NCBI GenBank assembly: GCA_000002445.1 | Contig: CM000207.1 | Span: 1,344,001 to 1,408,000, forward strand | Direction of reading: 5' to 3' | Source: Trypanosoma brucei | Taxonomy: Eukaryota | DNA length: 64,000 nucleotides | In this document: piece by piece, positions 1 through 64,000 of the stretch | How the letters are laid out: every line of letters starts with the position of its first letter | Position numbering within the stretch: position 1 is the stretch's first letter | Notes under the pieces: generated by a model | Seen by the model: only the letters and a program-made list of their open reading frames with translations | Told to the model about the DNA's origin: nothing | Databases searched by the model: none | Position numbers and translations under genes: made by a program

Positions 1-348
1 CTTCGCCTTCTCACTCTCCACCTGCTCCACAGCATCTCGCAAGTCACTTAATTCAGCCAAATCGGGCTGCTCCCGTGACTCTGCGGTATCCTCACGAGAT
101 TCTTTAAAACTCTCCGCATCGCGCTGCCGCAGCAGATATTCCATTTTCTTCTGAAGGGTGTCGCGCTCGGCAGTCACCGCAGTAGTTTCCCTCAACAGTT
201 TCTCGTAACGCTCACTTTGGGCCTTGATCTCACAACCCACCTCCTGTAACATCGCCTCCTCCTCCGCATTGCGCGTTCTTTCATAAGACTTTAGCGCCTC
301 CACTATGCGTTGCTGCACCTCTGCCTCCGAGAAGAGCCGCTGTTTCAT
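1..348 (-). CDS. Partial coiled-coil protein (N-terminal 116 aa; gene continues beyond the left window edge)
   Basis: Manual reverse-strand translation from ATG at 346-348 gives MKQRLFSEAEVQQRIVEALKSYERTRNAEEEAMLQEV... with no stop to position 1. An in-frame stop lies 14 codons upstream of this ATG. Charged heptad-like composition. Not in the ORF track because it is truncated by the window edge. Confidence 0.45.
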   Translation of the reverse strand, partial: MKQRLFSEAEVQQRIVEALKSYERTRNAEEEAMLQEVGCEIKAQSERYEKLLRETTAVTAERDTLQKKMEYLLRQRDAESFKESREDTAESREQPDLAELSDLRDAVEQVESEKAK

Positions 349-1813
349 TGACACCTTCTCACCAGCACCACAAACTGGCGCGTGAGCACTCAGAGCCTCC
401 TCCTCCTTATCATCATCCTCATCATCAATGTCCCCCTCCGAAGAAGAGAGTTCGCCATTTATAATTGTGGAGGGCTGCCGCGAGCCTTTCGAAACTGTGA
501 CTCTACTCCTGGAATCAAGACAGCGCATTTTCTTCCTGCTATTACTCGTAAACAGGCTCCTCCTGACACTAACGTCACTCTTTACTTTAACAGCTGACGG
601 GGAAAGGAAAAGTAATGTGCTAGGCTCTTCCGCAGGCACATTGCTTTTTCTAAATGACACGGAGCACTGTTGCTGCTGTGGTGGTTCAGTGGGGCGGTAG
701 GGCACTGACCGCAGCGGTTTCGCAGGGCCGAGTGGAGCAGCTGTGTTTGTTACAGTGAACTTCGGAGAATGGATAACATCAAGCATCGCGGGCCTACTCT
801 GCCTGAGCAATTCGGGAGACGCCGTTTCCGCCAATACCTCAAGCGCAGAGCGGACCACGCGTTTTCCGGAGCTCGCGTCACCCCCTCCACACACGTCTTC
901 ATCTTTTGTACACCTGTTTGGTGTTTTGAACCCCTCCATCTATGAAGTAAAATAAGCAGTCTATGTACCGAAGCACCCTCTGTTGTGAGGACCACAACAC
1001 TCAGTGGTGATCCTGTCCACCTACCTACCTACCAATCTTTTCTTTCCTCCCCAACCCTATTTCGGGCAGGCGAAAAGTCACCTGCTTTCGAAAGGAAGTT
1101 AGAAGAACCCACAGTCCAAGAGAAAACGCATATCCAAGATGAACGTGAAGAAGAACGTTCCGAGTGGGTGGGGCATGTGAATATGTTCGTGCAAATACGG
1201 CAACAGTGAATCTCAACAGTAACTTGAATAAGAGAAACTAAGTAAGTTTATATACACAAATGACGACGTACCGGGTACAGACAAAAAAGTGTTGCAGTGG
1301 CAGCAATGGATGCGTAAATGGACGCGGAAAACTCAATAAACCCAACGGCACCCCTCACACACAATCCAATAATATCTAAGATGCATGCAAGCGTAACGGA
1401 CATAAACCTCCAACAAACTTAAGGGTTTAATATCCCATCATCATGATTGTTAACTCTCACGTAAACACAAATCCTCGTTTCAACCCTCCCTCGGAATCTT
1501 CTCCAAACAGCGACGCCTTGCCCCTGTTTTATGTTCTCATACCTGCAACCAGAATCAGCCTCAATTTTTGTAGAGACCCTTACGACGGAAAGAAAAGTGC
1601 TGACAGTCCCGTGTCAGTCACAAACAGTAGCGAAATCCAAACATTGGCACCACCGAATGGGAGGAAAGGCAAGCAATCGGTAAGGATTGAAAGTGAGGGA
1701 CGAATAATAAACAAGCGAACTATAACCAACACAAAAGGAAGAGGATGTTATGGGTGTAACAAATCGTAATGATATTAACTCCCATTGAAGTCCCCTTCCC
1801 CCTCCTGCTCCTC

Positions 1814-2119
1814 TTAGTACCTCTGGCCACCCTTTTCATGCCCTACGAGTTTCAGCAGCTTTTCCAACTCCTCTTTCTCCTCCTCCAGAAACTGTGATCG
1901 TAACTTTATTTCCTCCTTGACGACCTCCTGCCGAACCTCCTCGCATTTGCGCTGATGTTGAAGCCACTCCTTCTTAAATTGCGACACGTACGCGAGTTGG
2001 TCGTCTATCTCACGAATCATGTTGTCAATGACACGTAACGTCCCCTTCGCTTGTCGCCGTTGTACCTCCATGCGAACAATGCGCTCTGTGCGAATTTGCT
2101 GCTGCAGTGCTGGGTCCAT
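1814..2119 (-). CDS. Small (101 aa) coiled-coil hypothetical protein
   Basis: Clean, non-low-complexity ORF on the transcribed strand (MDPALQQQIRTERIVRMEVQRRQAKGTL...). A plus-strand purine-rich (minus-strand pyrimidine-rich) tract at ~2270-2470 lies upstream, suitable for trans-splicing. Confidence 0.4.
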   Translation of the reverse strand: MDPALQQQIRTERIVRMEVQRRQAKGTLRVIDNMIREIDDQLAYVSQFKKEWLQHQRKCEEVRQEVVKEEIKLRSQFLEEEKEELEKLLKLVGHEKGGQRY

Positions 2120-2363
2120 TCTCTAACTTCAGTCCTTTCCAAAAGTGTTTATTTACTTGTAGCTCCCTCCGTCCCTCCTGCTTTTTTTTGTACCTTCCTT
2201 CAAACTAATTTGTTTCTAAACTTTCGTCCAGATTTTCGATCTGAGCTAGTACCCCAGCGCATAACACAAAGAAAACAAAAAAGAAAAAAAAATAAGCGGG
2301 GGAAAGGGGAAGCGAACAGGAATAGGGAGAAACAGGGCGAAAAAAAAAAAACGAAGAACAAAG

Positions 2364-2385
2364 ACACACACACACACACACACAC
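2364..2385. repeat. (AC)n microsatellite, 11 units
   Basis: Seen directly: gacacacacacacacacacacacg. Confidence 0.9.
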
Positions 2386-3963
2386 GAATAAAAAAAAATT
2401 CAAACGCAGTAAGCAAAAAAAAAAACGTACACTGCCACGGCGAACAAAAAATCATCTTTTTTTGAAAACACTACGATCGGATAGCACCGGGAAGAAGAGG
2501 GAAAGAAAAAAGAATCCCTCATGTGGTGTGGTGGATGAAAAAAATGAAGAGAGTACACGAAGGTAACCACACCACCGGCACAAAACAACACGGACGAGTA
2601 AACGTTTCTGGCACTGTCCAGTGTGTCAATGAGAAAGTTAAGAAGGACGGTGGTAACAATAGTTAAAAAAAAAAAATTAACCCTAAGCAGCGCCTCAGTC
2701 GGGAGGGCCGCACTAGAAGGGAAACGCACACAATAAGCGAATGCGCAACCTAAATACAAAAAGCAACCATTAAAAAAAAAAAATGCGAAACACCAAATTA
2801 CGAAAAAAAAAACATAAATATATATACGCGTGTATGTATAACAGAATGCGCAAAGGTATAAATATATATATATATTTATGTTCGCTTAAAGCCGTACTTG
2901 TACCAAGCAACACAAATCCTTTTAACTTCCTCACCAACGTACACGGGTCTAACATGCAACAACACCCTCTATTTTCTCTTTACACTACATCCAGTGGTTC
3001 CTCTCCACCAGAATGAGAAAAGGTGTCTACTTACAACATTATAGAGTAGATCGTACTGTACTTAAGTTTTGCCTAACGCTCACAAAAAAGGGGGGAGAGC
3101 GCCTTATCTGCCTGCAACACCTCCCCCTCCCCCGGTCCCTCCGCACTTACACACATGTGCTTTAATTACCGCAACGATTACTCCCCTACGGGGGCTCCCA
3201 GTGATGGTAACACCGGTAAATCTCGCTTAACACCCTTGCTTGGTAGCAGTCCCCTCCAACTCTCTAGCGCTGGGAGCGATGTTGCGTTCTGCTTGCCTCC
3301 GCAGCCGGCGGCGCTGTCATCTCTCAGTGCCGTGGCTTGGGGAGCAAGCGGAGGAAGGCGGAAGGGTCGCGACATCGTAGAATCCTCTGCGTCACACGTA
3401 CACATGTGCCTTGTCACGGGGCTCGCGGACAAGAGAAGCACTTAAACAACTGTCTATGCCTATTGCGGATTTACACGTAACAACACACATTTGTTAGGAG
3501 AGGAGCAATAAAAAGATTACACAAGCAAACTGACGTCTCACGGCCATGAAGATGTACCAATGTAGCGAAAGAACAATGTTCACGGGGCGCGCAAATAAAG
3601 AAAGAAAGAAACAGTAATACACTCAATGCGTGTCGTCCCGGCTGCTGGTGAGCCATTTCCAGCACAACACCCCTCCAACACCCGAAGGATAAGCAAAGTC
3701 GTTCGCAGCACTACTCAAGATACGATCTACTCCAGTCTAACCACTGAAGATGGAACAACTGTGGAACGTGCTTCACAAGAAGAAAAAGAAGCTCCAGTTG
3801 CGGCGCTGCGCATGAAGGACTCACATCCATTCACCTTCCCATGAGAATAAGTTAAATACACTGGAACATGAACAGACAAATAAAAAGACAAAACTGAACA
3901 GCGGTGTATAGACATATACATTAACTTATTACCCTCAGCTACTTTCTCTTTTCCTTCTTTTTC

Positions 3964-3991
3964 TTTTTTTTTTTTTTGGGGGGGGGGGGGG
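3964..3991. repeat. Homopolymer junction T14 followed by G14
   Basis: ctttttttttttttttgggggggggggggggtt seen directly. Confidence 0.9.
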
Positions 3992-4467
3992 TTAAGTATT
4001 TTTTGTCAACAGTCCAGAAAGCACGTTTTGACAACACTTCCGTACGTTTCCCACTCCAATTCGCTATTTTTCCATTTGCTTTCTGCCCAAAACAACAGAT
4101 TTGTACAAACAACGAGTTACAAAGATGAAAAATGTCCCAAAGGGAAGAGAATGAAGGTACTTCTCTTTTTTTTTCCTGCCCTCTTCCTTCGGTACACCAC
4201 GGTTTCCCCAGCGCTTTCACATGTCGACGCCACACAACAAATAAAAGGAAAAAGTCCTTCACCATAGTGTGCAGTTCAAACAGCACACATAGACAAACGA
4301 AGATTGCTGATATCACACTCCCTCCTTTTCCATCACCTTTAACGAAAGTACAACTAATATGACGAACGAAAGCCCGCACATGCTTCCCACTCTCGCTGCA
4401 GAACCGAAGACAGGGGGAGGGAAACGGGGGAAGGCAGGAATGCGCTCCGTTACATTGACCCAAGAAT

Positions 4468-5898
4468 TCAAACCCGGTCCCAGATAACTCGATCTTTCCT
4501 GCTTTTCTGCGGCGATGTCGAACCAAGCACTTCATCTGTTGACATTAGGACCCTTTTCACCTCACGGTTACCGCCAATGGCGTAGGGATCGTCGTGAGTC
4601 TCAGCAAGTTCATTACAGGGGTCCACACAGTCATCCGAACTCGAGTCTGAAGAACCGCTACTGGTACTGTCCGTTCCGTCGTCACAATATTCCTGATTAC
4701 TGTGTTCAACTTCCCATGAACCTATCCCGGTAGAAGCGGGACCGCGTGACAGCGTCTGTCGCAAACCGAGGATAGAACGCTGCTGCTCCGCGATCTGCGC
4801 GGTACACCGTGCCATCTGGTCCAGGACACGGTACCGCTCCTCTGCCCATTGCTCTTCCAGCTCGCGCTTTTCCCGGCGCTCCTGCTCCAGCTGTTGCTCA
4901 AGTGATGCCTTGTCGCGGAAAAGCATATCAATTTGCTTCCCTTGCCGCAACATATCACCAAAGAGAGCACTGTTCTTTGCGTAAGCCGCTTTCAGCAGTG
5001 CGTCGAGTTGGAAAACTTGAAGTTGCTCACTCTCCCCCTTCAAGGCTGTTATATCCTTCAGAAGACTTTCAAGACCCGCTATCTTGGTCTTCTGTTGCTC
5101 CATCAGAGAGTTGTGTTTTTCGGCGTTCTCGCGCAGCTGCAGCTCATACTGCTCCTTGGCACTTTTCTCCAGCTTGGTTTCCTCCAATGCACGGTTTTGA
5201 ACGGCCATCATTCGCGCTCGGTTGTCGGACATTTCGCATTTCAGCTGCCGTATTAGTCGCTTATTCTCCTCGTTACGAGTGGAGAGGGCCACCACCTCGA
5301 TAATCTTTTCTTGTAGTTCCCTGTAAGTTTCCACCTGTCGCGCCGACATCTCCTCGTAAAGAGTCTTCTGATGCTCATACATCTTGACGTAGCGGCGCCG
5401 CTCACGCTCAACACGCTCGTATTCGCTACGGGGCACGGTGGATAAGTCCACTTCCGAATTGAATTCTCCTCCTGACGCAGAAGGGCCATGCTCACCGTGG
5501 CATGACTGATGAGCAACGTCTAGCCCCAATCGACCCACGGGGCCCGCAACCGGCTCACGCTCGCAGTGAGCCGGGGTGTCCGTTGTTCTAAGGGGACACC
5601 GCGGTGCGGGGGATTTCCCCTGCGAGCGATGATGGGCGTTAATGTTCAGCACCTCCGATAGCGGACCACTCTCTTCACGCAAAGCATTAGAAAGATTCCC
5701 CCTTCCAACCATTCGCTCGTGTCTAAGGAGCACTCGGCTGGGCGAGTCGGTACGACCAGGAACCGGCGGCGACACACCAAAACAAGTGATGGGCTCAGAG
5801 GCCACCAAACCCACCGCACGACGTCCAAAATCGTCCGCGCCGTTTTCCGATTGGACTGCTTCGGGCGTATTATTGCCAGTTAAAGTACGTACAACCAT
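4468..5898 (-). CDS. Hypothetical coiled-coil protein (476 aa), acidic/Ser-rich N-terminal region
   Basis: Long minus-strand ORF. The central region is E/K/R/Q-rich coiled-coil (EQERREKRELEEQWAEERYRVLDQ...). The plus-strand antisense ORFs inside it are compositional artefacts. Confidence 0.6.
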   Translation of the reverse strand: MVVRTLTGNNTPEAVQSENGADDFGRRAVGLVASEPITCFGVSPPVPGRTDSPSRVLLRHERMVGRGNLSNALREESGPLSEVLNINAHHRSQGKSPAPRCPLRTTDTPAHCEREPVAGPVGRLGLDVAHQSCHGEHGPSASGGEFNSEVDLSTVPRSEYERVERERRRYVKMYEHQKTLYEEMSARQVETYRELQEKIIEVVALSTRNEENKRLIRQLKCEMSDNRARMMAVQNRALEETKLEKSAKEQYELQLRENAEKHNSLMEQQKTKIAGLESLLKDITALKGESEQLQVFQLDALLKAAYAKNSALFGDMLRQGKQIDMLFRDKASLEQQLEQERREKRELEEQWAEERYRVLDQMARCTAQIAEQQRSILGLRQTLSRGPASTGIGSWEVEHSNQEYCDDGTDSTSSGSSDSSSDDCVDPCNELAETHDDPYAIGGNREVKRVLMSTDEVLGSTSPQKSRKDRVIWDRV

Positions 5899-6308
5899 GT
5901 GGAAGGTGACTTGCGTGTGGATTCGTGAAAAGAGGTGAACGCTTATCAGCGTGAACTACGGGAGTACCCTTTTCCTCCTTGGTGCATGGACGAGGTAGCA
6001 AAAAGTGGAAGTAAATATTTATGAATATGCATGTGCATGGTTAAAGTCATTTGACTGTTTAACAAGAGGCGCCACAGGTATATTTTAAAAATACATCATC
6101 ACGTAAGGCACCCAAAATTCCTACGCTCAAAAGCGCGGCAAACAAAAAAAAAAGCTAAAGGGACAACAAACAGACATGTAGGAAGAGATAAACGTGACGC
6201 GTAAACACCCATACGTAATATGCGTATGATAATGATGAACAGTTGCATCCATTAATATACTACAGTGTCGATAAAGTTTCTCAGATCGAACGTGAATAAC
6301 ACCTAGCC

Positions 6309-7124
6309 TCACCAGTTTGTCCACTCCGGATCTCGTTCCAGCTGATCCATGTAACCCAAGACACGCTCGGTTATTTCATTCTCGTCATAGCGGCTCCCAA
6401 AGAAGTCCACAAACCGGCCCTTAGGGTCGAAGAGAAATATGGCGATGCTATGGTCAATGAGGTAGTCATTCTGCTCTGCGGCCTCCTCGCTCGGAAGCGA
6501 GTAGTAAATACGGTAAGATTTGCAGGCATCGCTCACCTGCTTTGGGGTCCCTACAAGCCCAACAAAGCTCTCATGAAAGACACTGAGGTATTCTGCAATC
6601 GCCTCCAGGGAATCCCGCCTCGGGTCACAAGAAACGAATAGCGGCACGATTTTCTGATTAGGACGCTTCGCTCGCACAGCATCGATAACTTTAGACATGC
6701 GATTCAATTCAACAGGGCATATTTCTGGGCAGTGTGTAAAGCCAAAGTAAAAGAATGCCCAGGATCCCAAGAACTCCGCTTGGGAGACAGGTTCGCCATC
6801 TGTATTCACAAGAACAAACGGCCCACCGAGGGCAGGGCGCCCTCGCGTTTCAACGCTAACTCTTGCACTTCCTTGAGAACCAAAGTACCGTTTCTTCGCT
6901 TTCTCAGACCCGTACCACAACGTGGCTGCGCACAATACGGTCATACCCGCAAAGACGGAGTACTTACGAAGGGCCTCCCGGTCCTTCTCGATTTCCTTCT
7001 CGTCGTCTACACTTGTTCGTGCACCTGAGCCGAGGCGATGTGGCGCGCACAACACCGTCGGCATCAGTTCTGCCCTCCAATGGGACGCAGAGCCGCACAA
7101 AACATTTCCTGATACCCGCCGCAT
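6309..7124 (-). CDS. SCO1: SCO1/SenC-family cytochrome c oxidase copper chaperone (thioredoxin fold)
   Basis: Motif FYFGFTHCPEICPVEL (SCO CxxxCP copper-binding motif) followed by FVSCDPRRDS...HS..IFLFDP, typical of SCO1/SenC. Confidence 0.8.
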   Translation of the reverse strand: MRRVSGNVLCGSASHWRAELMPTVLCAPHRLGSGARTSVDDEKEIEKDREALRKYSVFAGMTVLCAATLWYGSEKAKKRYFGSQGSARVSVETRGRPALGGPFVLVNTDGEPVSQAEFLGSWAFFYFGFTHCPEICPVELNRMSKVIDAVRAKRPNQKIVPLFVSCDPRRDSLEAIAEYLSVFHESFVGLVGTPKQVSDACKSYRIYYSLPSEEAAEQNDYLIDHSIAIFLFDPKGRFVDFFGSRYDENEITERVLGYMDQLERDPEWTNW

Positions 7125-7283
7125 TCAATGCTCAAAATCACTTCAAGTGGGTGAACCCTTGCCCTTACTTCCATACTACAATAAGTTGGTTCAGTAAAAA
7201 GGCTTAAAGAGAGGAAATGAGCCACAAGGTGCAGCTGACGGATCAGGAATAGCAAAACACATCAACAGATGAATAATGCAAAA

Positions 7284-7320
7284 ACACACACACACACACA
7301 TATGTGTGTATATACGTATA
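7284..7320. repeat. Compound (AC)n-(TATG/TA)n microsatellite
   Basis: aaaaacacacacacacacacatatgtgtgtatatacgtata. Confidence 0.85.
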
Positions 7321-7564
7321 CGCAAATGAAAGCACACAACGGCGTGAGCGACCACGTAGGCAACCCAAACCAATGGACACTCAATAGTTCATGTCGTTCA
7401 ACTAGCCGCACAGTACGTTAACAAGAACAGGAAAAGTACATAAAAAGAATATATTGCCAAAAATAAAAAAAATTCAAAACAAACACTAATTGTTTTTTAA
7501 CTCTTTAGTCCAGCATACAATACCCTTGATGTTCTCGTAGAAAGGTGGTGACGAGACAAAAGGT

Positions 7565-8608
7565 TCAATCATCTTTATCAATAGAAAGGGCGGACCCGCT
7601 GCTTTCATTATCATCGCCATCATCACATCGTTCCCCACTAAGGAATTCATGGCGTCGCACTTCGTGCGAGTCCGGTGCGCGCGGCGACGTGGGAGCCCCT
7701 CCGAAATTTCCTGAAGAAACACCAGTGGATTTGCGTTGTAAGGGAACACTACAGGAACGAGCCACTGGTTTATCCTCGAGGGCAAGATGAGGTGAGTTTC
7801 CCTCGTAAGTCCTTCGGCTTTCATAAAAACCGACAGCCTTGAAGTTCCCCATACGGACGCGCGTCAGGGTGTGGGGCCGTGGAGCCACGACTGTTGCACG
7901 CAAGGCAACAAACTTCTGGCGTGCCCTCTCAAGTCGTTTGTCGCGTTTCTCCTCAATAATGCGAAGCCGCTCTTCTATCGTAAGTCGCTTATACCTGGAC
8001 GGCTCGGGGGTACTGGCTCTATCCTCATCTGCAAATGCTTCTTCTTCCACACATTGAACCACACCCGATCTAGGCGAACTGCAAACAGGTCCACTTCCAT
8101 TGCAACCATAATCACTAATTCTCTCTAACGAAGGACTACTGCTCGTTCCGTCACTGCCCGACACGCTTCCTGCATCAGTGTTCAACCTGGGTGTCGTTAC
8201 CATGTTTCGCTCGTCCCTACTATTCATGTCCCTCTCAGTGGGTTTTCTACCTGCAACACGCAACCGAATTCCGTTTCCAAGTTTTGTTTGAGTGCGCCGC
8301 CTGGCCTCAACAGGGGGCGGCTGGGTGACGTCTCCAGGCAGTGAAAAGGCTCCGCGCGCGCCACTATGTTTTGTATGGGGTGCATATACGCGGGAATTAC
8401 TGGAAAGACCTGAACTGTGCGACCTGGACACCGACGTTCTGACATCTGAGCAGCGAGGTGCCACGCCTTTAGAATTCGTCCTGGATTTGTTCACTGTGGA
8501 AACAAATGTCGCTTCCACCTCGCCTCGAGCCCTTTCTGCGTTGGAAGTCCATGCAGTCCTGCAGCGGTGTTGAGGTGGCAATTCGAAGTCCTTAAATGAC
8601 CCCTCCAT
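7565..8608 (-). CDS. Hypothetical Ser/Arg-rich protein (347 aa)
   Basis: Long minus-strand ORF in register with the polycistron. No recognisable domain. Low-complexity S/R/T-rich. Confidence 0.45.
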   Translation of the reverse strand: MEGSFKDFELPPQHRCRTAWTSNAERARGEVEATFVSTVNKSRTNSKGVAPRCSDVRTSVSRSHSSGLSSNSRVYAPHTKHSGARGAFSLPGDVTQPPPVEARRRTQTKLGNGIRLRVAGRKPTERDMNSRDERNMVTTPRLNTDAGSVSGSDGTSSSPSLERISDYGCNGSGPVCSSPRSGVVQCVEEEAFADEDRASTPEPSRYKRLTIEERLRIIEEKRDKRLERARQKFVALRATVVAPRPHTLTRVRMGNFKAVGFYESRRTYEGNSPHLALEDKPVARSCSVPLQRKSTGVSSGNFGGAPTSPRAPDSHEVRRHEFLSGERCDDGDDNESSGSALSIDKDD

Positions 8609-8880
8609 TCTGCACGGGTTCCTTGGAATCTAACCCACAACCTGCCAACAAAACAACAACAAAGGGGGAATGAGTGGGTAAAAAAGCTGTATCCACGTTT
8701 GATGGTTTCAAAAAAAAAACAGGCATACACACCACGATCAGAGGGAGTTGAGAAGGTTTTTTTTTTTCTTTAACCCCTTCCGTCACTTCACTATGCCACA
8801 CAACCAACAATAACCCAGCCCTCAGCAAAAAAAAAAAACAACAAAAATCGCCTCACAGCGAGCGAAGTTGTACAATGGGC

Positions 8881-9390
8881 CTAAGAATCATTCCTCTGAT
8901 ATCTGGGACTTTCTCGGAGTCTCCGAGCCGCCTCCACCATCCCTGAAGATATTTCACTTTGCTCCAGCCGTGCGCGTCGCTCCTCACGCGTGAGATCTGA
9001 TGTGAGCTTCCCATCAGCATTCACCATAATCCCTGACACCTCGTCACGGTACGAGTAACCTTTGGGACCATCATACACCGCTTCTGGTGCATTGGGAACA
9101 TACTCTGGCGCGAACTCCCGTTTGTAGTACCGCTGGCGATTGAGCTCAATATTATCTAATATATCGTTGCTTCGGCTTGTTTCGCCCATTCGACCAAACA
9201 TCACGGCAGTGCAGGCAGCCACGATGATTGTACCACGCCATTTTATCCACACAGAACGGAACGGTCCATCCTCACCGTAGCGAGAGAGCAAACTGGCATC
9301 TTCGATACCCATCCACCAGGCCTTGAGCCGCGTGAACGGACTAATGAAGCGCCGTCGCCTACCCACTTGCCAGAACCTCAGCACTGACAT
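8881..9390 (-). CDS. Hypothetical small protein (~169 aa) with Arg-rich presequence-like N-terminus
   Basis: The ORF track extends to 9678, but the first 96 codons are low-complexity (FFFF, derived from homopolymer runs). An internal ATG at 9388-9390 gives MSVLRFWQVGRRRRF..., resembling a mitochondrial targeting peptide, followed by a hydrophobic segment. Confidence 0.4.
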   Translation of the reverse strand: MSVLRFWQVGRRRRFISPFTRLKAWWMGIEDASLLSRYGEDGPFRSVWIKWRGTIIVAACTAVMFGRMGETSRSNDILDNIELNRQRYYKREFAPEYVPNAPEAVYDGPKGYSYRDEVSGIMVNADGKLTSDLTREERRARLEQSEISSGMVEAARRLRESPRYQRNDS

Positions 9391-10052
9391 GGGACTTCTT
9401 TTGCATAGCGCCCGCAAAGAGTTAGAGGAGGGGAAAAAGGGAAGTGCAGTACATCTGTAGCACCGGATGCCACTGGAAGGTACAGAGAAGGTAAGGACCT
9501 TCCGAGAGGTTTCGGTGCCGCGGCACGGAATCAACTTCACGGCCCAAAATTTCCGTTTGCAAATGAAGCCTCCAAACAACAACAAAGATGAGAAAGGGCC
9601 ACATAGTAACCAGTTAGACACCGACACATCCAACCCCCTCCCTGAAAAAAAGAAAAAAACATTGCAACCAGCACGCATTTAAAGGAAAGGAAAAAAGCAA
9701 AGGAAAAACATTGAGATGAAGACGCATCTCGCATTTCCCGCTCACGTTAAATACACAAACATTTCCCTTTTCCTCCACCGTTATTCCGTTCGCGTTTACA
9801 TATTCAATTACATTTTCTTCCATATTATTCTCTGTACAGCTGAGGGGTGGAGAAAGGAAGCACACACACACCCCCGCAGTCTCTACTAATTAGTTGGTGT
9901 AAAGTGAAAGATAACAACACTGGTGATAATTATGGGGGTCACTCCTGTCAATAGATGCGCCACCTTCTCATACAGGTATCGTGTTTCCAGCTCCTAAACT
10001 TTTTTTAAAAAAAACCTGTACCCTTTCCACACGCATCGAAGCAACCATTGGC

Positions 10053-11105
10053 TTAAAGCTTGCTCCTCTCCCTTTGGACTCCACCACGATCATTGTACTT
10101 TTGTTTGAAAGACATACACAGCTCCACTTCACGCCTGCTACCCATAAAAACGGGAGCACGCTGGTGAATTTCCTTCGGAACGACATCAAGCAACCGCCCG
10201 TCGCCCGTCAACGCCAAGCCACCTGCTTGTTCAATAAGGAACGCCATGGGTGCAGCCTCATACATGAGCCGTAACTTCCCTCCTGGTTTCTTCTTATCCC
10301 CCGGGTAGCAGAAGATCCCGCCATATAACAGGGTCCGGTGGATGTCCGCAACCATAGAACCAATATAGCGAGCGGTGTACGCCTTTTCTCCTTCGTTTTT
10401 GATATGATGCAAATATTGCTTGAACCACGCGTCCCAGTGACGGAGGTTACCTTCGTTCACACTGTAAATGGGTCGTGATTGTGGAAGTGTGATGTTTGGA
10501 TGGGTGTGGATGAACTCACCAACAGTCGTGTCAAGCGTAAAGCCGTTTACACCACTGCCAGTGGTAATAACAAGGTTGGTAGCGGTACCGTACATGGCAT
10601 AACCTGAGGAAACGAGGTATCTTCCTGAGAGGCGCGGGAGCACCTTAAGAGCGTCTTTTGTAGTTCGCACTTTCGTTCCCTTCGGTAGGCACCAGATGCC
10701 CCACACTGAGCCAATAGATATGTTTGCGTCGATATTACTGCTGCCGTCCAGAGGGTCAAAGAATACAACGTAGTCGCCCTGCTGTCCGGAACTGACTACC
10801 ACAATTGACTCGTCCTCCTCACTCCCCATGAAAGACACGCTGGCAGAGGACATCAGGTAAGCCTTGAAGGCGTTATTTGCAACCACGTCTAACTTCGCCT
10901 GCTCGTCACCCGTGGCGTTGGCCCGTCCATCATTAAGATGACCAAAGAGACCTTGCGCACCTGCGCTGCGGATGTTCATCTCAATCACTTTTACGGACGT
11001 TTGAATCGCCATCATGAGTAATGTGAACGCCCCACGGCTGCCCTTTGGTTGGTTATGCATTAAGAACTGCATCAACGTGGAGGGGACGCGGCTGTAGTCA
11101 GGCAT
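10053..11105 (-). CDS. FBPase: Fructose-1,6-bisphosphatase, predicted glycosomal (C-terminal PTS1 -SKL)
   Basis: FBPase family hallmarks (DPLDGSSNID, GKLRLMYEAAPMAFLIEQAGG). The protein ends ...RERSKL. The ORF-track start at 11252 includes a junk leader (RIRIRIRFFFFF). The conserved start MPDYSRV... corresponds to ATG at 11103-11105. Confidence 0.9.
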   Translation of the reverse strand: MPDYSRVPSTLMQFLMHNQPKGSRGAFTLLMMAIQTSVKVIEMNIRSAGAQGLFGHLNDGRANATGDEQAKLDVVANNAFKAYLMSSASVSFMGSEEDESIVVVSSGQQGDYVVFFDPLDGSSNIDANISIGSVWGIWCLPKGTKVRTTKDALKVLPRLSGRYLVSSGYAMYGTATNLVITTGSGVNGFTLDTTVGEFIHTHPNITLPQSRPIYSVNEGNLRHWDAWFKQYLHHIKNEGEKAYTARYIGSMVADIHRTLLYGGIFCYPGDKKKPGGKLRLMYEAAPMAFLIEQAGGLALTGDGRLLDVVPKEIHQRAPVFMGSRREVELCMSFKQKYNDRGGVQRERSKL

Positions 11106-11420
11106 TGCAAATCTGGGAAGAGTGGTGTCGTTAATGAAATTGAAAAACAGTCGCAAAAAAAAAAAGAAAAAGCGTATGCGTATGCGTATGCGTAGCTTAA
11201 AAATTACATCCATTTGTTTTCGCGCCAACGCATACGGGTTCGTGGTGACCAAAACAAGAAGTCGTTGAAGATACGGTTTTCAAGGAAAGAAAGAGATGGG
11301 AGGAAAAGAAAAAAGTTAGTACACAAACACATGCACGCGAACGCACAAAAGGAGCGGCAAGGGCAGATACACAAACGCACAGATGAAAAGGAAGAGAACG
11401 AAAAATAAGATCGAGTGATG
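11106..11420 (-). promoter_or_regulatory. Polypyrimidine tract / trans-splice acceptor region upstream of FBPase (minus strand)
   Basis: The plus strand is A/G-rich here (aaaaaaaaaaagaaaaag..., ggaaagaaagagatgggaggaaaagaaaaaag), so the transcribed strand is pyrimidine-rich immediately 5' of the FBPase ATG. This is the kinetoplastid SL trans-splicing signal. Confidence 0.4.
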
Positions 11421-11570
11421 GGAAGGACTGCTATCGAAGCAGCGAACAGGGGAAGGAGGTATCGAGAAGTGGAGGGATTAATAATAACAACGAAAATATT
11501 CGTACAGCTGCTTACAAACATAAACCCAACACCTCCTTCGAGGCTTCGGGTTCCCCTTTACTTTTTTGTT

Positions 11571-11630
11571 TTAATATATATATAAATATATATAAAGTAA
11601 TACATATGCATATATATATATATATATATG
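11571..11630. repeat. (TA)n-rich microsatellite
   Basis: atatatatataaatatatataaagtaatacatatgcatatatatatatatatat. Confidence 0.85.
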
Positions 11631-12556
11631 CACAACGCTGCCGGCATCTTTCAGGGGTTGGAAGGTAGAAGGAGGGAAGGGACAAAGAAAAACAGTAAGA
11701 ACAATCCCCCTTTCAAAAAAAAAAACACAAATAAAAGAAAGAAAGAAAGGAGGGTGAAGAAAAAAAAATTACAACAAAGTGCGCGAACGAACCAAGTGTC
11801 ACATTTCACCCTCGTTCATCAGTTACAGCCCCTCCTCCTTCTCCTTCTTCACATAACATCTTGCCACTCTCGTGCGCCCGCAACTTTTCAGTGGTCCACA
11901 GAATAAACGGCAAATCAGAACAAGAAGAAAAATAAATGAGAAGAAAAAAAAAAAGTAGGAATGCAGAAAGTACGACAACAGGTTTTGGAAATAAGGAACA
12001 ACCCAGCGGCCAGCGACAGTGAGTCACTCAAGTATTCGTAAGGGCCCACTCACCACGCAAACGAAACCCACAAGCCTCGTGCAGATTTACCACAAGCAAA
12101 CACCCCTCACTTTTCTCCCAAAAGGGCACCGCCGCTTATATCTCCCTGCACTTCACTGAACATCCTCTTGCGGATAATCATATTTATTACTTCTCTCACA
12201 TTCTGCTTTTTTTTTTTTTTTAAGCTTCCTTTCTCTTATCCTTCCTCTTTTTTCCCCCTTCTGTTTTTATTAGTGTTGATGACAAGAGCAACAATGATGT
12301 GGCGTGTCCGCATGATGCCCTTCTCCCTTCTCCCTGACACTCAACTCTCGGGTCAAAGGGGCGGAAATTGAGCCCCATTATTTCCCTATTTCATGGTATG
12401 AAATTACCCGACTGAACCGTCCCCACATTCCACCCATCCTCTGAAAGTTGGGTCGGAGGAAAGGAGGGATCACAACAAAAAACACAACAAAAATAAAGAA
12501 ATCAAAAGAGTGTCTGGAAGAGCGATTAAGAAGAGAAGTGCTTGTTCCTGACATAC

Positions 12557-12576
12557 GCACACACACACACACACAC
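12557..12576. repeat. (AC)n microsatellite
   Basis: cgcacacacacacacacacacgg. Confidence 0.85.
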
Positions 12577-13663
12577 GGTAAGTACATTTTGTTTTTTTTT
12601 CCTCTCGCTTTGCATTTCCCTACCCATCTATAAACATAAAAATAATAAATATGAACTCTTACCCTGTCATTCTTGAATTCACACACGCTTCGCCTCCTTT
12701 TCCTCATCCCTTCCTTCCTTTTACCTATAGCCCCTACACGATAGTCCTTCTCATACCACTGTTGCGTCTCTCATATTCTTTGTGTTATGAACCACGTACC
12801 GCTCTCATTTCATATATATTGTTGATTCACTCCATTTGTCTGTTTATTTATTTGTCTGTTTTTCTTTTTTTTTCTTTTGTCTTTTCCTTCTTACTTTGCT
12901 CAAACACATTCCGCACACTACAACATGTTGCCGTGTACTGACAGTTTTGCCTTGGTTCCCGAAATGTTCTCCCACAGTTTGCTTGTTTTCGTTTTTGCTT
13001 TCTTTCTTTTCTTTTATATGAAATTTCTCCACTGCTCGCCTTTCCCCTCTCCCCACACACAGACACACAGACACACACATTGAGTTTCACCTCCTTTTCT
13101 TCTCTCTTTTTTTTTTCTCTCTGATTCCTTCTCTTTTCATTGTTTCACCGGCACGCGGAGGGTCGCAACGCAGCCAGGAGGGAGAAAAGCCAAAGCAAAT
13201 GAAGCCAAAGTATGAAAAGAAGGAAGAGAGGGAGGGAGAGAAGAAATGAGAAGTGGGTGAAGGGAAACAACAAAACAAAAACAAAAGATGGAAAGAGAGC
13301 TCGAATGGAGTAACGCGCGGATCCGGACATGAGAAGAGCTTTGAGTGACAAAAGGGTAGAAAGAGAGAAGGGAAAAGAGAAAAAATGAAGAACCGAAAGA
13401 AAAAAAAAATAAAACAAAGAGAAAGCAGTACGGTACTAGATTTCACACTTATGTGATATTCGTTTTGGCTTCTCTCATTTTCTTTTTTTTCTTTTTTACC
13501 TTTAATTATTTTTTACTTATTATAATAATTATTTTTTGTGTGATTCGTCCCAACGCGCTTCTCCATCCCCGCACCTCTTCCCTCCCTTCTACACACACCC
13601 CACCTCTCTCCCTCTTTCTCTCGTCTCAACACATCGCAACTCCGTTAGATACATGTATTCCTC

Positions 13664-13745
13664 CATACCATACATATATATATATATATATACGTATATA
13701 TGTAAATAAATATATATATATATATATATTATTATTATTATTATT
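13664..13745. repeat. (TA)n / (ATT)n compound microsatellite
   Basis: tatatatatatatatatatacgtatatatg...atatatatatatatatattattattattatt. Confidence 0.85.
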
Positions 13746-14368
13746 TTTATGTATGTTGATTCGCTTACTTGTCTTTCTCCTTTTTCTGACAGTCTTTTTT
13801 TTCATTTTGATTTCTACCTATTCTTATTTGGCGTTCTTCTTTGTTGTTGTTGTTGTTTTTTTTTTCAACGATTCATATCGCATCGCGTTACATTAATAGT
13901 TCTTCTCCTATATATATATATATATATATTCGTCTCTCCTTTTTCCGAGTCGCTTCCTTTGATTATAAGAGTAAATCTACCGCTCTTTCATATATCTCAC
14001 AGCATCTTTTTTACTTCATCTCTCCTGACTCACTTTTAACCATATTTTTTTTATTTTTTTTTCGCACTTATTTTTTTGTTTTCTCACATTTTTAAATTTG
14101 GGATTCTTCTCTCACTTAATCTTATATAAGTCTTCATTAATTCATTACTCTGTTCCGTCCTCCTTTTCTCCCTCGATAGACTTTGTTTTCTGTTGGTCTC
14201 TATTTCTCCCGTCCCCTTGTATCACATTTCATTTTCTTCTCTCTGCCTTCACTTCTCGTTCTTCCCTTACTGTTTTACCCTCCATCAGATTCTTTTATAT
14301 TCGTACACTCGCTCACTTCCGTCTACTTCCGCTTTACACCAGTCTCGCTCGTACGTACATTGGTAAGT

Positions 14369-15352
14369 TTAACTCCACTGCTGTGTAATGCCAGGATACA
14401 CGTTTCCTTGCATTTGCTGTTGTTGGGGCGGCGGCGGCGGCTGTTGCTGCGGCTGCTGCTGCTGCTGCTGCTGTGGGGGCTGAGGCGGTTGTGGCTGCGG
14501 GGGCTGTGGCACGCCGTCCTCGTTCACCACTAACGATATGGCGGGGTTGCTCGTCTTGATGTTATCCATCCGCGAGAACTGAATATCAAGAGTAAAGGTC
14601 ACCGTCTCACCGATGGTCACCGGTTGGCCTTGCAGGATGTTCTTTACGTTCTCCGCAGTCGCCTTACTGTCAAACTGCACCAACGCCTGCACGCGGTTGT
14701 GGTTACGCTGGCTGGACTCGTTCTTGGGTAGGACGACAATTTTCTGCACGGCACCATAGTTGCAGAAGATCTGATAAACAATCATGGGGGTGATAGACGT
14801 GGCAGCAGAGACATCGTATTGGGTATTGAACATAGACACCAGCAGCGTTTTGCTTGTGTGCTGCGTGGCGGTGAGCTCCTGGTGATTGCTGTACCGAATG
14901 TATACACGGCGGCCGTCAATCTCAGCGTACCCGGCCTCTCGGAAAAAATCTACCAGTTGCTGAGCGCTCTTGGTGGATTCCATCTCTACGAGCGCCTGGT
15001 TCATCTGCCGAAGCATCACAATGTGCTTGATATTTCCAAAATTCTGCACAAGGTTTTGTATGCTCAACTGAGTCACGTTGGGCGTTATATTACGCATATG
15101 AATGACACGGCTCACCTCCCCTATTTCGTTATTGCGAGTCCGCGGCGGGCGTTGCACCATCTGACGACCGATCTGTAGCTGCTGTGGTTGCTTTTGAGCG
15201 TCAAAACCACCCCTGCCTTGGCCAGGGTTACCGTAGTTCTGCATCATTCCAGGGTTCCCATGCTGGGACACCTGAGGCGGCATCATGTTCTGATAGGGCA
15301 TCATATTAGGAGCGCCGTACAGACTGTTTTGAGTAAAAGGTTGGCTGTACAT
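14369..15352 (-). CDS. DRBD3: Two-RRM PTB-like RNA-binding protein (DRBD3/PTB1-like) with C-terminal poly-Q/poly-P tail
   Basis: The RRM-like segments (VIHMRNITPNVTQLSIQNLVQNFGNIKHIVML..., VVLPKNESSQRNHNRVQALVQFDSKATAENV) resemble polypyrimidine-tract-binding proteins. The C-terminus PQPPQPQPPQPPQQQQQQQPQQQPPPPPQQQQ is encoded by a (GCN)n repeat. The position between FBPase and actin matches recalled T. brucei chr9 order. Confidence 0.6.
   Translation of the reverse strand: MYSQPFTQNSLYGAPNMMPYQNMMPPQVSQHGNPGMMQNYGNPGQGRGGFDAQKQPQQLQIGRQMVQRPPRTRNNEIGEVSRVIHMRNITPNVTQLSIQNLVQNFGNIKHIVMLRQMNQALVEMESTKSAQQLVDFFREAGYAEIDGRRVYIRYSNHQELTATQHTSKTLLVSMFNTQYDVSAATSITPMIVYQIFCNYGAVQKIVVLPKNESSQRNHNRVQALVQFDSKATAENVKNILQGQPVTIGETVTFTLDIQFSRMDNIKTSNPAISLVVNEDGVPQPPQPQPPQPPQQQQQQQPQQQPPPPPQQQQMQGNVYPGITQQWS
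14405..14500 (-). repeat. Coding trinucleotide repeat (GGC/GCT/GCG)n encoding the poly-Q/P tract of the RRM protein
   Basis: ggcggcggcggcggctgttgctgcggctgctgctgctgctgctgctg... seen directly. Confidence 0.8.
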
Positions 15353-16160
15353 TTGACCCCCTTTAAATCCTTATGAAACACAACTGCTAACCTGTTGAAA
15401 ATAATTGTAACGATGGAGAACAAGAGCAGGGTGATCAAAAGACCAACACAATGGCACAATGTTTGCAGTCAGGGAACGGGTCAGGAAGCAAAAGTTCAGC
15501 ACCCCTTTTCCCTTCACGCTGTTCGGTGCTACGGGACCTTGTGATGATATATGTGAGAAACAAGTTGCCAAACCCCGATTGCTCTGTACATCAGGGTCAA
15601 TGGTTGCCGCCTTGTCAAAGCTTAATACGACAATACCCCCATGACTGAAAGAGTTAATAAACAAGGTAAGAAAACAAATAAGAAGTGTCATATTGTCATA
15701 ATTTCTTCTGCTAATTTTTACACACTCTTTATAACCCCTTCCCTGCCCACGACTCGTGACGTTCACCTCATCCTCCAACAGGACTGCTACGGCAGTGCAA
15801 GGTCCAGGATGAATGAAAATGAGCCGAGTAACAAAAGAGAAGGAAAAAACGAGGAAACCAACAAAGTGAAAAACAAGTTGGAAGGGAGCATAGCGCTTGT
15901 TTGGCAAACCAACAACGTTCAGATGCCCCTCCTGGACGAATAAAGGGAGTGGGGAGTGAAAGGCTTCAGCAAGAGAGCTCTCTCCAGTCCCCCATATTTT
16001 CCATCAAAAATGGAAAACAACAAAATATGTGTAACAACGGTAAACACAAACGTTAGCGTCAAAGTAGTGGTCGTCGCTTAACTGTAAAAACAAGTATGTA
16101 TGGACGCACGCACGCAAGCACACGTTTTAGATGCAGTGTAGTATATTTATCTATGGTTAT

Positions 16161-19100
16161 CTATGAAAGAGCTTTTTGAAGCTCCGCCAGGCGCTTCGAC
16201 GTGTGTAGGGCCAGGGTATCAAGCCGCTCGCGCTCCCTGCGAGAGTAACGGGCATTTGCGCCGCCAGCTTTCAACATATGCCCTGAGGAAGCTGGCGCGG
16301 GACCCGTCCCAAGCCAGGGGGGTCGGTTGGTGGGAGTGATCGTTCGCTTGGCAGACGCAGTGCGGCGATTTGGTGTCTTCTTGGCCGCAGTTACTGCAGC
16401 GTACATGTTGAACCTCTCTGGAACGGGTTTGTTGGTTGGTCGCCCACTTGCGATCCCCACACGTCTCTTGGCTGGACTAACGGACTTTGATTTTGGTTTT
16501 TCTGAGGGTCGAGAGGGCGCCGAGCCGTACAACTGTGACAAGTCGGCCACTACGCTAGGGACCGTAGAACTTTTCCTCGGTTGGCACTGAAGGAGGCAAG
16601 AATCTAATGCCAGTAAGGGTGTAGCCACAGTGTGAGAAACTGCACCGGCCCTCTTGTGCTCATGCCACGTCGGCACGTCTGAAGGGTACACCTCGCGGGT
16701 CGGCACCACGGTTACGAACGAAACGGGGGACCCGGAGACGGCCAGTGGCGACGCACTGGGCGCTAGATCACTTCCTGCTTGCGCGTCGAATGTGTATTCA
16801 GCGGTCTGTTGATATTGCTTTTGTGGACTTGGCCGCGTCACCAGTGATCCCCTCTGTTGGCCCGAGCCCAACCACTCAGCCTCTGTAGTGGTTTCGTTCG
16901 TGAACCGGAACCGCGTAGGGGAAGGCGACCCCGATGTCGTTCCATTTACCTCATCAGTTATGTAGCCCTCGGCAGTTGACGAAGCATTCGTACACACACT
17001 TGGCTGCTCTCGACAGGCTGGTTGCTCGTCATTCCGCTGCGTACTTTCTATTCTCCAGAAGGATGGCGCGTTCAAGGTAATCAGCTGCTGCTCAAGAGCC
17101 GCCGTTCGGCTTCGCGCTACATCTAGCATTGCAGATCCCTCAACAGCGGACGCGTGGGCAAACTGCAGCGATGACTGCTTCTGAAGTAGAGTGCGCGACT
17201 GTTGGATAGCTCGCTCCATATCCTCAGCAGTGGTGTTTGCACGGAGCAACTCAGCGTTCATTTGATTCAGACTGGAAAAGGTAAGGTCCATAGTCTGCGT
17301 TGAAGGGATGCCACGTGACACTGGATATGTGCTGGGTGATACTGTGCCAATCGGCGCCGGAAACGATCTGGCCACAGAATCCTCATTTTCCTTTGCACCG
17401 GAGCTTGGGTCGGTTTGAATAATTGCGGGACTCTCCACCGCTCGTTTCTCTTGCGCAGAAACAGTATCGCTCTGCAGCGGCAAGGTAACCACTGGTGGTG
17501 GTGCAGGTTGCAATGGCATCGTATCATTCTCTACCTTCACGGGTTGCCCTACACACATAGCGGTGTAGCGCGGTGCTTGCACAACAGGTGCAGCAGCAGC
17601 AAGGCGCTGTGCCCGTGAATGGATGTCCAAAAGCTCCTGGTTCATTTCTAGGAGGCGATCCTTTTGCTGAATTGTATGGCGAAGAAGCTGGGCTTGCTCG
17701 ATTGCGCTCAGCCCCACCTGCGATCGTTCATCTGACGCAACCTCAGCCCTTGGGTAAGATGAGAACTCTTGAGGTTTAGACCGAACCGCTTCCATTAGAG
17801 CTTGGAAGTTGGTTGCCTGTATTTCTTCGTGTTTGACGAGCATCTCTCTCACGACATCTAAGATTTCGTTGTCGCGCTTAACTTCTGTACTTGGCATCCC
17901 CACTGGGACACACATTGCCCCGCCCGCTGTCGTAGATGGCGCTTGCCCAAGTGAGGAAGCGGGAGCTGACGGATGCATTGGTGTCGGAGCAGGAACACAT
18001 TCCGGGACCGCCATATTTGCGGTGACCGTCACAGGTACAGGGACCAATACCGCACCAGCGGAAGTTCCTAGGGCACCGGGGCCTCTCATCTTGATCTCGT
18101 CCACATAGCGGTTAAATGCAACCGCCTCTGATGGTGTGAGTATCGCCTGTTTCGAAACAGAAGTTGGCAATGGCGCCGGTGACGGAGCGACATCGCCAGT
18201 TCCCACAGGAGTAGTGCCTGCCAATCCCACCATCACCTCTTTTCCAGGTAAAGCGTTCGCTGAATCTGCAACGTTGTGAAGCGGAGGTGGCACCCCTGAA
18301 GAAGGAGCCGCCACCGTAGGGCCCTGGGTGGGTAGCTCCATGATCTGGCCGGTGGTAACTGCGCTTACTTTGGGCCCTTCAGCTGATTCAGTAGCAAAGA
18401 GAGTCGTTTCGGGGACCAACATTTCATCATCCATAATGCGCTTATCCTCGTGTTCCTGCGTGCAAGATGACACAACGCACTGTACCCGCTTTCCATTCAC
18501 TACAGAGGGTGAAGGAGACGCCGACACGGCCGTGGGTACGTGAAGAGTTAGGAGCGAAGGTGGTCTGACAAACACGTCGCTCGGCGGCACAGGCGGTGGC
18601 AACAAAGATTGTGGAGCCGCGAGGGAAGCTGAAGGTGCGCTGAACTGCGGCAGTCCGGCAAGACGTCTGGAGCTGCCAACATTGTCCAATGTTTGATCAC
18701 ACGCCGTGTTTATTTTCCCTAATGCAAATAAGGTCACATGGGGAACACGGGGTTTAGATCGAAGCGACAAGAGCTGTGGTAGCGCCCTAATCCGTGCATC
18801 TTCAAGATCCAAACGTCTTCCTGCAGTCTGTTTCGGGAAAGAGTCAGCCATACTTGATGGCAAGGGTGGCGGTTCAAGCGTACTTTCGAATTTCAGTAAT
18901 CGAATGGCCCGGCCCCCTTCGTCTGCCGAAGGATTTAATGGATACACTAATCGTTTCCGCGGTAACACTGCGTGATAAACCGAGGGTGACACGCCGCGTG
19001 ATCCACAAATATCACATGTCCTGTGTTTGGCACAGCGGTATCGCTGTCCAGAATGTCTTTTGCACCGATGATGTGAGTGACGAGTATTCAGTATGCTCCG

Positions 19101-22100
19101 TTCGTCAACGTCCACGTGCCGTGCCGACGGCTCAGTCGTCAGTGTCGTGTATGAAGTATTGCTCTCCGCTAAAGTGTTCAGGTCCTGTCTCACGGCTCTA
19201 CTGGAGGGGCGACTGCCTGCATCCACGTTAGCCGCACCATCGGCCTCCCACCACGCAACGTAATCCGGGGTAAACAACGCCGAAACCGTAGACCGCACAG
19301 GAGCGGCAGCATACAACTGTGAAGATGAAGGCTTTACTTCAACTCGCGTCTGCCGCGACAGTGAGGAAGCGGTAGATAAATCCGTTATCAAACGCTCTTC
19401 ATTCTGTAGTGTCAGTTTCTGGGGTGTTAGGGGCTCTGCACTTGCTGCTGGTAAGGCGGGCTGGGACACGGAAGCAGGCGAACGAATAGCTGCGGGGGCA
19501 TCTGACAAAGATTCCTTTGAAGGGGGCCCCTGCAGCACGGGTTCAGTTGTCTTTGACGGCATCAATGCGTGCACACGTACGGGTGGTGAGATGGTGCAAA
19601 GTTGCTGAAAGAGAGCGGCGCCAAGCTGGGGAGAAAGTTCGTCTGCAGGTTCCGAACCACTATCGCAACAACTGAAGATCCGCTTGCGGGTATGTTCAAC
19701 ACACTCCGTGTGCGCCTCCACGGTGCGTTCGAGTGGCCATACTGCATCCACCCAATCGGTATTCACTAAACGCCGACGAGACTCCAGGTCGTGACTTCCC
19801 GGCCAGTCGGGTACATCGGCACCACCACCCCTCGACCAGATAAAGTAGTCTGTCCCCTTCATGTTGCCAGAACGGGCGGTTGCCACCTCGTACCTCCCAA
19901 GTGGTTCCAGGGGTCGCTGACAATGAGGGCCCTCACCGTCAGATTGCTGTATTTTGGTCAAAGAGTCCACCACACCGTGTTGATACCGACTAAGTGATGC
20001 AACCGTTGTGCTTCTGACGCCAGACAACTCCAACATCTCCAACAAGAGGGTGGCCAGTCCACAGTTACGAGTGCAGGTTTCCACTGACTTCTTAGCCACG
20101 TCCACGCACCGCCACTGCAGTGCTTCTACAGGCAGTGACGTCCCCTTAAGACCGTTAATAATGTGTAACAATTCTTTGCAAGCATGGACGACTGAACTAG
20201 CGTCCTCAAGATCCTGCAAAAGTTCAGTAACTTTGTCCTCCGATTGGTACGAAAAACTGACGAGGCCTAATAGGCGGAAACACAGAACAAATGTGCGAGA
20301 CACAACTGATCCGCCGGAAGATACCTGCATGAAGACTGACCCTGCGTCATGTTGCGCCGCGTTGGCGGAGACCAAGCAGGCAGCGACATCCCCTACTTTG
20401 TACGGTGACCATACCTCAACGGCGGCCCACAATTTCTCGAGCTTCAACAACAGAATTCGCAATCTCTCGCGACAGGTTCCCACAGATACATCTCGGAGCG
20501 GGTCCTTTACTTCGTCGAGGAGAAGAGCAGCCATCACGCTTGCAGAGTAATTATTTTGCGCTGCTATTACACGGTCTGTCATTGCGTGCAGCACAGCAGC
20601 GATTATGAGCGCCCGCAGCTCGCCGCTGAGAACATCCCCCATACACTGCCATAGACTCGTGTTGAAATTGTCGTCGTTTACTGAGCCATTGCACAGCACC
20701 TGCATAATATGTGAAGGCGTGGTGCCTGACAGTATCCGTCTGAAAAGCTCTGCTTCTGTTAGGGACACTGAAGCTGCACAATCCGCAAGCAGAGATGTGT
20801 TGTCATTGAGTGATCCAAGCTCCACCATCTGCTGCGCCATGGGAAGCGCGAACACCTGCACGAACGTGAACATGGCGTGGTAACGTCGCGCCGAGAGCAT
20901 AGCCAGTAATGCAGCGGCGCAGGGGGGTGTTTGCTGAGTGTCGGGTGCAGAAACACAGAGAAGGTCTGCAGAAAGCGCAAGTGTATAATCGAACAGTTCC
21001 GACTCATTTGTGACTGACGGCGAGACCAACACAGCGGTGCTTGCGGTCCGGCTCGTGCAGCACCGTAGCTGACCAACCTCGTTGATGTCCACAAAAACTT
21101 CCACGTCCAAACACGAGGCGAGAAGAACGACCCCAAGCGCGTGTATAATGTGAGAAGTGTTTGCTCTCGCGGAGACAACATGCGTTCCGTCAGACATGAT
21201 AGTCACTGAAACCATTCGTCGCACACATTCCTCAGCGAGTGGAAGTGCGATGCGCTCCGCCAAATTATCCAGTACAAAGAGTACCTCATCGTCAAGCTTC
21301 CTCGCGAAACTCTTCCAGGTTAACTTCAGCTCATCGGATACGACACTCAAAAGCCTTTCCGTTGCTCGTTCCTTCTCTTCCTCCGTACCCTGGCATTGTG
21401 CATAGCAATCCAGAAGACTGATGAAAAAGTGGTCGGTATAAACCACCGTGTTGTCACGACCGCGCTTCGCCAACATCTTCTGAACAAGCAACGCAACGTT
21501 CCACAGCAACCTCCAGTCCTCCACCTCCTGGGGTGGAGCTGCGGCCAAAATCCCCTGAAACACACGCTGAACCAAAAACGCTTCACTCTGCGTGGAACCT
21601 GCGCACTGCAGCATTGGAAGCAACTTTTGAAACACTGCCTGCAGGACACCTATCTCATCTTCCTCCGCAAGTTCGTCAATGAACTGAAGGCAACGAGCAA
21701 GTGAAACAGCGCGTCGCTCAGGCCCTCCTTCACCACTGGAAAGAAAACTAAAAACGTCACGCGGTATGTCCTCACCCACGGAAAGACCCGTAACCCTCAG
21801 TCCCACGCTTAGAATGCCATTAGTGCACACGAATTCGCTGTTTGAGACCTGAAGGAGATGTGTTGCGCACGCAAATCCTTCGCTGTAGAGGGAAGTATCA
21901 CCACGCAATTTCGAAGGGAGGCAGAACGGCACTGTGTTATTGGTTCGATTATCATCTGCAAATACAGCAAAAGCACCACCAAACATTTCGGAAGCGTACA
22001 GTCGGTAATCCTGGGAAAGCAAAACAACTAAGTCAACGCTGCCACTTTCTTGCCCTGTTGGGTGTGGTAAACTTAACCACATCACGCCACGCGGAATGCC

Positions 22101-23135
22101 AGAAATGCTAAGCCTTGTGCAGCTGGCCATCATATCCATATTCAGCGGGGAGCGCCGCAGGTGTGTGACGTAGCTGTGGCCACCAACGGAAACAAAAGCA
22201 GCGTAACGTAGCTGCTGCTTGTCAACATATAATTGGCAGCGTGGATGGGCGTAATCACTGACTTCGCCCTCTGGCACACGGAAGATCTGACTCTGGTAAC
22301 GCGTGTGAAGTGTTGCATCACGATCGTTCAGGGAAAAAATGATTTCCTGCATTGTAACACAAAATGGTGCAGCTGCAGACCGCGGCGGACCTCCGCCATG
22401 CACAGTTTTTTTATTGCTGCTGTCACCGTCCATATACGTCTGATCGAACACCGAAAGCGCCAATTCAACTGTCGGCGCTGACACAGCGCTCGTCACGCTC
22501 GCGGGGGACCCAACGGAACACCTCGCGACCGATACCACACGCTCGCTTTGAATGCATATGCAGTTGGGTATACCGAATGCTTCTTCCAACCTGAAGCGCC
22601 GCCATAGTTTTCCTTCAAGGGACCCAATTATCACATGCATATCACCCATGGGGGCGGCCAGCAGCGCAACAACCACAAGACCAGATGTCGTCTGCTTGAG
22701 ACACGATCGATGGATATGAAGTTGTGAGGTAAATCTTTTACCTTTATCATCAGCCGGTAGCAAAGGCGCGACAATAGTCTCGAAGTCTTCGCTATAATCC
22801 TTAGGAGAACCGACAAGGTGTGTCGGCTTTGGCACACTGTGTTCCATCATTGCGAGTCCAAGTTGCCGTCCCTTGTCGTGATGGAAAAACACAATCGTGT
22901 AGAGGCTGTCACATGCCGCGTCCACAACACGAGTGACGTACTTTCCTGCACCGTGTAAAGCCACGACCCCCTTTTTCTCGCGCCAAAAGCGCAGCTCGGC
23001 AACTTTTTCATCGAGAAACAGGACGTAAAGCTCCTCCCCTTGCTTTCTGAAACAGTCGATGATTCGTGTGCGGCCCGGCTTTTTTCCAGTGCCCATGCAC
23101 ATGGCTGCGGAGGGTGAGAGCGCTACCACATTCAT
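16161..23135 (-). CDS. Very large hypothetical protein (~2320-2359 aa): structured N-terminal half, Ser/Pro/Ala/Thr-rich low-complexity C-terminal half with a Cys/His cluster
   Basis: Single uninterrupted minus-strand ORF 16161..23240. The probable start is MNVVALSPS (ATG 23133-23135), preceded by a pyrimidine-rich tract on the minus strand. No confident domain call. The cluster HHRCKRHSGQRYRCAKHRTCDICGSRG could bind zinc. Confidence 0.7.
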   Translation of the reverse strand: MNVVALSPSAAMCMGTGKKPGRTRIIDCFRKQGEELYVLFLDEKVAELRFWREKKGVVALHGAGKYVTRVVDAACDSLYTIVFFHHDKGRQLGLAMMEHSVPKPTHLVGSPKDYSEDFETIVAPLLPADDKGKRFTSQLHIHRSCLKQTTSGLVVVALLAAPMGDMHVIIGSLEGKLWRRFRLEEAFGIPNCICIQSERVVSVARCSVGSPASVTSAVSAPTVELALSVFDQTYMDGDSSNKKTVHGGGPPRSAAAPFCVTMQEIIFSLNDRDATLHTRYQSQIFRVPEGEVSDYAHPRCQLYVDKQQLRYAAFVSVGGHSYVTHLRRSPLNMDMMASCTRLSISGIPRGVMWLSLPHPTGQESGSVDLVVLLSQDYRLYASEMFGGAFAVFADDNRTNNTVPFCLPSKLRGDTSLYSEGFACATHLLQVSNSEFVCTNGILSVGLRVTGLSVGEDIPRDVFSFLSSGEGGPERRAVSLARCLQFIDELAEEDEIGVLQAVFQKLLPMLQCAGSTQSEAFLVQRVFQGILAAAPPQEVEDWRLLWNVALLVQKMLAKRGRDNTVVYTDHFFISLLDCYAQCQGTEEEKERATERLLSVVSDELKLTWKSFARKLDDEVLFVLDNLAERIALPLAEECVRRMVSVTIMSDGTHVVSARANTSHIIHALGVVLLASCLDVEVFVDINEVGQLRCCTSRTASTAVLVSPSVTNESELFDYTLALSADLLCVSAPDTQQTPPCAAALLAMLSARRYHAMFTFVQVFALPMAQQMVELGSLNDNTSLLADCAASVSLTEAELFRRILSGTTPSHIMQVLCNGSVNDDNFNTSLWQCMGDVLSGELRALIIAAVLHAMTDRVIAAQNNYSASVMAALLLDEVKDPLRDVSVGTCRERLRILLLKLEKLWAAVEVWSPYKVGDVAACLVSANAAQHDAGSVFMQVSSGGSVVSRTFVLCFRLLGLVSFSYQSEDKVTELLQDLEDASSVVHACKELLHIINGLKGTSLPVEALQWRCVDVAKKSVETCTRNCGLATLLLEMLELSGVRSTTVASLSRYQHGVVDSLTKIQQSDGEGPHCQRPLEPLGRYEVATARSGNMKGTDYFIWSRGGGADVPDWPGSHDLESRRRLVNTDWVDAVWPLERTVEAHTECVEHTRKRIFSCCDSGSEPADELSPQLGAALFQQLCTISPPVRVHALMPSKTTEPVLQGPPSKESLSDAPAAIRSPASVSQPALPAASAEPLTPQKLTLQNEERLITDLSTASSLSRQTRVEVKPSSSQLYAAAPVRSTVSALFTPDYVAWWEADGAANVDAGSRPSSRAVRQDLNTLAESNTSYTTLTTEPSARHVDVDERSILNTRHSHHRCKRHSGQRYRCAKHRTCDICGSRGVSPSVYHAVLPRKRLVYPLNPSADEGGRAIRLLKFESTLEPPPLPSSMADSFPKQTAGRRLDLEDARIRALPQLLSLRSKPRVPHVTLFALGKINTACDQTLDNVGSSRRLAGLPQFSAPSASLAAPQSLLPPPVPPSDVFVRPPSLLTLHVPTAVSASPSPSVVNGKRVQCVVSSCTQEHEDKRIMDDEMLVPETTLFATESAEGPKVSAVTTGQIMELPTQGPTVAAPSSGVPPPLHNVADSANALPGKEVMVGLAGTTPVGTGDVAPSPAPLPTSVSKQAILTPSEAVAFNRYVDEIKMRGPGALGTSAGAVLVPVPVTVTANMAVPECVPAPTPMHPSAPASSLGQAPSTTAGGAMCVPVGMPSTEVKRDNEILDVVREMLVKHEEIQATNFQALMEAVRSKPQEFSSYPRAEVASDERSQVGLSAIEQAQLLRHTIQQKDRLLEMNQELLDIHSRAQRLAAAAPVVQAPRYTAMCVGQPVKVENDTMPLQPAPPPVVTLPLQSDTVSAQEKRAVESPAIIQTDPSSGAKENEDSVARSFPAPIGTVSPSTYPVSRGIPSTQTMDLTFSSLNQMNAELLRANTTAEDMERAIQQSRTLLQKQSSLQFAHASAVEGSAMLDVARSRTAALEQQLITLNAPSFWRIESTQRNDEQPACREQPSVCTNASSTAEGYITDEVNGTTSGSPSPTRFRFTNETTTEAEWLGSGQQRGSLVTRPSPQKQYQQTAEYTFDAQAGSDLAPSASPLAVSGSPVSFVTVVPTREVYPSDVPTWHEHKRAGAVSHTVATPLLALDSCLLQCQPRKSSTVPSVVADLSQLYGSAPSRPSEKPKSKSVSPAKRRVGIASGRPTNKPVPERFNMYAAVTAAKKTPNRRTASAKRTITPTNRPPWLGTGPAPASSGHMLKAGGANARYSRRERERLDTLALHTSKRLAELQKALS

Positions 23136-23419
23136 TTTCGTTTCTTCCAAAGGAAGAAGAGTAACGAACCAAAGTAAGTACGATGGGTGTCGACTTCGTT
23201 TTAAAAATAAATAAATAAAATCCAGATGAAAGCCTTGCACCGGTTGTGTGCACTTCTACGTGTGAATGGGAGAAGAGTCTGGCAGAAAGAAATGGGGAAA
23301 AAGCAAATGTAGGCGCATGTATACGTTAAGAACGGAACGACAAAATTAAAAGGGTGACCAATGATAACTGCGGATTACACGATTACTTCACTTTCGTGTT
23401 TGCCACCCAACCCACTATT

Positions 23420-23421
<2 letters not shown>

Positions 23422-23461
<40 letters not shown>
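23422..23461. repeat. (AC)20 microsatellite
   Basis: acacacacacacacacacacacacacacacacacacacac seen directly, between the large hypothetical gene and the CCA enzyme gene. Confidence 0.95.
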
Positions 23462-23463
<2 letters not shown>

Positions 23464-23475
23464 AGCTGCAAGAGG

Positions 23476-25083
23476 TTAGGAGGAACCTCCCTGTCTTAAC
23501 CAATGAATCATATCATCCTTCGAAGCCTGAGGATGCAACATGAGGTACTGACGCAGGGCGAGAAGCGCAGGCCCTATTTGCGGTGGTTCAAGTGGAACCA
23601 GTTTTGCCAGTTCGTTTCCCCTCAGAGGCAGCGGCCGTGAGAAGGCGTCAAGGAGTCCGGGTACCTGCTCTAGAGCCAACAGCAGGCGGTCAACAACACA
23701 CCCCGAACCCTCAACGTCACCGCCGGCCAGTAGATCACAACGATGCTCAATAAGGATAAAGGCTGCAAAGACTATGTTAAATGCTGATGGAATTGTCTTC
23801 TTGTCATTAAGGTCGTTTAATCCCTTAAATATCGCGAGCTTCGCTGCCGTTGTAACTTCGCCGTCGGAAATTTCACATACATTCAGTCCCTCCCTCTTTA
23901 GGGTGTTATAACACTCTATCATCCGCCGAACGGTGTTGTAGGACGACACTGGCAGTTTCAATCCGTTTACACATAAAGCGTACAGGCGGTCCTCAATCTG
24001 GCTTTGAGAAACTCCCCGATAAAAGCCCAAACAGCTAATGAAAATCATTGCAATCAGCTTGTCCGGTGAATCTGGTGAAAGTTGCACTTTCGAACCACTC
24101 CTTGAGAAAAGGGGGACCAATGTTCGGTTCAATGACAAGAGGCACTCAAGGCCAGTAGAGCCCGCCTCACCGTTGTAGGCCAGGTGTTCCGTTCGCTCCA
24201 CCTCGGCAGTAACACATCCCTTTTTACTGCTTTTGAGATGGAGCTCCACTAAAATGACCTCCCGAAGGAGGTTTAGTTCGTGAAGTGTTTCAATGCACTT
24301 CTCTGCGAATGGTCCTGAAAGCATTTTCACCAACTCTTTCCCCACACGTTCCCTTGAAACCTTCAAGGTCACCTTTTTCAACAACTCTTTGTCTACACAA
24401 CGAAAAATTGACTCATCCAACACAAACCCCAACTCACCTAACTGACCGACGAATCGAACGCCGCGGAGCAATCGCAGGGGATCATCAGTGAGTGTTTCCT
24501 TCGGGTCCAATGGGCAGCGAAGAATGCGGCGGTCCAAATCCTCCAACCCTGTAGTGTAGTCCTCCACTTCCTTAGTATGGAGATTATAGAAGAGCGCATT
24601 GACGGTGTAATCACGCCGTAAGGCATCCTCTACTGTGGTAGCTGGTCGGACAACCGGAATGCGTGAATCCGACCTGGTGTACTCATCGTGCCTAAGTGCG
24701 CAGAACTCTATTGGGGTATCATACACACACACTGTTGCTGTTTCAATGTGCTTCGATAGTTCGGGGTTCACACGAATCACGCTGACTGTTCGTGCTGTCA
24801 TCCCAAGCGCTTCCTGGTGGGAGGCGACTTCACGCGCGAAGAGTTCACCAGAGACGTGTCTTGTGGTAGCTGATTCAATAGCGATGTCGATATCTTGCGA
24901 GTGCAATCCGAGTAGGGAATCACGCACCCAGCCACCAGCAACGCGCAGAGTGGCGTTTATGTTTCGCTCTTCATTGACACGAAGTAGAAAATCAAATATT
25001 TTCTCGTGTGCCACTGCAACAGGTTTGCTCAATCTAACCTTCTTTGGTAGCAACATCACTGAAAAAAATAAAAGAAGAAACAA
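23476..25083 (-). CDS. CCA1: tRNA nucleotidyltransferase (CCA-adding enzyme), class II Pol-beta-like
   Basis: Head-domain motif GGWVRDSLLGLHSQDIDIAIE (GGxVRD...DxD), plus RRDYTVNALFYN and DPLRLLRGVRF, typical of CCA-adding enzymes and poly(A) polymerase head/neck. The true start is possibly MLLPKKV (10 codons in). Confidence 0.8.
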   Translation of the reverse strand: MFLLLFFSVMLLPKKVRLSKPVAVAHEKIFDFLLRVNEERNINATLRVAGGWVRDSLLGLHSQDIDIAIESATTRHVSGELFAREVASHQEALGMTARTVSVIRVNPELSKHIETATVCVYDTPIEFCALRHDEYTRSDSRIPVVRPATTVEDALRRDYTVNALFYNLHTKEVEDYTTGLEDLDRRILRCPLDPKETLTDDPLRLLRGVRFVGQLGELGFVLDESIFRCVDKELLKKVTLKVSRERVGKELVKMLSGPFAEKCIETLHELNLLREVILVELHLKSSKKGCVTAEVERTEHLAYNGEAGSTGLECLLSLNRTLVPLFSRSGSKVQLSPDSPDKLIAMIFISCLGFYRGVSQSQIEDRLYALCVNGLKLPVSSYNTVRRMIECYNTLKREGLNVCEISDGEVTTAAKLAIFKGLNDLNDKKTIPSAFNIVFAAFILIEHRCDLLAGGDVEGSGCVVDRLLLALEQVPGLLDAFSRPLPLRGNELAKLVPLEPPQIGPALLALRQYLMLHPQASKDDMIHWLRQGGSS

Positions 25084-25243
25084 AGAGGAATGATTTGCAC
25101 GAGAGTGGAAAGCAGCAAAGAGGAAATCCCTGAGGGACCGTCAAAAAAAGCCAAACCCACGTCATTCCACCTTCTGGGAGAAAAAACGTTGAATTTCGCA
25201 GCACCATTCATTCGGTGAGTGAAGTCACATACATGGGTGTCCT

Positions 25244-25804
25244 CTAACTTTCTTGCAGGCTCGCTGCCCTCAGTTTCTCCAACGCTTCGGCGTTCGCTTG
25301 AGCAAGGTCACGAAGCTTTACTCGCCACTTTACATCAATCTTTGTGTTATCAATAACCAAGGAACACACTCTAGGGTTATCCTCTAAAAGAGCATAAAGA
25401 CTAACCGCAGCACCTTCGCTGATGTAATTGTCAGAAACATTGAGACGCTCGAGCGTCGGGTGTTTCACCAGTGTAATGCATAAAGCCCGAATGGCATTGT
25501 TACGAAGGCCATTTTCGGCAAGGTTGAGCTCCTTCAGATTTTGGCACCGCTCCACAACAGCGAACAGAGGAAGAGCCCCCTTGTCACCCAGGTAGTTGGA
25601 GCTAACATCAATACTCTCAATTACCGTGCACGCAGTGTACTGGGAGAGGATATCAAGCATACCACTGTTCGGGCTTATACGGGATTCCACACATGCCTTT
25701 ACGTATACATCCCGCGGTGGAACCGGCCTCGGTCGGATGATCTTGCTACCTGTTTTCCTTAATGGCCTCGCGCTGCGGGGAGGCATTCGCTCCTTAACCC
25801 TCAC
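25244..25804 (-). CDS. Leucine-rich repeat (RNI-like) protein, 186 aa
   Basis: Repeated LxxLxLxxNxI/L units (LKELNLAENGLRNNAIRALCITL, LERLNVSDNYISEGAAVSLYALL). Confidence 0.55.
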   Translation of the reverse strand: MRVKERMPPRSARPLRKTGSKIIRPRPVPPRDVYVKACVESRISPNSGMLDILSQYTACTVIESIDVSSNYLGDKGALPLFAVVERCQNLKELNLAENGLRNNAIRALCITLVKHPTLERLNVSDNYISEGAAVSLYALLEDNPRVCSLVIDNTKIDVKWRVKLRDLAQANAEALEKLRAASLQES

Positions 25805-26193
25805 TGCCCCTCACGGTTGCGAAAGCACCCGCTCTTTGGGTGCAAATAGGAAATAAACAAAATTAAAGCAAAGCAAAGGCGATGAAGCAACGTCGCGGAG
25901 ATATGCAACACGAAAGCACATGAACACGTATGCACAAGCCTGAATGGGGTGCCACTGTCACCTTTCACTACAGGAAGAAAAATGATGCCCCGGGGGGGGG
26001 CATATGACCCTCAACCTCGTACTACGCTAGTTTCCAAGAGGGAGCAAGTATTTCCCAAACAAACGATACTTCACAAAGAAACAAAAAAAACCTACTGAAT
26101 ATGCGATTTGCCCTTCCCTTGGAATATACTGGTCGCTACGCCCATATCGTCTTCTGTCCCTGAACTACGGAGCCGCACTGCTGTCCATACATC

Positions 26194-26454
26194 TTAGTAC
26201 TTCCACCACAGGAACGGGGAATTGTCCTTCGACAATGTTCCCTTGCTATTCACGCACGGGTAGACGCGGTTCATTCCAGTCACCAGGGAGTACGAAGCGA
26301 AGACGCATCCAACAGCCGAAAATGCACAAAGGGCGTAAAAGCCCTTAAGCGTATTTGCCATCGTACGCTGGCCGCGGGCGAAAGTAGTTTGCTCATGACC
26401 CAATGGCTCCTTAATGAGTTGGTGGCCAAGACGGGAGTACGACCGACGAAGCAT
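26194..26454 (-). CDS. Possible small membrane protein (86 aa), speculative
   Basis: Minus-strand ORF in a 1.3 kb gap with one hydrophobic helix (FYALCAFSAVGCVFASYSLVTGM). No homology recognised. Confidence 0.2.
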   Translation of the reverse strand: MLRRSYSRLGHQLIKEPLGHEQTTFARGQRTMANTLKGFYALCAFSAVGCVFASYSLVTGMNRVYPCVNSKGTLSKDNSPFLWWKY

Positions 26455-27135
26455 TCTTCACTTTATCGTAGAAGGTGCAATAGTATGCCAATGTATATGC
26501 GCGTCTCCTACGTGCAATCACTATGGGGAAAAACCTAGCAGTTGTAATGTAAGTGCACAAATCTGCGAGTTTCGTGGACAAATAAAAAGAATGGGGGAAA
26601 CCAAGCGAGCTAAACATGTACACAACGACTTGGGATAGAAGGCGGTAACGCATTGCAAACATATATCATTTGTTTTCGTTTTACCTAATTCACACCTCTT
26701 TTCACGTACTTACACTTATTTATATGATTATGCCTCCTGAAAATTTACTGGGGGTTCGGTACAGGGCACGTTACACTTACTTTGCCTCGTACAACAAACA
26801 TGAGAAGAGGTGAAGTGATTCAATTGGTGTGGGTAAAAAACGGTATCGGTCAGCGCATAAGTGCGCGTGTACACATGTATATAATTCTCTTATTCTTATA
26901 TAAGGGTTCAAAAGAATCTGTGCGCCACAACCGTGGGTATTCCACAGTCGCCTAAAACAAACAAACAGAACCACAGCATTACACCACGCCATACAGCCTG
27001 GCTTGTGTTGGCATACTGTTGCACATGCGACGCCATCCTCTCCAGGCTCTCCGTTTTGGGCCAAGGCAAATAGAAAACGGGTCTCAAAATAAAAAAAAGT
27101 GGTTTTAACACATTATTTTTTCCTCTCCTCCTTCA

Positions 27136-30100
27136 CTAAACCGCTGAATCTATCAAACCTTCTCGTTCTTCTCCCGCAACAACAGCCAGTTGATCTATAA
27201 CCGTTGGCCAAAGAGTTATAGGGAGGCGTTTCTCTATCTTAAAGTAGCCTGATGGAGTCAACGCCTGATTCTTCAGTGCTTTGGCAAACCGCTCCTTCTC
27301 AGGAGTCCACAATGGATGGCGAGTTTCCACCGGCTTCGTCTCCAGTGGTTTAAGCTCCATTTGTTTCTGCGCCAAGATAAGAAACTCATCGTCGTCCCCA
27401 CCGAGTAAGTCAGCCCAGCTGGTCGGTTGTGCATTCTTCGCTGCCTCAGTTGCCGCACGCTCCTTGTTTGCAAGTGCCTCAGACCGGAGCTCGTTATAGC
27501 GCTGGAGGGCGTGCAGCTTGCTTTTTTTCGGGAGTGATTGATATTCTTCACGAATGAACTCTAGCAACGATCTCGTGTCCATCTCCTCCTTCGCCAGTGT
27601 TACATTGTCCCCTGAGTCAACGAGAATGGTCAGTAGCGTCGGGTAGAAAATATGACGGCCCGTCGTAAAATATTGAAAGGGCATGGTGGAAAGTATCTTT
27701 GACAGCAGTGACTTGCCCTTCCCCCAGGCAAAGATGTCCTGAATTTCTGGATCCTGTATGGAGAGGTAGCCTATCAAAAGTAAGCATTCGTGTAACGCGC
27801 CGCGCAGGTTATTTTGTTGGCGGTTTGTCACGGAAACCTTCCCGGACGTTGCACAACTAATGGCTTCCGTTCTGGCAAGCAGCGGCATTTGCTCTGCCGA
27901 CACACCAAACTTCAATGCCTCCTCAAATGAGCCTCCAACAGCACCACGGGCAGGATTTTCTTCCTTAATCGCTTCCAAGCTGTCTGTGTGAGATTGTACG
28001 TATGTAAAGAACCCGTTAAGCATATGGAACAACTCAGTTCTTGTGAACGTGTTCGACGACTCCGTGGGTATGGTATTAGAACCAGAATGAGCGCCCGTCC
28101 GCTTGTTGGTGGGGGAATCGTGAAGTAGTTCCTGCAGTGTTTCCAGATTCCACCTAGCGAGGCAGTTTAAGGCATTAAATGCAACACAAACTACGGTAAC
28201 CCGCCGAGCACTAAGCACTGGACTCAGCTCACTCAAGGAGCAGCCGTTGGGTGTTAATATATTCTGAAGAAGGGCAAAAAAAGAGGATGCTGCTTCTTGA
28301 ACCAAAGCAATTGGGCACCCACCCTTTCTACGATTCAATATGCTTATTTTCGAGCTCAGAATCCGCGTCGCGCTATGTGCGACATCTAAGTCCTCTTCAT
28401 CCGAGCACACTTTTACAACGGCGATGCAGTACTTTTCTATGTTGGTTGAGTCAAAACTGCTAAGCAACAGCTCTCTCACTGACGACAAACTGGTATCCGC
28501 TTGCACGGCTGACGTGACGCCTTCAAAACACAAGTGTAGTGCTTCGAGCATAGCGTCGAGCGGAACGGAACGTGACTGACGCTTCAAGCCCTTAATTTCC
28601 TCACTAATACACTGCAGGAGAGGGGCAAGATTACCCGAGCGAACAAAAGATACTATGTGCTTTCTCCCTTCATTTTTGTCTGCAAGAAAACGCAGAAGTG
28701 CCTCGTGTGCAAGCCGAAGAACAGACATGTTATTCGTCCGCCTCGATTCCAGTATTACGCCAATTATGTTTTCATACGCATTAAAATACCGCATGTATTC
28801 ATGGTCAGTATCCCCGAGGTCCGGCGCCTCTAGAATTTCCCGCAGCGATTGCCGGACCTGAGTCACAGGGGCTGGCGAAATGCCTGAGCCTAACCGGGAA
28901 ATAGTCAACTTCAACTTACTGCGGTTCAGGTCCTTTTGATCTATCAAGCTCTCCCTTTGATATTTATCGATAAAGCTCCTCCCCTGGCGCGTGATCATCG
29001 ACAATACTTTCAAAAACTTTTGCTCCATTTCCTCTCCCTCCTCCCGTGGAATGGTGGGCATCAACTCGGCAATTGTGAGCTTGGTGTCGGGTTCACGCTC
29101 CTTGCGCTGCCTCGCTTCCTTGATTTTTTGCTCCTGCTCCTCCAGTTTTTGCCGCAATTTCGTAATCTTTTCTTCACGGAGTTGGGCACTTTGTTGTATG
29201 CGTTCCTCAGCCTTTCTGCTCCGGGCCTCGGCTTCAGCGGAGGCTGCCCTTTGACGCTGTTGAACCTTTTTTTCCCATTCCTCAGCACGTTGTCCCTTCA
29301 TGTCCTTTTCTAGTTTCTTTTGCTCTTCAAGACGTCTTAGGTTCTCGCGTCTTTGCTGCTCTCTCTGTCGTTGCCGCTCCATACGTTCTTGGCCGAGGCT
29401 TCGTCTCCTCTCAGCAGCAGCGAGTATGGCTTCGTTTCGCTCCTGTGCCAATCGTTGGAGTTCCTCCCTTTTCTGCTCCTGGTTGTGTTCCACCTCTGAC
29501 ATTTTCCGATCAAGCAAAAGTACCTTCGCTTGGTGGCGCAACTCATTGTTGAGTCGCACCTCCTCAACACGAGAGATCCCTCGCCGCGCACGTTCCTTTG
29601 TCTGCTCCCTTGCCTCTTCAACGCGCCGGGCACCACTTTCGAGGCGTTCCATTGTGTCGATACGTAGCCGCTCCTCCGCCTGCCTGCGCCGCTCCTTTGC
29701 AAGTGCACCCCTCTCTTCAGCTGCCTCTAATTTCAGCTTCATCTCTTGAATTTTCTCTAACCGTTTTTCTTCCGCTATACGCTGCCGCTCCTCACTTCGA
29801 AGTGCTGACGCGTGTCTCGCCGCAAGAATCTCCTCGCGCTGCTGCTCCTCGTCGGCGATCGGCTTCGGTGAGATCTTCTTGTTCTTAACCAAACTTTGTT
29901 TCACAGCGCGTAGCCAGCCGCTAATTTCACGCTCTGGCTTCTCCTGTTCATCGGTGCCGGAACGCTCGGGTTTGGGACACTTCGCGTTTGATGTGTCGGC
30001 CTCAGCCTCCCGCTGCACCCTTTCGCATTTGGCAGCTTTGGCAACCTTCAATGCACGCAGCCCGTCCTCCACAACGTTGATAAAGTCATCCGCCGAAGAT

Positions 30101-30297
30101 GGTGCATTTTTGTCCTTTAGACAGATGGTTACCTCGGAAAAAATGGTTCGCAGTTTCTCCAAAAGAACAGATGGTGCAGTAACTGTATTGGTGAATACAA
30201 CGCGAGGCTGTGATTGGGTTGCAGCAACACTATTTATCATTCCCGACTTGGTATAGCCATTACCAGCACGTCCTCCGTTACTTCTTGCAGCTTTCAT
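27136..30297 (-). CDS. Large coiled-coil protein (1053 aa) with R/E-rich coiled-coil block and a structured C-terminal region (possibly SCAPER-like)
   Basis: A ~300 aa ER/K-rich coiled-coil (EERQRIAEEKRLEKIQEMKLKLEAAEERG...). The C-terminal ~600 aa are non-repetitive. The SCAPER resemblance is a weak recollection, not verified. Confidence 0.6.
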   Translation of the reverse strand: MKAARSNGGRAGNGYTKSGMINSVAATQSQPRVVFTNTVTAPSVLLEKLRTIFSEVTICLKDKNAPSSADDFINVVEDGLRALKVAKAAKCERVQREAEADTSNAKCPKPERSGTDEQEKPEREISGWLRAVKQSLVKNKKISPKPIADEEQQREEILAARHASALRSEERQRIAEEKRLEKIQEMKLKLEAAEERGALAKERRRQAEERLRIDTMERLESGARRVEEAREQTKERARRGISRVEEVRLNNELRHQAKVLLLDRKMSEVEHNQEQKREELQRLAQERNEAILAAAERRRSLGQERMERQRQREQQRRENLRRLEEQKKLEKDMKGQRAEEWEKKVQQRQRAASAEAEARSRKAEERIQQSAQLREEKITKLRQKLEEQEQKIKEARQRKEREPDTKLTIAELMPTIPREEGEEMEQKFLKVLSMITRQGRSFIDKYQRESLIDQKDLNRSKLKLTISRLGSGISPAPVTQVRQSLREILEAPDLGDTDHEYMRYFNAYENIIGVILESRRTNNMSVLRLAHEALLRFLADKNEGRKHIVSFVRSGNLAPLLQCISEEIKGLKRQSRSVPLDAMLEALHLCFEGVTSAVQADTSLSSVRELLLSSFDSTNIEKYCIAVVKVCSDEEDLDVAHSATRILSSKISILNRRKGGCPIALVQEAASSFFALLQNILTPNGCSLSELSPVLSARRVTVVCVAFNALNCLARWNLETLQELLHDSPTNKRTGAHSGSNTIPTESSNTFTRTELFHMLNGFFTYVQSHTDSLEAIKEENPARGAVGGSFEEALKFGVSAEQMPLLARTEAISCATSGKVSVTNRQQNNLRGALHECLLLIGYLSIQDPEIQDIFAWGKGKSLLSKILSTMPFQYFTTGRHIFYPTLLTILVDSGDNVTLAKEEMDTRSLLEFIREEYQSLPKKSKLHALQRYNELRSEALANKERAATEAAKNAQPTSWADLLGGDDDEFLILAQKQMELKPLETKPVETRHPLWTPEKERFAKALKNQALTPSGYFKIEKRLPITLWPTVIDQLAVVAGEEREGLIDSAV

Positions 30298-30553
30298 TGG
30301 TACCCTACCTCAAGAAAAAAAAAATATGGCAAATAACAGGAGTAGGATAAAACGAAGGTCAACATATGATGGCCAACGCAAAACAACAGCACATTTCAGG
30401 GATCAAAAAAGGAGGGAAATGAGGAAGTAACTGAAAAACTGGCACCCACGAACCTCTATATCAAACAAAAAAAAATTACACAAAGATAATCAGAATAACA
30501 AATAAGCAAAAAGTAGGTAACCAAAGTGTCCTATGGTATACTAAATTTTTTTT

Positions 30554-31684
30554 TCAAAAGCATTTGCTGTGTACGATGCTGGGTCCCGACTCGTCGTATT
30601 CACTCTTCGTTATCCACATCGACTGGAAGGTTGTTAGTGATGAGAGGATGGAACCGCCAATCCACACGCTATACTTGCGCTCCGGTGGTGCCACAACCTT
30701 AGGCTTGATCGATGACGGTGCAAGATTGCTGATCTCCTTTCCAAGTCGCTCAGGTAGGTTCTTGAACATCGTGGTACCGCCAGAGAGCACAATGTTGCCG
30801 TAGAGATCACGACGCACGTCAATGTCACACTTGTTGATGGACTGAAAGGTCATCTCATGGAACCCAGGAGCCTCATCAAGTCCAATGAGAGCAGGCTTAA
30901 ACAATGCCTCGGGACAGCGGAAACGCTGGTTCCCCACCTGCATAACATTGCCATCAGGAAGTTCGAACGGTTCTTCGCTGACAGATTTAGCACTGTTCGT
31001 CATCTCTTCGTCGAAGTCCAGTGCAACGTAGCATAATTGTTCCTTAATATTCCGCACGATTTCCTTCTCAGCGGAGGTGGTGAACGTCATACCAGTCTCC
31101 ATTAGGATCTTCATGAGATATTCCGTCAGGTCACGACCAGCCATGTCCACACGACGGATGGCATGAGGAAGAGAATAACCCTCATATATGGGCACAGTAT
31201 GTGTCACACCGTCACCAGCGTCGAGAACAATGCCAGTGGTACGGCCAGAAGAATACAGTGACAACACCGCCTGTATTCCGACGTACATGGCAGGTACACC
31301 AAATGTTTCAAACATAATCTGCGTCATTTTCTCACGGTTTTGCTTGGGGTTCATAGGCGCCTCAGTCAGTAGCACGTTGTGTGACTCAGGGTTGACGCGC
31401 AACTCGTTATAGAAGGTATGGTGCCAAACTTTTTCCATGTCATCCCAATTGGTCACAATTCCGTGCTCAATGGGGTACTTCAGCGCAAGCACACCACGTT
31501 TCGCCTGAGCTTCATCACCAACAAACAGTTTCTTGTTTGCACTTCCCATCATCGCTTGCTCATTTTTGGGGCGGCCGACGATGGATGGAAATACGTGGCG
31601 AGGAGCATCATCTCCGGAGAAACCCGACTTCACCATACCCGAGCCATTGTCACAAACTATAGCAGTTTGTTCCTCGTCCGACAT
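30554..31684 (-). CDS. ACT: Actin (376 aa), tandem copy 1 (stop codon TGA)
   Basis: Unmistakable actin sequence [40 protein letters not shown]...[10 protein letters not shown]. The ORF-track start is extended by 28 spurious codons. The true ATG is at 31682-31684. Confidence 0.95.
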
Positions 31685-31790
31685 TATTTTATGGCAGTAA
31701 CGAGACCTTACGTAAAGCAAAACTAAATAAGAGCGGAGACTGCAATGCAGAGTAAAAAAAAAAAACATGAATTTCAGAAGACCTTGCTGT
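30557..31790. repeat. Tandem direct repeat unit 1 (actin ORF plus ~105 bp of 5' flank)
   Basis: Aligns with 32071..33302 at an offset of 1514 bp. Only one synonymous difference was seen in the ORF (31425 t vs 32939 c). The A-run differs (A12 vs A10) upstream of the ATG. Identity ends at cagaagac. Confidence 0.9.
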
Positions 31791-32067
31791 GCAATGCTGC
31801 ATAGATAACAAACGCATCAAACACAACTGGTGGCACTATTTCAATCATGTCGACACACCAAGGCGAGAAAATTTGAGTTAAACAAGATGCCTACAACCCT
31901 ATATTTATTATCTTCAAGTGATCTTCTCTCCTCTTGTGCGCTGTACGTAAATGTGTTGCATATAAGGCATAGGGCTGAGTACAGGCACCACGCGCGAGGA
32001 AAATCATAAGCACTAGCCGTGTCAACTCACAGCAACTACAGAACAAATTTGGCCACACAACCCGGTG

Positions 32068-33198
32068 TTAAAAGCATTTGCTGTGTACGATGCTGGGTCC
32101 CGACTCGTCGTATTCACTCTTCGTTATCCACATCGACTGGAAGGTTGTTAGTGATGAGAGGATGGAACCGCCAATCCACACGCTATACTTGCGCTCCGGT
32201 GGTGCCACAACCTTAGGCTTGATCGATGACGGTGCAAGATTGCTGATCTCCTTTCCAAGTCGCTCAGGTAGGTTCTTGAACATCGTGGTACCGCCAGAGA
32301 GCACAATGTTGCCGTAGAGATCACGACGCACGTCAATGTCACACTTGTTGATGGACTGAAAGGTCATCTCATGGAACCCAGGAGCCTCATCAAGTCCAAT
32401 GAGAGCAGGCTTAAACAATGCCTCGGGACAGCGGAAACGCTGGTTCCCCACCTGCATAACATTGCCATCAGGAAGTTCGAACGGTTCTTCGCTGACAGAT
32501 TTAGCACTGTTCGTCATCTCTTCGTCGAAGTCCAGTGCAACGTAGCATAATTGTTCCTTAATATTCCGCACGATTTCCTTCTCAGCGGAGGTGGTGAACG
32601 TCATACCAGTCTCCATTAGGATCTTCATGAGATATTCCGTCAGGTCACGACCAGCCATGTCCACACGACGGATGGCATGAGGAAGAGAATAACCCTCATA
32701 TATGGGCACAGTATGTGTCACACCGTCACCAGCGTCGAGAACAATGCCAGTGGTACGGCCAGAAGAATACAGTGACAACACCGCCTGTATTCCGACGTAC
32801 ATGGCAGGTACACCAAATGTTTCAAACATAATCTGCGTCATTTTCTCACGGTTTTGCTTGGGGTTCATAGGCGCCTCAGTCAGTAGCACGTTGTGTGACT
32901 CAGGGTTGACGCGCAACTCGTTATAGAAGGTATGGTGCCAAACCTTTTCCATGTCATCCCAATTGGTCACAATTCCGTGCTCAATGGGGTACTTCAGCGC
33001 AAGCACACCACGTTTCGCCTGAGCTTCATCACCAACAAACAGTTTCTTGTTTGCACTTCCCATCATCGCTTGCTCATTTTTGGGGCGGCCGACGATGGAT
33101 GGAAATACGTGGCGAGGAGCATCATCTCCGGAGAAACCCGACTTCACCATACCCGAGCCATTGTCACAAACTATAGCAGTTTGTTCCTCGTCCGACAT
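32068..33198 (-). CDS. ACT: Actin (376 aa), tandem copy 2 (stop codon TAA)
   Basis: Protein identical to copy 1. ATG at 33196-33198, verified by reverse-complementing ttcctcgtccgacat to ATG TCG GAC GAG GAA. Confidence 0.95.
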
Positions 33199-33302
33199 TA
33201 TTTTATGGCAGTAACGAGACCTTACGTAAAGCAAAACTAAATAAGAGCGGAGACTGCAATGCAGAGTAAAAAAAAAACATGAATTTCAGAAGACTTTGTT
33301 TT
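32071..33302. repeat. Tandem direct repeat unit 2 (actin ORF plus ~105 bp of 5' flank)
   Basis: See unit 1. The flanks diverge immediately 3' of the stop codons and ~105 bp 5' of the ATGs. Confidence 0.9.
33240..33300 (-). promoter_or_regulatory. Polypyrimidine tract / SL acceptor region upstream of actin copy 2 (identical element upstream of copy 1 at ~31726-31790)
   Basis: Plus-strand agagtaaaaaaaaaacatg equals a T-run on the transcribed strand, within the conserved repeat flank. Confidence 0.4.
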
Positions 33303-36300
33303 ATAAATGTAACAATTTTTTGTACTGTTATGTCAAAATCTTTTTTCAATTACGGATATTTACGCAGTTATTAACTTGCAGAATGGCGGTAGTTCATAGG
33401 ATGTCATTTGATGGTAACAGCGTTTATTCTTCGCATTCGTACACCTTGATTATTTTGTAGACATCCCTCTTGGCTCATATGTTCGATATCTTATCTTTTG
33501 TTGAACCCAGTGTCGTAGAAACCAGTCGTTTTTTCGTCATCTTAATGTTGGTTAACGTTCCGTGGTAACTTCGTTGTCCCTGGGGGAAAGCGGCCGACAA
33601 TGTATATGTTCTCGTGGCTAGCGTCAACTTTGTGGTCGTTTTTTGTTATTACATCCCCGACGACAAGTGAAAAAGATGGGTGGCGTACGCGGCCGTTTGT
33701 CCTAGTTTAACAGAATGTACCGCCTATTTCACACTTATGGGTATTGACTGAACGCCGCATGCAAGATGTTTTAAACACCTCCAGGTTGAAGCAGTGTTAA
33801 CCAACCACGCCTAATGTTTTGAATGTCACGACCTTTGAGCATTTGGATACTGCAACCAAATAATCAAGCCGCATCATTATGATGTGACTGAGGAAAAAAG
33901 AAACAAAAATGTCCCGCTAAGGTTCCACATGCTTCACCAAAAGCGACCTTAAGCCAACAAGTGGAAGATGACAACAGCATCCTCAGGTTGCGAGAACACA
34001 TTGTTTCGAACACCATGTGTGTTTTCATAGTGTGTAAGTACAGCCCCTTGTCTGATTACCACGAAAACACAAGTGAGTTAGAAGCCTTACCATCTGGTGA
34101 AAGGTCAAACTAACTCATATACGTTCCTCCTTGTCGTAAAACAAAAACAACCAAATCGATTACTAAACAAATAGCAGAACAATCTACAAACAGAGGGAGA
34201 CACTCGGCGGACAATAGTAAATGAATAGTAGTTAGTTGAGAAAAGCATGTGTCCACCTTCCAACACGAAACAGTAGCACACAAGTTGTTGTTACATGAAA
34301 AAAGTGAAGCGAAAATATACGATGCCTCTTTTCCTGCATACAAAACCTGGGTTCCGGATAACCTGGCAGTACAAAAAAAAAAAAGTCGAACTACATCGTG
34401 CGTCAAGCTATCGCTGCAACAAACCCTCCCATATGATATTCAAAACCCATAAGATATATATTTCACCTACATACCGTGGGGAGAAAAAAACCAAATTAAA
34501 CGGGGTCAGGAAGATGCAGGTGGAATACCCGAGTAAATGCGAAGCACCCGGGCACGGTCGTCCCATATTCGAGACACAGTTTTAAAAACAAAAAAGCTGA
34601 TTAGATAGATCACTTTAACAAGGGGAGAATAGCCCATAACCCATTCACACCAGTCGTTCACGTGTAAAAAAAAAAAGGAATAGGTGTGAGAGTTTCTCTC
34701 TTACAAAAAATAAAAATTAAAAAGCAGGGACCCCGATGAGTGCTCTCTGTCCAGTAAGAGTGCCCCAACAAAAAGGTTACATCACAGAAACACAAAGTCC
34801 AGGGAGAAACAGGGTTAACGAGTGCATAGTGTAATACTTTTAAAACATAAAATTCGAGACAAATTGTGATTAATGCATGTTTCAAAAAATAATTTTATTT
34901 CCACCAGCATAAAGAGGAAAGTTCCCCATTCACCTCATGTTACAGCAGCGATAACGCTAGGAAACGCACTGGTCAGTTGATTTCCGTTCCGCTGAGTTTG
35001 ATAAGCTCAGGTGTGAATTAAAAACGTACTCACGACAATGCCGATGGTAAATCGGGTGAATAAAACATCTATGTATGCTCGAAAAACACATGACATTATA
35101 AATACGTCTCCATAGTGCCTACGGAGTCAAATCGAAGGAGGCTGTTGACGGAAATACACTACAAATCGTCAGTTTGAATCATTGCAGCACACCAATGAGA
35201 TCTGAAAGATGCAAAAAAAAAGTATATGTGTTTCTATGGTACTATCCAAAATAATAACTGCAGAACGACGTCTCAACAAAAGAAATCATAATTATAATAA
35301 TGTTAATTTAATAATGACAACATTAACTTCAGTATACTATATTTCATCATGAAGATTTTAAGGGTAGAAATCGGGTACAACACGCATCCGGAAATGTTGG
35401 AATCAACCCTTTATTCCCTCACCTGCATCGTTGTACAAGTTAATACTGAATGCGACATGAAAGTACGTCACCACAGACAACGTCACCTCAAAACGGTACA
35501 GACACTCCCAGCCGGTTGGGTTAAACAACGCCATGCTGAAACTTTTACCCAGAGCAAGTCTACATGCAACATGCTGTTAGGGCACAAAAGTGCATACAAC
35601 GACGTTACAATGATTTAGGTCGATTTTTAAAAATATGTTGCAAATGGTAAAGATGGAACGAGCAGAAACCTTGTCCAATCATCCGAACACTGTTATACAC
35701 CAGAAGTTTTAACAAATAAAAAAAATAACGATCACCCACTTTGCGACAATTATCCCTTAAACCCATATACTTACGGGACAATAGAAGACACATTTCTCTG
35801 AAGTAATCCGAAGTGACTCATCCGCATCATTAGGTCCCCATAAAAACTACAATGGTGGAACCTTCAGAAGTGAACGGGATCATCCACATATGCAAAGCGG
35901 ACGAGTTTAGTCATTCAATTAATCATCGGCATGTACTGTGGACGTCCGACGACCTATTTCCTGTGTTCCGGTGAACATTCAAGTGCAACACGATGCCCAC
36001 TAGAAGATCCCTCAAAATCTTCTTTGCATGGAAAACCCAGAAAAATACTTAACCATCAGAACGAGCGGTGAATAGCGACATCACACTAATTACTCATCTA
36101 CCACTGGGCAAGGGCGGGTAGAATATTTTTTAAAAAAAATGAATGTGATGGAGCCTGTGCATTACCTTGATGCAGTAAATGGCACGCCCAAGCACTTGCA
36201 CCGAAACGTTCACCACCGAAGAAGGGTATTATACGCGTAACAAATGTGGGCGTCTTTTCGGTGTATCCACCAAAACCTTCTAGCAGTGTACTGTATTCCC

Positions 36301-37140
36301 AAAGGGGGAGCAAAGAGAAATGAAGACCGAACTCATCATAGGGAAGCGGATCAATATTGATACATCAAAGTTGGGCTGTTGGTTAAAAAAAAAATGGAAG
36401 TTCACCGACACAAAAGAAATCTACAAAGAGCCACACCACCATCAAAAAAAAAAAGAAGGAAAGTGGTGACATGGGTTTATTTAAGTTTTCTTTACATCAC
36501 CACTCGACAACAACGCGAACTCAAAAAAATGGTGCGAAAGAGGCAGCCAAAAAGTTCACCAACGATCGCTCTTGCAGACGGCATCAAGTGGAGCAGATGC
36601 TTCCTTTCCTTCCCGAGTTTTACGCCACCATAGTGTGGCATACGAGGGACCCGGGACACCGATGGGTTTGAATGGCATATTTCCAACCATCCCACTCACA
36701 CTCATGAATCGGAACAGAGTCAACTGGTCGCAGCGAGGGCAGTGGTCATTGCGAAGTGTAAGCTTCCTACAATAGCTGTTCGATACCGCAAATTCGTACA
36801 TGTAACCACAACGAAAGCACGAAAACAACGCCATCCTGCCGATATCCTAACAGAGAAGTTGAAAGGCGAAGGGGAATTTTTTGCTTTCAACACAAACGCA
36901 AGTGAGAAAGTCCAGACGGGGAGAAAGGGGACATACTTCTAAGAAAATGCGTGCTTCAGCATCGCCTAGGTCATGCAGGCGCACGCACACATATACGTAG
37001 GCACCGGCAGCGCAAGGGTTTCAGCATAGCCTCCAAGCGACAGAACCAACCAAATACCAACCAACAAACGGTACAAAAGTCACCCATCACCCACCAAAGG
37101 AGCCACACCAACGGTGGCAACTTCTTTCCTCCCTCTCCAG

Positions 37141-37167
37141 CCCCCCCCCCCTTTAAAAAAAGGGGGG
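37141..37167. repeat. Quasi-palindromic homopolymer block C11-TTT-A7-G6
   Basis: ccccccccccctttaaaaaaagggggg seen directly inside the GC-rich island. Confidence 0.9.
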
Positions 37168-40100
37168 CGCTCATCCTCGCACGATTGATAAAAGGAGGTA
37201 CGTCACACGCCCCCCGAGTGCCCCCGGCCCGACAAATACCCTTCAAAGATAAGACAAAAGACCAGCGGCGAAGTGGGGGGCCACACACACACACCGCAGC
37301 CGAAGCAACCCACCAGATTTTGTGGTGGCCCTCCCGTTCAAAGCGACCTGCACCAGCGCCTTATCATGCTCGACACCCAAACCCGCCGACAGGCGCCGAA
37401 GGACCGACACCGTAACTATGATCCGCATTCCACACCTGAGCCGAACCCCAGTAAAAACAAACAAAACACACGAAAATACGGCCCGCCCACGAGCGGAGGT
37501 GGGTGTGGACGGCCCCGCGGCAACAGATACAACCAGCATCCCAAAAACGCTCACAACAGGCACCGGCTCCGCCCACCACTCACGACGAGCCGGTCCGCAC
37601 ATGAGGTTAGTGGAAGAAAAAAAAACAACGGTCCAGCACAACGCCACTAGCACCAACACCAGGCAGGGCCAAACCTTTGACGAAGCAGTGCTCCACGGGC
37701 ATGGGACCCACGCGAGCCTCCGGTTTCTCGCAAAAGTAAGAGGTCATAAACATTGGCCCCACAGCGGGGCCCCAGCCGCGGTGCCAAAGCAGCGACAGGC
37801 CAATCCCCACACACGCGGAGTCCCCACCGCCACTGGCGTACGAACCTTTAATTGTTGCGAATGCGGCGGCCAGCCGCCCCCATGCACCCCGGGCCCCGAG
37901 CATCAGAGCAGCCGGATGGCCGCCCAGCATCGGAGAGAAGGCCGGTGGCAACACCACCCACTGTCCCTGGGGATGGGGGAGGGACAATGAACGAAATACC
38001 CATTCAACACTTTCCTCAACGCGTGGAGAACGGTGACGGGACCAAATGCAAAAAAAAAAAAGAAGAGCGCACACTAACCACATGATGCGGGCGCACGGCG
38101 TCGGCGGAACCGCCTGCACGGGGTGGGGGCATAGCGGCAGGGAATGGCGTAGGCGTCGCGAAAGATCTAAGGGCAATAAGATGTGTTGAAGTCAAACCTG
38201 CCGAACGCCTGTTCAATCGCGAAGACCAGACAACATTCGTGTCAACATATTTCCACAAATCAACTATCCTTAACCAATAACGGCTGAGGACGTTGAATTC
38301 GACGGAGGGCCGCTCATTGTGGTGTGGACATGAGTTCCCGCAGCCGACCGTGGAACCGAGCCACCGCTTCTGGAAAAGCAGTCGAATGCGCGGTTCGATG
38401 GCGCCCGAGAGGGGAAAAGAAGATCACCGGAGTGCAGCTCTTCCCTCGCATTACTTAGACACTGTATGAAGTAGGAGGGGCTGTGGTGGAGGCGGAAGAA
38501 AGGTAGCAGCAGCGGATTCACCGGCAACACACACAGGGCAAACGTCAGCGGAGGCCGCGACGGGCCCATTCTGGTCACAACCTCCAGCGCATCATTCACA
38601 CGTAGCAAGACTGACCCGAACAGCTTGGCAATAAAGCGGCGTGCAAGAATCGCAGAAAAGATACGGGTGGTTCCTAAGGCGGAGCGGGTGGGAGAAGCTA
38701 AACCATTTTATAATCCACACTAAGAATCAAGGCACAAAAAAAGCATCTCCCGTGGGGGAAGAGCGTGTTGACGACATTTTCCCGGCCAAAGGGCCCAACC
38801 TTATCGACCCAACAGCAGAAAAACTTTCTAGCACCTCGAAGAAGCAACAACGGTGGGCAAGGTGAACTCAGCGGTGAAAGAAACGACCCCAAGGCAACAC
38901 GAATACAAAACAGAAAAACTGGAAGAGGCCGAGGCAGGAATGTGAGACCTGGCTGCCGCGGCACTTGCACCACGGACGTTGAGCACATTAGTTGTAGGCG
39001 TCAAAGAGCAGAAGCCAACAAAACGGCGGTAAGCAGATGCTGTTGCGGAAATGTACTAAAAGAGGCTCAGAAAGATACGGCGAGCTCCGAGGGTGGAATT
39101 ATCAGGGGTAACAAACTATAAGTCTAAGTTGTTTGATTACGGAGGAGCGGAGGTTGACACAGAGTGACGTATACGCTGGAACTGCACCTAGAGAAGATTG
39201 CACACACGGAAAGAAATTGTAGAACCTTGTTTGGAAAGAGAGGAAATGCTTCGTGAGGTTTTATAATCACCGCGTGGAACACGGCGGAATACCCGGGCGG
39301 GGGTGAGAAGGGCGGTAAAACATCACTCTCGGGAGACAGAAAAAGCTTGCAAAAGAGGCGGCGGCAGCCCGAGAAGCGGCCCTTAGAAGTGTTTTCTCCA
39401 AGTCGATGAGGGGTTGATTGGCAGTACACTGAAAGGTCACTTTGATCGGTTGCTTACATCAAAGAAACCGCCGTTTATGCCAAAGCACCAAGCAGTAGAC
39501 ACCAAGTTTTTGACGTTTGGTGAAACAAGGTGGAGAAATGGGGAGACAGCAACTGCTTTCATGGATCGTGCAAGAGCGACCGGCTCAATGGATCGTCGGG
39601 GGATCACTCACTGTGGTTTTAAATCGCTGCGATGCGCATCTCCGCTTAGCGAGACGGATAGGACAGTTGCCGCATAACCGAAAATCCAAAATGAAGATGA
39701 GCAACGCGTAGCCAGGAGATTTCCTCGACCTTAGGGGTGTGGCGGGAATTTGTCCTCGAACCACTTCTGGTCGCTGTGATAATGGAAGCATAATAAGAGG
39801 CACTGATCGGAGCACAGGGATTAAGCATACCTTCCTTGCAAACGGTCCAATCGTCATACGCGCCGGCAGAGGTCTAAAAAAATTTTGAGCAAACGCCACG
39901 GAGGGAGCCTCGGTTGTGTGCCAATGAACGGTCGAAAAGACCTTTCGTGGAAATTTCGGCTGAAGAGGAATGCACAACGTCTCGGTGCTGCCGCGCAGCT
40001 GAATGGACTTTTGAGTGCCTGAGATGCTGGTAAACAAGCCGAATGCACCTAATATATCGAGCCTTACTTCACAACTGGTTAAGATCGCCGTGAAGCGTGT

Positions 40101-43054
40101 TCAAAAAATTTTAAGCCACCAAATCGAAACCTCCCAAGCCGTTTACAGATTCCTCAGTGTGGTAGGGTCGTGGGTACGACATTCCGTGGCTGTTTTCATC
40201 TCGCGTTGGCCCCATCGCACGGCAGGGACGGGAAAGAACTACGGTGTTTGGATGTCTTTGAGCGTGGTTGGGGAAACCCCACTGCTGCAGAGCGCTACTC
40301 GAGTTACATCATAGCAAGCGCGTTGCGAAAGGCGCGGAGAGGGGAGGCCCTCTTTTTAAGTTCCCCCGCTTATTGCCGCAACTGTGACGCGCAACGTTGC
40401 ATTTTGTGCTAATGTGGAGGCTGTGGGACAGGAAAATGCGACGTTGCGAAGCCGCACCCTGTCGTATGCGAAGCCACCTGGTTTTCCGAGTTGACAGCCG
40501 CTCGCCACGAACGGAGGGCCCTCTTTATTGTAAAACCCAAACAAGGAAGCAGAGTTCAAGACGTGAAAATGGGGGAACACCGGACGGTCGCGTCGGGAGG
40601 CCGCTGTGAGCGACAAATACGCTCTCCAGCGGAAACATCGACCTCGTCATCAACCGACAGTGCGGCGCCTTTGGTTTGCTTTGTTTCACAAGGCGTGCAT
40701 GCGCACATCGCAGCCGCCACGCAGCCTTTTTCTTCGCACAGGTTTTGTTGGTGCGGAATGAGCGCCCAAAAAGGTTGGTGCACGTAGTAATGGCCAAACT
40801 TAACCGAGGTCTACGCAGTTCGAAGGCGCCGCACATATATGCATATGCGTTGCGCCATGTTTCCCTAAAGTTGTCCAGTGGGTGAGCGTTTTTCTTTTTT
40901 TTTTCTTCACGTATGATGGCCGCGCCTGACTACCGCTGGCTTTGGATTTGGGGAACCGGCGCGCACTAACGAAATGCTGATCGCCGTTGCGTTCGGTGTT
41001 CTCGTTGACTTGTGGGATGTTTACGAACGCGAACTCTGTGGAAAGTTGAAATAATTAAGACGAAAATGCCTTATGGCAGCGCTGCGGATGATCAGGGAGC
41101 TACAGAAATGGAGGAAGAGGAGAATGTGATCGGGAATTCTTTCTTTCCCTTTAGTGACGTACACGGATGGTGGTTGGGAAATTGTTGGGATACGCTTTAG
41201 GAACGCCTCTGGCGGTGTCCGAAGATTTTTTTTTTCGTGCTGGACGAGGCGGGGGATAACTACACCAATAACTTTTTTTTTTTAAAGGAAACAGTTCGGA
41301 AACGGAAGTATCTCTATAACTCAATATCAGGGTACGACAAAAATCTGAACGCGCGGGGTAAATATAAGGGGGTGCGGTCTTCCTCTCAACTCATCACTTC
41401 CCCCTGTTTGTTTTACTGCTGCCTTCACTCCATGACAACGTCGGTATCATAGGGCAAAAATGCAAACATGTACTCTCCCGTATGGATGGGCGATCATGGA
41501 GCACATCACCGCACGCGATTGATTATTTTCCACCACCAAAACGAAAAAAAAGGGGGAAAAAAGACATGCGTAGCGCACAGTGTGTGTGAACACAGCGTTG
41601 AGTTCCAAAAGTTCCGCTTCACCACCTCATTGCGTTTTCTTTTCTCCCCCTTTCCTCAAACCCTCCAGATGCACGAAGATATCGGAATGAAAAGTAAGAG
41701 AGGGTAGAGACGTCCGATATGTGGCCCTGCAAACGCTAAATGCGACACGGCCCACAAAATGTGATAATATTCAGTTTTGTCACAATATACTGAGATCTCT
41801 CATACATTGGTCCTTTACCGCTCGAACCAATGGTGTGTGCCTTCATTTCCACTTTAGGCTTCACTGCCGTTATTCCGGTGATGATCAGAAGTTTGTATGA
41901 CTCCAGCACTGCGGATAATTCGCATTAGATATTTTACAGTAATTAGTGAGGCATTGATGACCATGTTGCCTTTAAGAACTGTACAGCATATTAGCAACAA
42001 TGACCTTATTCGAAAGATGGAGGGTATACCGCCCGTTCCTCTTCCCCTTCTCCATCCTTGTTGTGGGCAGAAAATAGCCTTGTGACCTGCTTCCAACAAG
42101 ACCTTTCATCTCCTACTGACTGATAAGGTGTTAACCGTAATGCACCGCTGCCAATATCAAAAATAAAATTAAAAAAAACCGCCATAGCCCTGTTCAATCC
42201 ACCTTTGCGCTATGGAAGGAAATTTGTCATCATCGTGCACGTTAAAACTTTTCCTCCCGATCCATAGCACCTGCATTTGCGAAGCCAGTACCATTGGGAA
42301 TTTAAAATAGTTTCATCACCCCTCCCCGCCTCGGTAAAACACCCAAACGGACCACGCATTGGCGCGTGAGGCGGACTCCAACAAGTCACAGACGTACACG
42401 CACATACATACATGAGAGTAAATGAGGCGCAAACCTACTTCTGTCTATCTTCACTTCCTTGGTTTTTAGCTTCAATAACCATGCGTGCTCCAGTCAATCG
42501 ATGCAGCAGTGACATTTTCTTGAATCAGCCTCGTATCACTGAATTGTGCAGCAAATGTACGCGCGAAACGCTGGGGATACCTCCGCATAAAGACATAATC
42601 GTCTCGTCCATGGGATCGCTGCGTGAGACTTTTTCGTGCGTGGGCAAGAGCTCTGCGGCAGAGCAAAGGCACGGAGGTGCAAATGCGATGTTTAACTGCT
42701 TTCATATTTATCAATGTCCTTCACATCTAAGCCATATCACCAAACTTTATCCTAACTGCTAAATGTATACGTGTGAACTCAAATAAACGATGATGTGGGA
42801 ACAAAACGGCAAATCTCCATTGGACCGTATTACATCAGGAGAAAGTTACCAAGTGAGTGTCGTAGAGCATTTCGAAACACTATTAGTGCTATTATTACAA
42901 AAACCTCACGTATTGTGTTGATGACGTGGTCATAATGACCAGTATTCTTGTTCCCCTTTCCCCCCTCCCCAATCCACCACACCGCTTTCTTTCTTTTCTT
43001 TACGTAGGGGTGAATCGCAACAGCCAAGTCCCGGTGAAACACCGATCGAGCTAT

Positions 43055-44338
43055 TCATTTCCGTTTCTTATTTTCCTCCTTAATGGCATCGAGCCGTTGG
43101 GCGAGTGGTGGATGAGAGTAGTGCAGCGCAGCGAAGAGCGGATCGGGTGTAAGCAAGTTCTTATTCTCCTTGTGTATAACCATCAGTCCTCTTATAAGCG
43201 GTTCACCATACCCAGAACTAACGGCGTACCGATCCGCCTGGAACTCAAATTGACGAGTCACGAGTGACACAAGATAACCCAGGAGTGTGTTAATGGGCTC
43301 CAAAAACACTTGGCTGAACAGCTCGAAACCAATGAGCGGATTGGCATCGCTGAACCCAAACTGCTTGTACAAGTCAGTGTTGAAAATTACGGCCTTTGCG
43401 CCGTATGATATACACCACGTTTGAGCAACCATAAAACCGAAGAAGAATTTGTCGTGGGAGTTCTTCCAGTGGCCGAGCTCGTGGCAAAGAACGGCAAGCA
43501 GCGCGTCGTGATCATCCTTCGTCTGCTCAACGATCGTATCATACAAAACAATGTGCTTCGACCAAAAACCATAGAAGTACGCGTTGCTGTGACCCGAGCG
43601 CCGCGAACCATCAACTTCGTATAGTTTCTTCAAAGGAAACTTGTGCTTTTCAGCGAGTGCATATATCTTCTTCCCCAACTCACCGTCCTTCGGTATCGGC
43701 GTGTACGTGTTGAATAGGGGCTGGATGAAAGTGGGGTAAACGAAGGTGAAAATGGTGATCAGGCCCGTCGCACCGAGGAAAAAGTAAAATGGGAAATCCT
43801 CGCCGAACAGTTCCACCACCTTGAGGATGAGCCCACTGGTCAGAACGTGCAACAGAGTCAGGCGAAGCAGAAAATACTTGGCAACGTCCAGAAAGAATTC
43901 CTTGCGCGTCATTTTGTTGAACCCATGTTTCTCCTCGATCACAAATGTTGAGTAGTATTCAAAAGGAAGGCTTATGAGTGTCGTTAGCACATCCGTTGCG
44001 ACGGCGTAAACGTAGCAATGTGAAAAGGAGCCCGTAGCCCCTGGTAATAGTTGGCCAAGGGATCCGTACAACTTGGCGGGCAGTTTTGCCAGCAGGGAGA
44101 CGTTGCTTATGACAATGTCCTTTACGTGCAACAAGATTGAAAAGCTGAGTTTCTCCCTTTCGTACTCCTGAGTGGTACGGAACTCCTTCTCTTCCACGAC
44201 GCCGACAAGGTGTTCAGGCATCTTTGCATTCGCGTATGCTTTACGCTGCCGGCGTTGAAGGTAAAGGTCCCACAGCGCCAGCGCATTGAGGCCGATCAGC
44301 GCCGTACCGTAAAATGTCATCCCACCCCACGCAACCAT
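43055..44338 (-). CDS. STE24: CAAX prenyl protease 1 (STE24/ZMPSTE24, peptidase M48)
   Basis: HExxH zinc motif in LLAVLCHELGHWKNSHD. Multiple N-terminal hydrophobic helices. C-terminal HPPLAQRL typical of STE24. Confidence 0.85.
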   Translation of the reverse strand: MVAWGGMTFYGTALIGLNALALWDLYLQRRQRKAYANAKMPEHLVGVVEEKEFRTTQEYEREKLSFSILLHVKDIVISNVSLLAKLPAKLYGSLGQLLPGATGSFSHCYVYAVATDVLTTLISLPFEYYSTFVIEEKHGFNKMTRKEFFLDVAKYFLLRLTLLHVLTSGLILKVVELFGEDFPFYFFLGATGLITIFTFVYPTFIQPLFNTYTPIPKDGELGKKIYALAEKHKFPLKKLYEVDGSRRSGHSNAYFYGFWSKHIVLYDTIVEQTKDDHDALLAVLCHELGHWKNSHDKFFFGFMVAQTWCISYGAKAVIFNTDLYKQFGFSDANPLIGFELFSQVFLEPINTLLGYLVSLVTRQFEFQADRYAVSSGYGEPLIRGLMVIHKENKNLLTPDPLFAALHYSHPPLAQRLDAIKEENKKRK

Positions 44339-45447
44339 CTTTTATTATCTTTTATTTTTTCGTTCACAGCCTTTAACTTTCCGCCAGTTTCTTCCCTCTT
44401 TGTTCCACTGCAAGTCGGAAACCCTTTGTCAAAGTCTGATAGTTTGGGAAGAAAGGGTAATAATGACATAAAAGCAAAGGTGAGGAAATCAGAAAAATGA
44501 CCAATCAGTCGCATCACTGGAAACGGTGTCGATGGCTATGGAGAGGGAGAGTTTGTATTTGTGTGGAAATGTGCCAATTATGAGTAGAAGCTACAATGGG
44601 TGCGTTTCAGCATTTCCTGCACGGAATAACTCACTGGATTTGTCGACATAAGCCCACATACCGAGAAATCGGAAGTGAATTATGGATCCGACACGCCACG
44701 CATCAAAGACTTTCCTTAAAGAGTAACATAGTTATGGCAACGCCAGGGCACGAAAACGGTGCCGTCACGAAGTGGGAGCATCAAATGTTACTAACCACCC
44801 GCCACGACACCGTTAACAACCCTGTCGGCGCGCCGTGTGTTTATGTGTGCGTGCGTGCGTGCAAGAACAAAAAGGATGGAAGGTTTCCGCCATGCAGACC
44901 CCTTCCCTCCTCCAACCAATAGCGGGGCCACTGACGGAAAAACCGCTACAAGGGAATATTGATATTTGGTGTTACCACATGCGTTAGCACCCTCCCACCG
45001 CATGTATTACACAATCCCCTTACCGCGCATGCCGCCGCCGCCCCTCATGTATGTTGTTTCACTTCCCCATAGCCACCGCTACATATGTGTACTTGTATAC
45101 ATATTCGTTAACAAACATTCTCGTCTTGGGATAGCACCACGACAAAAAAAGGGAAGAACAATGGCACATATACCTTCGTTGGCGAGCCCGCATCTATGTG
45201 CAAGACATGCGGGGGTGTGAGAACGGTGACAGATACAATCACTGCAATGTGAAACCTTGATAGGTACAATAATTCTGTACATCCTTCGCCGAAGCTTCGT
45301 CTAAAAACCACCACCCCCGCCACGAGAATGGCCCGACTATAACAACGTGGGCACACCTCGCAGACGCTTAGGGAGGAGGCGTTAAAACACAATCACTTCT
45401 AACTCTCACGTTCATAGTTTACTTCTGTACAAAAACTACCTAATCAT

Positions 45448-46485
45448 TTACATTTCCTGCCGCATTTTTTTTGTCAACCGCGCAACCTCAGGTGATGTGT
45501 CGGGATGGTTGTCAACACGGTACCCTTCGAATCTCAGGTGAAGGTCAGCACCGTGCTTGATCAGTGCGCGTGCAAGTGAGACGTCCTCAATTGCCATGAA
45601 GAGCGGTGGTCGTCCGTCGCTCTCACGGGGTTGGTTCGGGTCGGCGCCGCACTCGAGCAAAGATATTGCGGCTTTGGGCTTCTCAACGGAGCAAGCGTAT
45701 TGAAGGGGTGTCATTCCGGGGACAATCGCCCTTGCAATGTCATATTCGCCACTAACTATGAGGTGCTTGATGGTATCCACGTCCTCGTTCAGAAGTGCCT
45801 CTTTCATCTTCTGCGCCGCCAGTGCCAGTGGGGCCTCATCGATGGCTCTGTTCAACTCCACAGAACGGTGGAACCACTTACCTGAAAGGGCTTCGTCTTC
45901 GTCCAGGTCAGTCTCACTGTCGCTATCGCGACCCTCCGCGCGCCGCCGTTGACGCTTTGCCTCTTGAGCCTCACGGAACCTCGCCTCGCTCGGGAGACGG
46001 AGGGACCACTTACCCGACCCATCGGCACGGCGCACGGCTATGCTGTTCTTTAGGATCAGAGGGGGGAATGGGATATCAACATTTTGATCAATGTCGAATG
46101 CCTTTTCAACGCAGAAGATCAATCTGAAGAACTCCCTTCTTGGATACTTTTTTGGTTCCGGTTTAAGGCAGAAGACCATGAGCGCTATATCGCGGAAGGC
46201 CTGCTGTCCAACCCCCCCGCAGTTCATGATGAGCACCCAGTCGCCGTTGTTGGAGCCTATTTCGATGTAGCCCAACGTGTGTTCAACGTCTTGCGTCGTT
46301 GCGAAGTCAAAGTACCAAACAGCGCTATCCGTTTCCCTGGCAATTTTGCACAGAGACAGATACGGATCCCCATCTTCCCCGAAGAGGATAACGGGTGTGC
46401 GGCAGTCGGCGTTCTTCATTCCTCTTTGCACATGCTCGAGTGGGACGAAATCGGGAGGAATCTCCACCACACCACCTTGTGCCAT
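45448..46485 (-). CDS. Ankyrin-repeat-containing hypothetical protein (345 aa)
   Basis: C-terminal ANK-like units (MTPLQYACSVEKPKAAISLLECGADPNQ, RPPLFMAIEDVSLARALIKHGADLHL). The N-terminal region has no call. Confidence 0.55.
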   Translation of the reverse strand: MAQGGVVEIPPDFVPLEHVQRGMKNADCRTPVILFGEDGDPYLSLCKIARETDSAVWYFDFATTQDVEHTLGYIEIGSNNGDWVLIMNCGGVGQQAFRDIALMVFCLKPEPKKYPRREFFRLIFCVEKAFDIDQNVDIPFPPLILKNSIAVRRADGSGKWSLRLPSEARFREAQEAKRQRRRAEGRDSDSETDLDEDEALSGKWFHRSVELNRAIDEAPLALAAQKMKEALLNEDVDTIKHLIVSGEYDIARAIVPGMTPLQYACSVEKPKAAISLLECGADPNQPRESDGRPPLFMAIEDVSLARALIKHGADLHLRFEGYRVDNHPDTSPEVARLTKKMRQEM

Positions 46486-46939
46486 TGTAAAATCCCAAAC
46501 GTTCTCTTCTTTTTCTTCCTGCTTTGGAATACCTTTTTAGTTCTGAAGAGCTTTAAACAACAACAACAACAACAAAATAAAAAATATATGCGCTAAAAGG
46601 ATCGGTTTTGTAGAAGGAATTCACGGAAGGGATGCGGATACACTCAGCGACGGAAAGGAAAGAGTAGCAGTTGAAATGATTGAACATGTGAGGGAAAACT
46701 GGGCAATTTCACGTAAGAATACACCTCAACTGCAACCCTAATAAATCCCAGAAGCAACTTCCCGCTCGTAAACACACATATTTGAAACCGACATACAATG
46801 GTCCAGTGTTGGGTGGGTAGCGCGTTCCTCTGAGACGCGTGAAACAAACATTAAAATTGTTCACCTGAAGGCCCAGATTTCTCGTCACATGTATCCCTCT
46901 TCCGCCATTCACACCCTTTGGTACACAGACACATCCGTA

Positions 46940-48010
46940 CTAGAGTGGTGCGCGCAAGCGGAGTGACTTCCTTCGGAGACTTGCTATGTCCTTCACGCCG
47001 CAAGCAAACATGGCGACGACGAGTTCCCTTCTGAGGCGCTGGATCACCTTGCGCACCGCTTCAGGACCCTCCAATGCAGCTTTGAGAAACGGAAGGGCGG
47101 CCGTCGCGCACTCCGCTCCCATCATAAGTGACTTTGCGATGTCGAGACCGGTGCGAATGCCCCCGCCTGCGATAAGATGGAGTCCGCCCTTCTTTGCGAG
47201 GGGCGCGCACTCCGTCAAGCATTGGTCCGTAGTCACGCCTACATCACGGAATATGAAGCCGAGGTTTTCCTCCTCCACTGTGTAGGGGTGCCGCCTTCCT
47301 TCAATCCATGCCCAAGAGGTACCACCACAACCCGAAACGTCAATATACTTCACACCGGCACGCTGAAGGGCGACAACGCTTTCATAGTCGATTCCGTGCC
47401 CAACTCCCTTAACGATCACCGGTACTTTAACTTGGGGAAGGAGGGCCTTTAGCTTTTCCAGAAGATTCTCAAAATTAGTATCCCCCTCGGGTTGACATGC
47501 CTCCTGTGTGTGATTAAGGTGAATGAAGAGTCCATCCGCCTTTACGCATTCGATAAGCCTGTTGACATCAGCGGCACCGAAGCCGTAGTTTAACTGCACG
47601 AGTCCAATGTTCGCGAACATTTGAACGGAGGGGCAGAACTGCTTGACGTCAAATGTGTGAACCGCCGCGGGGTATCGATTAACAACGCGCATGCTTCCAA
47701 CTCCAAAAGGAATGCCCTCTGCTTCACAAGCTTGCGCCAAACTCATATTTATAGTCCGACCGTGCGACTCACCACCAGTCATAGAGGAAATAATGAAGGG
47801 AAAGGAGAGACTCCGCCCCATGAAGGAGCAGCGTGTGTCGATGTTTGCCATGTTGATCTCAGGAAGTGCGGTGTATGGTACAACATACTTGTCCCATATC
47901 GAGCGCCCATTCTTGTAGGGTTCGACATTCCTCTTGAGGCAGATATTTATATGGTCCTTTTTGCGGTCCATAACTGCAGCTTCCTTGTCTGCATTCCTTG
48001 ACTCGGACAT
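46940..48010 (-). CDS. IDI: Isopentenyl-diphosphate delta-isomerase, type 2 (FMN-dependent IDI-2/Fni)
   Basis: Family motifs [19 protein letters not shown] and [10 protein letters not shown]...[14 protein letters not shown] (TIM-barrel FMN enzyme). Confidence 0.8.
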
Positions 48011-48328
48011 CTTTGCTTCACCTGTTTCTTTCTTTTAAACTTGTGCTGCCAAATAGGTGAAGAAAGAGTAATTGCGACGGCAGCGGCTACCCCGAATGTG
48101 CACACACGCGCATTTTTTTTTTTTTACACAGTCCCACCAATGTGACGTGTGACAAGCAAAAGGTGAAGTAAAATTCGTAGTGGGCCCAAATTTTCAAACG
48201 CCAACACTACATGAATGAATGCCCGTGGGTTATAATCGAAAAGTCATAGTGATACTCCTCTCTGTTTGATGATCCCACTGTTTTCTTGTCTTCCCCATCC
48301 CCACTAGCTTAAATTTTGGAGCACCAAA

Positions 48329-50125
48329 CTAGGCGTCGCGGCGCGTTCCAAGGTATTTTATGTATTCATTAACGCATTCACACAAGGTCTCCGCAACGAC
48401 GATCTCAGTTAGCCCATCGTCCTGCTGCTGGCTGTGATCATCAGACTTTTTTACACGCTTCGTTTCTTTGTCAAACGACCAGTTCGCCGGCACTGGGTAC
48501 TTTATCATTTCAAAGAAGCGCTTGAACTCCCCCTTCGCCTTTTCGCCAGTGCCGTCTAGCCAAAATTCACAATCACCCGTCGGCGTCTTCACATTTACCG
48601 GGGGGAAACCGAGGCATGAAGCAATAAAGCGCAGTGACACATTCCCCCGAATACCGCTAAGCAGCTCTCTCAGCCACCGGAGACGGCATTTTGGAAGAAA
48701 AATCTTTACCAACGAATGCATTCCGTGTGGAAAATGGGGAAGAGTGCGCGCTATCGTGAAACAGTCTCCTTCTTCGCATGCCCCACAGAGCTTCAGAGTG
48801 TTGCGAACATCCTTCTTCCTAACCCGCGGCCCCGAGCTCTTTTGCGCCTGCTCACGCCTCGATAAGGTTGTGGTGGTGTAGTGGATTAACTCCGTGGCTA
48901 GAGCATCAAACTGACCACCGAGTGCGAGGTAAGCAAGTCGATAGCAAAAGAACTCGGATACAGAGTCACCCACACAATCTGGGGCGTCTTCGTACATCTT
49001 TTTTAACGAAGCTTGACACTGGTTAAACTCCCCAATGTCACCCAGCTCCAATGAAATGAGGGCATGCTTTTCGTACACCTCGATGGCGAACTCGTCCACA
49101 ATGTTTTGCACGCAAAGATCTTGCCGCATTCCCTTTAGTTGGTCACTCAGATAACGGTAAGCCTTGAGGGGATCCGGGTACTTTTCCTTGTCGTTTGCTT
49201 TCGCTTTTATGAACCTAAATGCATCCACGAGCACTTCCCGTGGGCGGATATCATCAGCCGCGGGTTCGTACCTCGAGTAAAGTCTTTCAAGTTCCTGTGA
49301 CTTCCCAACAAACTGCCGCTTCGGCTGTGTTACTTCATCAAGTACAATCATTTCTTGTAAGAATCGGTTAGTGCTCGCCCTCGCTTCCGCCGTTGGCCCC
49401 TCGTCAGACTCCGCTTTGTGTGCGCCGTTTTCTGAACGACGCACCTTCGCATTTGGGGGACAGTCTAAGTGATCTCTTGTGGTTTTTCCACCCAAGACAC
49501 TGTCCCTGGCCGTTTCCATCGGTTTAGAGACGGGACCCCCGTAGGATGCTAAGGATGATTGAGTGTGTGGTTGCTGAAGCTGCTTGCGGCATAGAGCCTG
49601 AAGTTCCTGAATAATTTTAATTACCTCCAGAGGGGTCACCGCCTCGTAGGTGCGCGTACCGGCCATGACATCCATATCAAGTCTTTCAAACGCTTGATTA
49701 AGTAAAGGATGGAGTGGCTGAGGGATCCGTCGCATACACTCTCCGTACAACTCGGTGCGATGATGAGAAGTCACTGCTCTCACTGACAGTCTTGGTGGTT
49801 CATTACCGCCACCACGAAGCATCGTCGGCCTCCTGTCTTCAGCGTCAGGCGGCATGACTAGCGATACAGTGGCCCAGTCGACTGCAGAGACACCGCCGTG
49901 AATGCGCATCACGTCTTCAACAAGGGCAATCACCCAACGCTCGTAACGCTGCCGCTGTGCTTCGTCACCCTTCGTTTTGGCAACGTGCGCGGCATTTCGA
50001 ACCCATTCGTTGAACGAATCTGTCACTGAGACACCGCGTGATGTAAAAAAAAAAGTAGAGAGGCAACTACCGTCCTTCGTCTTCATTTTCCATATGCTGA
50101 CTACCTGCTTCTTCCTTCTCCCCAA
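48329..50125 (-). CDS. SAC3/GANP-domain protein (598 aa)
   Basis: SAC3/GANP signature LKGMRQDLCVQNIVDEFAIEVYEKHALISLELGDIGEFNQCQASL. The start codon is ambiguous: a T10 run falls within the first 25 codons if ATG 50123-50125 is used. Confidence 0.6.
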   Translation of the reverse strand: MGRRKKQVVSIWKMKTKDGSCLSTFFFTSRGVSVTDSFNEWVRNAAHVAKTKGDEAQRQRYERWVIALVEDVMRIHGGVSAVDWATVSLVMPPDAEDRRPTMLRGGGNEPPRLSVRAVTSHHRTELYGECMRRIPQPLHPLLNQAFERLDMDVMAGTRTYEAVTPLEVIKIIQELQALCRKQLQQPHTQSSLASYGGPVSKPMETARDSVLGGKTTRDHLDCPPNAKVRRSENGAHKAESDEGPTAEARASTNRFLQEMIVLDEVTQPKRQFVGKSQELERLYSRYEPAADDIRPREVLVDAFRFIKAKANDKEKYPDPLKAYRYLSDQLKGMRQDLCVQNIVDEFAIEVYEKHALISLELGDIGEFNQCQASLKKMYEDAPDCVGDSVSEFFCYRLAYLALGGQFDALATELIHYTTTTLSRREQAQKSSGPRVRKKDVRNTLKLCGACEEGDCFTIARTLPHFPHGMHSLVKIFLPKCRLRWLRELLSGIRGNVSLRFIASCLGFPPVNVKTPTGDCEFWLDGTGEKAKGEFKRFFEMIKYPVPANWSFDKETKRVKKSDDHSQQQDDGLTEIVVAETLCECVNEYIKYLGTRRDA

Positions 50126-50350
50126 CCTTTCCTTTGTATCTTATGCAATAAAATACTTATCATAACAAGGAAGGAAGGAAAAGGGCAAAAACAGAACAAC
50201 ACTTGTTAGAAATTGCGTGTTGCAGCAACAGCACAGCACATTACAGCAACAGGCCGCAAAAGAACAATGGACAAGTTTTGCGCTTGACAATTGTAGCACC
50301 GCCTCCTGCGGGATGCAAGTTAAATCGTGACCTGGCAAATGAGCTCGAGT

Positions 50351-51493
50351 TTATTCGTTAGACGTTTTAACCACTATTTGAAGAACGTCCTCGTCTGCCA
50401 GTTGATGTTGTATTCCCACACGCTGCGGTTGGTGCTTTGAGCTAGTACCCCAGACAAGGGCGTACTTAAACCGTGAGACAATGTCCTTATGAATTCGCCT
50501 GCATATATGACCTACGGTTGCGTCCCTTTTGACCACGAACGGTTTTGTAAAGTCGGGGTGGCTACCGTGCTTCTTCGTGTAAATACGGATGATGTTAAGA
50601 TGCTCCCAAATTTCGTCAATGACCTCGTCTACATTTAAGTCCCAGTGAAGTGAAAGTACCACTGAGTGGGGCAGTCGACTAAGCCGGTCCATCTCCTCCA
50701 TTGTAATGGTATCTATTTTATTGTATATGTAGAGACAGGGCATGTACTTTCTGTTTCCCTCAATAACATCAATGAACTGGTCAATTGTTATATCTTCCCG
50801 TATAATGACGTCCGCGTTGTGAATACCATAATCCTTCAGAATGTCCTTCGCTAATCCTTCAGACATACCTTTCGTTAGTTTTACGGTTGATGTAAAGCCA
50901 ATTGCATTCATGCTGCATGAGGGTTTCTTCTTGAACGTCACGTCCGGGAAACTTTGATTAAGACGGATACCAACCGTCTCCAACTCCGCTTCAATTTTTC
51001 CCCGCTGTGCCTCCGCCCTAGCGGCATCTAACATTAAGATGATCATATCGGCAGTTCGAGCCGTTGCAATGACTTGTCTCCCACGACCCTTACCCTCCGC
51101 AGCCCCCTCAATGATACCGGGTAAGTCCAAAATCTGTATTTCGGTTCCCCTGTGCATTAGTTTCCCTGGAATACATGTGAGTGTCGTAAATTCATAACCC
51201 GCCGCCGTACTTTCTGTTGTTGTAACGCGTGAGAGAAAAGACGACTTGCCAACGGATGGAAAACCCACGAGAGCACACCGAACGTCGCCGCTCCGCCGAA
51301 CTTCAAAACCATCACCACCACGTGCCCCTGCGGCCCTTGTGGCGTTTTCCATCATTTCCGTTTTTATCCTCGCCAGTTGGCCCTTCAAACGACCAATGTG
51401 GTATTCTGTCTTCTTGTTCTTTTGTGTGCGGGCAATCTCCTCTTCGATCGCCTTCCGGCGTTCAAGTAAGCCCATCGCTGCTGTTGCGCCCAC
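50351..51493 (-). CDS. DRG: Developmentally regulated GTP-binding protein (DRG, Obg-family GTPase with TGS domain)
   Basis: MGLLERRKAIEEEIARTQKNKKTEYHIGRLKGQLARIK, then G1 GFPSVGKSS, DLPGIIEGA and C-terminal TGS-like. The probable true start is MGLLERR (6 codons in). Confidence 0.85.
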   Translation of the reverse strand: MGATAAMGLLERRKAIEEEIARTQKNKKTEYHIGRLKGQLARIKTEMMENATRAAGARGGDGFEVRRSGDVRCALVGFPSVGKSSFLSRVTTTESTAAGYEFTTLTCIPGKLMHRGTEIQILDLPGIIEGAAEGKGRGRQVIATARTADMIILMLDAARAEAQRGKIEAELETVGIRLNQSFPDVTFKKKPSCSMNAIGFTSTVKLTKGMSEGLAKDILKDYGIHNADVIIREDITIDQFIDVIEGNRKYMPCLYIYNKIDTITMEEMDRLSRLPHSVVLSLHWDLNVDEVIDEIWEHLNIIRIYTKKHGSHPDFTKPFVVKRDATVGHICRRIHKDIVSRFKYALVWGTSSKHQPQRVGIQHQLADEDVLQIVVKTSNE

Positions 51494-52167
51494 TTTTCGA
51501 GTCTGTTACCAAAACCGTAAAGGTATATGTAAAAATGCGAAAGGGTAAAACATAAATTGGTGTATGGCAGTAGATGGGGAAAGTAGAGCAAGAGACATGT
51601 CGAACGAGTAGTAAGTCATTTGGTCGTTCCAAAAAAAAAAAAAAACAAAACAAACGAGCCTCACATGCATGCGAGCAGTAAATGCACATATATATATATA
51701 TATGCATGTATATATATAGCGGTTTTACGCCGCGCTCCTAAAACCCTGAATTATGGATTTACGGCGGGGGAACACGGTAAAAAATGGGTCAAGTACATCC
51801 TTCAGGATTAAGGGCACGCAACTCATGCACAACACGCTCTAAAAAGATGCAAGGAATACGCACAAGTATAGATGGAGAGACGGGTTTATCGACGAATACG
51901 GGCCGAAGGGCACAGTCAGACAGTCACGCAAATGACCTCGTAACGCAGCGTGTCGCCCCGCGCATCTTTCGGATTTTTCCAGTTTGGAGATGGGTGTTGC
52001 TCCAGAGGCCACGTTCCACTGCCGGCTCCTTCTCCTCTCCTTCTTGCACCACTGCACGAATTTAAATTTTTTATTTACCACATATAAAACTGCTGAACCC
52101 ATTTTTCTTCTCGCCCTTTCCGACTACCCATGGAGCCCTAACGCCATTCCCTGCAACTGCAGTTATG

Positions 52168-53385
52168 TCAAGCCTTCACTCCGTCTTTTCCGGCCCCTGC
52201 CAACCCAATGGAGGCCGCTTCCACCCTCGACGAAGTAAACCCCATGAAGCAGGGCCTTGGGGTAAACTTATGCTTGGTGGCTGCTCTAGCTATTACCTCA
52301 TTCTCTAGGACTGCGGGCAGCCACTTATTGTCGATGATTCCTCGCAGTTCCTCCGCGGACGTGGCGGTCATCCGTTCCCGCCTCACTGGTGACCACGTCA
52401 TGTACGGCGTATGCCTCACATTAGCGCCCATGGCACGATGGTCTTCTAAAAGCGCAAACAATATCAAAGCAAAGTGAGCCAACCCCTCTTCCTTTGGTAA
52501 GATGCCACGTGTCGCCGTAGCGCAGGGTCTTTTCACGCCGAGGGCAAGACTCGTAATGGAAGCCTTGTTGCCGGCCCACGGTTGCGTGCCATGGGAATCA
52601 CAGAGGCAAAGTGTCCACGCCTCAACATAGGGACTGTCGTCCCTGTTGCGTGTATCGTGCGGAAGCGAGAAAATGGACACCGTATAATCGCCTGATGCGA
52701 TAACATAACCACAAACAGGGTTAGATTCGTTCGTCCTACGGCTTCGTTTCAGGTACGGTCGGCACAACTGATCTACCAGACTTTTCGCCCTCTCGTACTG
52801 ATTGTAGAAGAGGACTTCAAACTCATCACTATTAACGCGGCTCGGGAAGAATTCGTGAAGCCGTAGACAGGCGTTCAAGTCACTAATAGTTGGTCGGGCT
52901 TTTTGCTGCGGCCATGCGGGGGCGGAGAGTTGGTGTAACCATGCAGATATGTATAACAGATAGTTAACTGTTGAGACATCCGAGCAGTCTTGCATCATAA
53001 CAGCAAACCCTAGGGAGGAAAGCGTAACTGCTGCCACAGTTGAGAAGGTTTGACAACAGTCACCTGTTAGCGGTGGTAGGAGATGTCTCGCTTTCCCCTC
53101 GAGGGCATCAAACTGTGAATAAGTGCCCCTAACGCAGAAAATAACGCCTGGAACGTAGAAGTCATACACGTTTCCTCTACGAACAGAAATCTCGTCAAGA
53201 CTAATATCGGTTAGATGTCCCTCCTTGCGCTTGCGGCGCTCCTCTTCGCGAAGTGCTCTGCGGCTCTTGCCATTTTTCTGCTCCCCGTTAACTTGGCAGT
53301 CGGCCGGAACGTTACTCGTCACCGGTTTTTTCCTATCCCCCACTCTAAAAGATTGGACGGACACGTCGGAGCCGTCTTCACTCAT
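52168..53385 (-). CDS. Hypothetical protein (405 aa), basic N-terminus
   Basis: Long minus-strand ORF with non-repetitive sequence. No domain recognised with confidence. Confidence 0.5.
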   Translation of the reverse strand: MSEDGSDVSVQSFRVGDRKKPVTSNVPADCQVNGEQKNGKSRRALREEERRKRKEGHLTDISLDEISVRRGNVYDFYVPGVIFCVRGTYSQFDALEGKARHLLPPLTGDCCQTFSTVAAVTLSSLGFAVMMQDCSDVSTVNYLLYISAWLHQLSAPAWPQQKARPTISDLNACLRLHEFFPSRVNSDEFEVLFYNQYERAKSLVDQLCRPYLKRSRRTNESNPVCGYVIASGDYTVSIFSLPHDTRNRDDSPYVEAWTLCLCDSHGTQPWAGNKASITSLALGVKRPCATATRGILPKEEGLAHFALILFALLEDHRAMGANVRHTPYMTWSPVRRERMTATSAEELRGIIDNKWLPAVLENEVIARAATKHKFTPRPCFMGFTSSRVEAASIGLAGAGKDGVKA

Positions 53386-53719
53386 GTCATCCCTTTTTTA
53401 TCGTGTGTGTTTTGGGTGTTGGTAGAGGCATTTTATAGTAAACCGGAAGTGAAAACATATGGAGAAGCAAAGGAGGCGAAAACAAAACAAAAACAAGGTG
53501 AAGGTGGCAATTCCTCTCTCCTTTTTACCAACTGTGCACAATGGACGTGTGCAGGAACAAACCGGGAAATGACACCAGCAACAGATATGAGAAAGAACTC
53601 AGTCAAGCTCACACGTTGCGGTCCATGAGCGAGGCAATCGTGATAATGATAATGTGGGAGGGGGACATTCATAGTCTATTCTTCCTTGCTCATTTCCTTT
53701 TCTTGGTATTCTTTCAGTA

Positions 53720-54292
53720 TCACTTCTTGGAAAGAGTCTTTTGAACTCGCTCCATCAAACTCCTGCTGATATCCCCAGCACCTTCGGCAATTACAACAGC
53801 CGGGCTCGTCCAGTCCGGCTTCCCCTTCACAACCACGTCCTGGTTGAAACGAATTACACCAGCATCTTTGTCCCAGTGAATGTCTGGGTAAATACGTTCC
53901 AACTTGATTAAAGTGTCCAGTGCAGCGATCGGTGTTTTTTGGTCATCGGTCTGTAGAAGTTGATTACGTTTGTCTTTGGCGTTCCGCAGCTGTGAGCTCG
54001 CGTGTTTGAAGAGGGATCGATCACGTGCTGCCTGCATGGATGGCAGTCGCGCTTTCGCCTCCAACTGTGGTGGAAGCTTTTCCTCGTTGTCGCGAAGGGC
54101 AGTCACTTCCTTAATAAAGGGAGTTCGGATGATCTTAACATTTGGATTGCTGCCGGAGAATCCTTGAAAAAGAACAAGAAGCCCCTCGGATGAATTATAC
54201 GTGTAGACCGTACCATTCACGGTGGTATCATCAGCCAACGTCACGGAAACGCCCAAACCAATCAGCTGGGAGTCGTTGTTGCAGACAGGCAT
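53720..54292 (-). CDS. LSM12-like protein (Sm-like N-terminus plus anticodon-binding AD domain)
   Basis: The N-terminal GLGVSVTLADDTTVNGTVYTYNSSEGLLVL fits an LSm fold. The C-terminal IAALDTLIKLERIYPDIHWDKDAGVIRFNQDVVVKGKPDWTSPAVV resembles the LSM12 AD domain. Homology is recalled, not computed. Confidence 0.5.
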   Translation of the reverse strand: MPVCNNDSQLIGLGVSVTLADDTTVNGTVYTYNSSEGLLVLFQGFSGSNPNVKIIRTPFIKEVTALRDNEEKLPPQLEAKARLPSMQAARDRSLFKHASSQLRNAKDKRNQLLQTDDQKTPIAALDTLIKLERIYPDIHWDKDAGVIRFNQDVVVKGKPDWTSPAVVIAEGAGDISRSLMERVQKTLSKK

Positions 54293-54847
54293 GAAACCGT
54301 CGGAAACACTACGGATTAATTTACGGGAGGGTTTCTCTTCTCTTGTTAACTTGGTTGTTTATTACAAGCTTGAACTACTTCAGCTACCAAAAGTAACGGG
54401 AATACGCCAAGTACCAGTAGTAAAAAAGTTACAGACAACACCAACAAAAAAAATAATTGCGAAAGGATTTTAATGCGAACTTCAACATTCAATCCCTTGG
54501 AAGAGAAGTGAGCGGCATACAATACTGTCGAACAAGGGATCCCGAAAAGAAGTCTGTTAAAAGGAGGAGAAAAAATCGTGGATGGAACCAACAACAAAAA
54601 AGCTTGCATTGTCGCACACGTGCCACACCAACTGTACGAGCCGCACATCCATGCCGCAAAAACGGAACAGCCCAACCACATTGATTTGGTTGCTGTTTCA
54701 TTTTTCGCCTTTCCTTTATTTCTTCTTTCATCTTCCTTCAAATATTGTTAACGTGCTTCGACCCTTAACTTGTGTGTAAAATGTAAAGATACTCCCAGTT
54801 CCTTTCTTCATTGGGGTTCCCCTCCTTTTCATCCAACCCCATTAGTA

Positions 54848-55639
54848 TTAAGCATGAAAAATGTAGTGCATACCTCTCTTAGCATACACAAACACGCTTT
54901 TTGTTTTAGCATAGTTGAGGATTTCTCTGCTTGGGACTGCTGTAGTGCCAATGAAGAGGTGGGAACGCTTCGATAAGAGCTGTGCGTACAGTTGCTTCAG
55001 CTGACGGTGCCGGTCCCCTTCTGGTGGTTCTTTCGACCACTCCTTGAGGAACTGGCATGCCCCCGCGAGGTTATTTATTTGCGCTGGTGAGAGCGTGTTG
55101 TGACAACTTACCAGGCCGGAGTCGTTGGGTGCGCTTAAGATTCCATCAAACCATATCGTTGTCGGAATTTTGTCAGGGCTCTTCGCGTTGAATTGATTAC
55201 GCACCTCTAGATCCGCGGCCCGGAAGACAAATTTATAGTCTATGGGATCCACTCGGTGATCCATTGTGAAGGGGGAGCCTGCGCTGCAGCAAATAGCCCT
55301 CATTGTGTTATAGCTGGCGTTACTTTTCGCACGCCGTGGCAAAAGCTGATACAGGTTATCATCCTTGTGAATGCTTACCAGTTCAGCCCAATCGTCAATG
55401 AGCAGCGGCTGACCTACGGGGTGTTGAGGAGGGATGGCCCCGTATTGCCGCATTACGGTCTGCTGCTCAGGTGTTATGGCTTCAAAGACAAGAGATTTCG
55501 CCTCGTAAGCATCAAACACGCGGTTGTGGAGCTTCTGTTGCGTCACATTCCCCGACATGTCCCTCAGCCGAACCACTAAAGTTTGAAGAGTAGTGTTGAG
55601 TAGCGACATTTGATGTATTGTTAACGCATGCAGGTGCAC
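54848..55639 (-). CDS. Hypothetical protein (263 aa)
   Basis: Minus-strand ORF in the polycistron. No domain recognised. Confidence 0.45.
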   Translation of the reverse strand: MHLHALTIHQMSLLNTTLQTLVVRLRDMSGNVTQQKLHNRVFDAYEAKSLVFEAITPEQQTVMRQYGAIPPQHPVGQPLLIDDWAELVSIHKDDNLYQLLPRRAKSNASYNTMRAICCSAGSPFTMDHRVDPIDYKFVFRAADLEVRNQFNAKSPDKIPTTIWFDGILSAPNDSGLVSCHNTLSPAQINNLAGACQFLKEWSKEPPEGDRHRQLKQLYAQLLSKRSHLFIGTTAVPSREILNYAKTKSVFVYAKRGMHYIFHA

Positions 55640-55980
55640 TCAACTTACGAACTAAAACTACTGTGATGGTGGCACACAATGTCGGGATAAAAAAGAGTGT
55701 TTGGTCATAATGATAATAGCACTCACGCGCAGTTATACGGCAAACCGTTATTCCTCCTTCACTGTTATTACTTAATTATTTTTCACTTTTGCAAGATGGT
55801 CGGGAAGGGCAAGATGAAAAGTGGGAGGAATAGGTTGTGGAACGGCACCTCAATGCCGTCCTCCTTTCGAGCTACGGAGGTAAAGCAACAACAACAACAA
55901 CGAAAACCACCTCCCCTCTCATTTTTATTTGTGGTTCAAGTTCACAACTGAAGATACCACCACCCCAATGATTTCGCAAT

Positions 55981-57075
55981 TTACACGTGTAGTAGCTGCG
56001 CCTCATTCCCAGTTGTGATTGCTATCCACTGCTCGTGTTGGGAGGACCACGAGATGTTGTTGATTGGATTCTCCACTTTACAGCTCATGATGCATTTCGC
56101 CTCCACGTTTGGTAGCTCGTTAAGGTCCCAAATGTTCGCTGTGCCATCCTCCCCTGCGCTGCAGAGATTTATCATGGAGTTTGGCGCCCAACAAACGCTG
56201 TTAATGGGTTGTGGGTTTGCACTCTTTAACGATGCTACCGCTACCGCTGGGAAGCGTATATCTATAACGATCACCTCCGTTCCTTCAACCCCAAATGTTG
56301 AAATGTATGTCCGATCAGAATTGTCCCAAGCCACTCGCAGAAGCGGGAAGAGGGAACTTGACTCATAAAGAATGGTACAATGCTCAATTTCACGCAGGTC
56401 AAAAACTCGGACAGATCCGTCTGCGCCGCAGCTAGCAAATGTATGGGTTCCCTTTGCGAAGGCAATGTCATACACATCTTTATCGTGTGCAATGAGCCGC
56501 GTGTTTTTTCCAGTTTCCAGGTCCCATATGGTCACTGTTGTGTCTACGCTGCAACACCCTACGACATTCGGGTCATCGGTATTCCAGTCACATGAAGTAA
56601 CAGGAAAGCAGAGATCATTCGGTTGTTTACCATATTCGAACGCCATCTTGAACGAAACGTGTGAGTCGATATGATCCATTTTTGATGGAACGCGGCGCGG
56701 ATCATCGACCTCTCGGTGTCGCTCATCGCTGCGTTCATTGCTTTCTGGAGGCCCCTCCTTCACTTCCCAGAGTCGCATATAATCTGCCGTCGTGATGATC
56801 AGATCTGATCCTGCCTTGGGAGGGGCAAACATAACCTTCGTTGGTGGGTAGCTGTGACTCCACGTTGCTCTGCAAACTAACTCCCCCTCATCATTCTTTT
56901 GCACAATATCCACATAGTTCTTAAATTCCTGTATGTACGATGAAACAGCAAAGCGGAATGGTGCATTTTCTCTCGTGCTCCATGACACGCCGTTTGCCAA
57001 CCATCCCGTATTGTACGAAAGGATGCTTGGTCGCTGTTGTTGTTGTTGTTGCGGAATCTGGCTTCCCATCCTCAA
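55981..57075 (-). CDS. DCAF7: DCAF7/WDR68 (HAN11)-family WD40 repeat protein with N-terminal poly-Q
   Basis: Collinear blocks match DCAF7: LIAHDKDVYDIAF, GADGSVRVFDLREIEHCTILYE, PLLRVAWDNSDRTYISTF, GTEVIVIDIRFP, INSVCWAP, PINNISWSSQHEQWIAITTGNEAQLLHV. Confidence 0.8.
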   Translation of the reverse strand: MRMGSQIPQQQQQQRPSILSYNTGWLANGVSWSTRENAPFRFAVSSYIQEFKNYVDIVQKNDEGELVCRATWSHSYPPTKVMFAPPKAGSDLIITTADYMRLWEVKEGPPESNERSDERHREVDDPRRVPSKMDHIDSHVSFKMAFEYGKQPNDLCFPVTSCDWNTDDPNVVGCCSVDTTVTIWDLETGKNTRLIAHDKDVYDIAFAKGTHTFASCGADGSVRVFDLREIEHCTILYESSSLFPLLRVAWDNSDRTYISTFGVEGTEVIVIDIRFPAVAVASLKSANPQPINSVCWAPNSMINLCSAGEDGTANIWDLNELPNVEAKCIMSCKVENPINNISWSSQHEQWIAITTGNEAQLLHV

Positions 57076-57716
57076 ATTGATGGATCCCTACCCCACAACA
57101 ACCGAATAAATACACAAAAACCTAAACCCAGAAAAAAAAATTAATTAAAAAAAGGAAATGACGCCAAACCTTGTGCTTACATGTGTTTACAGGTGATTTG
57201 GAGATAAGGAAACAAGGGAGGCAGAAGAAAACGTTTATCGTGCAGGAAATATTAGATGGGTGAATTGTCAATCAGAAGCTTCGGGTGGTGATGAAAAATA
57301 CCAAAAACTTACAGAGGGCGCAATCTAAAGAAGTGCTAAACATCAGGACTGAATGCTGTTTTGCAGCACTGCAGTAACAATAATGGTAGAAAGGCCAATT
57401 GATGTGGTCGAAAACAGGAAAGGAAAGAAAATAAACAAAAAGGGTTCCCCGACTGTCACTTCACAAAAAAAAAAAGTACCCTCTTTTTCTCTATTCCCTT
57501 ACTGCAACACGCACCTACATGATTTTTTTTTCTTGCAACAAAAAAAAGCAGAAAGAAAGAGGGTACATTTTCCTCACTTACCCACAGAATAGAGTTCCCG
57601 TTCCTTTCTTATGGATACGGCGTGCAGACCCGGCTCCCCGTCTCACTCCCTAATCCCACCATATCCCTTTTTTTTTCATCTTCATTTCCGCTTTTCTTTT
57701 CTTTTTTTCCCCCTCT

Positions 57717-57971
57717 TTAGTGCTCTTCATTCAGCCGTTTCTTGAGGGCTGCCACTTCCGCCTTGAGGCACGCGTTCTCCTGCTGGAGCGCTTCGTAATC
57801 CGCAGTGGAGGCGCCACCGAGCACTTTCTTAATGAAATCAACCGGATCATCAGGCTTTTCGGGTTCCTCATAGAGGTTAACGAGCACACGCGTGAGAGTG
57901 TCAATCACCTGCTTTCCCTCAAGGTACTTGCGGAACTCTTCCTTTTTCGCTTCGCTGGATTGGTATGACAT
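57717..57971 (-). CDS. MYCBP/AMY-1-like small protein (~84 aa)
   Basis: KEEFRKYLEGKQVIDTLTRVLVNLYEEPEKPDDPVDFIKKVLG closely parallels the MYCBP core (REQFRRYLEKSGVLDTLTKVLVALYEEPEKP) and is followed by a short coiled-coil. The start is taken at MSYQSS (the ORF track starts 9 codons earlier). Confidence 0.55.
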   Translation of the reverse strand: MSYQSSEAKKEEFRKYLEGKQVIDTLTRVLVNLYEEPEKPDDPVDFIKKVLGGASTADYEALQQENACLKAEVAALKKRLNEEH

Positions 57972-58045
57972 CCTTGTTTTGCTGGCCTGGCTGCACAAAG
58001 TAACGTAGCTTCACTTTATTCTATTTTCAATATCGCAAGAAGCCG

Positions 58046-58061
58046 TGTATGTATGTATGTA

Positions 58062-58095
<34 letters not shown>
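58046..58095. repeat. (GTAT)n-(GT)n compound microsatellite
   Basis: gtatgtatgtatgtatgtatgtgtgtgtgtgtgtgtgtgtgtgtgtgtgg. Confidence 0.95.
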
Positions 58096-58096
<1 letters not shown>

Positions 58097-59129
58097 AAAT
58101 AACGGGAAATTAAAAAAACAAGAAAAAGGAGTTGCAGAGGATAATAGAAATTCGATAACAGTAACAAGCACAAACAGATGTATAGGGAACCACTTCATAT
58201 AGTAGGAAAGATAGAGTTAAGGGAATGGGGAGGAAGGGAGAAGTAGGAGTGGGAACAGAATAATAAGGGGACACTCCCAACGACAGAGCCTTCGCATTAC
58301 CCAACATTCACAACATCGTCGCCCTCCTTCCTCCAAGCAGAGACGGTGCTGCAGCACATACAGAAGGAAACGGTAGTCCGCATTCCCTCCACCTCAGCAT
58401 CACTGCATCGTTGCAGCTACAAATGCGTGCATTTCCATACCATAACATATATGTCAACAGAACAAGGCGCTGTCGTCGCGAGAGATATATTCGCCCCTTT
58501 CGGCTCCACAGCAGCCTTTTGGGGACAGTCACAGAGTAAACGCAACACGTGAAGGGAAAGTACTGAATTACCTTTCTACTCCCCTCCTCAAAACTCGCGA
58601 TCCTCTCATCCTCTCCCGGATAAAATGAATGCGCACTCCCAGTCATGCAAGGGATAATGTGCCCCCTCTCTCTCCCTTTTCCCTTCTCCCTAGATTATTT
58701 GTCCCCACATACTGCACCCACTTGATCACCAACAATGCTAGTCTTCCTTTCGGCCAATTGCCTTCACGGCTGCTAGCATTTGCTTGTTTCCTCCCGCGTG
58801 CCTCTTCGGCTGCGCTTTGCACATGCACATAAAAACGATGACCACAGCGATAATGTGCGCTAAAGCGACAAGAGCAACGAAGTACCACGTCGCGTCCCAC
58901 TCCGCGTGCATTGATTAACGGTACTCCTTAACAAAAGAGGAATTGGGCAGTTAGATGCATAAGGTCACGAAAAGTGTCACAGGGGGGTGGCAAAACAGTG
59001 AGAATGCGCATGCACGCACAAAGCAAACTTAACCAAGTTAGCGTGAGGAAACGACGCTCGCATCATCCAACGCTCCACAACATCAACGGACGCATCGGTA
59101 ACCCAACATTACAAAATCGACGCGAACAG

Positions 59130-59900
59130 TTATGGCACCCGCACGTGCACCGCATAATGTTTCTGGAGACCCTTCCTTGTTGTTCTTTGGGCGTCTTCAC
59201 TGCTGTTCGCAGCGTAGTCCAACATCTTTCGGACCATTTCATTTCCCGCCAGCTCTTCTTGGCTCAGCTGCCGAAACAGTGGGCAGCCGTCAAGGCATGT
59301 GACCATCCATCGCTCCAACTCCTCAACATCTGACACTGTAAAGAGAAAACCGCCAACTTTCAGCCAATAGGCATATTCTTGCACAAGCCCAGGGGAAATA
59401 ATGCGCCGGCGGACGTTCTTCCGTTTCCAGTGTGGGTCCGGGTAGCAGAAGAAAAGGGCCTGAAGTTGCCCCTTGTTGAAGCAGTTCGATCCAAACTTCA
59501 TAACATTGAGTTGTTCAAACCACACATTACGGTAGTGGTGCGAAGTGCCATCGGTTGCCGCCCCCTCGCGCAGTTTCATTACTTTATTCTGCGCAAACTC
59601 CACAACCTTTGGACGTATCTCAAGCCCCAACATACACATGTCAGGGAAATCCGGTGCGAGTGAAAAGAGCATTCCACCAAAGGCACAACCGACATCAACG
59701 AGAGTAATCACCGGGTTGTCCATTCCCGGGAAAAGCGTGGTGCATTGTTCCTGAAGTTCTGCTGGGCAATCCGGATGGTTATCACTATTTTCTGCGAGTG
59801 GGTTACGATGAGGTCGCGTGCGTATCGGTAGTCGCGTCCACTTCGGTTGTGTTGTGGAAGTCATTACAACCCTCAAGTCAGGAAGGGGGAGGGTTAACAA
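59130..59900 (-). CDS. TRM8: tRNA (guanine-N7)-methyltransferase (TRM8/METTL1 family)
   Basis: VDVGCAFGGMLFSLAPDFPDMCMLGLEIR, FFCYPDPHWKRKNVRRRIISPGLVQEYAYWLKVGGFLFTVSDVEEL. Collinear with the METTL1 SAM-binding fold. Confidence 0.8.
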   Translation of the reverse strand: MLTLPLPDLRVVMTSTTQPKWTRLPIRTRPHRNPLAENSDNHPDCPAELQEQCTTLFPGMDNPVITLVDVGCAFGGMLFSLAPDFPDMCMLGLEIRPKVVEFAQNKVMKLREGAATDGTSHHYRNVWFEQLNVMKFGSNCFNKGQLQALFFCYPDPHWKRKNVRRRIISPGLVQEYAYWLKVGGFLFTVSDVEELERWMVTCLDGCPLFRQLSQEELAGNEMVRKMLDYAANSSEDAQRTTRKGLQKHYAVHVRVP

Positions 59901-60425
59901 CTACACCTCGGATGGGTGGGTGAACTGTATGGAGGTAAAATATAATGCAAAGAAGGGGAATGAAGCATTTTTTTTTAAGTGGTATGAACAGACGGGAGAG
60001 GCTCTTTCTGATGCAGTTTCACAATGGAACAGGGTCGGCAGAAGCAGCAAACATTCGTGCGTACACGCACGCACACCCACAGAATGCTCTATATATGGTG
60101 TTGGTGAGACAAATCAGGTGAGCAACAGGTTGAAAAAGGAACAATAAGGTGGTAGAAGCAAAACAAGCCACCTCCACACAACACAGCAAGAGGGCTGACA
60201 CAAAATATGAGGGGTTGACACAGCAATGAAAACACTATACGCAGTCTTGAACGTATCAGCATATAGATAAACAAACATGTTCCAAAAGTCTCCGAGTGCC
60301 CGGCACATTAGGAATCTGTGGGTTGGTCCCGCAATGTGAACAGGTGCCCGTGGGGATGGTACCTCTACAACTCGGAGGCCAAGCACGCGACAAAAAGAAA
60401 ACAACAAAAAAACTGATGCCTTTAA

Positions 60426-61706
60426 TTACTCGATTTTATCTCGGGAGTGTTTCCTACCTTTAATCCGCTTCCGCATCACTGCATTTTCTGCAACTAGTAT
60501 TTCCAATTCAACCGTTAAGCGCTCAATGAGTGTATTGTACTCTTCCTTCTCCTCTCTAGATGAGTTCCTCAAATACGCCAGCTCCGCGTGCAGCTCCTCC
60601 CGTTCCCTTCTACTTTGCTTCTCTACTGCCATGCATTTTTCCTCAGCGGCCGCTAGCTTCTTGACAAGTGATTCTGTTGTTATATCACCACACTCACCTT
60701 CTCCCTTTTGTGTGGTGATGCTAACTGCGGGGAGGGAGCTACGGCTTATGTCTAAAATATGAGGACCTAAAGATGCCAACCCCGCCGGTGGTTGTGTTTG
60801 ACTGGGCGACTGCGGCCTGCTGGTGTTGTCCTCTTTCTCCGCTATGAGTCCCTGCGGTTGTCTCGGTTCCTCCGTCTCCGCCGTATGTTGTGATGGCACC
60901 TGTTTCAGGTTTTTCTCTTCGTCCCCCTCGTTTCCGCATGCACTTAACTGTTTTGTTAAGTTGAGTATACTTTGGTGCAGGTCGTCCACATTCTCCGAGG
61001 ATGCATCTGGGAGTGCTGGCGACGTTCGCTCCCCTCTCGCAATCGCGTTGTTAACGTGAAACGCGACTTCGCCGATTTTAGCGGCAAGGTTAACTTTCTC
61101 CCTCAGAAGTCCATTAACTAAAGCACAAGCTTCGTCTACGGAAAGCAGAAAGGCATTTTTCTCTTCGGCCATTTTGGCTTCACTGTAAAGTGCACCGTTA
61201 CGAGTTTTCCTTTTGGCAGAGCTGCGAGAACCTGATGACTCTCCCCGCTCCCTAACAGCCGAAGCAACTTCTCTGAGGGATATGTTACGGCACATGTCGA
61301 TCGCTGGTGCCCGCTTCATGGCTGAGCCCAAAGTCGTGAACGCGGATGCAATGACTTGCCTTTCCAGAAGTGAAGTATATTTCACCATTTCCATCAGTGC
61401 AGAAGATATGTCGGCTATGCGCTTGTCGCGGTCCAAAAGTTCTGATTTTAGTCGTTTCTCTGTCATTTCACATTGGTTCTCTAGGAAAATGCATTCATCT
61501 ATAACTTCCGAAAGGTTCTCTTTGACCTTTCGCAGCTCTTCTAAAAGTTTGGTAGTGTCAACCTCACACATGCCGCAGGAAACCACTCTCTTTTTCTCTA
61601 TAATTGGATTTACTGTATTCTGGGGCGCGCTTAATAATTTGTTTTCCCTAAAGCCTGAACCGAAGAACAAACAGAAGGATGTAAAAGAAGCTACGGAAAT
61701 ACACAT
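60426..61706 (-). CDS. Hypothetical coiled-coil protein (426 aa)
   Basis: Minus-strand ORF with extensive coiled-coil-like segments (LKSELLDRDKRIADISSALMEMVKY..., EEKCMAVEKQSRREREELHAELAYLRNSSREEKEEYNTLIERLTVELEILVAEN). Confidence 0.5.
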   Translation of the reverse strand: MCISVASFTSFCLFFGSGFRENKLLSAPQNTVNPIIEKKRVVSCGMCEVDTTKLLEELRKVKENLSEVIDECIFLENQCEMTEKRLKSELLDRDKRIADISSALMEMVKYTSLLERQVIASAFTTLGSAMKRAPAIDMCRNISLREVASAVRERGESSGSRSSAKRKTRNGALYSEAKMAEEKNAFLLSVDEACALVNGLLREKVNLAAKIGEVAFHVNNAIARGERTSPALPDASSENVDDLHQSILNLTKQLSACGNEGDEEKNLKQVPSQHTAETEEPRQPQGLIAEKEDNTSRPQSPSQTQPPAGLASLGPHILDISRSSLPAVSITTQKGEGECGDITTESLVKKLAAAEEKCMAVEKQSRREREELHAELAYLRNSSREEKEEYNTLIERLTVELEILVAENAVMRKRIKGRKHSRDKIE

Positions 61707-61865
61707 TTCCCCCCTTAGTTATGTTGGTGCGCAGAAAGGTGTAGGAGAAAGTATATTTTAGCGGTGAGGATCACCACGTCTGTGCGCTAGTTTGGTTGGC
61801 GCTGCGTAGGGGGCGATAATTTAGTCAGAGCCATTGGAGGGACCACAGTAAGGGGAAAGTTGGCT

Positions 61866-63461
61866 TCACCGCCCTGGAATAATGCGTATGCTTCGCCTGA
61901 AGCTTTCGTCGTGCGCACTCACACGGCTAATCGGCCCTTTCTTACGGCTGATGACCGTGCTGTCCCCACACGGTTTCCTGTTTGAAGGCGTGTTCTCCAC
62001 AGGTTCACCCTGCAACTCCTCCATAACTTCCCGCATTTCCTCCGAGTAGCGAGCCACTACGTCAGAGCTCTTTACGTCATGGGTCCACACGACTTCGTTT
62101 TCCTCATTGCTAGCTTCTGTCCCACTTCCTGCACCTCCGCCAATCCTTTGATACTCCTTCCCACTTACCGCCTGCCGCACTTTGTTGGGTAGCTTATCCA
62201 ACGTGATGCGACCCAAGTTTCCTAACTGGAAATCGTGTATGAGGAACTTTTGCGCGCGCGAAGGGTCTAAGTTCCCCAAATCAGTTTGACCGCTCGTTCC
62301 ACTTCTTTCACAGATCATGGAAATGCAGTCGTCAAAGCTAATGGGAGCTCGCGGCAGGTGCAGACATTCTGCCATATGCTCCCCCACCCCAGCCGCACTA
62401 AGGACATCGTAGATGTATCGAGCTACAAGGGAGCGTGGTAGCGTGATATCGTTGGTGGGGATAATTCCGCATGCGGCCAGTTTCAAACCTGCCTCTTTCG
62501 CAAAGCATCCAGGGAGTGTGAGACCTGGAGAGTCATAGAGAACAATGTTTGGATCTTTACAAACAGGGACGAGTTTCACGCCACGAGTTGTCCCTGGGGC
62601 AATACTCACAGCCTCCGGCGTACGTGGCCGCCTGAAATCCTCACGGTGAAACTGATACTCGTGTGCCAACCTAAGGGAATTAATTAGTGTGGATTTCCCA
62701 ACATTGGGCATTCCAACTACGAGGCCCACGTTAGCCGTTGTTTTGAATCGCTGCGCTGGGAGAATATGTGTCACGAAGCGTTGCACGGCCTCAACGGTGT
62801 CTCGCCAGCTTCGCTTTGCGCTAGTGAAGAGGGCGAAATTCCCTGTTCGCTCGTAGTACTGCTGAATGACCCGGTTACAGTCTTCGTTGGACATTTCAGC
62901 CTTGTTAAAAACAATCAGCCGCGGGCGATCAATGATAATCTTTTGAAGATTCGGGTTTCCCGTCGTAAATGGAAGCCTCGCGTCTCGTATCTCCAACACA
63001 AAGTCGGCGTCCTTCACCTTCTCTGCGAGGGTCCGCGAGGCCAGCTGCATATGCCCAAGGTACCACGCAGCTCCCTTTTCGTTAATGTCCACAAACGCTT
63101 CGCGGGACATGCCCTTCCTACTGGAATGGTCCATAGATTCCTTATAAGATGCCAGCACCCGCTTCACATTTCGCATAAACACCGGGTCATGAACATTTCG
63201 GCAAGTGAGTCCACGGCGCATTCCTTTCCACTGCACTTCAAACCATTGTGAGTTCCGCACAAACAAAGTGTGCAAACGGATATTTATGCGCGCAGTAAAA
63301 TAGTAACAAGCCGCGATGAAAGGGAATGTAATGTGAAGTATCAAGGCCTCAACCACAAAGCAGAAATCAAAAAATGACAACCTGAGAGATAGCGAGTTAA
63401 TGCAGGTCTCTAGGGTCACAGAGGCTGAGCCCAACAGCTGCCTTCGGCAGAAAATCAACAC
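61866..63461 (-). CDS. MTG1: YlqF/RbgA/MTG1-type circularly permuted GTPase (likely mitochondrial ribosome biogenesis GTPase)
   Basis: Permuted motif order: WYLGHM...DADFVLEIRDARLP (G-domain entry), then NKAEM (G4) before GMPNVGKSTLINSL (G1) and DSPG (G3). The true start is probably internal, upstream of WYLGHM. The ORF-track N-terminus looks non-coding. Confidence 0.7.
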   Translation of the reverse strand: MLIFCRRQLLGSASVTLETCINSLSLRLSFFDFCFVVEALILHITFPFIAACYYFTARINIRLHTLFVRNSQWFEVQWKGMRRGLTCRNVHDPVFMRNVKRVLASYKESMDHSSRKGMSREAFVDINEKGAAWYLGHMQLASRTLAEKVKDADFVLEIRDARLPFTTGNPNLQKIIIDRPRLIVFNKAEMSNEDCNRVIQQYYERTGNFALFTSAKRSWRDTVEAVQRFVTHILPAQRFKTTANVGLVVGMPNVGKSTLINSLRLAHEYQFHREDFRRPRTPEAVSIAPGTTRGVKLVPVCKDPNIVLYDSPGLTLPGCFAKEAGLKLAACGIIPTNDITLPRSLVARYIYDVLSAAGVGEHMAECLHLPRAPISFDDCISMICERSGTSGQTDLGNLDPSRAQKFLIHDFQLGNLGRITLDKLPNKVRQAVSGKEYQRIGGGAGSGTEASNEENEVVWTHDVKSSDVVARYSEEMREVMEELQGEPVENTPSNRKPCGDSTVISRKKGPISRVSAHDESFRRSIRIIPGR

Positions 63462-64000
63462 GATAATTAGAAGATTAATACCAACAAAAAAGAGACCACC
63501 TCTCCAGCTCGCCTCAGGGTATCAAAAGCGACAACCGCTGCACACACACACACACGGCACAGGTGTGTGAATGACCAGCTTCGCTTATACTAGTCATAAA
63601 TGACTAGAAGCCAGTGGTTTCCGTTTCCATAAACCCCGGGTCTTCCCTCTTCCCCTGCTCAATGTATATCTATATTTCATTCTTCGGTACACCATAATCA
63701 AAAACATGTAATTTCACCCTTCCCCTCCCTGTCATCAGTATCGTTAGAGCTGCCGCACCCCTCCGCAAAAGAGTTTATGCAAATTACATGTACACCTTTC
63801 CCCCCTTAAGTACCGATTTTTCACAAGGGACGTTACTCTTTGAGAATTTCACCTGCGATACACCTGTATAGACGCGCCCACATCATACTTCTCGCGCACG
63901 CACTTAACTTTGTTTGGTTATGCTCAACAGGCTAGGGGGGAACTACAAACAGGTACACGTCAAAACAACCTTCCTTGCAGTCTGAGTTTTGATAGAGAAA

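Follow-up and report, generated by a model that had tools for sequence, protein, structure and literature searches.

The window, a stretch of 64,000 nucleotides (64 kb) covering positions 1,344,001-1,408,000 of chromosome 9 of Trypanosoma brucei brucei TREU927, holds a tandem pair of actin genes. Both open reading frames (ORFs) are 1131 nt long, lie head-to-tail 1514 nt apart on the minus strand and encode identical proteins; no further actin copy was found within the 64 kb. The upstream gene is actin B (copy U; Tb09.211.0630 = Tb927.9.8880) and the downstream gene is actin A (copy D; Tb09.211.0620 = Tb927.9.8850), the name "Actin A" having been given to Tb09.211.0620 in the literature. By direction of transcription the downstream gene is the one at 30554..31684, which the original prediction had numbered copy 1. 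The features of the locus, in window coordinates and in the order in which the minus strand is read, are:

33299..43054, minus strand: ORF-poor region of ~9.8 kb upstream of actin B (context, outside the repeat)
33199..33298, minus strand: 5' homology block of actin B (BLAST and global alignments)
33268-33277, minus strand: T10 poly-pyrimidine tract of actin B; homology between the copies runs ~21 nt past the tract
33254-33255, minus strand: first AG after the tract, putative trans-splice acceptor of actin B
33199-33253, minus strand: putative 5'UTR of actin B, 55 nt (from motif positions)
32068..33198, minus strand: actin B coding sequence, 376 codons plus stop TAA at 32068-32070
31842..32067, minus strand: actin B 3'UTR, 226 nt, 32% U and 45% GC, wholly within spacer S
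31787..32067, minus strand: inter-copy spacer S, with no relation to flank Z or to the region upstream of actin B
31685..31786, minus strand: 5' homology block of actin A (BLAST and global alignments)
31766-31768, minus strand: in-frame ATG immediately 5' of the actin A T12 tract; homology extends to ~21 nt beyond the tract
31754-31765, minus strand: T12 tract of actin A (from motif positions)
31740-31741, minus strand: AG of actin A, putative trans-splice acceptor
31685-31739, minus strand: putative 5'UTR of actin A, 55 nt (from motif positions)
31430 T / 32944 C (plus-strand letters; genes on minus strand): sole sense-codon difference, Lys85, AAA in actin A and AAG in actin B
30554..31684, minus strand: actin A coding sequence, 376 codons plus stop TGA at 30554-30556
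30421..30553, minus strand: actin A 3'UTR, 133 nt, 47% U and 31% GC
30467-30475, 30405-30419 and 30312-30324, minus strand: poly-pyrimidine tracts in flank Z (from motif positions)
30298..30553, minus strand: terminal flank Z, from the actin A stop to the ATG of the next gene
27136..30297, minus strand: next gene downstream, conserved kinetoplastid protein of 1053 aa (synteny anchor)

The protein shared by the two genes matched Pfam PF00022 (Actin) at 463.5 bits (cut-off 27; E=6.4e-139) over residues 4-376 and profile positions 2-410, indicating a full-length conventional actin, and was 100% identical to the database entry "actin 1 - Trypanosoma brucei". A T. brucei actin gene cluster was reportedly described by Ben Amar et al. 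in 1988 (Mol Cell Biol 8:2166), and the locus is said to have been known since then; the array described here is the same locus, and its structure shows no differences from that cluster. Gene identities were assigned via the predominant poly(A) sites that RNA-seq placed at 1375842 for actin B and 1374421 for actin A (Kolev et al. 2010, Table S13): adding the 226-nt UTR to the former gives 1376068 (window 32068) and adding 133 nt to the latter gives 1374554 (window 30554), so that both stop codons are reached with one offset of 1,344,000. Each copy has a poly(A) site of its own, one in each unique 3' flank. The array is therefore the already known T. brucei actin locus, with both genes annotated and their poly(A) sites published.

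All large ORFs near the array are on the minus strand, and the array falls in one putative Pol II transcription unit, labelled "Internal", whose first ORF is actin B (Kolev et al. 2010, Table S14). The pair is thus a genuine array, with head-to-tail copies on one strand in a single polycistronic unit. The 1053-aa neighbour is 100% identical to a TREU927 hypothetical protein and has orthologues across Trypanosoma and Leishmania; a Pfam scan of it found no domain. Within the ORF-poor upstream region there is a GC-rich patch at about 36.5-40.5 kb. Scans for tRNAs and tandem repeats found none, and an Rfam scan of 29500-35000 at E<=1 returned only two chance matches to microRNA models, both inside ORFs (22 bits against a gathering threshold of 104).

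Only two differences separate the ORFs, one at ORF position 255 and the other in the second letter of the stop codon. The single synonymous difference originally predicted between the two 1131-bp ORFs thus holds, with identical proteins and no other sense-codon change, except that its position had been given as 31425/32939, off by 5 from the true 31430/32944. At this site the AAA codon for Lys85 is private to actin A of this genome, G being found in 6/6 other T. brucei-group copies. Upstream of the ATG, the ~105 bp of predicted identity proved to be 102 nt for actin A and 100 nt for actin B, with one mismatch besides the run-length difference, which is A12/A10 on the plus strand, i.e., T12 (actin A) and T10 (actin B) on the gene strand. 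Within this shared 5' flank lie the poly-pyrimidine tract, the AG that comes next and the putative 55-nt 5'UTR, and the whole homologous block amounts to 1229-1231 nt at 99.8% identity, far above chance.

At the 3' end, identity had been predicted to stop at the last sense codon; it ends inside the stop codon, which is TGA in actin A and TAA in actin B. The downstream sequences are unrelated, as predicted, and the alignment found no homology continuing 3' of the stop codons: the best local alignment of the two 3' flanks (32067..31791 versus 30553..30298) scored 17, below the mean of 19.0 +/- 2.5 for shuffled sequence, and 255 of the 300 shuffles scored as high or higher. Moreover, spacer S showed no similarity above shuffles to the flank after actin A, to the region upstream of actin B or to the reverse strands, and only poly-T matches to the rest of the 64-kb window. 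Since the spacer lacks residual homology in the window, a tandem duplication of a "gene plus spacer" unit has left no trace.

The window was then compared with three other T. brucei-group assemblies (L001, L002 and L003, the last with one copy). Spacer S and flank Z are orthologous across these genomes, at 98-100% identity (S, 98-99%), the three complete loci each have precisely two copies together with this same S and Z, and in the four assemblies upstream copies always end in TAA and downstream copies in TGA. On the other hand, the paralogues vary together: i) at ORF sites 42, 60, 90, 297 and 639, the L003 copy and the two copies of the window have one state, and L001 and L002 each carry the alternative state in both of theirs; ii) ORF site 762 is altered in both copies of L001 alone; iii) ORF site 531 is altered in both copies of L002 alone; iv) at 5'UTR position -13, the window copies both have A, and L001 and L002 have G in each of their copies. 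Thus eight sites, seven of them synonymous positions in the ORF and one in the 5'UTR, co-vary between paralogues. Reads in a 1.2-kb identical repeat are not always assignable to one copy of a shotgun assembly, and some shared-state calls in L001 may be consensus effects; three further assemblies agree, however, and the states differ consistently from genome to genome.

The copy-specific flanks and stops are orthologous in four assemblies, and the duplication is therefore older than their divergence. Within a T. brucei-group genome, however, the paralogues differ by 1-3 nt, as compared with 6-9 nt between the window and L001 or L002, so that paralogues are more alike than orthologues despite a duplication before the split, which is concerted evolution. 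Judged from these sequence comparisons, homogenisation of the ORF and the 5' processing region is real, and demonstrated instead of inferred. In the literature searched, no earlier account of cross-strain and cross-species evidence for concerted evolution of actin was found.

In other trypanosomes the locus was searched for by synteny using the 1053-aa neighbour, as the actin query returned mostly animal and plant actins. (All Trypanosoma actins fall in one 90% protein cluster.) The syntenic locus carries two tandem copies in T. vivax, two in T. cruzi (L008) and four in T. melophagium, with paralogues 0-2 nt apart within species and 160-260 nt between species. In each of the three, the last copy is followed by a 3' flank that bears no relation to the internal spacer, and in the four-copy array of T. 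melophagium the internal spacers are homologous to each other. The boundary noted in T. brucei recurs at these orthologous loci: in three species out of four, the shared sequence stops within the stop codon (T. brucei, T. cruzi with TAG/TAA, and T. melophagium with three TGA and one TAG), the exception being T. vivax, where 38 nt are shared past an identical TAA and a strict stop-codon rule is not fitted. Alignment of spacers and terminal flanks between species showed that non-coding DNA can be aligned only where the species are very close, the only matches being between terminal flanks (T. rangeli versus T. conorhini, z=9; T. cruzi versus T. conorhini, z=4.4). For T. grayi, T. rangeli and T. 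conorhini, the contigs break off within actin or adjoining it. Single-copy T. cruzi loci were considered as real contractions and rejected as such: in L006 a 243-N scaffold gap occupies the place of the second copy, and the single-copy assemblies are at least partly collapse artefacts.

We therefore read the locus, with a probability of roughly 85%, as a two-gene tandem actin array in which a block of ~1230 nt is kept identical by recombination and the 3'UTRs are unrelated. The pair would open a polycistronic Pol II unit, with actin B transcribed ahead of actin A. Each mRNA would be excised by trans-splicing, probably at the first AG after the T10 or T12 tract. Polyadenylation occurs ~100 nt upstream of the poly-pyrimidine tract of the next gene: the published site of actin B precedes the AG of actin A by 101 nt, and that of actin A precedes by ~100 nt the final poly-pyrimidine tract ahead of the next gene. 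Two mRNAs would result, alike in 5'UTR and coding sequence but with 3'UTRs that have nothing in common, 226 nt long in B and 133 nt in A. Of the consequences, the chief one shown is that a single actin protein is encoded in double dose.

Continuing homologous recombination (gene conversion, unequal crossing-over or both) would homogenise the block from ~100 nt of 5' flank through the first base of the stop codon, and because exchange is confined to shared sequence, the spacer after actin B and the flank after actin A would evolve independently. The 3' edge would then mark the first freely variable position after the ORF, i.e., stop codon bases 2-3. The 5' flank may have been retained in the block through splice-signal constraint, or the stop codon may be the site of an old breakpoint; both are proposed by argument. 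As the 3' flanks keep no residual similarity, such a breakpoint is as possible as divergence. The original prediction had described the 3'UTRs as free to diverge: the flanks are indeed unrelated, but they need not have diverged from one ancestral sequence, and flank Z is unusually conserved between strains. Similarly, of the gene conversion limited to the ORF that had been proposed, homogenisation of the ORF and the 5' signals stands, but the choice of conversion does not, since unequal crossing-over gives the same pattern; on sequence grounds the two processes are not separable, 11 variable sites being too few for a GENECONV-type search for conversion tracts.

Homogenisation mainly by unequal crossing-over, with the array contracting to one copy, expanding to three or four and returning, is possible but somewhat unlikely. 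Copy number appears to range from 1 to 4 across alleles and species, in assemblies and in a review which, citing Ben Amar 1988 and Cevallos 2003, gives two actin copies for one allele but a single copy for the other; moreover, the mutually homologous internal spacers of the four-copy array are what repeated exchange predicts. However, every complete T. brucei-group locus has two copies and shares S and Z, and the one-copy T. cruzi assemblies at least partly reflect the collapse seen at the L006 gap. The near-identity across 1.23 kb would also fit a simple recent segmental duplication without conversion, but a fresh tandem duplication would have left homology in the 3' flanks, the spacer and the upstream region, where there is none. 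An old duplication whose paralogues nevertheless co-vary at 8 sites excludes it: the orthologous copy-specific flanks and stops, common to four assemblies, together with the co-varying sites refute this reading, and we give it practically no weight. An assembly artefact, either one gene written twice or a consensus copied between collapsed repeats, is hardly credible. Short-read trypanosome assemblies do break or collapse at this array, but independent assemblies have two copies with the same unique flanks, RNA-seq poly(A) sites fall in both unique 3' flanks, and the copies differ by a private substitution and by their stops.

The original prediction had added that the arrangement allows copy-specific post-transcriptional regulation. 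The distinct 3'UTRs might have been selected for differential regulation (by stage, stress or translation) of the two actin mRNAs, like those of HSP70-I/II, for which there is the precedent of Leishmania; homogenisation limited to the ORF would then be the outward sign of a functional design with two mRNA isoforms. The 3'UTRs are experimentally distinct (226 versus 133 nt) and contrast strongly in composition (U, 32% versus 47%), the split between internal and terminal 3' flanks recurs in four Trypanosoma species, and flank Z, with 1 substitution in 256 nt relative to T. b. gambiense, is more conserved between strains than upstream intergenic DNA (1/256 versus 16/487 substitutions; p=0.009). 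However, this conservation is explicable by signal load, as the splice signals of the next gene lie within the 256 nt; ACT mRNA is reported not to be developmentally regulated and serves as a constitutive control; and a literature search found no copy-specific abundance or half-life data, transcriptome studies having pooled the actin copies or omitted the second. Moreover, once homology is lost, the flank of the terminal copy must differ from the internal spacer, so that the pattern needs no selection. We thus regard selection for differential regulation as unlikely. More doubtful still is the proposal that the internal/terminal split of actin 3'UTRs, its boundary within the stop codon included, is ancestral to African and American trypanosomes and was kept by selection for differential mRNA control (stage, stress, localisation or translation); if it were true, the actin coding sequence would have been homogenised throughout the history of the genus, and actin would be a second, much older case of the HSP70-I/II principle of Leishmania.

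In the Leishmania HSP70 locus a single HSP70-II gene comes after five or six copies of HSP70-I. The locus resembles the actin array in having a common 5'UTR and coding region and a last copy with a different 3'UTR, an arrangement conserved across the genus. The actin array is likewise structurally a two-class 3'UTR array, with shared 5'UTR and coding sequence and an unrelated terminal 3'UTR. The two HSP70 3'UTRs, however, give different mRNA accumulation and translation on heat shock, whereas those of actin are not known to differ in this way and actin mRNA is regarded as constitutive.

Concerted evolution of gene arrays is textbook knowledge for T. brucei, and homogenisation of ORF and 5' region with unrelated 3'UTRs is accordingly real yet ordinary for trypanosome arrays. 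The arrays surveyed by Jackson (2007; BMC Evol Biol 7:54) and in the T. b. gambiense genome (Jackson et al. 2010) are, like that of actin, head-to-tail and polycistronic; their coding sequences are identical bar occasional silent changes, their paralogues converge within a genome, and their first and last copies have non-coding flanks that are curtailed or "sometimes entirely different". They differ in that the terminal UTR is mostly a shortened internal spacer, whereas the terminal flank of actin shares nothing from the stop codon onward. The surveys also took arrays of more than three copies, and actin is a pair; the word "actin" is absent from the text of Jackson (2007). Because of this choice, two-copy arrays have seldom been analysed, and the actin array provides a very clean teaching example, in which the limits of homogenisation are readable to the base and the stop-codon limit recurs in three or four lineages. 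In practice, when an RNA-seq pipeline discards "redundant" copies, the 3'UTR reads go with them, and these alone could tell actin A from actin B. Finally, the "actin 3'UTR" of widely used vectors is one of two unrelated sequences, and which of them is meant therefore matters.

Both actin genes are encoded on the minus strand, each with unique sequence after its stop codon:

33198..32068, minus: ORF of the upstream copy (U), 1131 nt, stop TAA, 376-aa protein
32067..31791: spacer S after U, 277 nt
31684..30554, minus: ORF of the downstream copy (D), 1131 nt, stop TGA, 376-aa protein
30553..30298: terminal flank Z after D, 256 nt
27136..30297, minus: next gene downstream, 1053 aa, 100% identical to a T. 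b. brucei TREU927 protein

Translation of the ORFs yielded identical 376-aa proteins, which represent a conventional actin (Pfam PF00022, E=6.4e-139) and are 100% identical to the database entry actin 1 of Trypanosoma brucei. The predominant poly(A) sites of Tb09.211.0620 (actin A) and Tb09.211.0630 (actin B) were reported at chromosome 9 1374421 and 1375842, with 3'UTRs of 133 and 226 nt respectively (Kolev et al. 2010, PMC2936537, Table S13). Site plus UTR length gives 1374554 and 1376068, i.e. window positions 30554 and 32068 under one common offset of 1,344,000. Since both published 3'UTRs land on the window's stop codons with a single offset, the window is Tb927_09_v4:1,344,001-1,408,000; D is actin A (the published name for Tb09.211.0620), Tb927.9.8850, and U is actin B, Tb927.9.8880.

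The ORFs differ at just two bases: i) ORF position 255, where Lys85 is AAG in U and AAA in D (plus-strand C at 32944 and T at 31430); and ii) the middle base of the stop codon (TAA in U, TGA in D). Thus the original prediction of a single synonymous site between the 1131-nt ORFs and of different stop codons held, with the site itself placed 5 nt off (31425/32939). Upstream of the ATG, U and D match for 100/102 nt, as far as 33298 (U) and 31786 (D), close to the ~105 nt anticipated; apart from the expected run-length difference (T10/T12, gene strand), there is one mismatch. At the 3' side identity ends inside the stop codon: pairwise alignment revealed no further ORF difference and no homology 3' of the stops. 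S and Z were no more similar than shuffled sequence (local alignment score 17 vs 19.0 +/- 2.5), as had been claimed for the 3' flanks, and S likewise showed no relation to the sequence upstream of U or to the rest of the 64-kb window; by these alignments S was copied neither from Z nor from the region upstream of U. Strain-to-strain conservation is higher in Z than in the intergenic stretch preceding actin B (33299..33900): comparing the window with T. b. gambiense, we counted 1 substitution in 256 nt for Z vs 16 in 487 nt, plus a 15-nt indel, for the latter (1/256 vs 16/487; Fisher p=0.009). Besides the actin A 3'UTR, Z includes every processing signal for the next gene.

Three further loci encode the identical actin protein: T. 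b. gambiense DAL972 chromosome 9 (L001), GCA_003543875.1 (L002) and GCA_001457755.2 (L003, where the contig begins within the last 32 nt of U). S and Z were found in all three, copy-specific and 98-100% identical to the window, and the stops are likewise as in the window (U TAA, D TGA); thus the two-copy structure with unrelated flanks is older than these lineages. At ORF sites 42, 60, 90, 297 and 639, one base is common to the two window copies and the L003 copy, and another to the copy pairs of L001 and L002; the two L001 copies alone share a change at site 762, and the two L002 copies alone one at site 531. Moreover, at 5'UTR position -13 the two window copies carry A, and the copy pairs of L001 and L002 carry G. 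Among the window and L001-L003, no ORF site pairs U with U and D with D. As read from these alignments, the pattern reflects concerted evolution: the copies were homogenised on at least three separate occasions within T. brucei. One copy of the window genome alone has A at 31430, a new mutation which has so far neither spread nor been erased. Shotgun-assembly reads within a 1.2-kb repeat are hard to place in a copy; despite this, the independent assemblies concur, and the differences in state from genome to genome are consistent.

Such homogenisation would proceed by homologous recombination between the copies, whether gene conversion, unequal sister or homologue exchange, or both. As exchange requires homology on both sides, it would be restricted to the shared block and leave S and Z untouched. 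The part of the original prediction that limited homogenisation to the ORF and 5' signals stands, since paralogues co-vary and flanks are orthologous; gene conversion and unequal exchange fit the pattern equally well. Copy number at the actin locus varies from 1 to 4 across species and alleles (some figures come from draft assemblies, and the allelic one is cited in a review), so unequal exchange probably happens here on some timescale.

Syntenic loci in other trypanosomatids were fetched with the 1053-aa neighbour as anchor:

T. vivax (L004): 2 actin copies; ORFs identical; homology to 38 nt past an identical TAA
T. cruzi (L008): 2 copies; one site and the stop differ (TAG vs TAA); homology ends at the stop codon
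T. melophagium (L010): 4 copies; the last with an A6-to-A5 deletion and another stop (TGA in three, then TAG); homology ends at the stop codon
L. donovani (L014): 1 actin copy; within-array comparison not applicable

ORF differences numbered 160-260 nt between species vs 0-2 within species, and non-coding flanks could not be aligned between T. brucei, T. vivax, T. cruzi and T. melophagium. In no array compared is the terminal 3' flank related to the internal spacer; in the four-copy T. melophagium array the internal spacers are mutually homologous. The 5' limit of homology lies at ~100 nt in T. brucei and T. vivax, ~200 nt in T. cruzi and ~60-90 nt in T. melophagium, with the poly-pyrimidine region always within the shared 5' flank in these four species. 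In three of the four, bases 2-3 of the stop codon mark the end of homology, so that the boundary predicted from T. brucei recurs in T. cruzi and T. melophagium, not in T. vivax. This limit may be an ancestral arrangement, or may have been reached repeatedly, the stop codon being the first post-ORF position changeable at no cost.

The actin pair is a known locus of a known kind. The locus was described in 1988, as cited in a later review, and copy-specific actin poly(A) sites have been in print since 2010. Jackson (2007) reported concerted evolution of T. brucei arrays, with last copies bearing 'sometimes entirely different' 3' regions, findings later extended to T. b. gambiense; these surveys treated arrays of >3 copies, with actin unmentioned, whereas the present array has two. 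Added here are a base-level demonstration for the actin pair and the recurring stop-codon limit in other trypanosomes.

Trypanosome trans-splicing uses the first AG after a poly-pyrimidine tract. The shared 5' block includes such a tract (T10/T12), with the first AG 14 nt after it and 55 nt between AG and ATG:

33254-33255, minus: first AG after the poly-T tract, U
31740-31741, minus: first AG after the poly-T tract, D

By the first-AG rule these are likely the trans-splice acceptors. Polyadenylation is coupled to downstream trans-splicing in trypanosomes. From the actin B poly(A) site (31842) to the actin A AG downstream is 101 nt, and from the actin A site (30421) to the final poly-pyrimidine tract preceding the next gene ~100 nt, a spacing that fits such coupling. 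Both 3'UTRs lie wholly within unique sequence, and the published sites separate the copies' 3' ends as the prediction implied (226 nt for B vs 133 nt for A); U content is 32% vs 47% and GC 45% vs 31% in actin B vs actin A.

The effect shown is one of dosage: two genes, two mRNAs, one protein. Copy-specific post-transcriptional control, as originally proposed, is possible by analogy with the Leishmania HSP70-I/II array, where copies have the 5'UTR and ORF in common, the last has a different 3'UTR, and translation differs. HSP70-I/II is a true precedent for such control, which for actin is a candidate function. ACT mRNA has been reported as not developmentally regulated and used as a constitutive control; transcriptome studies merge both actin genes or omit one.

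The poly-T tract (31754..31765 in D, 33268..33277 in U) varies in length between copies and strains, being 10, 12 and 13 in the upstream copy (window, L001, L002) and 12, 16, 14 and 11 in the downstream copy (window, L001, L002, L003); within the homogenised block, it alone is not kept identical. D also shows an apparent 404-aa ORF (30554..31768, minus), with an in-frame ATG (31766-31768) directly 5' of the T12 tract and translation through the tract (MFFFF...). A 404-aa product with this extension is annotated for the T. b. gambiense upstream copy (L001 8399..9613; run T12). As this ATG lies upstream of the poly-pyrimidine tract and likely splice acceptor, it is expected to be absent from mature mRNA; the extension is probably an annotation artefact that appears or vanishes with run length.

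The terminal T. melophagium copy (L010 6519..7648) has its frame broken by the 1-nt deletion (A6 run, ORF position 153) and otherwise equals copies 1-3 save for the stop (TAG vs TGA); this points either to a homopolymer error in the long reads or to a pseudogene of very recent origin. Draft assemblies are prone to breaks or collapse at the array: T. cruzi L006 has a 243-N gap (7359..7601) in place of the second actin, contigs of T. grayi, T. rangeli and T. conorhini (L011, L012, L013) end inside actin or just upstream, and T. vivax contig L005 stops in the flank after actin. Assemblies of this kind are no reliable guide to copy number. From Trypanosoma to Leishmania the 1053-aa neighbour is conserved and keeps its syntenic place directly after actin; the protein has no Pfam domain, its middle part is long, Glu/Arg/Lys-rich and coiled-coil-like, and some Leishmaniinae orthologues carry the source name 'S phase cyclin A-associated protein'.

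Upstream of actin B, an 'actin gene promoter' was reportedly placed a few kb away by Ben Amar et al. in 1991. In Kolev et al. 2010 (PMC2936537, Table S14) a putative Pol II transcription unit classed as 'Internal' opens with the actin B ORF, and the novel transcript Tb9.NT.56 has a poly(A) site at window 36403 (Table S13 of the same study). No tRNA genes were detected in the 64,000-nt window, and no tandem repeats in 26000-44000. An ORF-poor gap of ~9.8 kb (33299..43054) interrupts the otherwise dense minus-strand gene cluster; it contains a GC-rich patch (GC up to 0.60 at ~37-38 kb), a C11 run at 37141 and a shift in GC skew near 38 kb. A lone 222-aa ORF in the GC-rich patch (37322..37990) is on the plus strand, while all other ORFs of >=200 aa in the window are on the minus strand, which would fit one or two long directional gene clusters.

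What the first reader, a model, noticed from the sequence alone, without database searches (positions are those of the whole stretch)
33303..43054. A 9.7 kb ORF desert in the middle of a unidirectional polycistronic unit
Genes are spaced roughly 0.3-1.5 kb apart everywhere else in the window. Between actin copy 2 (ATG 33198) and the STE24 protease stop (43055) there is no minus-strand ORF with coding character. All ORFs in the track here are 150 aa or shorter, overlap on both strands and have no domain signal. Trypanosomatid polycistrons are normally densely packed, so a ~10 kb non-coding block suggests a different function. It could be an internal transcription termination/re-initiation (head-to-tail unit boundary), a cluster of small RNA genes (snoRNA, snRNA or tRNA, which I could not resolve by eye), a long non-coding RNA, or a decayed retroposon or pseudogene tract.
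Basis: partly seen in the sequence, partly recalled or inferred. Interest (0 to 1): 0.7.

Follow-up and report, generated by a model that had tools for sequence, protein, structure and literature searches.

The report
Known polycistron boundary upstream of actin
The 9.8 kb "gene desert" between the STE24 protease and actin genes on Trypanosoma brucei chromosome 9 is an already published boundary between two same-direction transcription units, and it also holds a decayed retroposon, several weak non-coding transcripts and one real small gene (mitoribosomal protein mL100), so it is largely ordinary and not truly empty.

Summary
The window is T. brucei brucei TREU927 chromosome 9; window coordinate = Tb927_09_v4 coordinate minus 1,344,000.

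The 9,820-nt gap between large ORFs is real and is three times the next largest gap in the window. It is not empty:
- Minus-strand ORF 36556-36834 (92 aa) is 100% identical to PDB chain mL100 of the T. brucei mitoribosome. It is 77-82% conserved in T. melophagium and T. vivax.
- Kolev et al. 2010 mapped five spliced, polyadenylated minus-strand transcripts here. One is the mL100 mRNA; the other four have no conserved ORF.
- The same paper lists an "Internal" Pol II start between STE24 (last gene of one unit) and actin B (first annotated gene of the next).
- Window 37812-39976 is a frameshifted ingi/L1Tc-type retroposon relic (DIRE), antisense to transcription.
- Just downstream of the relic, the coding strand carries a G11 run and (GT)n-G motifs. 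This is the only cluster in 64 kb of the 10-mers that mark T. brucei transcription start regions. It lies about 3.95 kb upstream of actin.

In T. melophagium, mL100 is the first gene after a divergent strand switch and STE24 ends its unit. No tRNA, Rfam family, tandem array or hidden large gene was found.

Verdict: already known, low interest. One small new observation: a second, concertedly evolving copy of the relic sits at the next internal boundary.

The parts
42897..43054 (-). 3' UTR of STE24 / CAAX prenyl protease 1 (Tb09.211.0680). The main poly(A) site is at 42897. STE24 is the last annotated gene of the upstream transcription unit.
   Evidence: Kolev 2010 Table S13 gives PAS 1,386,897 and a 3'UTR of 158 nt. 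The coordinate offset of 1,344,000 was checked on three genes and on five splice sites. The protein is identical to EAN76881.
38800..42777 (-). Tb9.NT.102: a 3,978-nt spliced and polyadenylated transcript of low abundance (0.51 RNA per cell). It has no conserved ORF (longest ATG ORF 103 aa) and runs antisense across the retroposon relic.
   Evidence: Kolev 2010 Table S7. An AG dinucleotide lies immediately upstream of the published 5' end in the window. No Pfam hit in any frame of its 38800-41100 part; 41101-42777 was not scanned.
37812..39976 (+). Degenerate ingi/L1Tc-related retroposon fragment (DIRE), covering roughly the ORF start to mid reverse transcriptase. It is antisense to the transcription unit and is one of two 98-99.6% identical direct copies on chromosome 9.
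   Evidence: T. vivax ingi RT proteins give three collinear, frame-shifted tblastn segments with sum E = 3e-10. The second copy is at L018 9002-11259.
38910..39982 (+). Reverse-transcriptase relic inside the DIRE. Profile columns 337-399, 421-502, 518-570 and 602-694 match in frames +2, +0, +2 and +1. A weak endonuclease-region match lies at about 38109-38331.
   Evidence: hmmsearch i-E values are 4.5e-8, 9.1e-7, 1.3e-3 and 0.029. The best value in 20 codon shuffles is 0.36, and the best on the reversed window is 6.
36950..37960 (-). GC-rich block that is G/GT-rich on the coding strand, proposed here as the core or upstream edge of the internal Pol II transcription start region. It contains G11 at 37141-37151 and (GT)n-G at 37281-37295, 37805 and 37952.
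   Evidence: 37001-37500 has the highest GT(-) fraction of any 500-nt window in the 64 kb (0.672, z = 3.4). The minus strand has 8 exact hits to Wedel 2017 Dataset EV1 coding-strand TSR 10-mers in 37000-37999, against 2 or fewer in every other kb. The position of the start site itself is inferred, not measured.
36403..36846 (-). mRNA Tb9.NT.56, about 3 RNAs per cell. It is the first real gene of the downstream unit. The CDS is 36556-36834 and encodes the 92-aa mitoribosomal large-subunit protein mL100, with CxxC...CxxC motifs.
   Evidence: Kolev 2010 Tables S7 and S9. The protein is 100% identical over residues 1-92 to PDB 6hiv_Bh 'mL100'. It is 77% identical to T. melophagium and 81.5% to T. 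vivax. The four Cys of the two CxxC motifs and a C-terminal Cys are invariant in 8 sequences. The splice-acceptor AG is at 36848-36847.
33334..36331 (-). Three consecutive spliced and polyadenylated transcripts in the AT-rich spacer between mL100 and actin B: Tb9.NT.55 (36331-35360), NT.54 (35271-34287) and NT.53 (34202-33334). Each is present at 1-2 RNAs per cell, and their longest ATG ORFs are 52-62 aa.
   Evidence: Kolev 2010 Table S7. An AG precedes each 5' end. There is no Pfam hit, no PDB hit and no cross-species conservation.
37243..38083 (-). GenBank ORFs Tb09.211.0640 (37243-37602, EAN76877) and Tb09.211.0650 (37607-38083, EAN76878), both named 'hypothetical protein, unlikely'. These are annotation artefacts. 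A third, Tb09.211.0670 (39585-39857, EAN76880), lies antisense inside the RT relic.
   Evidence: Exact look-ups returned these names. All three are listed among ORFs with no detectable transcript in Kolev 2010 Table S2.

Best explanation
The interval is a head-to-tail boundary between two RNA polymerase II polycistronic transcription units on T. brucei chromosome 9. The description below reads along the minus strand, which is the direction of transcription.

The upstream unit ends with STE24, whose poly(A) site is at 42897. Polymerase runs on through about 4 kb of non-coding DNA, giving the weak processed transcript NT.102. This stretch includes a decayed ingi/L1Tc-type retroposon lying antisense (37812-39976).

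Transcription then starts afresh in a G-run/GT-rich region at about 38.0-36.9 kb. The first gene of the new unit is not actin. It is a 92-aa gene for mitoribosomal protein mL100 (36834-36556). Three weak non-coding processed transcripts follow in a 3.4 kb AT-rich spacer, and then come the actin genes.

Shown here or in published tables: the genomic location, the transcripts, the 'Internal' start classification, the mL100 identity, the retroposon relic and the synteny.

Inferred: the exact place of initiation (the G/GT-rich block), and the idea that the boundary descends from a convergent plus a divergent strand-switch pair like the one still present in T. melophagium.
For: Location:
- The flanking proteins are identical to TREU927 entries EAN76874, EAN76881 and EAN76882.
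- The offset to v4 coordinates was verified with 3 stop/PAS pairs. All 5 published 5' ends are preceded by AG.

Boundary:
- Kolev 2010 Table S14 classifies both adjoining units as 'Internal'.
- The main text says such sites show 5'-triphosphate RNA enrichment and coincide with variant and modified histone peaks.
- Nilsson 2010 refers to 'the actin promoter' as the one exception among Pol II promoters of protein-coding genes. Ben Amar 1991 is cited.

Sequence:
- The interval holds the GT(-) maximum of the whole window.
- It holds the only cluster of Wedel 2017 coding-strand TSR 10-mers, including a G11 run; G10 is the most enriched TSR 10-mer, 132 vs 17.
- Wedel 2017 shows that GT-rich elements drive directional initiation and H2A.Z deposition, and that 57 non-divergent start regions exist.

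Synteny:
- In T. melophagium, STE24 is followed by an 8 kb gap and two opposite-strand genes. mL100 is then the first gene after a divergent strand switch and is followed by actin.
- In T. vivax the order is STE24 - gap with an ingi - mL100 - spacer - actin.
- In T. cruzi and L. major the genes downstream of STE24 are different, so the interval is a synteny breakpoint.

Other parts:
- mL100.
- DIRE. DIRE/ingi elements typically occupy regions between directional gene clusters (Obado 2007).
Against: - The start site was not measured here. Kolev's table names only the first and last annotated ORFs, so initiation could lie anywhere between 43.0 and 33.2 kb.
- With 7- and 8-mers taken from the synthetic GT promoter, the block ranks only 9th-10th in the window, because ordinary intergenic T/GT tracts also score.
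- NT.102 shows that the upstream unit is not sharply terminated after STE24. No terminator mark (H3.V, base J) could be examined.
- Work cited in Wedel 2017 (McAndrew 1998, Marchetti 1998) argues that Pol II initiation in trypanosomes may need open chromatin rather than a specific promoter.
- The Ben Amar 1991 paper could not be read. Its '~4 kb upstream' position is from my memory only.
Confidence: 0.85

Rival explanations
1. Passive junk inside one continuous transcription unit. On this view the interval is only a decayed retroposon plus long UTR-like spacers, with no termination or re-initiation, and polymerase simply reads through from STE24 to actin.
For: Processed sense-strand transcripts cover 7.2 of the 9.8 kb, so polymerase does traverse the region. 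Most of it shows no detectable sequence conservation with T. vivax or T. melophagium.
Against: Kolev 2010 lists an internal start here, based on 5'-triphosphate reads that coincide with histone marks. The only TSR-type 10-mer cluster of the window lies here. In T. melophagium, mL100 heads a unit at a divergent strand switch.
Confidence: 0.08
2. A functional long non-coding RNA locus. On this view NT.102 and/or NT.53-55 act as regulatory RNAs, and the spacing exists to host them.
For: Four spliced and polyadenylated transcripts without a conserved ORF are published. The distance from the mL100 stop to the actin ATG is similar in T. brucei (3357 nt), T. vivax (3531 nt) and T. melophagium (3529 nt).
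Against: Abundance is 0.5-2 RNAs per cell. Their sequence is not detectably conserved between species. There is no Rfam match. In T. melophagium the same space holds an EMP70 gene, so the similar length need not reflect an RNA function.
Confidence: 0.05
3. A cluster of small RNA genes (tRNA, snRNA, snoRNA), which often mark unit boundaries in trypanosomes.
For: Several internal boundaries in Kolev Table S14 are 'next to tRNA/snRNA/rRNA'.
Against: ARAGORN found no tRNA in the whole window. Rfam gave 0 matches at the gathering threshold for the window and 0 at E<=1 for 33000-43200. This particular boundary is typed 'Internal', not 'next to tRNA'.
Confidence: 0.01
4. A centromere, or a mis-assembled or frameshifted large gene.
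For: T. brucei centromeres lie between directional gene clusters and contain DIRE/ingi elements (Obado 2007).
Against: Centromeres also need kilobase-scale AT-rich tandem arrays, and TRF finds none between 30 and 46 kb. The interval is collinear at 97-99.8% identity in three independent Trypanozoon assemblies. The frames that were scanned match no protein family other than the retroposon RT: six frames of 36301-41100 and the minus frames of 33235-36555; 41101-43054 and the plus frames of 33303-36300 were not scanned.
Confidence: 0.01

Closest known systems
Non-divergent ('internal', head-to-tail) RNA pol II transcription start regions of T. brucei (Siegel 2009; Kolev 2010; Wedel 2017)
   Same: Genes on both sides are on the same strand. 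The locus is listed as 'Internal' in Kolev Table S14. The coding strand carries a G-run and GT-rich 10-mers of the kind enriched in start regions. A gene-poor stretch separates a termination side from a start side.
   Different: Nothing essential differs; this locus is one of the published set. At 9.8 kb the gap is relatively large, because it also holds a retroposon relic and a 3.4 kb spacer.
The 'actin gene promoter' of T. brucei (Ben Amar et al. 1991, Nucleic Acids Res 19:5857)
   Same: It concerns the same gene cluster. The G11/GT block is 3.95 kb upstream of the actin B ATG, which fits my recollection that the promoter was placed about 4 kb upstream of the cluster. Nilsson 2010 still cites it as the only Pol II promoter for protein-coding genes.
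   Different: The paper could not be read, so whether the fragments are the same is unverified. The first gene downstream of the start is mL100, not actin.
DIRE (degenerate ingi/L1Tc-related elements) between directional gene clusters and at synteny breaks
   Same: It shows frameshifted, stop-ridden similarity to ingi-type endonuclease/RT. It lies between two units and at a T. brucei / T. cruzi / Leishmania synteny breakpoint. Obado 2007 describes DIRE/ingi elements in such regions.
   Different: Only about 2.2 kb is recognisable. No Pr77 5' hallmark was detected, and no RNase H or zinc-finger part. The match is to T. vivax ingi rather than to a T. equiperdum ingi copy. It exists as two nearly identical direct copies that evolve in concert, which indicates DNA-level duplication or conversion rather than retrotransposition.
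Pr77 internal promoter of L1Tc/ingi/DIRE (Heras et al. 2007, PMC1874656)
   Same: It is a retroposon-derived sequence next to a Pol II start region.
   Different: The relic is antisense to the unit it precedes. blastn with an ingi 5' end found nothing and Rfam found no HDV-like ribozyme. Retroposon-driven initiation of the actin unit is therefore not supported.

Membership tests
Non-divergent Pol II transcription start region (T. brucei) | Flanking genes lie on the same strand, with one unit ending and the next beginning | tested here: met
   All large ORFs are on the minus strand. Kolev Table S14 has one unit ending at Tb09.211.0680 (STE24) and the next starting at Tb09.211.0630 (actin B).
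Non-divergent Pol II transcription start region (T. brucei) | Enrichment of 5'-triphosphate primary transcripts, Pol II, H2A.Z/H2B.V and H4K10ac | not testable with these tools
   No read data were available. The only support is the published classification 'Internal' and the text stating that such sites show these marks.
Non-divergent Pol II transcription start region (T. brucei) | G-runs and GT-rich 10-mers enriched on the coding strand | tested here: met
   The minus strand has 8 exact Dataset EV1 10-mer hits in 37000-37999, against 2 or fewer in every other kb, and a G11 run at 37141-37151. The GT(-) fraction is 0.672, z = 3.4. A cruder 7/8-mer test was not discriminating.
Non-divergent Pol II transcription start region (T. 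brucei) | H3.V/H4.V/base J termination marks just upstream of the start region | not testable with these tools
   This needs ChIP-seq or J-IP data. The general rule is quoted in Wedel 2017.
DIRE / ingi-L1Tc clade non-LTR retroposon | Similarity to the ingi-type endonuclease/reverse-transcriptase ORF, interrupted by stops and frameshifts | tested here: met
   tblastn sum E = 3e-10 with three collinear segments in two frames. Profile hits have i-E 4.5e-8 to 0.029 and are collinear, and shuffle and reversed controls give 0.36 or worse.
DIRE / ingi-L1Tc clade non-LTR retroposon | Pr77/79-nt 5' signature (HDV-like ribozyme/promoter) | tested here: not met
   blastn of a T. equiperdum ingi locus against the window found nothing. 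Rfam gave no match at E<=1. The signature may be lost or too decayed, so this weakens only the claim of a complete element.
DIRE / ingi-L1Tc clade non-LTR retroposon | 3' poly(A) tail and target-site duplication | not tested
   The recognisable part stops in mid-RT at 39976-39982, so no 3' end could be defined.
Mitoribosomal protein mL100 (kinetoplastid-specific large-subunit protein) | Sequence identity to the chain modelled in solved T. brucei mitoribosome structures | tested here: met
   It is 92/92 identical to 6hiv_Bh (also 6hix and 6yxy) and matches residues 2-92 of 7aoi_Bh. It is homologous to mL100 in 7aih.
tRNA / snRNA / snoRNA gene cluster | Matches to tRNA or Rfam covariance models | tested here: not met
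   all returned zero.
T. brucei centromere | Kilobase-scale AT-rich tandem repeat array next to DIRE/ingi elements | tested here: not met
   TRF found no array in 30-46 kb. The criterion is from Obado 2007.

The most novel reading that the evidence does not exclude
The 2.2 kb antisense DIRE fragment may be a functional boundary element rather than an inert relic. Supporting observations:
- Two direct copies sit in the two consecutive 'Internal' boundaries that delimit one ~139 kb transcription unit (PACRGB | Tb09.211.1400 ... STE24 | mL100).
- Each copy ends 0.9-1.0 kb upstream of the first gene and is followed by the GT-richest stretch of its locus.
- The two copies within T. b. gambiense are more alike (99.6%) than orthologous copies between subspecies (96.9-98.5%).

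One reading is that the repeat helps stop the incoming polymerase or positions the start region, and is kept uniform by conversion or selection. A second reading is that the direct repeats mediate rearrangement of the intervening unit.
Probability: 0.1. Interest if true: 0.6.

Novelty: already known. Interest (0 to 1): 0.22.

Why it matters
It matters little as a discovery. The boundary, the transcripts and the small gene were all published in 2010, mL100 has since been modelled in solved mitoribosome structures, and an 'actin promoter' was reported in 1991.

It is useful in two ways. First, it is a worked example: a long ORF-free stretch inside a trypanosome polycistron should be read as a candidate head-to-tail unit boundary, and it can still hide real genes under 100 aa. 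mL100 is absent from the TREU927 GenBank annotation, and it is not called in the T. vivax locus examined.

Second, one observation may be worth a genome-wide check: a DIRE fragment duplicated at two successive boundaries and evolving in concert. The question is whether retroposon relics are systematically associated with non-divergent start or termination regions.

Tried and rejected
- Pfam on six-frame translations with stops masked as X gave no hit: 36301-41100 in both strands and 33235-36555 on the minus strand.
- Rfam at the gathering threshold and at E<=1, ARAGORN, and TRF all found nothing.
- The repeat finder on the whole window returned only low-complexity families and the actin duplication.
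- A T. equiperdum ingi copy (L012) used as query by blastn, tblastx and tblastn gave no significant hit. Only the T. vivax ingi proteins and a profile built from them detected the relic.
- I searched for remnants of the T. melophagium genes that occupy the equivalent space (methyltransferase, LRR protein, EMP70). There were none in T. brucei or T. vivax.
- The spacers of the three species do not align.
- A PDB search of all minus-strand frames of 33235-36555, looking for further hidden small proteins, found none.
- The Logan contig L001 seemed to show a mitochondrial-carrier gene right after STE24. It diverges from the window at 42972 and its remainder matches nowhere else in the window, so I read it as probably a chimeric assembly.
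- Two Logan contigs carrying mL100 homologues were uninformative about neighbouring genes.
- The 7/8-mer content of the synthetic GT promoter was not discriminating and was replaced by the published 10-mer list.
- Weak RT-like tblastn hits at 33342-33704 (+) were not reproduced by the profile search and were dropped.
- Ben Amar 1991, Siegel 2009 and Cordon-Obras 2022 are not held in the library.

Full report
**Where the window comes from.** Three proteins flanking the interval are identical to T. brucei brucei TREU927 entries: EAN76874, EAN76881 (CAAX prenyl protease 1, i.e. STE24) and EAN76882, all on a 3.06 Mb contig. Kolev et al. 2010 (PMC2936537) give poly(A) sites and 3'UTR lengths for actin A (Tb09.211.0620), actin B (Tb09.211.0630) and Tb09.211.0680. 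These place the three stop codons at window 30554, 32068 and 43055 if window = Tb927_09_v4 minus 1,344,000. As a second check, all five 5' ends published for novel transcripts in this interval fall directly after an AG dinucleotide on the minus strand of the window.

**The observation.** All ORFs of 180 aa or more outside the interval are on the minus strand. The gap between the actin B ORF and the STE24 ORF is 9,820 nt. The other gaps have a median of about 370 nt and a maximum of 3,116 nt. So the gap is real and exceptional within the window. The statement that all ORFs are 150 aa or shorter is slightly off, since ORFs of 222, 189 and 154 aa exist with non-ATG starts. The statement that no minus-strand ORF has coding character is wrong, as shown below.

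**What was excluded.** There are no tRNAs, no Rfam family at the gathering threshold in the window or at E<=1 in 33000-43200, and no tandem arrays. Masked frame translations gave no Pfam domain in 36301-41100 (six frames) or 33235-36555 (minus-strand frames). The interval is collinear at 97-99.8% identity in T. equiperdum and T. b. gambiense assemblies, so it is not a mis-assembly.

**A real gene inside the 'desert'.** Kolev 2010 Table S7 lists five minus-strand spliced and polyadenylated transcripts here. In window coordinates they are:
- NT.102, 42777-38800
- NT.56, 36846-36403
- NT.55, 36331-35360
- NT.54, 35271-34287
- NT.53, 34202-33334

Table S9 of the same paper shows that NT.56 encodes a 92-aa protein conserved in T. 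cruzi and L. major. This is the ATG ORF at 36556-36834 (-). It is 92/92 identical to the chain named mL100 in PDB entries 6hiv, 6hix and 6yxy, and matches residues 2-92 in 7aoi. From memory, these are T. brucei mitoribosome structures. The protein is 77% identical to the T. melophagium homologue and 81.5% to an uncalled ORF in T. vivax. The four cysteines of its two CxxC motifs, and a C-terminal cysteine, are invariant across eight sequences. tblastx between T. melophagium and T. brucei finds conservation only over this ORF. The gene is annotated in T. equiperdum, T. cruzi and T. melophagium, but the TREU927 record does not appear among the sources of this sequence. The other four transcripts have longest ATG ORFs of 52-103 aa. 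The minus-strand frames of the NT.53-55 spacer gave no PDB or Pfam match, and no conservation with T. melophagium was found across the interval. The three GenBank ORFs in the GC-rich block are named 'hypothetical protein, unlikely' and had no detectable transcript.

**A published unit boundary.** Kolev 2010 Table S14 lists 'Tb09.211.1400 -> Tb09.211.0680, minus, Internal' and 'Tb09.211.0630 -> Tb09.211.0040, minus, Internal'. One unit therefore ends at STE24, and the next begins, by annotated ORFs, at actin B. The paper states that such internal sites show enrichment of 5'-triphosphate reads in both directions and coincide with the histone marks of Siegel 2009. Nilsson 2010 still refers to 'the actin promoter' as the sole known Pol II promoter for protein-coding genes. 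The original paper (Ben Amar 1991, cited) could not be read.

**Sequence support for the position of initiation.** The 500-nt window 37001-37500 has the highest G+T fraction on the coding (minus) strand of the whole 64 kb (0.672, z = 3.4). Wedel 2017 showed that GT-rich coding-strand elements drive directional initiation and H2A.Z deposition, and that there are 57 non-divergent start regions. [quoted passage not shown] G10 is by far the strongest, at 132 vs 17 in the first fifth of the regions. Scanning the window with the G/GT-class 10-mers gives 8 exact minus-strand hits in 37000-37999 and 2 or fewer in every other kilobase. The hits include a G11 run at 37141-37151 and GGTGTGTGTG/GTGTGTGTGG at 37281-37295. 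The G11 run is 3.95 kb upstream of the actin B ATG. A cruder test with 7- and 8-mers from the synthetic promoter did not single out the block. I therefore place the upstream edge of the start region at about 38.0-36.9 kb. This is an inference, not a measurement.

**The retroposon relic.** T. vivax ingi reverse-transcriptase proteins came from a Tvingi found downstream of the T. vivax STE24 gene. They hit the plus strand of the window in three collinear segments in two reading frames: residues 83-144 at 38916-39101, 155-214 at 39136-39312 and 246-309 at 39408-39593. The spacing matches that of the query, and the sum E is 3e-10. A profile built from 78 of these proteins gives collinear hits at 38910-39098, 39163-39411, 39456-39608 and 39707-39982 (i-E 4.5e-8 to 0.029), plus a weak endonuclease-region hit near 38109-38331. 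The best value in 20 codon shuffles is 0.36, the best on the reversed window is 6, and the best elsewhere in the window is 0.26. The element is antisense to the transcription unit. No Pr77 signature, RNase H or zinc-finger part was found, and a T. equiperdum ingi copy did not detect it. It is therefore an old, partial DIRE.

**Synteny.** The gene block upstream of STE24 (GTPase, SAC3, FMN dehydrogenase, ankyrin, STE24) is conserved in T. vivax, T. cruzi and T. melophagium. What follows STE24 differs between species:
- T. cruzi: a 5.4 kb gene-free stretch, then DOT1.
- L. major: different genes on both sides.
- T. vivax: a gap of about 6 kb, a sense-oriented Tvingi, then mL100, a 3,531-nt AT-rich spacer and actin.
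- T. melophagium: an 8 kb gap, two genes on the opposite strand, a divergent strand switch, then mL100, an EMP70 gene and four actin genes.

So STE24 ends a unit and mL100 begins one in a species where the boundary is an ordinary convergent plus divergent pair. The T. brucei and T. vivax arrangement looks like the same boundary without the small opposite-strand unit. I found no remnant of those genes or of EMP70 in T. brucei, so the direction of change is not established. DIRE/ingi elements are known to sit between directional gene clusters (Obado 2007). A centromere is excluded because the required AT-rich arrays are absent.

**A side observation.** The 90-aa 'unlikely' ORF inside the relic clusters at 90% identity or more with another 'unlikely' ORF on the same chromosome. 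Fetching that locus in T. b. gambiense showed that window 37812-39976 has a second, direct copy (97.9% identical) in a 6.1 kb gap between PACRGB (Tb09.211.1470) and a kinesin gene. According to Kolev Tables S2 and S14, that gap is the next 'Internal' boundary upstream, Tb09.211.1470 | Tb09.211.1400. The two copies thus flank one ~139 kb unit. Within T. b. gambiense the two copies are 99.6% identical. That is more than the orthologous copies of TREU927 and gambiense (96.9-98.5%), which indicates concerted evolution. In both loci the copy ends 0.9-1.0 kb upstream of the first gene and is followed by the GT-richest stretch of the locus, although those stretches are not homologous. With two copies this may be no more than a converted duplicate. 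It is the only element of possible novelty.

**Verdict.** However, the interval is not a pure desert, and the whole picture is already in the literature. Novelty: already known. Interest: low.

Noticed in passing
window 37812-39976; L018 9002-11259 (T. b. gambiense chr 9, about 139 kb away): The DIRE fragment has a second, direct copy that lies in the next 'Internal' transcription-unit boundary (PACRGB | Tb09.211.1400). The two copies within gambiense are 99.6% identical, more than orthologous copies between subspecies (96.9-98.5%). Each copy ends 0.9-1.0 kb upstream of the first gene of a unit.
   Followed up: partly
window 33199-36555; L015 14248-17778; L013 10280-13808: The distance from the mL100 stop to the first actin ATG is 3357 nt in T. 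brucei, 3531 nt in T. vivax and 3529 nt in T. melophagium. In T. melophagium this space holds an EMP70 gene. In the two salivarian species it is AT-rich (28-45% GC) with no detectable homology to EMP70 or to each other.
   Followed up: partly
L015 13969-14244 (T. vivax GCA_021307395.1): An intact mL100 ORF (81.5% identical to T. brucei) is present but was not called as a gene in this assembly. The TREU927 GenBank record likewise does not appear among the sources of the mL100 protein sequence.
   Followed up: yes
L001 1458-2683 versus window 42972: A Logan assembly contig follows the window exactly through STE24 and 83 nt of its 3'UTR. It then continues into a mitochondrial-carrier gene that is found nowhere in the window. 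It is probably a chimeric assembly join, not a structural variant.
   Followed up: partly
window 3978-3991 (+): There is a G14 run on the plus strand (C14 on the coding strand), giving 8 hits to start-region 10-mers on the non-coding strand. It overlaps the 3' end of the ORF at 3939-4535 (-). Its meaning is unknown.
   Followed up: no
window 11253-14368: This is the second-largest ORF-free gap (3.1 kb). It contains (AT)n-rich inverted repeats, with arms at 11572-11630 and 13673-13731 that are 85% complementary.
   Followed up: no
window about 25957-26609 (-): Kolev 2010 lists a further small conserved gene, Tb9.NT.52, in the 1.3 kb gap between the ORFs at 25244-25804 and 27136-30297. It encodes an 86-aa protein with T. 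cruzi and L. major homologues. This is another sub-100-aa gene that an ORF-length filter would miss.
   Followed up: no
L009/L010 11288-16627 (T. cruzi): T. cruzi also has a 5.4 kb stretch without called genes directly after STE24, before DOT1. The RT profile found no ingi/L1Tc relic in it.
   Followed up: partly

What the first reader, a model, noticed from the sequence alone, without database searches (positions are those of the whole stretch)
36950..38700. GC-rich island with strong G+T skew on the transcribed strand inside the ORF desert
From ~36950 to 37700 the plus strand is heavily A+C rich (ccaaataccaaccaacaaacggtacaaaagtcacccatcacccaccaaagg...). The transcribed minus strand is therefore G+T rich. 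GC-rich sequence with many CG/GCGG motifs continues to ~38700, unlike the AT-richer flanks. In African trypanosomes, GT-rich sense-strand elements at Pol II start regions have been reported to drive transcription and H2A.Z deposition. An internal start site for the downstream actin-containing part of the unit is one plausible reading. A structured ncRNA or a relic of a GC-rich gene is an alternative.
Basis: partly seen in the sequence, partly recalled or inferred. Interest (0 to 1): 0.6.

Follow-up and report, generated by a model that had tools for sequence, protein, structure and literature searches.

The report
Known internal Pol II start region upstream of actin
The GC-rich, strand-skewed island is real and marks a published internal RNA polymerase II start region that begins the actin-containing gene cluster on Trypanosoma brucei chromosome 9; the only new point is that its upstream half is a 2.2-kb segment also present at the next such boundary.

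Summary
Window 37001-37750 has the highest A+C content of the 64 kb (0.66, so the transcribed minus strand is 66% G+T). Window 36951-38700 has the highest GC content (0.58).

The window is T. brucei TREU927 chromosome 9 (window x = chr9 x + 1,344,000). Kolev et al. 2010 (Table S14) already list an 'Internal' Pol II unit starting at actin B and a preceding unit ending at the CAAX protease, so a start site was already placed in this gap. Their transcript map leaves only 36847-38799 of the gap without a processed RNA, which matches the island.

The island carries the window's only coding-strand G run of 10 or more. It also holds the densest cluster of the GT/G-rich 10-mers that Wedel et al. 2017 found at start regions. 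Directly downstream lies a conserved 92-aa gene, which in T. cruzi and T. melophagium is the first gene after a divergent strand switch and has the same GC-rich, A-poor island upstream.

I found no coding relic, Rfam match or excess RNA structure.

One side finding appears new. Window 37812-39977 is one of two 98-99% identical copies, and the other copy lies in the next internal start region 135 kb away.

The parts
36950..37811 (-). Unique core of the island. The sense (minus) strand is 64-69% G+T, GC 0.52-0.62, A about 12%. Proposed promoter-proximal part of the start region.
   Evidence: composition; top A+C window of the 64 kb. (7 of the 39 minus-strand hits to non-T-rich Wedel 10-mers lie here). 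(no copy elsewhere in the window or fetched loci).
37141..37151 (-). G11 run on the coding strand, the only coding-strand G run of 10 or more in the window. It forms the one G-quadruplex-type motif of the gap together with 37131-37140.
   Evidence: GGGGGGGGGG is the most enriched 10-mer in the 5' fifth of start regions (132 coding-strand against 17 non-coding occurrences) in Wedel 2017 Dataset EV1.
37281..37298 (-). (GT)n tract, CGGTGTGTGTGTGTGG on the coding strand. It matches the second and fourth ranked start-region 10-mers of Wedel.
37812..38700 (-). Upstream, GC-rich (0.52-0.66), weakly skewed half of the island. It lies inside the two-copy repeat.
37812..39977 (-). Copy A of a 2,166-bp direct repeat. 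Copy B lies about 134.85 kb upstream on chr9, in the next 'Internal' start region between PACRGB and Tb09.211.1400.
36847..36949 (-). Pyrimidine-rich tract ending in AG (36849-36848). It is the trans-splice acceptor of the first mRNA of the unit.
   Evidence: Sequence. The 5' end of Tb9.NT.56 is at chr9 1380846 = window 36846.
36556..36834 (-). Conserved 92-aa protein with two CxxC pairs (transcript Tb9.NT.56, 36403-36846). It is the first gene downstream of the island.
   Evidence: (orthologues in T. cruzi and L. major). Only weak zinc-binding Pfam hints.
33334..36331 (-). Three processed low-abundance transcripts without conserved ORFs (Tb9.NT.53, NT.54, NT.55), lying between the small gene and actin B.
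   Evidence: Kolev Table S7. No relic of the EMP70 gene that sits here in T. melophagium.
30554..33198 (-). Actin A (30554-31684) and actin B (32068-33198).
38800..42777 (-). Long low-abundance transcript Tb9.NT.102. It starts 120 nt after the CAAX protease poly(A) site and ends inside the repeat. Read here as the tail of the upstream unit.
   Evidence: No Pfam domain in the plus-strand frames of 39000-43054.
43055..44338 (-). CAAX prenyl protease (Tb09.211.0680), the last annotated gene of the upstream unit.
40676..41425 (+). Patch where the plus strand is the G+T-rich one (0.56-0.58, z 2.2-2.4), the mirror image of the island. It may be the antisense half of a formerly divergent start region.
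   Evidence: Inference from the divergent arrangement in T. cruzi and T. melophagium.

Best explanation
The island is the core of a non-divergent (head-to-tail, 'internal') RNA polymerase II transcription start region of T. brucei chromosome 9. It begins the polycistronic unit that runs from the small 92-aa gene through actin B and actin A down to Tb09.211.0040.

Proposed mechanism, with status of each step:
1. The upstream unit (ending at the CAAX protease) runs out over 42.8-38.8 kb as the low-abundance transcript NT.102. This is inferred.
2. The G/T-rich, G-run-rich, A-poor coding strand of 36.9-38.7 kb favours open chromatin with H2A.Z/H2B.V nucleosomes. It supports dispersed, mainly sense-directed Pol II initiation, as shown for GT-rich elements by Wedel et al. 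2017. That this applies at this locus is inferred.
3. The nascent RNA is first trans-spliced at the AG at 36848-36849. This acceptor is published.
4. That gives the 92-aa-protein mRNA, then three non-coding RNAs, then the actin mRNAs.

The presence of a start site in this gap is published. Its placement on the island is inferred from composition, motif content, the transcript map and comparison with other species.
For: 1. Identity of the locus. Exact protein matches to TREU927 entries. Three independent coordinate checks give the offset 1,344,000.
2. Kolev 2010 Table S14 lists Tb09.211.0630 -> .0040 as an 'Internal' Pol II unit and the previous unit as ending at Tb09.211.0680. The paper states that such sites show 5'-triphosphate read enrichment and coincide with the histone marks of Siegel 2009.
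3. The processed transcripts of the gap are NT.53-56 at 33334-36846 and NT.102 at 38800-42777. Only 36847-38799 is left bare.
4. The island is the window's extreme for coding-strand G+T and for GC. It has 12 coding-strand G runs of 4 or more per kb against a mean of 3.0, and the only G run of 10 or more.
5. Of the 39 coding-strand hits to the non-T-rich subset of Wedel's start-region 10-mers, 9 fall in 37001-38000 and 12 in 37001-39000. The next best 1-kb bin outside the island has 3.
6. Wedel et al. show that such GT-rich elements drive orientation-dependent transcription and H2A.Z deposition.
7. In T. melophagium and T. cruzi the orthologue of the 92-aa gene is the first gene after a divergent strand switch. 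It is preceded on its coding strand by a GC-rich (0.62-0.69), A-poor (4-9% A), G+T-rich (0.61-0.74) island. There is no alignable sequence outside the coding region.
8. An 'actin promoter' is cited as the one described Pol II promoter for protein-coding genes. The reference is Ben Amar et al. 1991.
Against: - I saw no read-level data (5'-triphosphate RNA, Pol II or H2A.Z ChIP) for these coordinates. Table S14 only places the start between two genes 9.8 kb apart.
- Start regions are broad. Initiation could be spread over more of the gap, or centred in the repeat rather than in the unique GT-rich part.
- Kolev et al. placed multi-mapping reads pseudo-randomly. Signal inside 37812-39977 cannot be assigned between the two repeat copies.
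- The island is no better conserved than its flanks between T. brucei strains: about 2.1% substitutions against 2.5% downstream and 1.3% upstream.
- The 1991 promoter has been regarded as not unequivocal.
- My recollection that it lies about 4 kb upstream of the actin genes (which would be about window 37200) could not be checked, because the paper is not held.
- The 10-mer count includes overlapping hits within single runs.
Confidence: 0.85

Rival explanations
1. The island is mainly the termination zone of the upstream unit (base J, H3.V/H4.V region). Initiation of the actin unit would lie elsewhere in the gap, for instance further downstream toward 33-36 kb.
For: Head-to-tail boundaries need a terminator just upstream of the start. 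NT.102 ends at 38800, inside the GC-rich part. The repeat containing 37812-38700 also follows the last gene of a unit at its other locus, at a similar distance (2.95 against 3.08 kb).
Against: The first trans-spliced mRNA of the downstream unit begins at 36846, so initiation must lie upstream of that. The coding-strand G/GT 10-mers typical of the 5' end of start regions are in the island. In T. cruzi and T. melophagium the same kind of island sits at a divergent strand switch, where nothing terminates. The two roles may coexist in different halves of the island.
Confidence: 0.1
2. The GC-rich part is a passive piece of a segmental duplication or of a very degenerate ingi-type retroposon (DIRE). 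Its composition would be inherited rather than selected, and its position at a unit boundary would reflect where such DNA is tolerated.
For: 37812-39977 is a two-copy repeat. A weak reverse-transcriptase-like stretch lies on the plus strand at 39393-39593: 29% identity over 69 aa, E 0.024, with two collinear RT motifs. The locus is a synteny break relative to T. cruzi, T. melophagium and the locus L007/L008.
Against: No Pfam RT, endonuclease or RNase H domain in any frame of 36400-39700, nor in the plus-strand frames of 39000-43054. No target-site duplication or poly(A) at the repeat ends. The most skewed, motif-rich part (36950-37811) is not repeated. The same compositional island exists upstream of the orthologous gene in two distant species.
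Confidence: 0.1
3. The island encodes a structured non-coding RNA.
For: It has GC-rich sequence and no credible ORF.
Against: No Rfam family at gathering score in the window, and none at E<=1 in 36400-39000. No tRNA. Folding energies are no better than shuffles, with z -0.43 and +0.16. No processed transcript was mapped here.
Confidence: 0.02
4. The island is a relic of a GC-rich protein-coding gene.
For: ORFs of 119-222 aa occur on both strands, and three are annotated.
Against: They overlap on both strands, as expected from stop-codon depletion. They carry the label 'hypothetical protein, unlikely' and have no detected transcript. No Pfam hit. A full HMMER search of 1.84 billion proteins with the 189-aa ORF found only itself and one T. 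b. gambiense ORF, whose cluster also holds the equivalent ORF at the second repeat locus. The genes that flank the orthologous site in other species (EMP70, methyltransferase, LRR protein, DOT1) left no trace.
Confidence: 0.03

Closest known systems
Non-divergent ('internal', head-to-tail) Pol II transcription start regions of T. brucei (Siegel et al. 2009; Kolev et al. 2010; Wedel et al. 2017)
   Same: It lies between two same-strand units and is listed as such in Kolev Table S14. It is free of ORFs and mRNAs. The coding strand is G/T-rich with a long G run at the upstream end, and it is followed by the first splice acceptor.
   Different: Nothing essential differs; this is one of the listed sites. 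Two things were not noted before, to my knowledge: its upstream half is shared at 98-99% identity with the next internal start region, and the orthologous site is a divergent strand switch in T. cruzi and T. melophagium.
The 'actin gene promoter' of T. brucei (Ben Amar et al. 1991, Nucleic Acids Res 19:5857)
   Same: It is the same locus and the same claim: a Pol II promoter upstream of the actin genes.
   Different: I could not read the paper, so whether its active fragment coincides with 36950-38700 is unverified. My memory of 'about 4 kb upstream' would fit about window 37200. Later authors treated it as not unequivocal.
Synthetic GT-rich promoters GT_210 and GT_416 (Wedel et al. 2017)
   Same: Built from the same 10-mers that occur on the coding strand here (G runs, GTGTGTGTGG, GGTGTGTGTG, GTGGGTGGTG). 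They act in an orientation-dependent way.
   Different: Those are dense artificial concatenations of 210 and 416 bp. Here the 10-mers are scattered over about 1.5 kb of natural sequence that is also unusually GC-rich.
Dispersed CpG-island promoters of mammals
   Same: A broad GC-rich region without a focused start. Initiation is bidirectional with sense bias, and histone variants are deposited. Kolev et al. draw this analogy themselves.
   Different: There is no CpG enrichment here (observed/expected 0.92). It drives a polycistronic unit of dozens of genes, and no regulation is known.

Membership tests
T. brucei non-divergent Pol II transcription start region | Lies at a boundary between two polycistronic units on the same strand | tested here: met
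   All long ORFs of the window are on the minus strand. Kolev Table S14 ends one unit at Tb09.211.0680 (window 43055-44338) and starts the next at Tb09.211.0630 (window 32068-33198).
T. brucei non-divergent Pol II transcription start region | Enrichment of 5'-triphosphate RNA and of Pol II at the site | not testable with these tools
   Only the published summary table and text were available. Read positions were not.
T. brucei non-divergent Pol II transcription start region | H2A.Z/H2B.V nucleosomes, H4K10ac and BDF3 over several kb | not testable with these tools
   Kolev et al. state that their sites coincide with the marks of Siegel 2009. Siegel 2009 is not held.
T. brucei non-divergent Pol II transcription start region | No genuine ORF or processed mRNA within the initiation zone, which is followed by the first trans-splice acceptor | tested here: met
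   36847-38799 is the only stretch of the gap without a processed transcript. The first acceptor is at 36846-36849 behind a pyrimidine-rich tract. The ORFs inside are 'unlikely' and untranscribed.
GT-rich promoter element (Wedel et al. 2017) | G- and T-rich 10-mers, especially long G runs, enriched on the coding strand at the 5' end of the start region | tested here: met
   G11 at 37141-37151. 9 of 39 coding-strand hits to the non-T-rich 10-mers fall in 37001-38000, and none on the other strand in 36-40 kb. Coding-strand G+T is 0.64-0.69.
GT-rich promoter element (Wedel et al. 2017) | Orientation-dependent reporter activity and induced H2A.Z deposition | not testable with these tools
   This needs an experiment.
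Sequence-specific 75-bp core promoter (Cordon-Obras et al. 2022) | Presence of the functional motifs defined in that study under a Pol II ChIP peak | not tested
   The paper is not held, so the motifs were not available to search.
ingi/DIRE non-LTR retroposon relic | Recognisable reverse transcriptase, endonuclease or RNase H coding remnants | tested here: not met
   No Pfam hit in six frames of 36400-39700. Outside the island, a single weak tblastn match at 39393-39593 (E 0.024) has no Pfam support and remains inconclusive.
ingi/DIRE non-LTR retroposon relic | Poly(A) tail and target-site duplication at the ends | tested here: not met
   The breakpoints of the 2,166-bp repeat show neither.
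Structured non-coding RNA | Match to a known family, or folding energy beyond shuffled controls | tested here: not met

The most novel reading that the evidence does not exclude
The 2,166-bp segment that forms the upstream half of the island (37812-39977) may be a functional boundary or promoter cassette. It was copied between two consecutive head-to-tail unit boundaries of chromosome 9 and is kept nearly identical by gene conversion. If so, internal Pol II start regions in T. brucei can arise by duplication of an existing start-region module. The 135-kb unit Tb09.211.1400 -> .0680 would then be a segment bracketed by direct repeats of that module.
Probability: 0.2. Interest if true: 0.55.

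Novelty: already known. Interest (0 to 1): 0.3.

Why it matters
The finding itself re-identifies, from raw sequence alone, a start region that experiments had already placed upstream of the T. brucei actin genes. This shows that coding-strand G+T skew plus GC richness is a usable sequence signature of such regions. It does not change what is known.

Two by-products could be useful:
- The same compositional island precedes the same small first gene in T. cruzi and T. melophagium without any sequence similarity. This supports composition rather than a motif as the conserved property at this site.
- Two consecutive internal start regions share a 2.2-kb module that evolves in concert. This gives a concrete pair of loci for testing how internal start sites arise. 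It also warns that multi-mapped reads can blur start-site maps at both loci.

Tried and rejected
Negative searches on the sequence:
- Rfam at gathering score over the window and at E<=1 over 36400-39000 gave nothing. No tRNAs.
- No internal repeats in the gap beyond chance pairs.
- Pfam on the four long island ORFs, on all six frames of 36400-39700 and on the plus-strand frames of 39000-43054 gave nothing.
- RNA folding z-scores were unremarkable.
- tblastn with the T. melophagium EMP70, methyltransferase and LRR proteins and the T. cruzi DOT1 protein found no relics in the gap.
- Sensitive alignment of the flanks of the two repeat copies found no residual similarity.

Papers that could not be read:
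- Ben Amar 1991 and 1988, Siegel 2009 and Cordon-Obras 2022 are not held.
- The supplements of Wedel 2017 and Staneva 2021 carry no chr9 coordinates.

Look-ups that gave little:
- The CAAX protease look-up returned only short Logan contigs, one of them chimeric beyond window 42972.
- The actin homologue search was swamped by fused or multi-domain actins and gave no trypanosome loci.
- Short Logan contigs with orthologues of the 92-aa gene were too short, or showed an ordinary intergenic spacer in an unidentified trypanosomatid.
- The TREU927 second repeat copy could not be fetched, so I used the T. equiperdum copy instead.
Full report
**What is there.** The plus strand of 36950-37700 is A 0.30, C 0.36, G 0.22, T 0.12. 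The minus strand, which carries every long ORF of the window, is therefore 66% G+T and only 12% A. In sliding windows, 37001-37750 is the most A+C-rich 750 nt of the 64 kb (z 3.5), and 36951-38700 is the most GC-rich 1750 nt (0.581, z 2.6). The skew is confined to about 36900-37700. The stretch 37700-38700 is GC-rich (up to 0.66) with little skew. CpG is not enriched (observed/expected 0.92), whereas GCGG/CCGC and G/C runs occur two to three times more often than elsewhere.

**Where the window comes from.** The two 376-aa ORFs at 30554-31684 and 32068-33198 are actins, and 43055-44338 is a CAAX prenyl protease. The supplementary tables of Kolev et al. 2010 (PMC2936537) give poly(A) sites and 3'UTR lengths for actin A, actin B and Tb09.211.0680. 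These place the three stop codons at chr9 1374554, 1376068 and 1387055, which is window 30554, 32068 and 43055 plus exactly 1,344,000. ORFs in the island are identical to TREU927 entries named 'hypothetical protein, unlikely'. The window is therefore T. brucei brucei TREU927 chromosome 9, 1,344,001-1,408,000.

**What is already published for this gap.** Kolev Table S14 lists Pol II units defined by 5'-triphosphate RNA enrichment at the sites marked by the histone variants of Siegel 2009. One unit runs Tb09.211.1400 -> Tb09.211.0680 and the next runs Tb09.211.0630 -> Tb09.211.0040. Both are on the minus strand and both are of type 'Internal'. A start site was thus already placed between the CAAX protease and actin B.

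Their Table S7 lists the processed transcripts of the gap, all on the minus strand. In window coordinates they are:
- NT.53: 33334-34202
- NT.54: 34287-35271
- NT.55: 35360-36331
- NT.56: 36403-36846
- NT.102: 38800-42777

The only part of the 9.8-kb gap with no processed RNA is 36847-38799, which is the finding's island. NT.56 encodes the 92-aa ORF at 36556-36834, conserved in T. cruzi and L. major (Table S9). Its 5' end follows a pyrimidine-rich tract and an AG at 36849-36848. The three annotated ORFs within 37243-39857 are in Kolev's list of ORFs without a transcript.

An 'actin promoter' has been cited as the only Pol II promoter known for a protein-coding gene. The reference is Ben Amar et al. 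1991, and others considered it not unequivocal. I could not read that paper. My recollection that it lies about 4 kb upstream of the genes, which would be about window 37200, is unverified.

**Does the island look like the start-region elements that have been tested?** Wedel et al. 2017 found that 10-mers enriched on the coding strand at the 5' end of start regions are G- and T-rich. Synthetic promoters built from them drive orientation-dependent transcription and H2A.Z deposition. I took their Dataset EV1. Using all 157 10-mers is uninformative, because many are T runs found in any intergenic spacer. With the 72 that are not T-rich, 9 of the 39 coding-strand hits in the window fall in 37001-38000 and 12 in 37001-39000. 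Outside the island the next bins have 3, and there are no plus-strand hits in 36-40 kb. The top-ranked 10-mer, G10, occurs on the coding strand only at 37141-37151. The second and fourth ranked occur at 37281-37295. Coding-strand G runs of 4 or more reach 12 per kb here against a mean of 3.0. Overlapping hits within one run inflate these counts somewhat.

**Alternatives.**
- *Structured RNA.* There is no Rfam match and no tRNA. Folding energies equal those of shuffles.
- *Coding relic.* The Pfam scan found nothing in six frames. The ORFs on both strands are explained by stop-triplet depletion, 23-24 per kb against 36. A full HMMER scan of 1.84 billion proteins with the 189-aa ORF found only itself and one T. 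b. gambiense ORF.
- *Lost neighbouring genes.* Genes that occupy neighbouring positions in other trypanosomes left no trace.

**Comparison with other species.** In T. melophagium (L006), the orthologue of the 92-aa gene is followed by EMP70, four actins and the orthologue of the 1053-aa protein. It is preceded by two genes on the opposite strand, so it is the first gene after a divergent strand switch. T. cruzi (L017, L018) shows the same arrangement, with an LRR-protein gene on the other strand about 1 kb upstream.

In both species the 100-600 nt before the gene are GC-rich (0.62-0.69 against 0.43-0.46 locus average). On the coding strand they are A-poor (4-9% A) and G+T-rich (0.61-0.74). In T. 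melophagium the skew is mirrored further upstream. Nothing outside the coding region aligns with T. brucei.

The start of this unit, and the compositional island in front of it, are therefore probably ancestral in Trypanosoma. T. brucei differs in having the CAAX-protease unit joined head-to-tail on the upstream side. In T. cruzi and in the locus L007/L008, the 10 kb downstream of the CAAX protease holds neither the small gene nor actin. In T. melophagium two opposite-strand genes intervene. In T. brucei a patch at 40676-41425 has the opposite skew, with the plus strand G+T-rich (z 2.2-2.4). This may be what remains of the antisense half. In one unidentified trypanosomatid the small gene sits behind an ordinary same-strand gene, so the arrangement is not universal.

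**An unexpected feature.** The 90-aa ORF at 39585-39857 clusters with a 130-aa TREU927 protein encoded elsewhere on chromosome 9. The 99-aa ORF Tb09.211.0660 is identical to Tb09.211.1420. Fetching the second locus from T. equiperdum IVM-t1 (L019) showed that window 37812-39977 (2,166 bp) is repeated there at 98%, in the same orientation, with sharp ends. It has no poly(A) or target-site duplication, and the flanks show no similarity.

From the ORF coordinates in Kolev Table S2, the TREU927 copy B lies at about chr9 1,516,660-1,518,825. That is between PACRGB (Tb09.211.1470, last gene of one unit) and Tb09.211.1400 (first gene of the next), which is the next 'Internal' start region of Table S14. 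The 135-kb unit between the two boundaries is thus bracketed by the two copies. The spacing is similar at both loci: about 3 kb from the last gene to the repeat, and 0.9-1.0 kb from the repeat to the first ATG.

Within IVM-t1 the two copies are 99.4% identical, whereas each is about 98.1-98.2% identical to the TREU927 copy. At 30 sites the two IVM-t1 copies share a base that differs from TREU927 and OVI at locus A, against 8 sites private to copy B. That pattern indicates gene conversion between the copies. T. b. gambiense also has ORFs at both loci.

The upstream, weakly skewed half of the 'island' (37812-38700) belongs to this repeat. The strongly skewed half with the G run (36950-37811) is unique. 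The only hint of ancestry is a weak reverse-transcriptase-like match on the plus strand at 39393-39593 (E 0.024), which has no Pfam support.

This matters for reading published maps. Kolev et al. assigned multi-mapping reads pseudo-randomly, so signal inside the repeat cannot be attributed to one locus.

**Verdict.** The feature is a known internal Pol II start region, historically the actin promoter locus, with the GT-rich coding-strand signature described in 2017. The exact placement of initiation on 36.9-38.7 kb is inferred. A termination role for the upstream (repeat) half is not excluded. The shared, concertedly evolving 2.2-kb module at two consecutive internal start regions is the one element I could not find described. 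It deserves a genome-wide check.

Noticed in passing
window 37812-39977 (minus-strand sense); copy B in L019 10002-12257: A 2,166-bp segment is present twice on chr9, at two consecutive 'Internal' Pol II start regions about 135 kb apart, in the same orientation. The copies are 98-99.4% identical, and site patterns indicate gene conversion between them. Flanks are unrelated and the ends show no retroposon hallmarks.
   Followed up: partly
window 36556-36834 (-), transcript 36403-36846: A conserved 92-aa protein with two CxxC pairs (Tb9.NT.56) is absent from the original TREU927 annotation. It is 71-79% identical in T. melophagium and in orthologues from unidentified trypanosomatids, clusters at about 90% identity with T. 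cruzi and T. grayi proteins, and gives only weak zinc-binding Pfam hints. It is the first gene of the actin unit.
   Followed up: partly
window ~37971: TREU927 lacks 82 nt that are present in both T. equiperdum assemblies at this locus and in copy B of the repeat. The missing piece is flanked by the short direct repeat CCCCCGTC, so it looks like a microhomology deletion. It lies between the arms of a 7-bp inverted repeat, TGTCCCT...AGGGACA.
   Followed up: partly
window 39393-39593 (+): A weak reverse-transcriptase-like stretch (29% over 69 aa to an RVT_1 ORF of locus L007, E 0.024) has two collinear RT motifs. Pfam does not support it. It may be a very degenerate retroposon relic inside the repeat.
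   Followed up: partly
window 40676-41425 (+): The plus strand is G+T-rich here (0.56-0.58), with three T runs of 10-11. This is the reverse of the island's skew and resembles the mirrored halves of a divergent start region, although no plus-strand gene follows.
   Followed up: no
L006 (T. melophagium), L017/L018 (T. cruzi), L007/L008, L009-L011: The junction between the CAAX protease unit and the actin unit is specific to the T. brucei group among the loci fetched. In T. cruzi and T. melophagium the actin unit starts at a divergent strand switch next to an LRR-protein gene. EMP70 lies between the small gene and actin only in T. melophagium.
   Followed up: partly
L001 1458-2683: A Logan contig matches window 42972-44405 exactly and then continues into a mitochondrial-carrier gene that is not in the window. 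It is probably a chimeric assembly.
   Followed up: no
window 11253-14368 and 3974-3991: There is a second stretch without long ORFs, with a very AT-rich patch at 13701-14200 (GC 0.28) where the plus strand is G+T-rich (z 3.0). There is also a G run of about 14 on the plus strand near 3978. Neither was examined.
   Followed up: no
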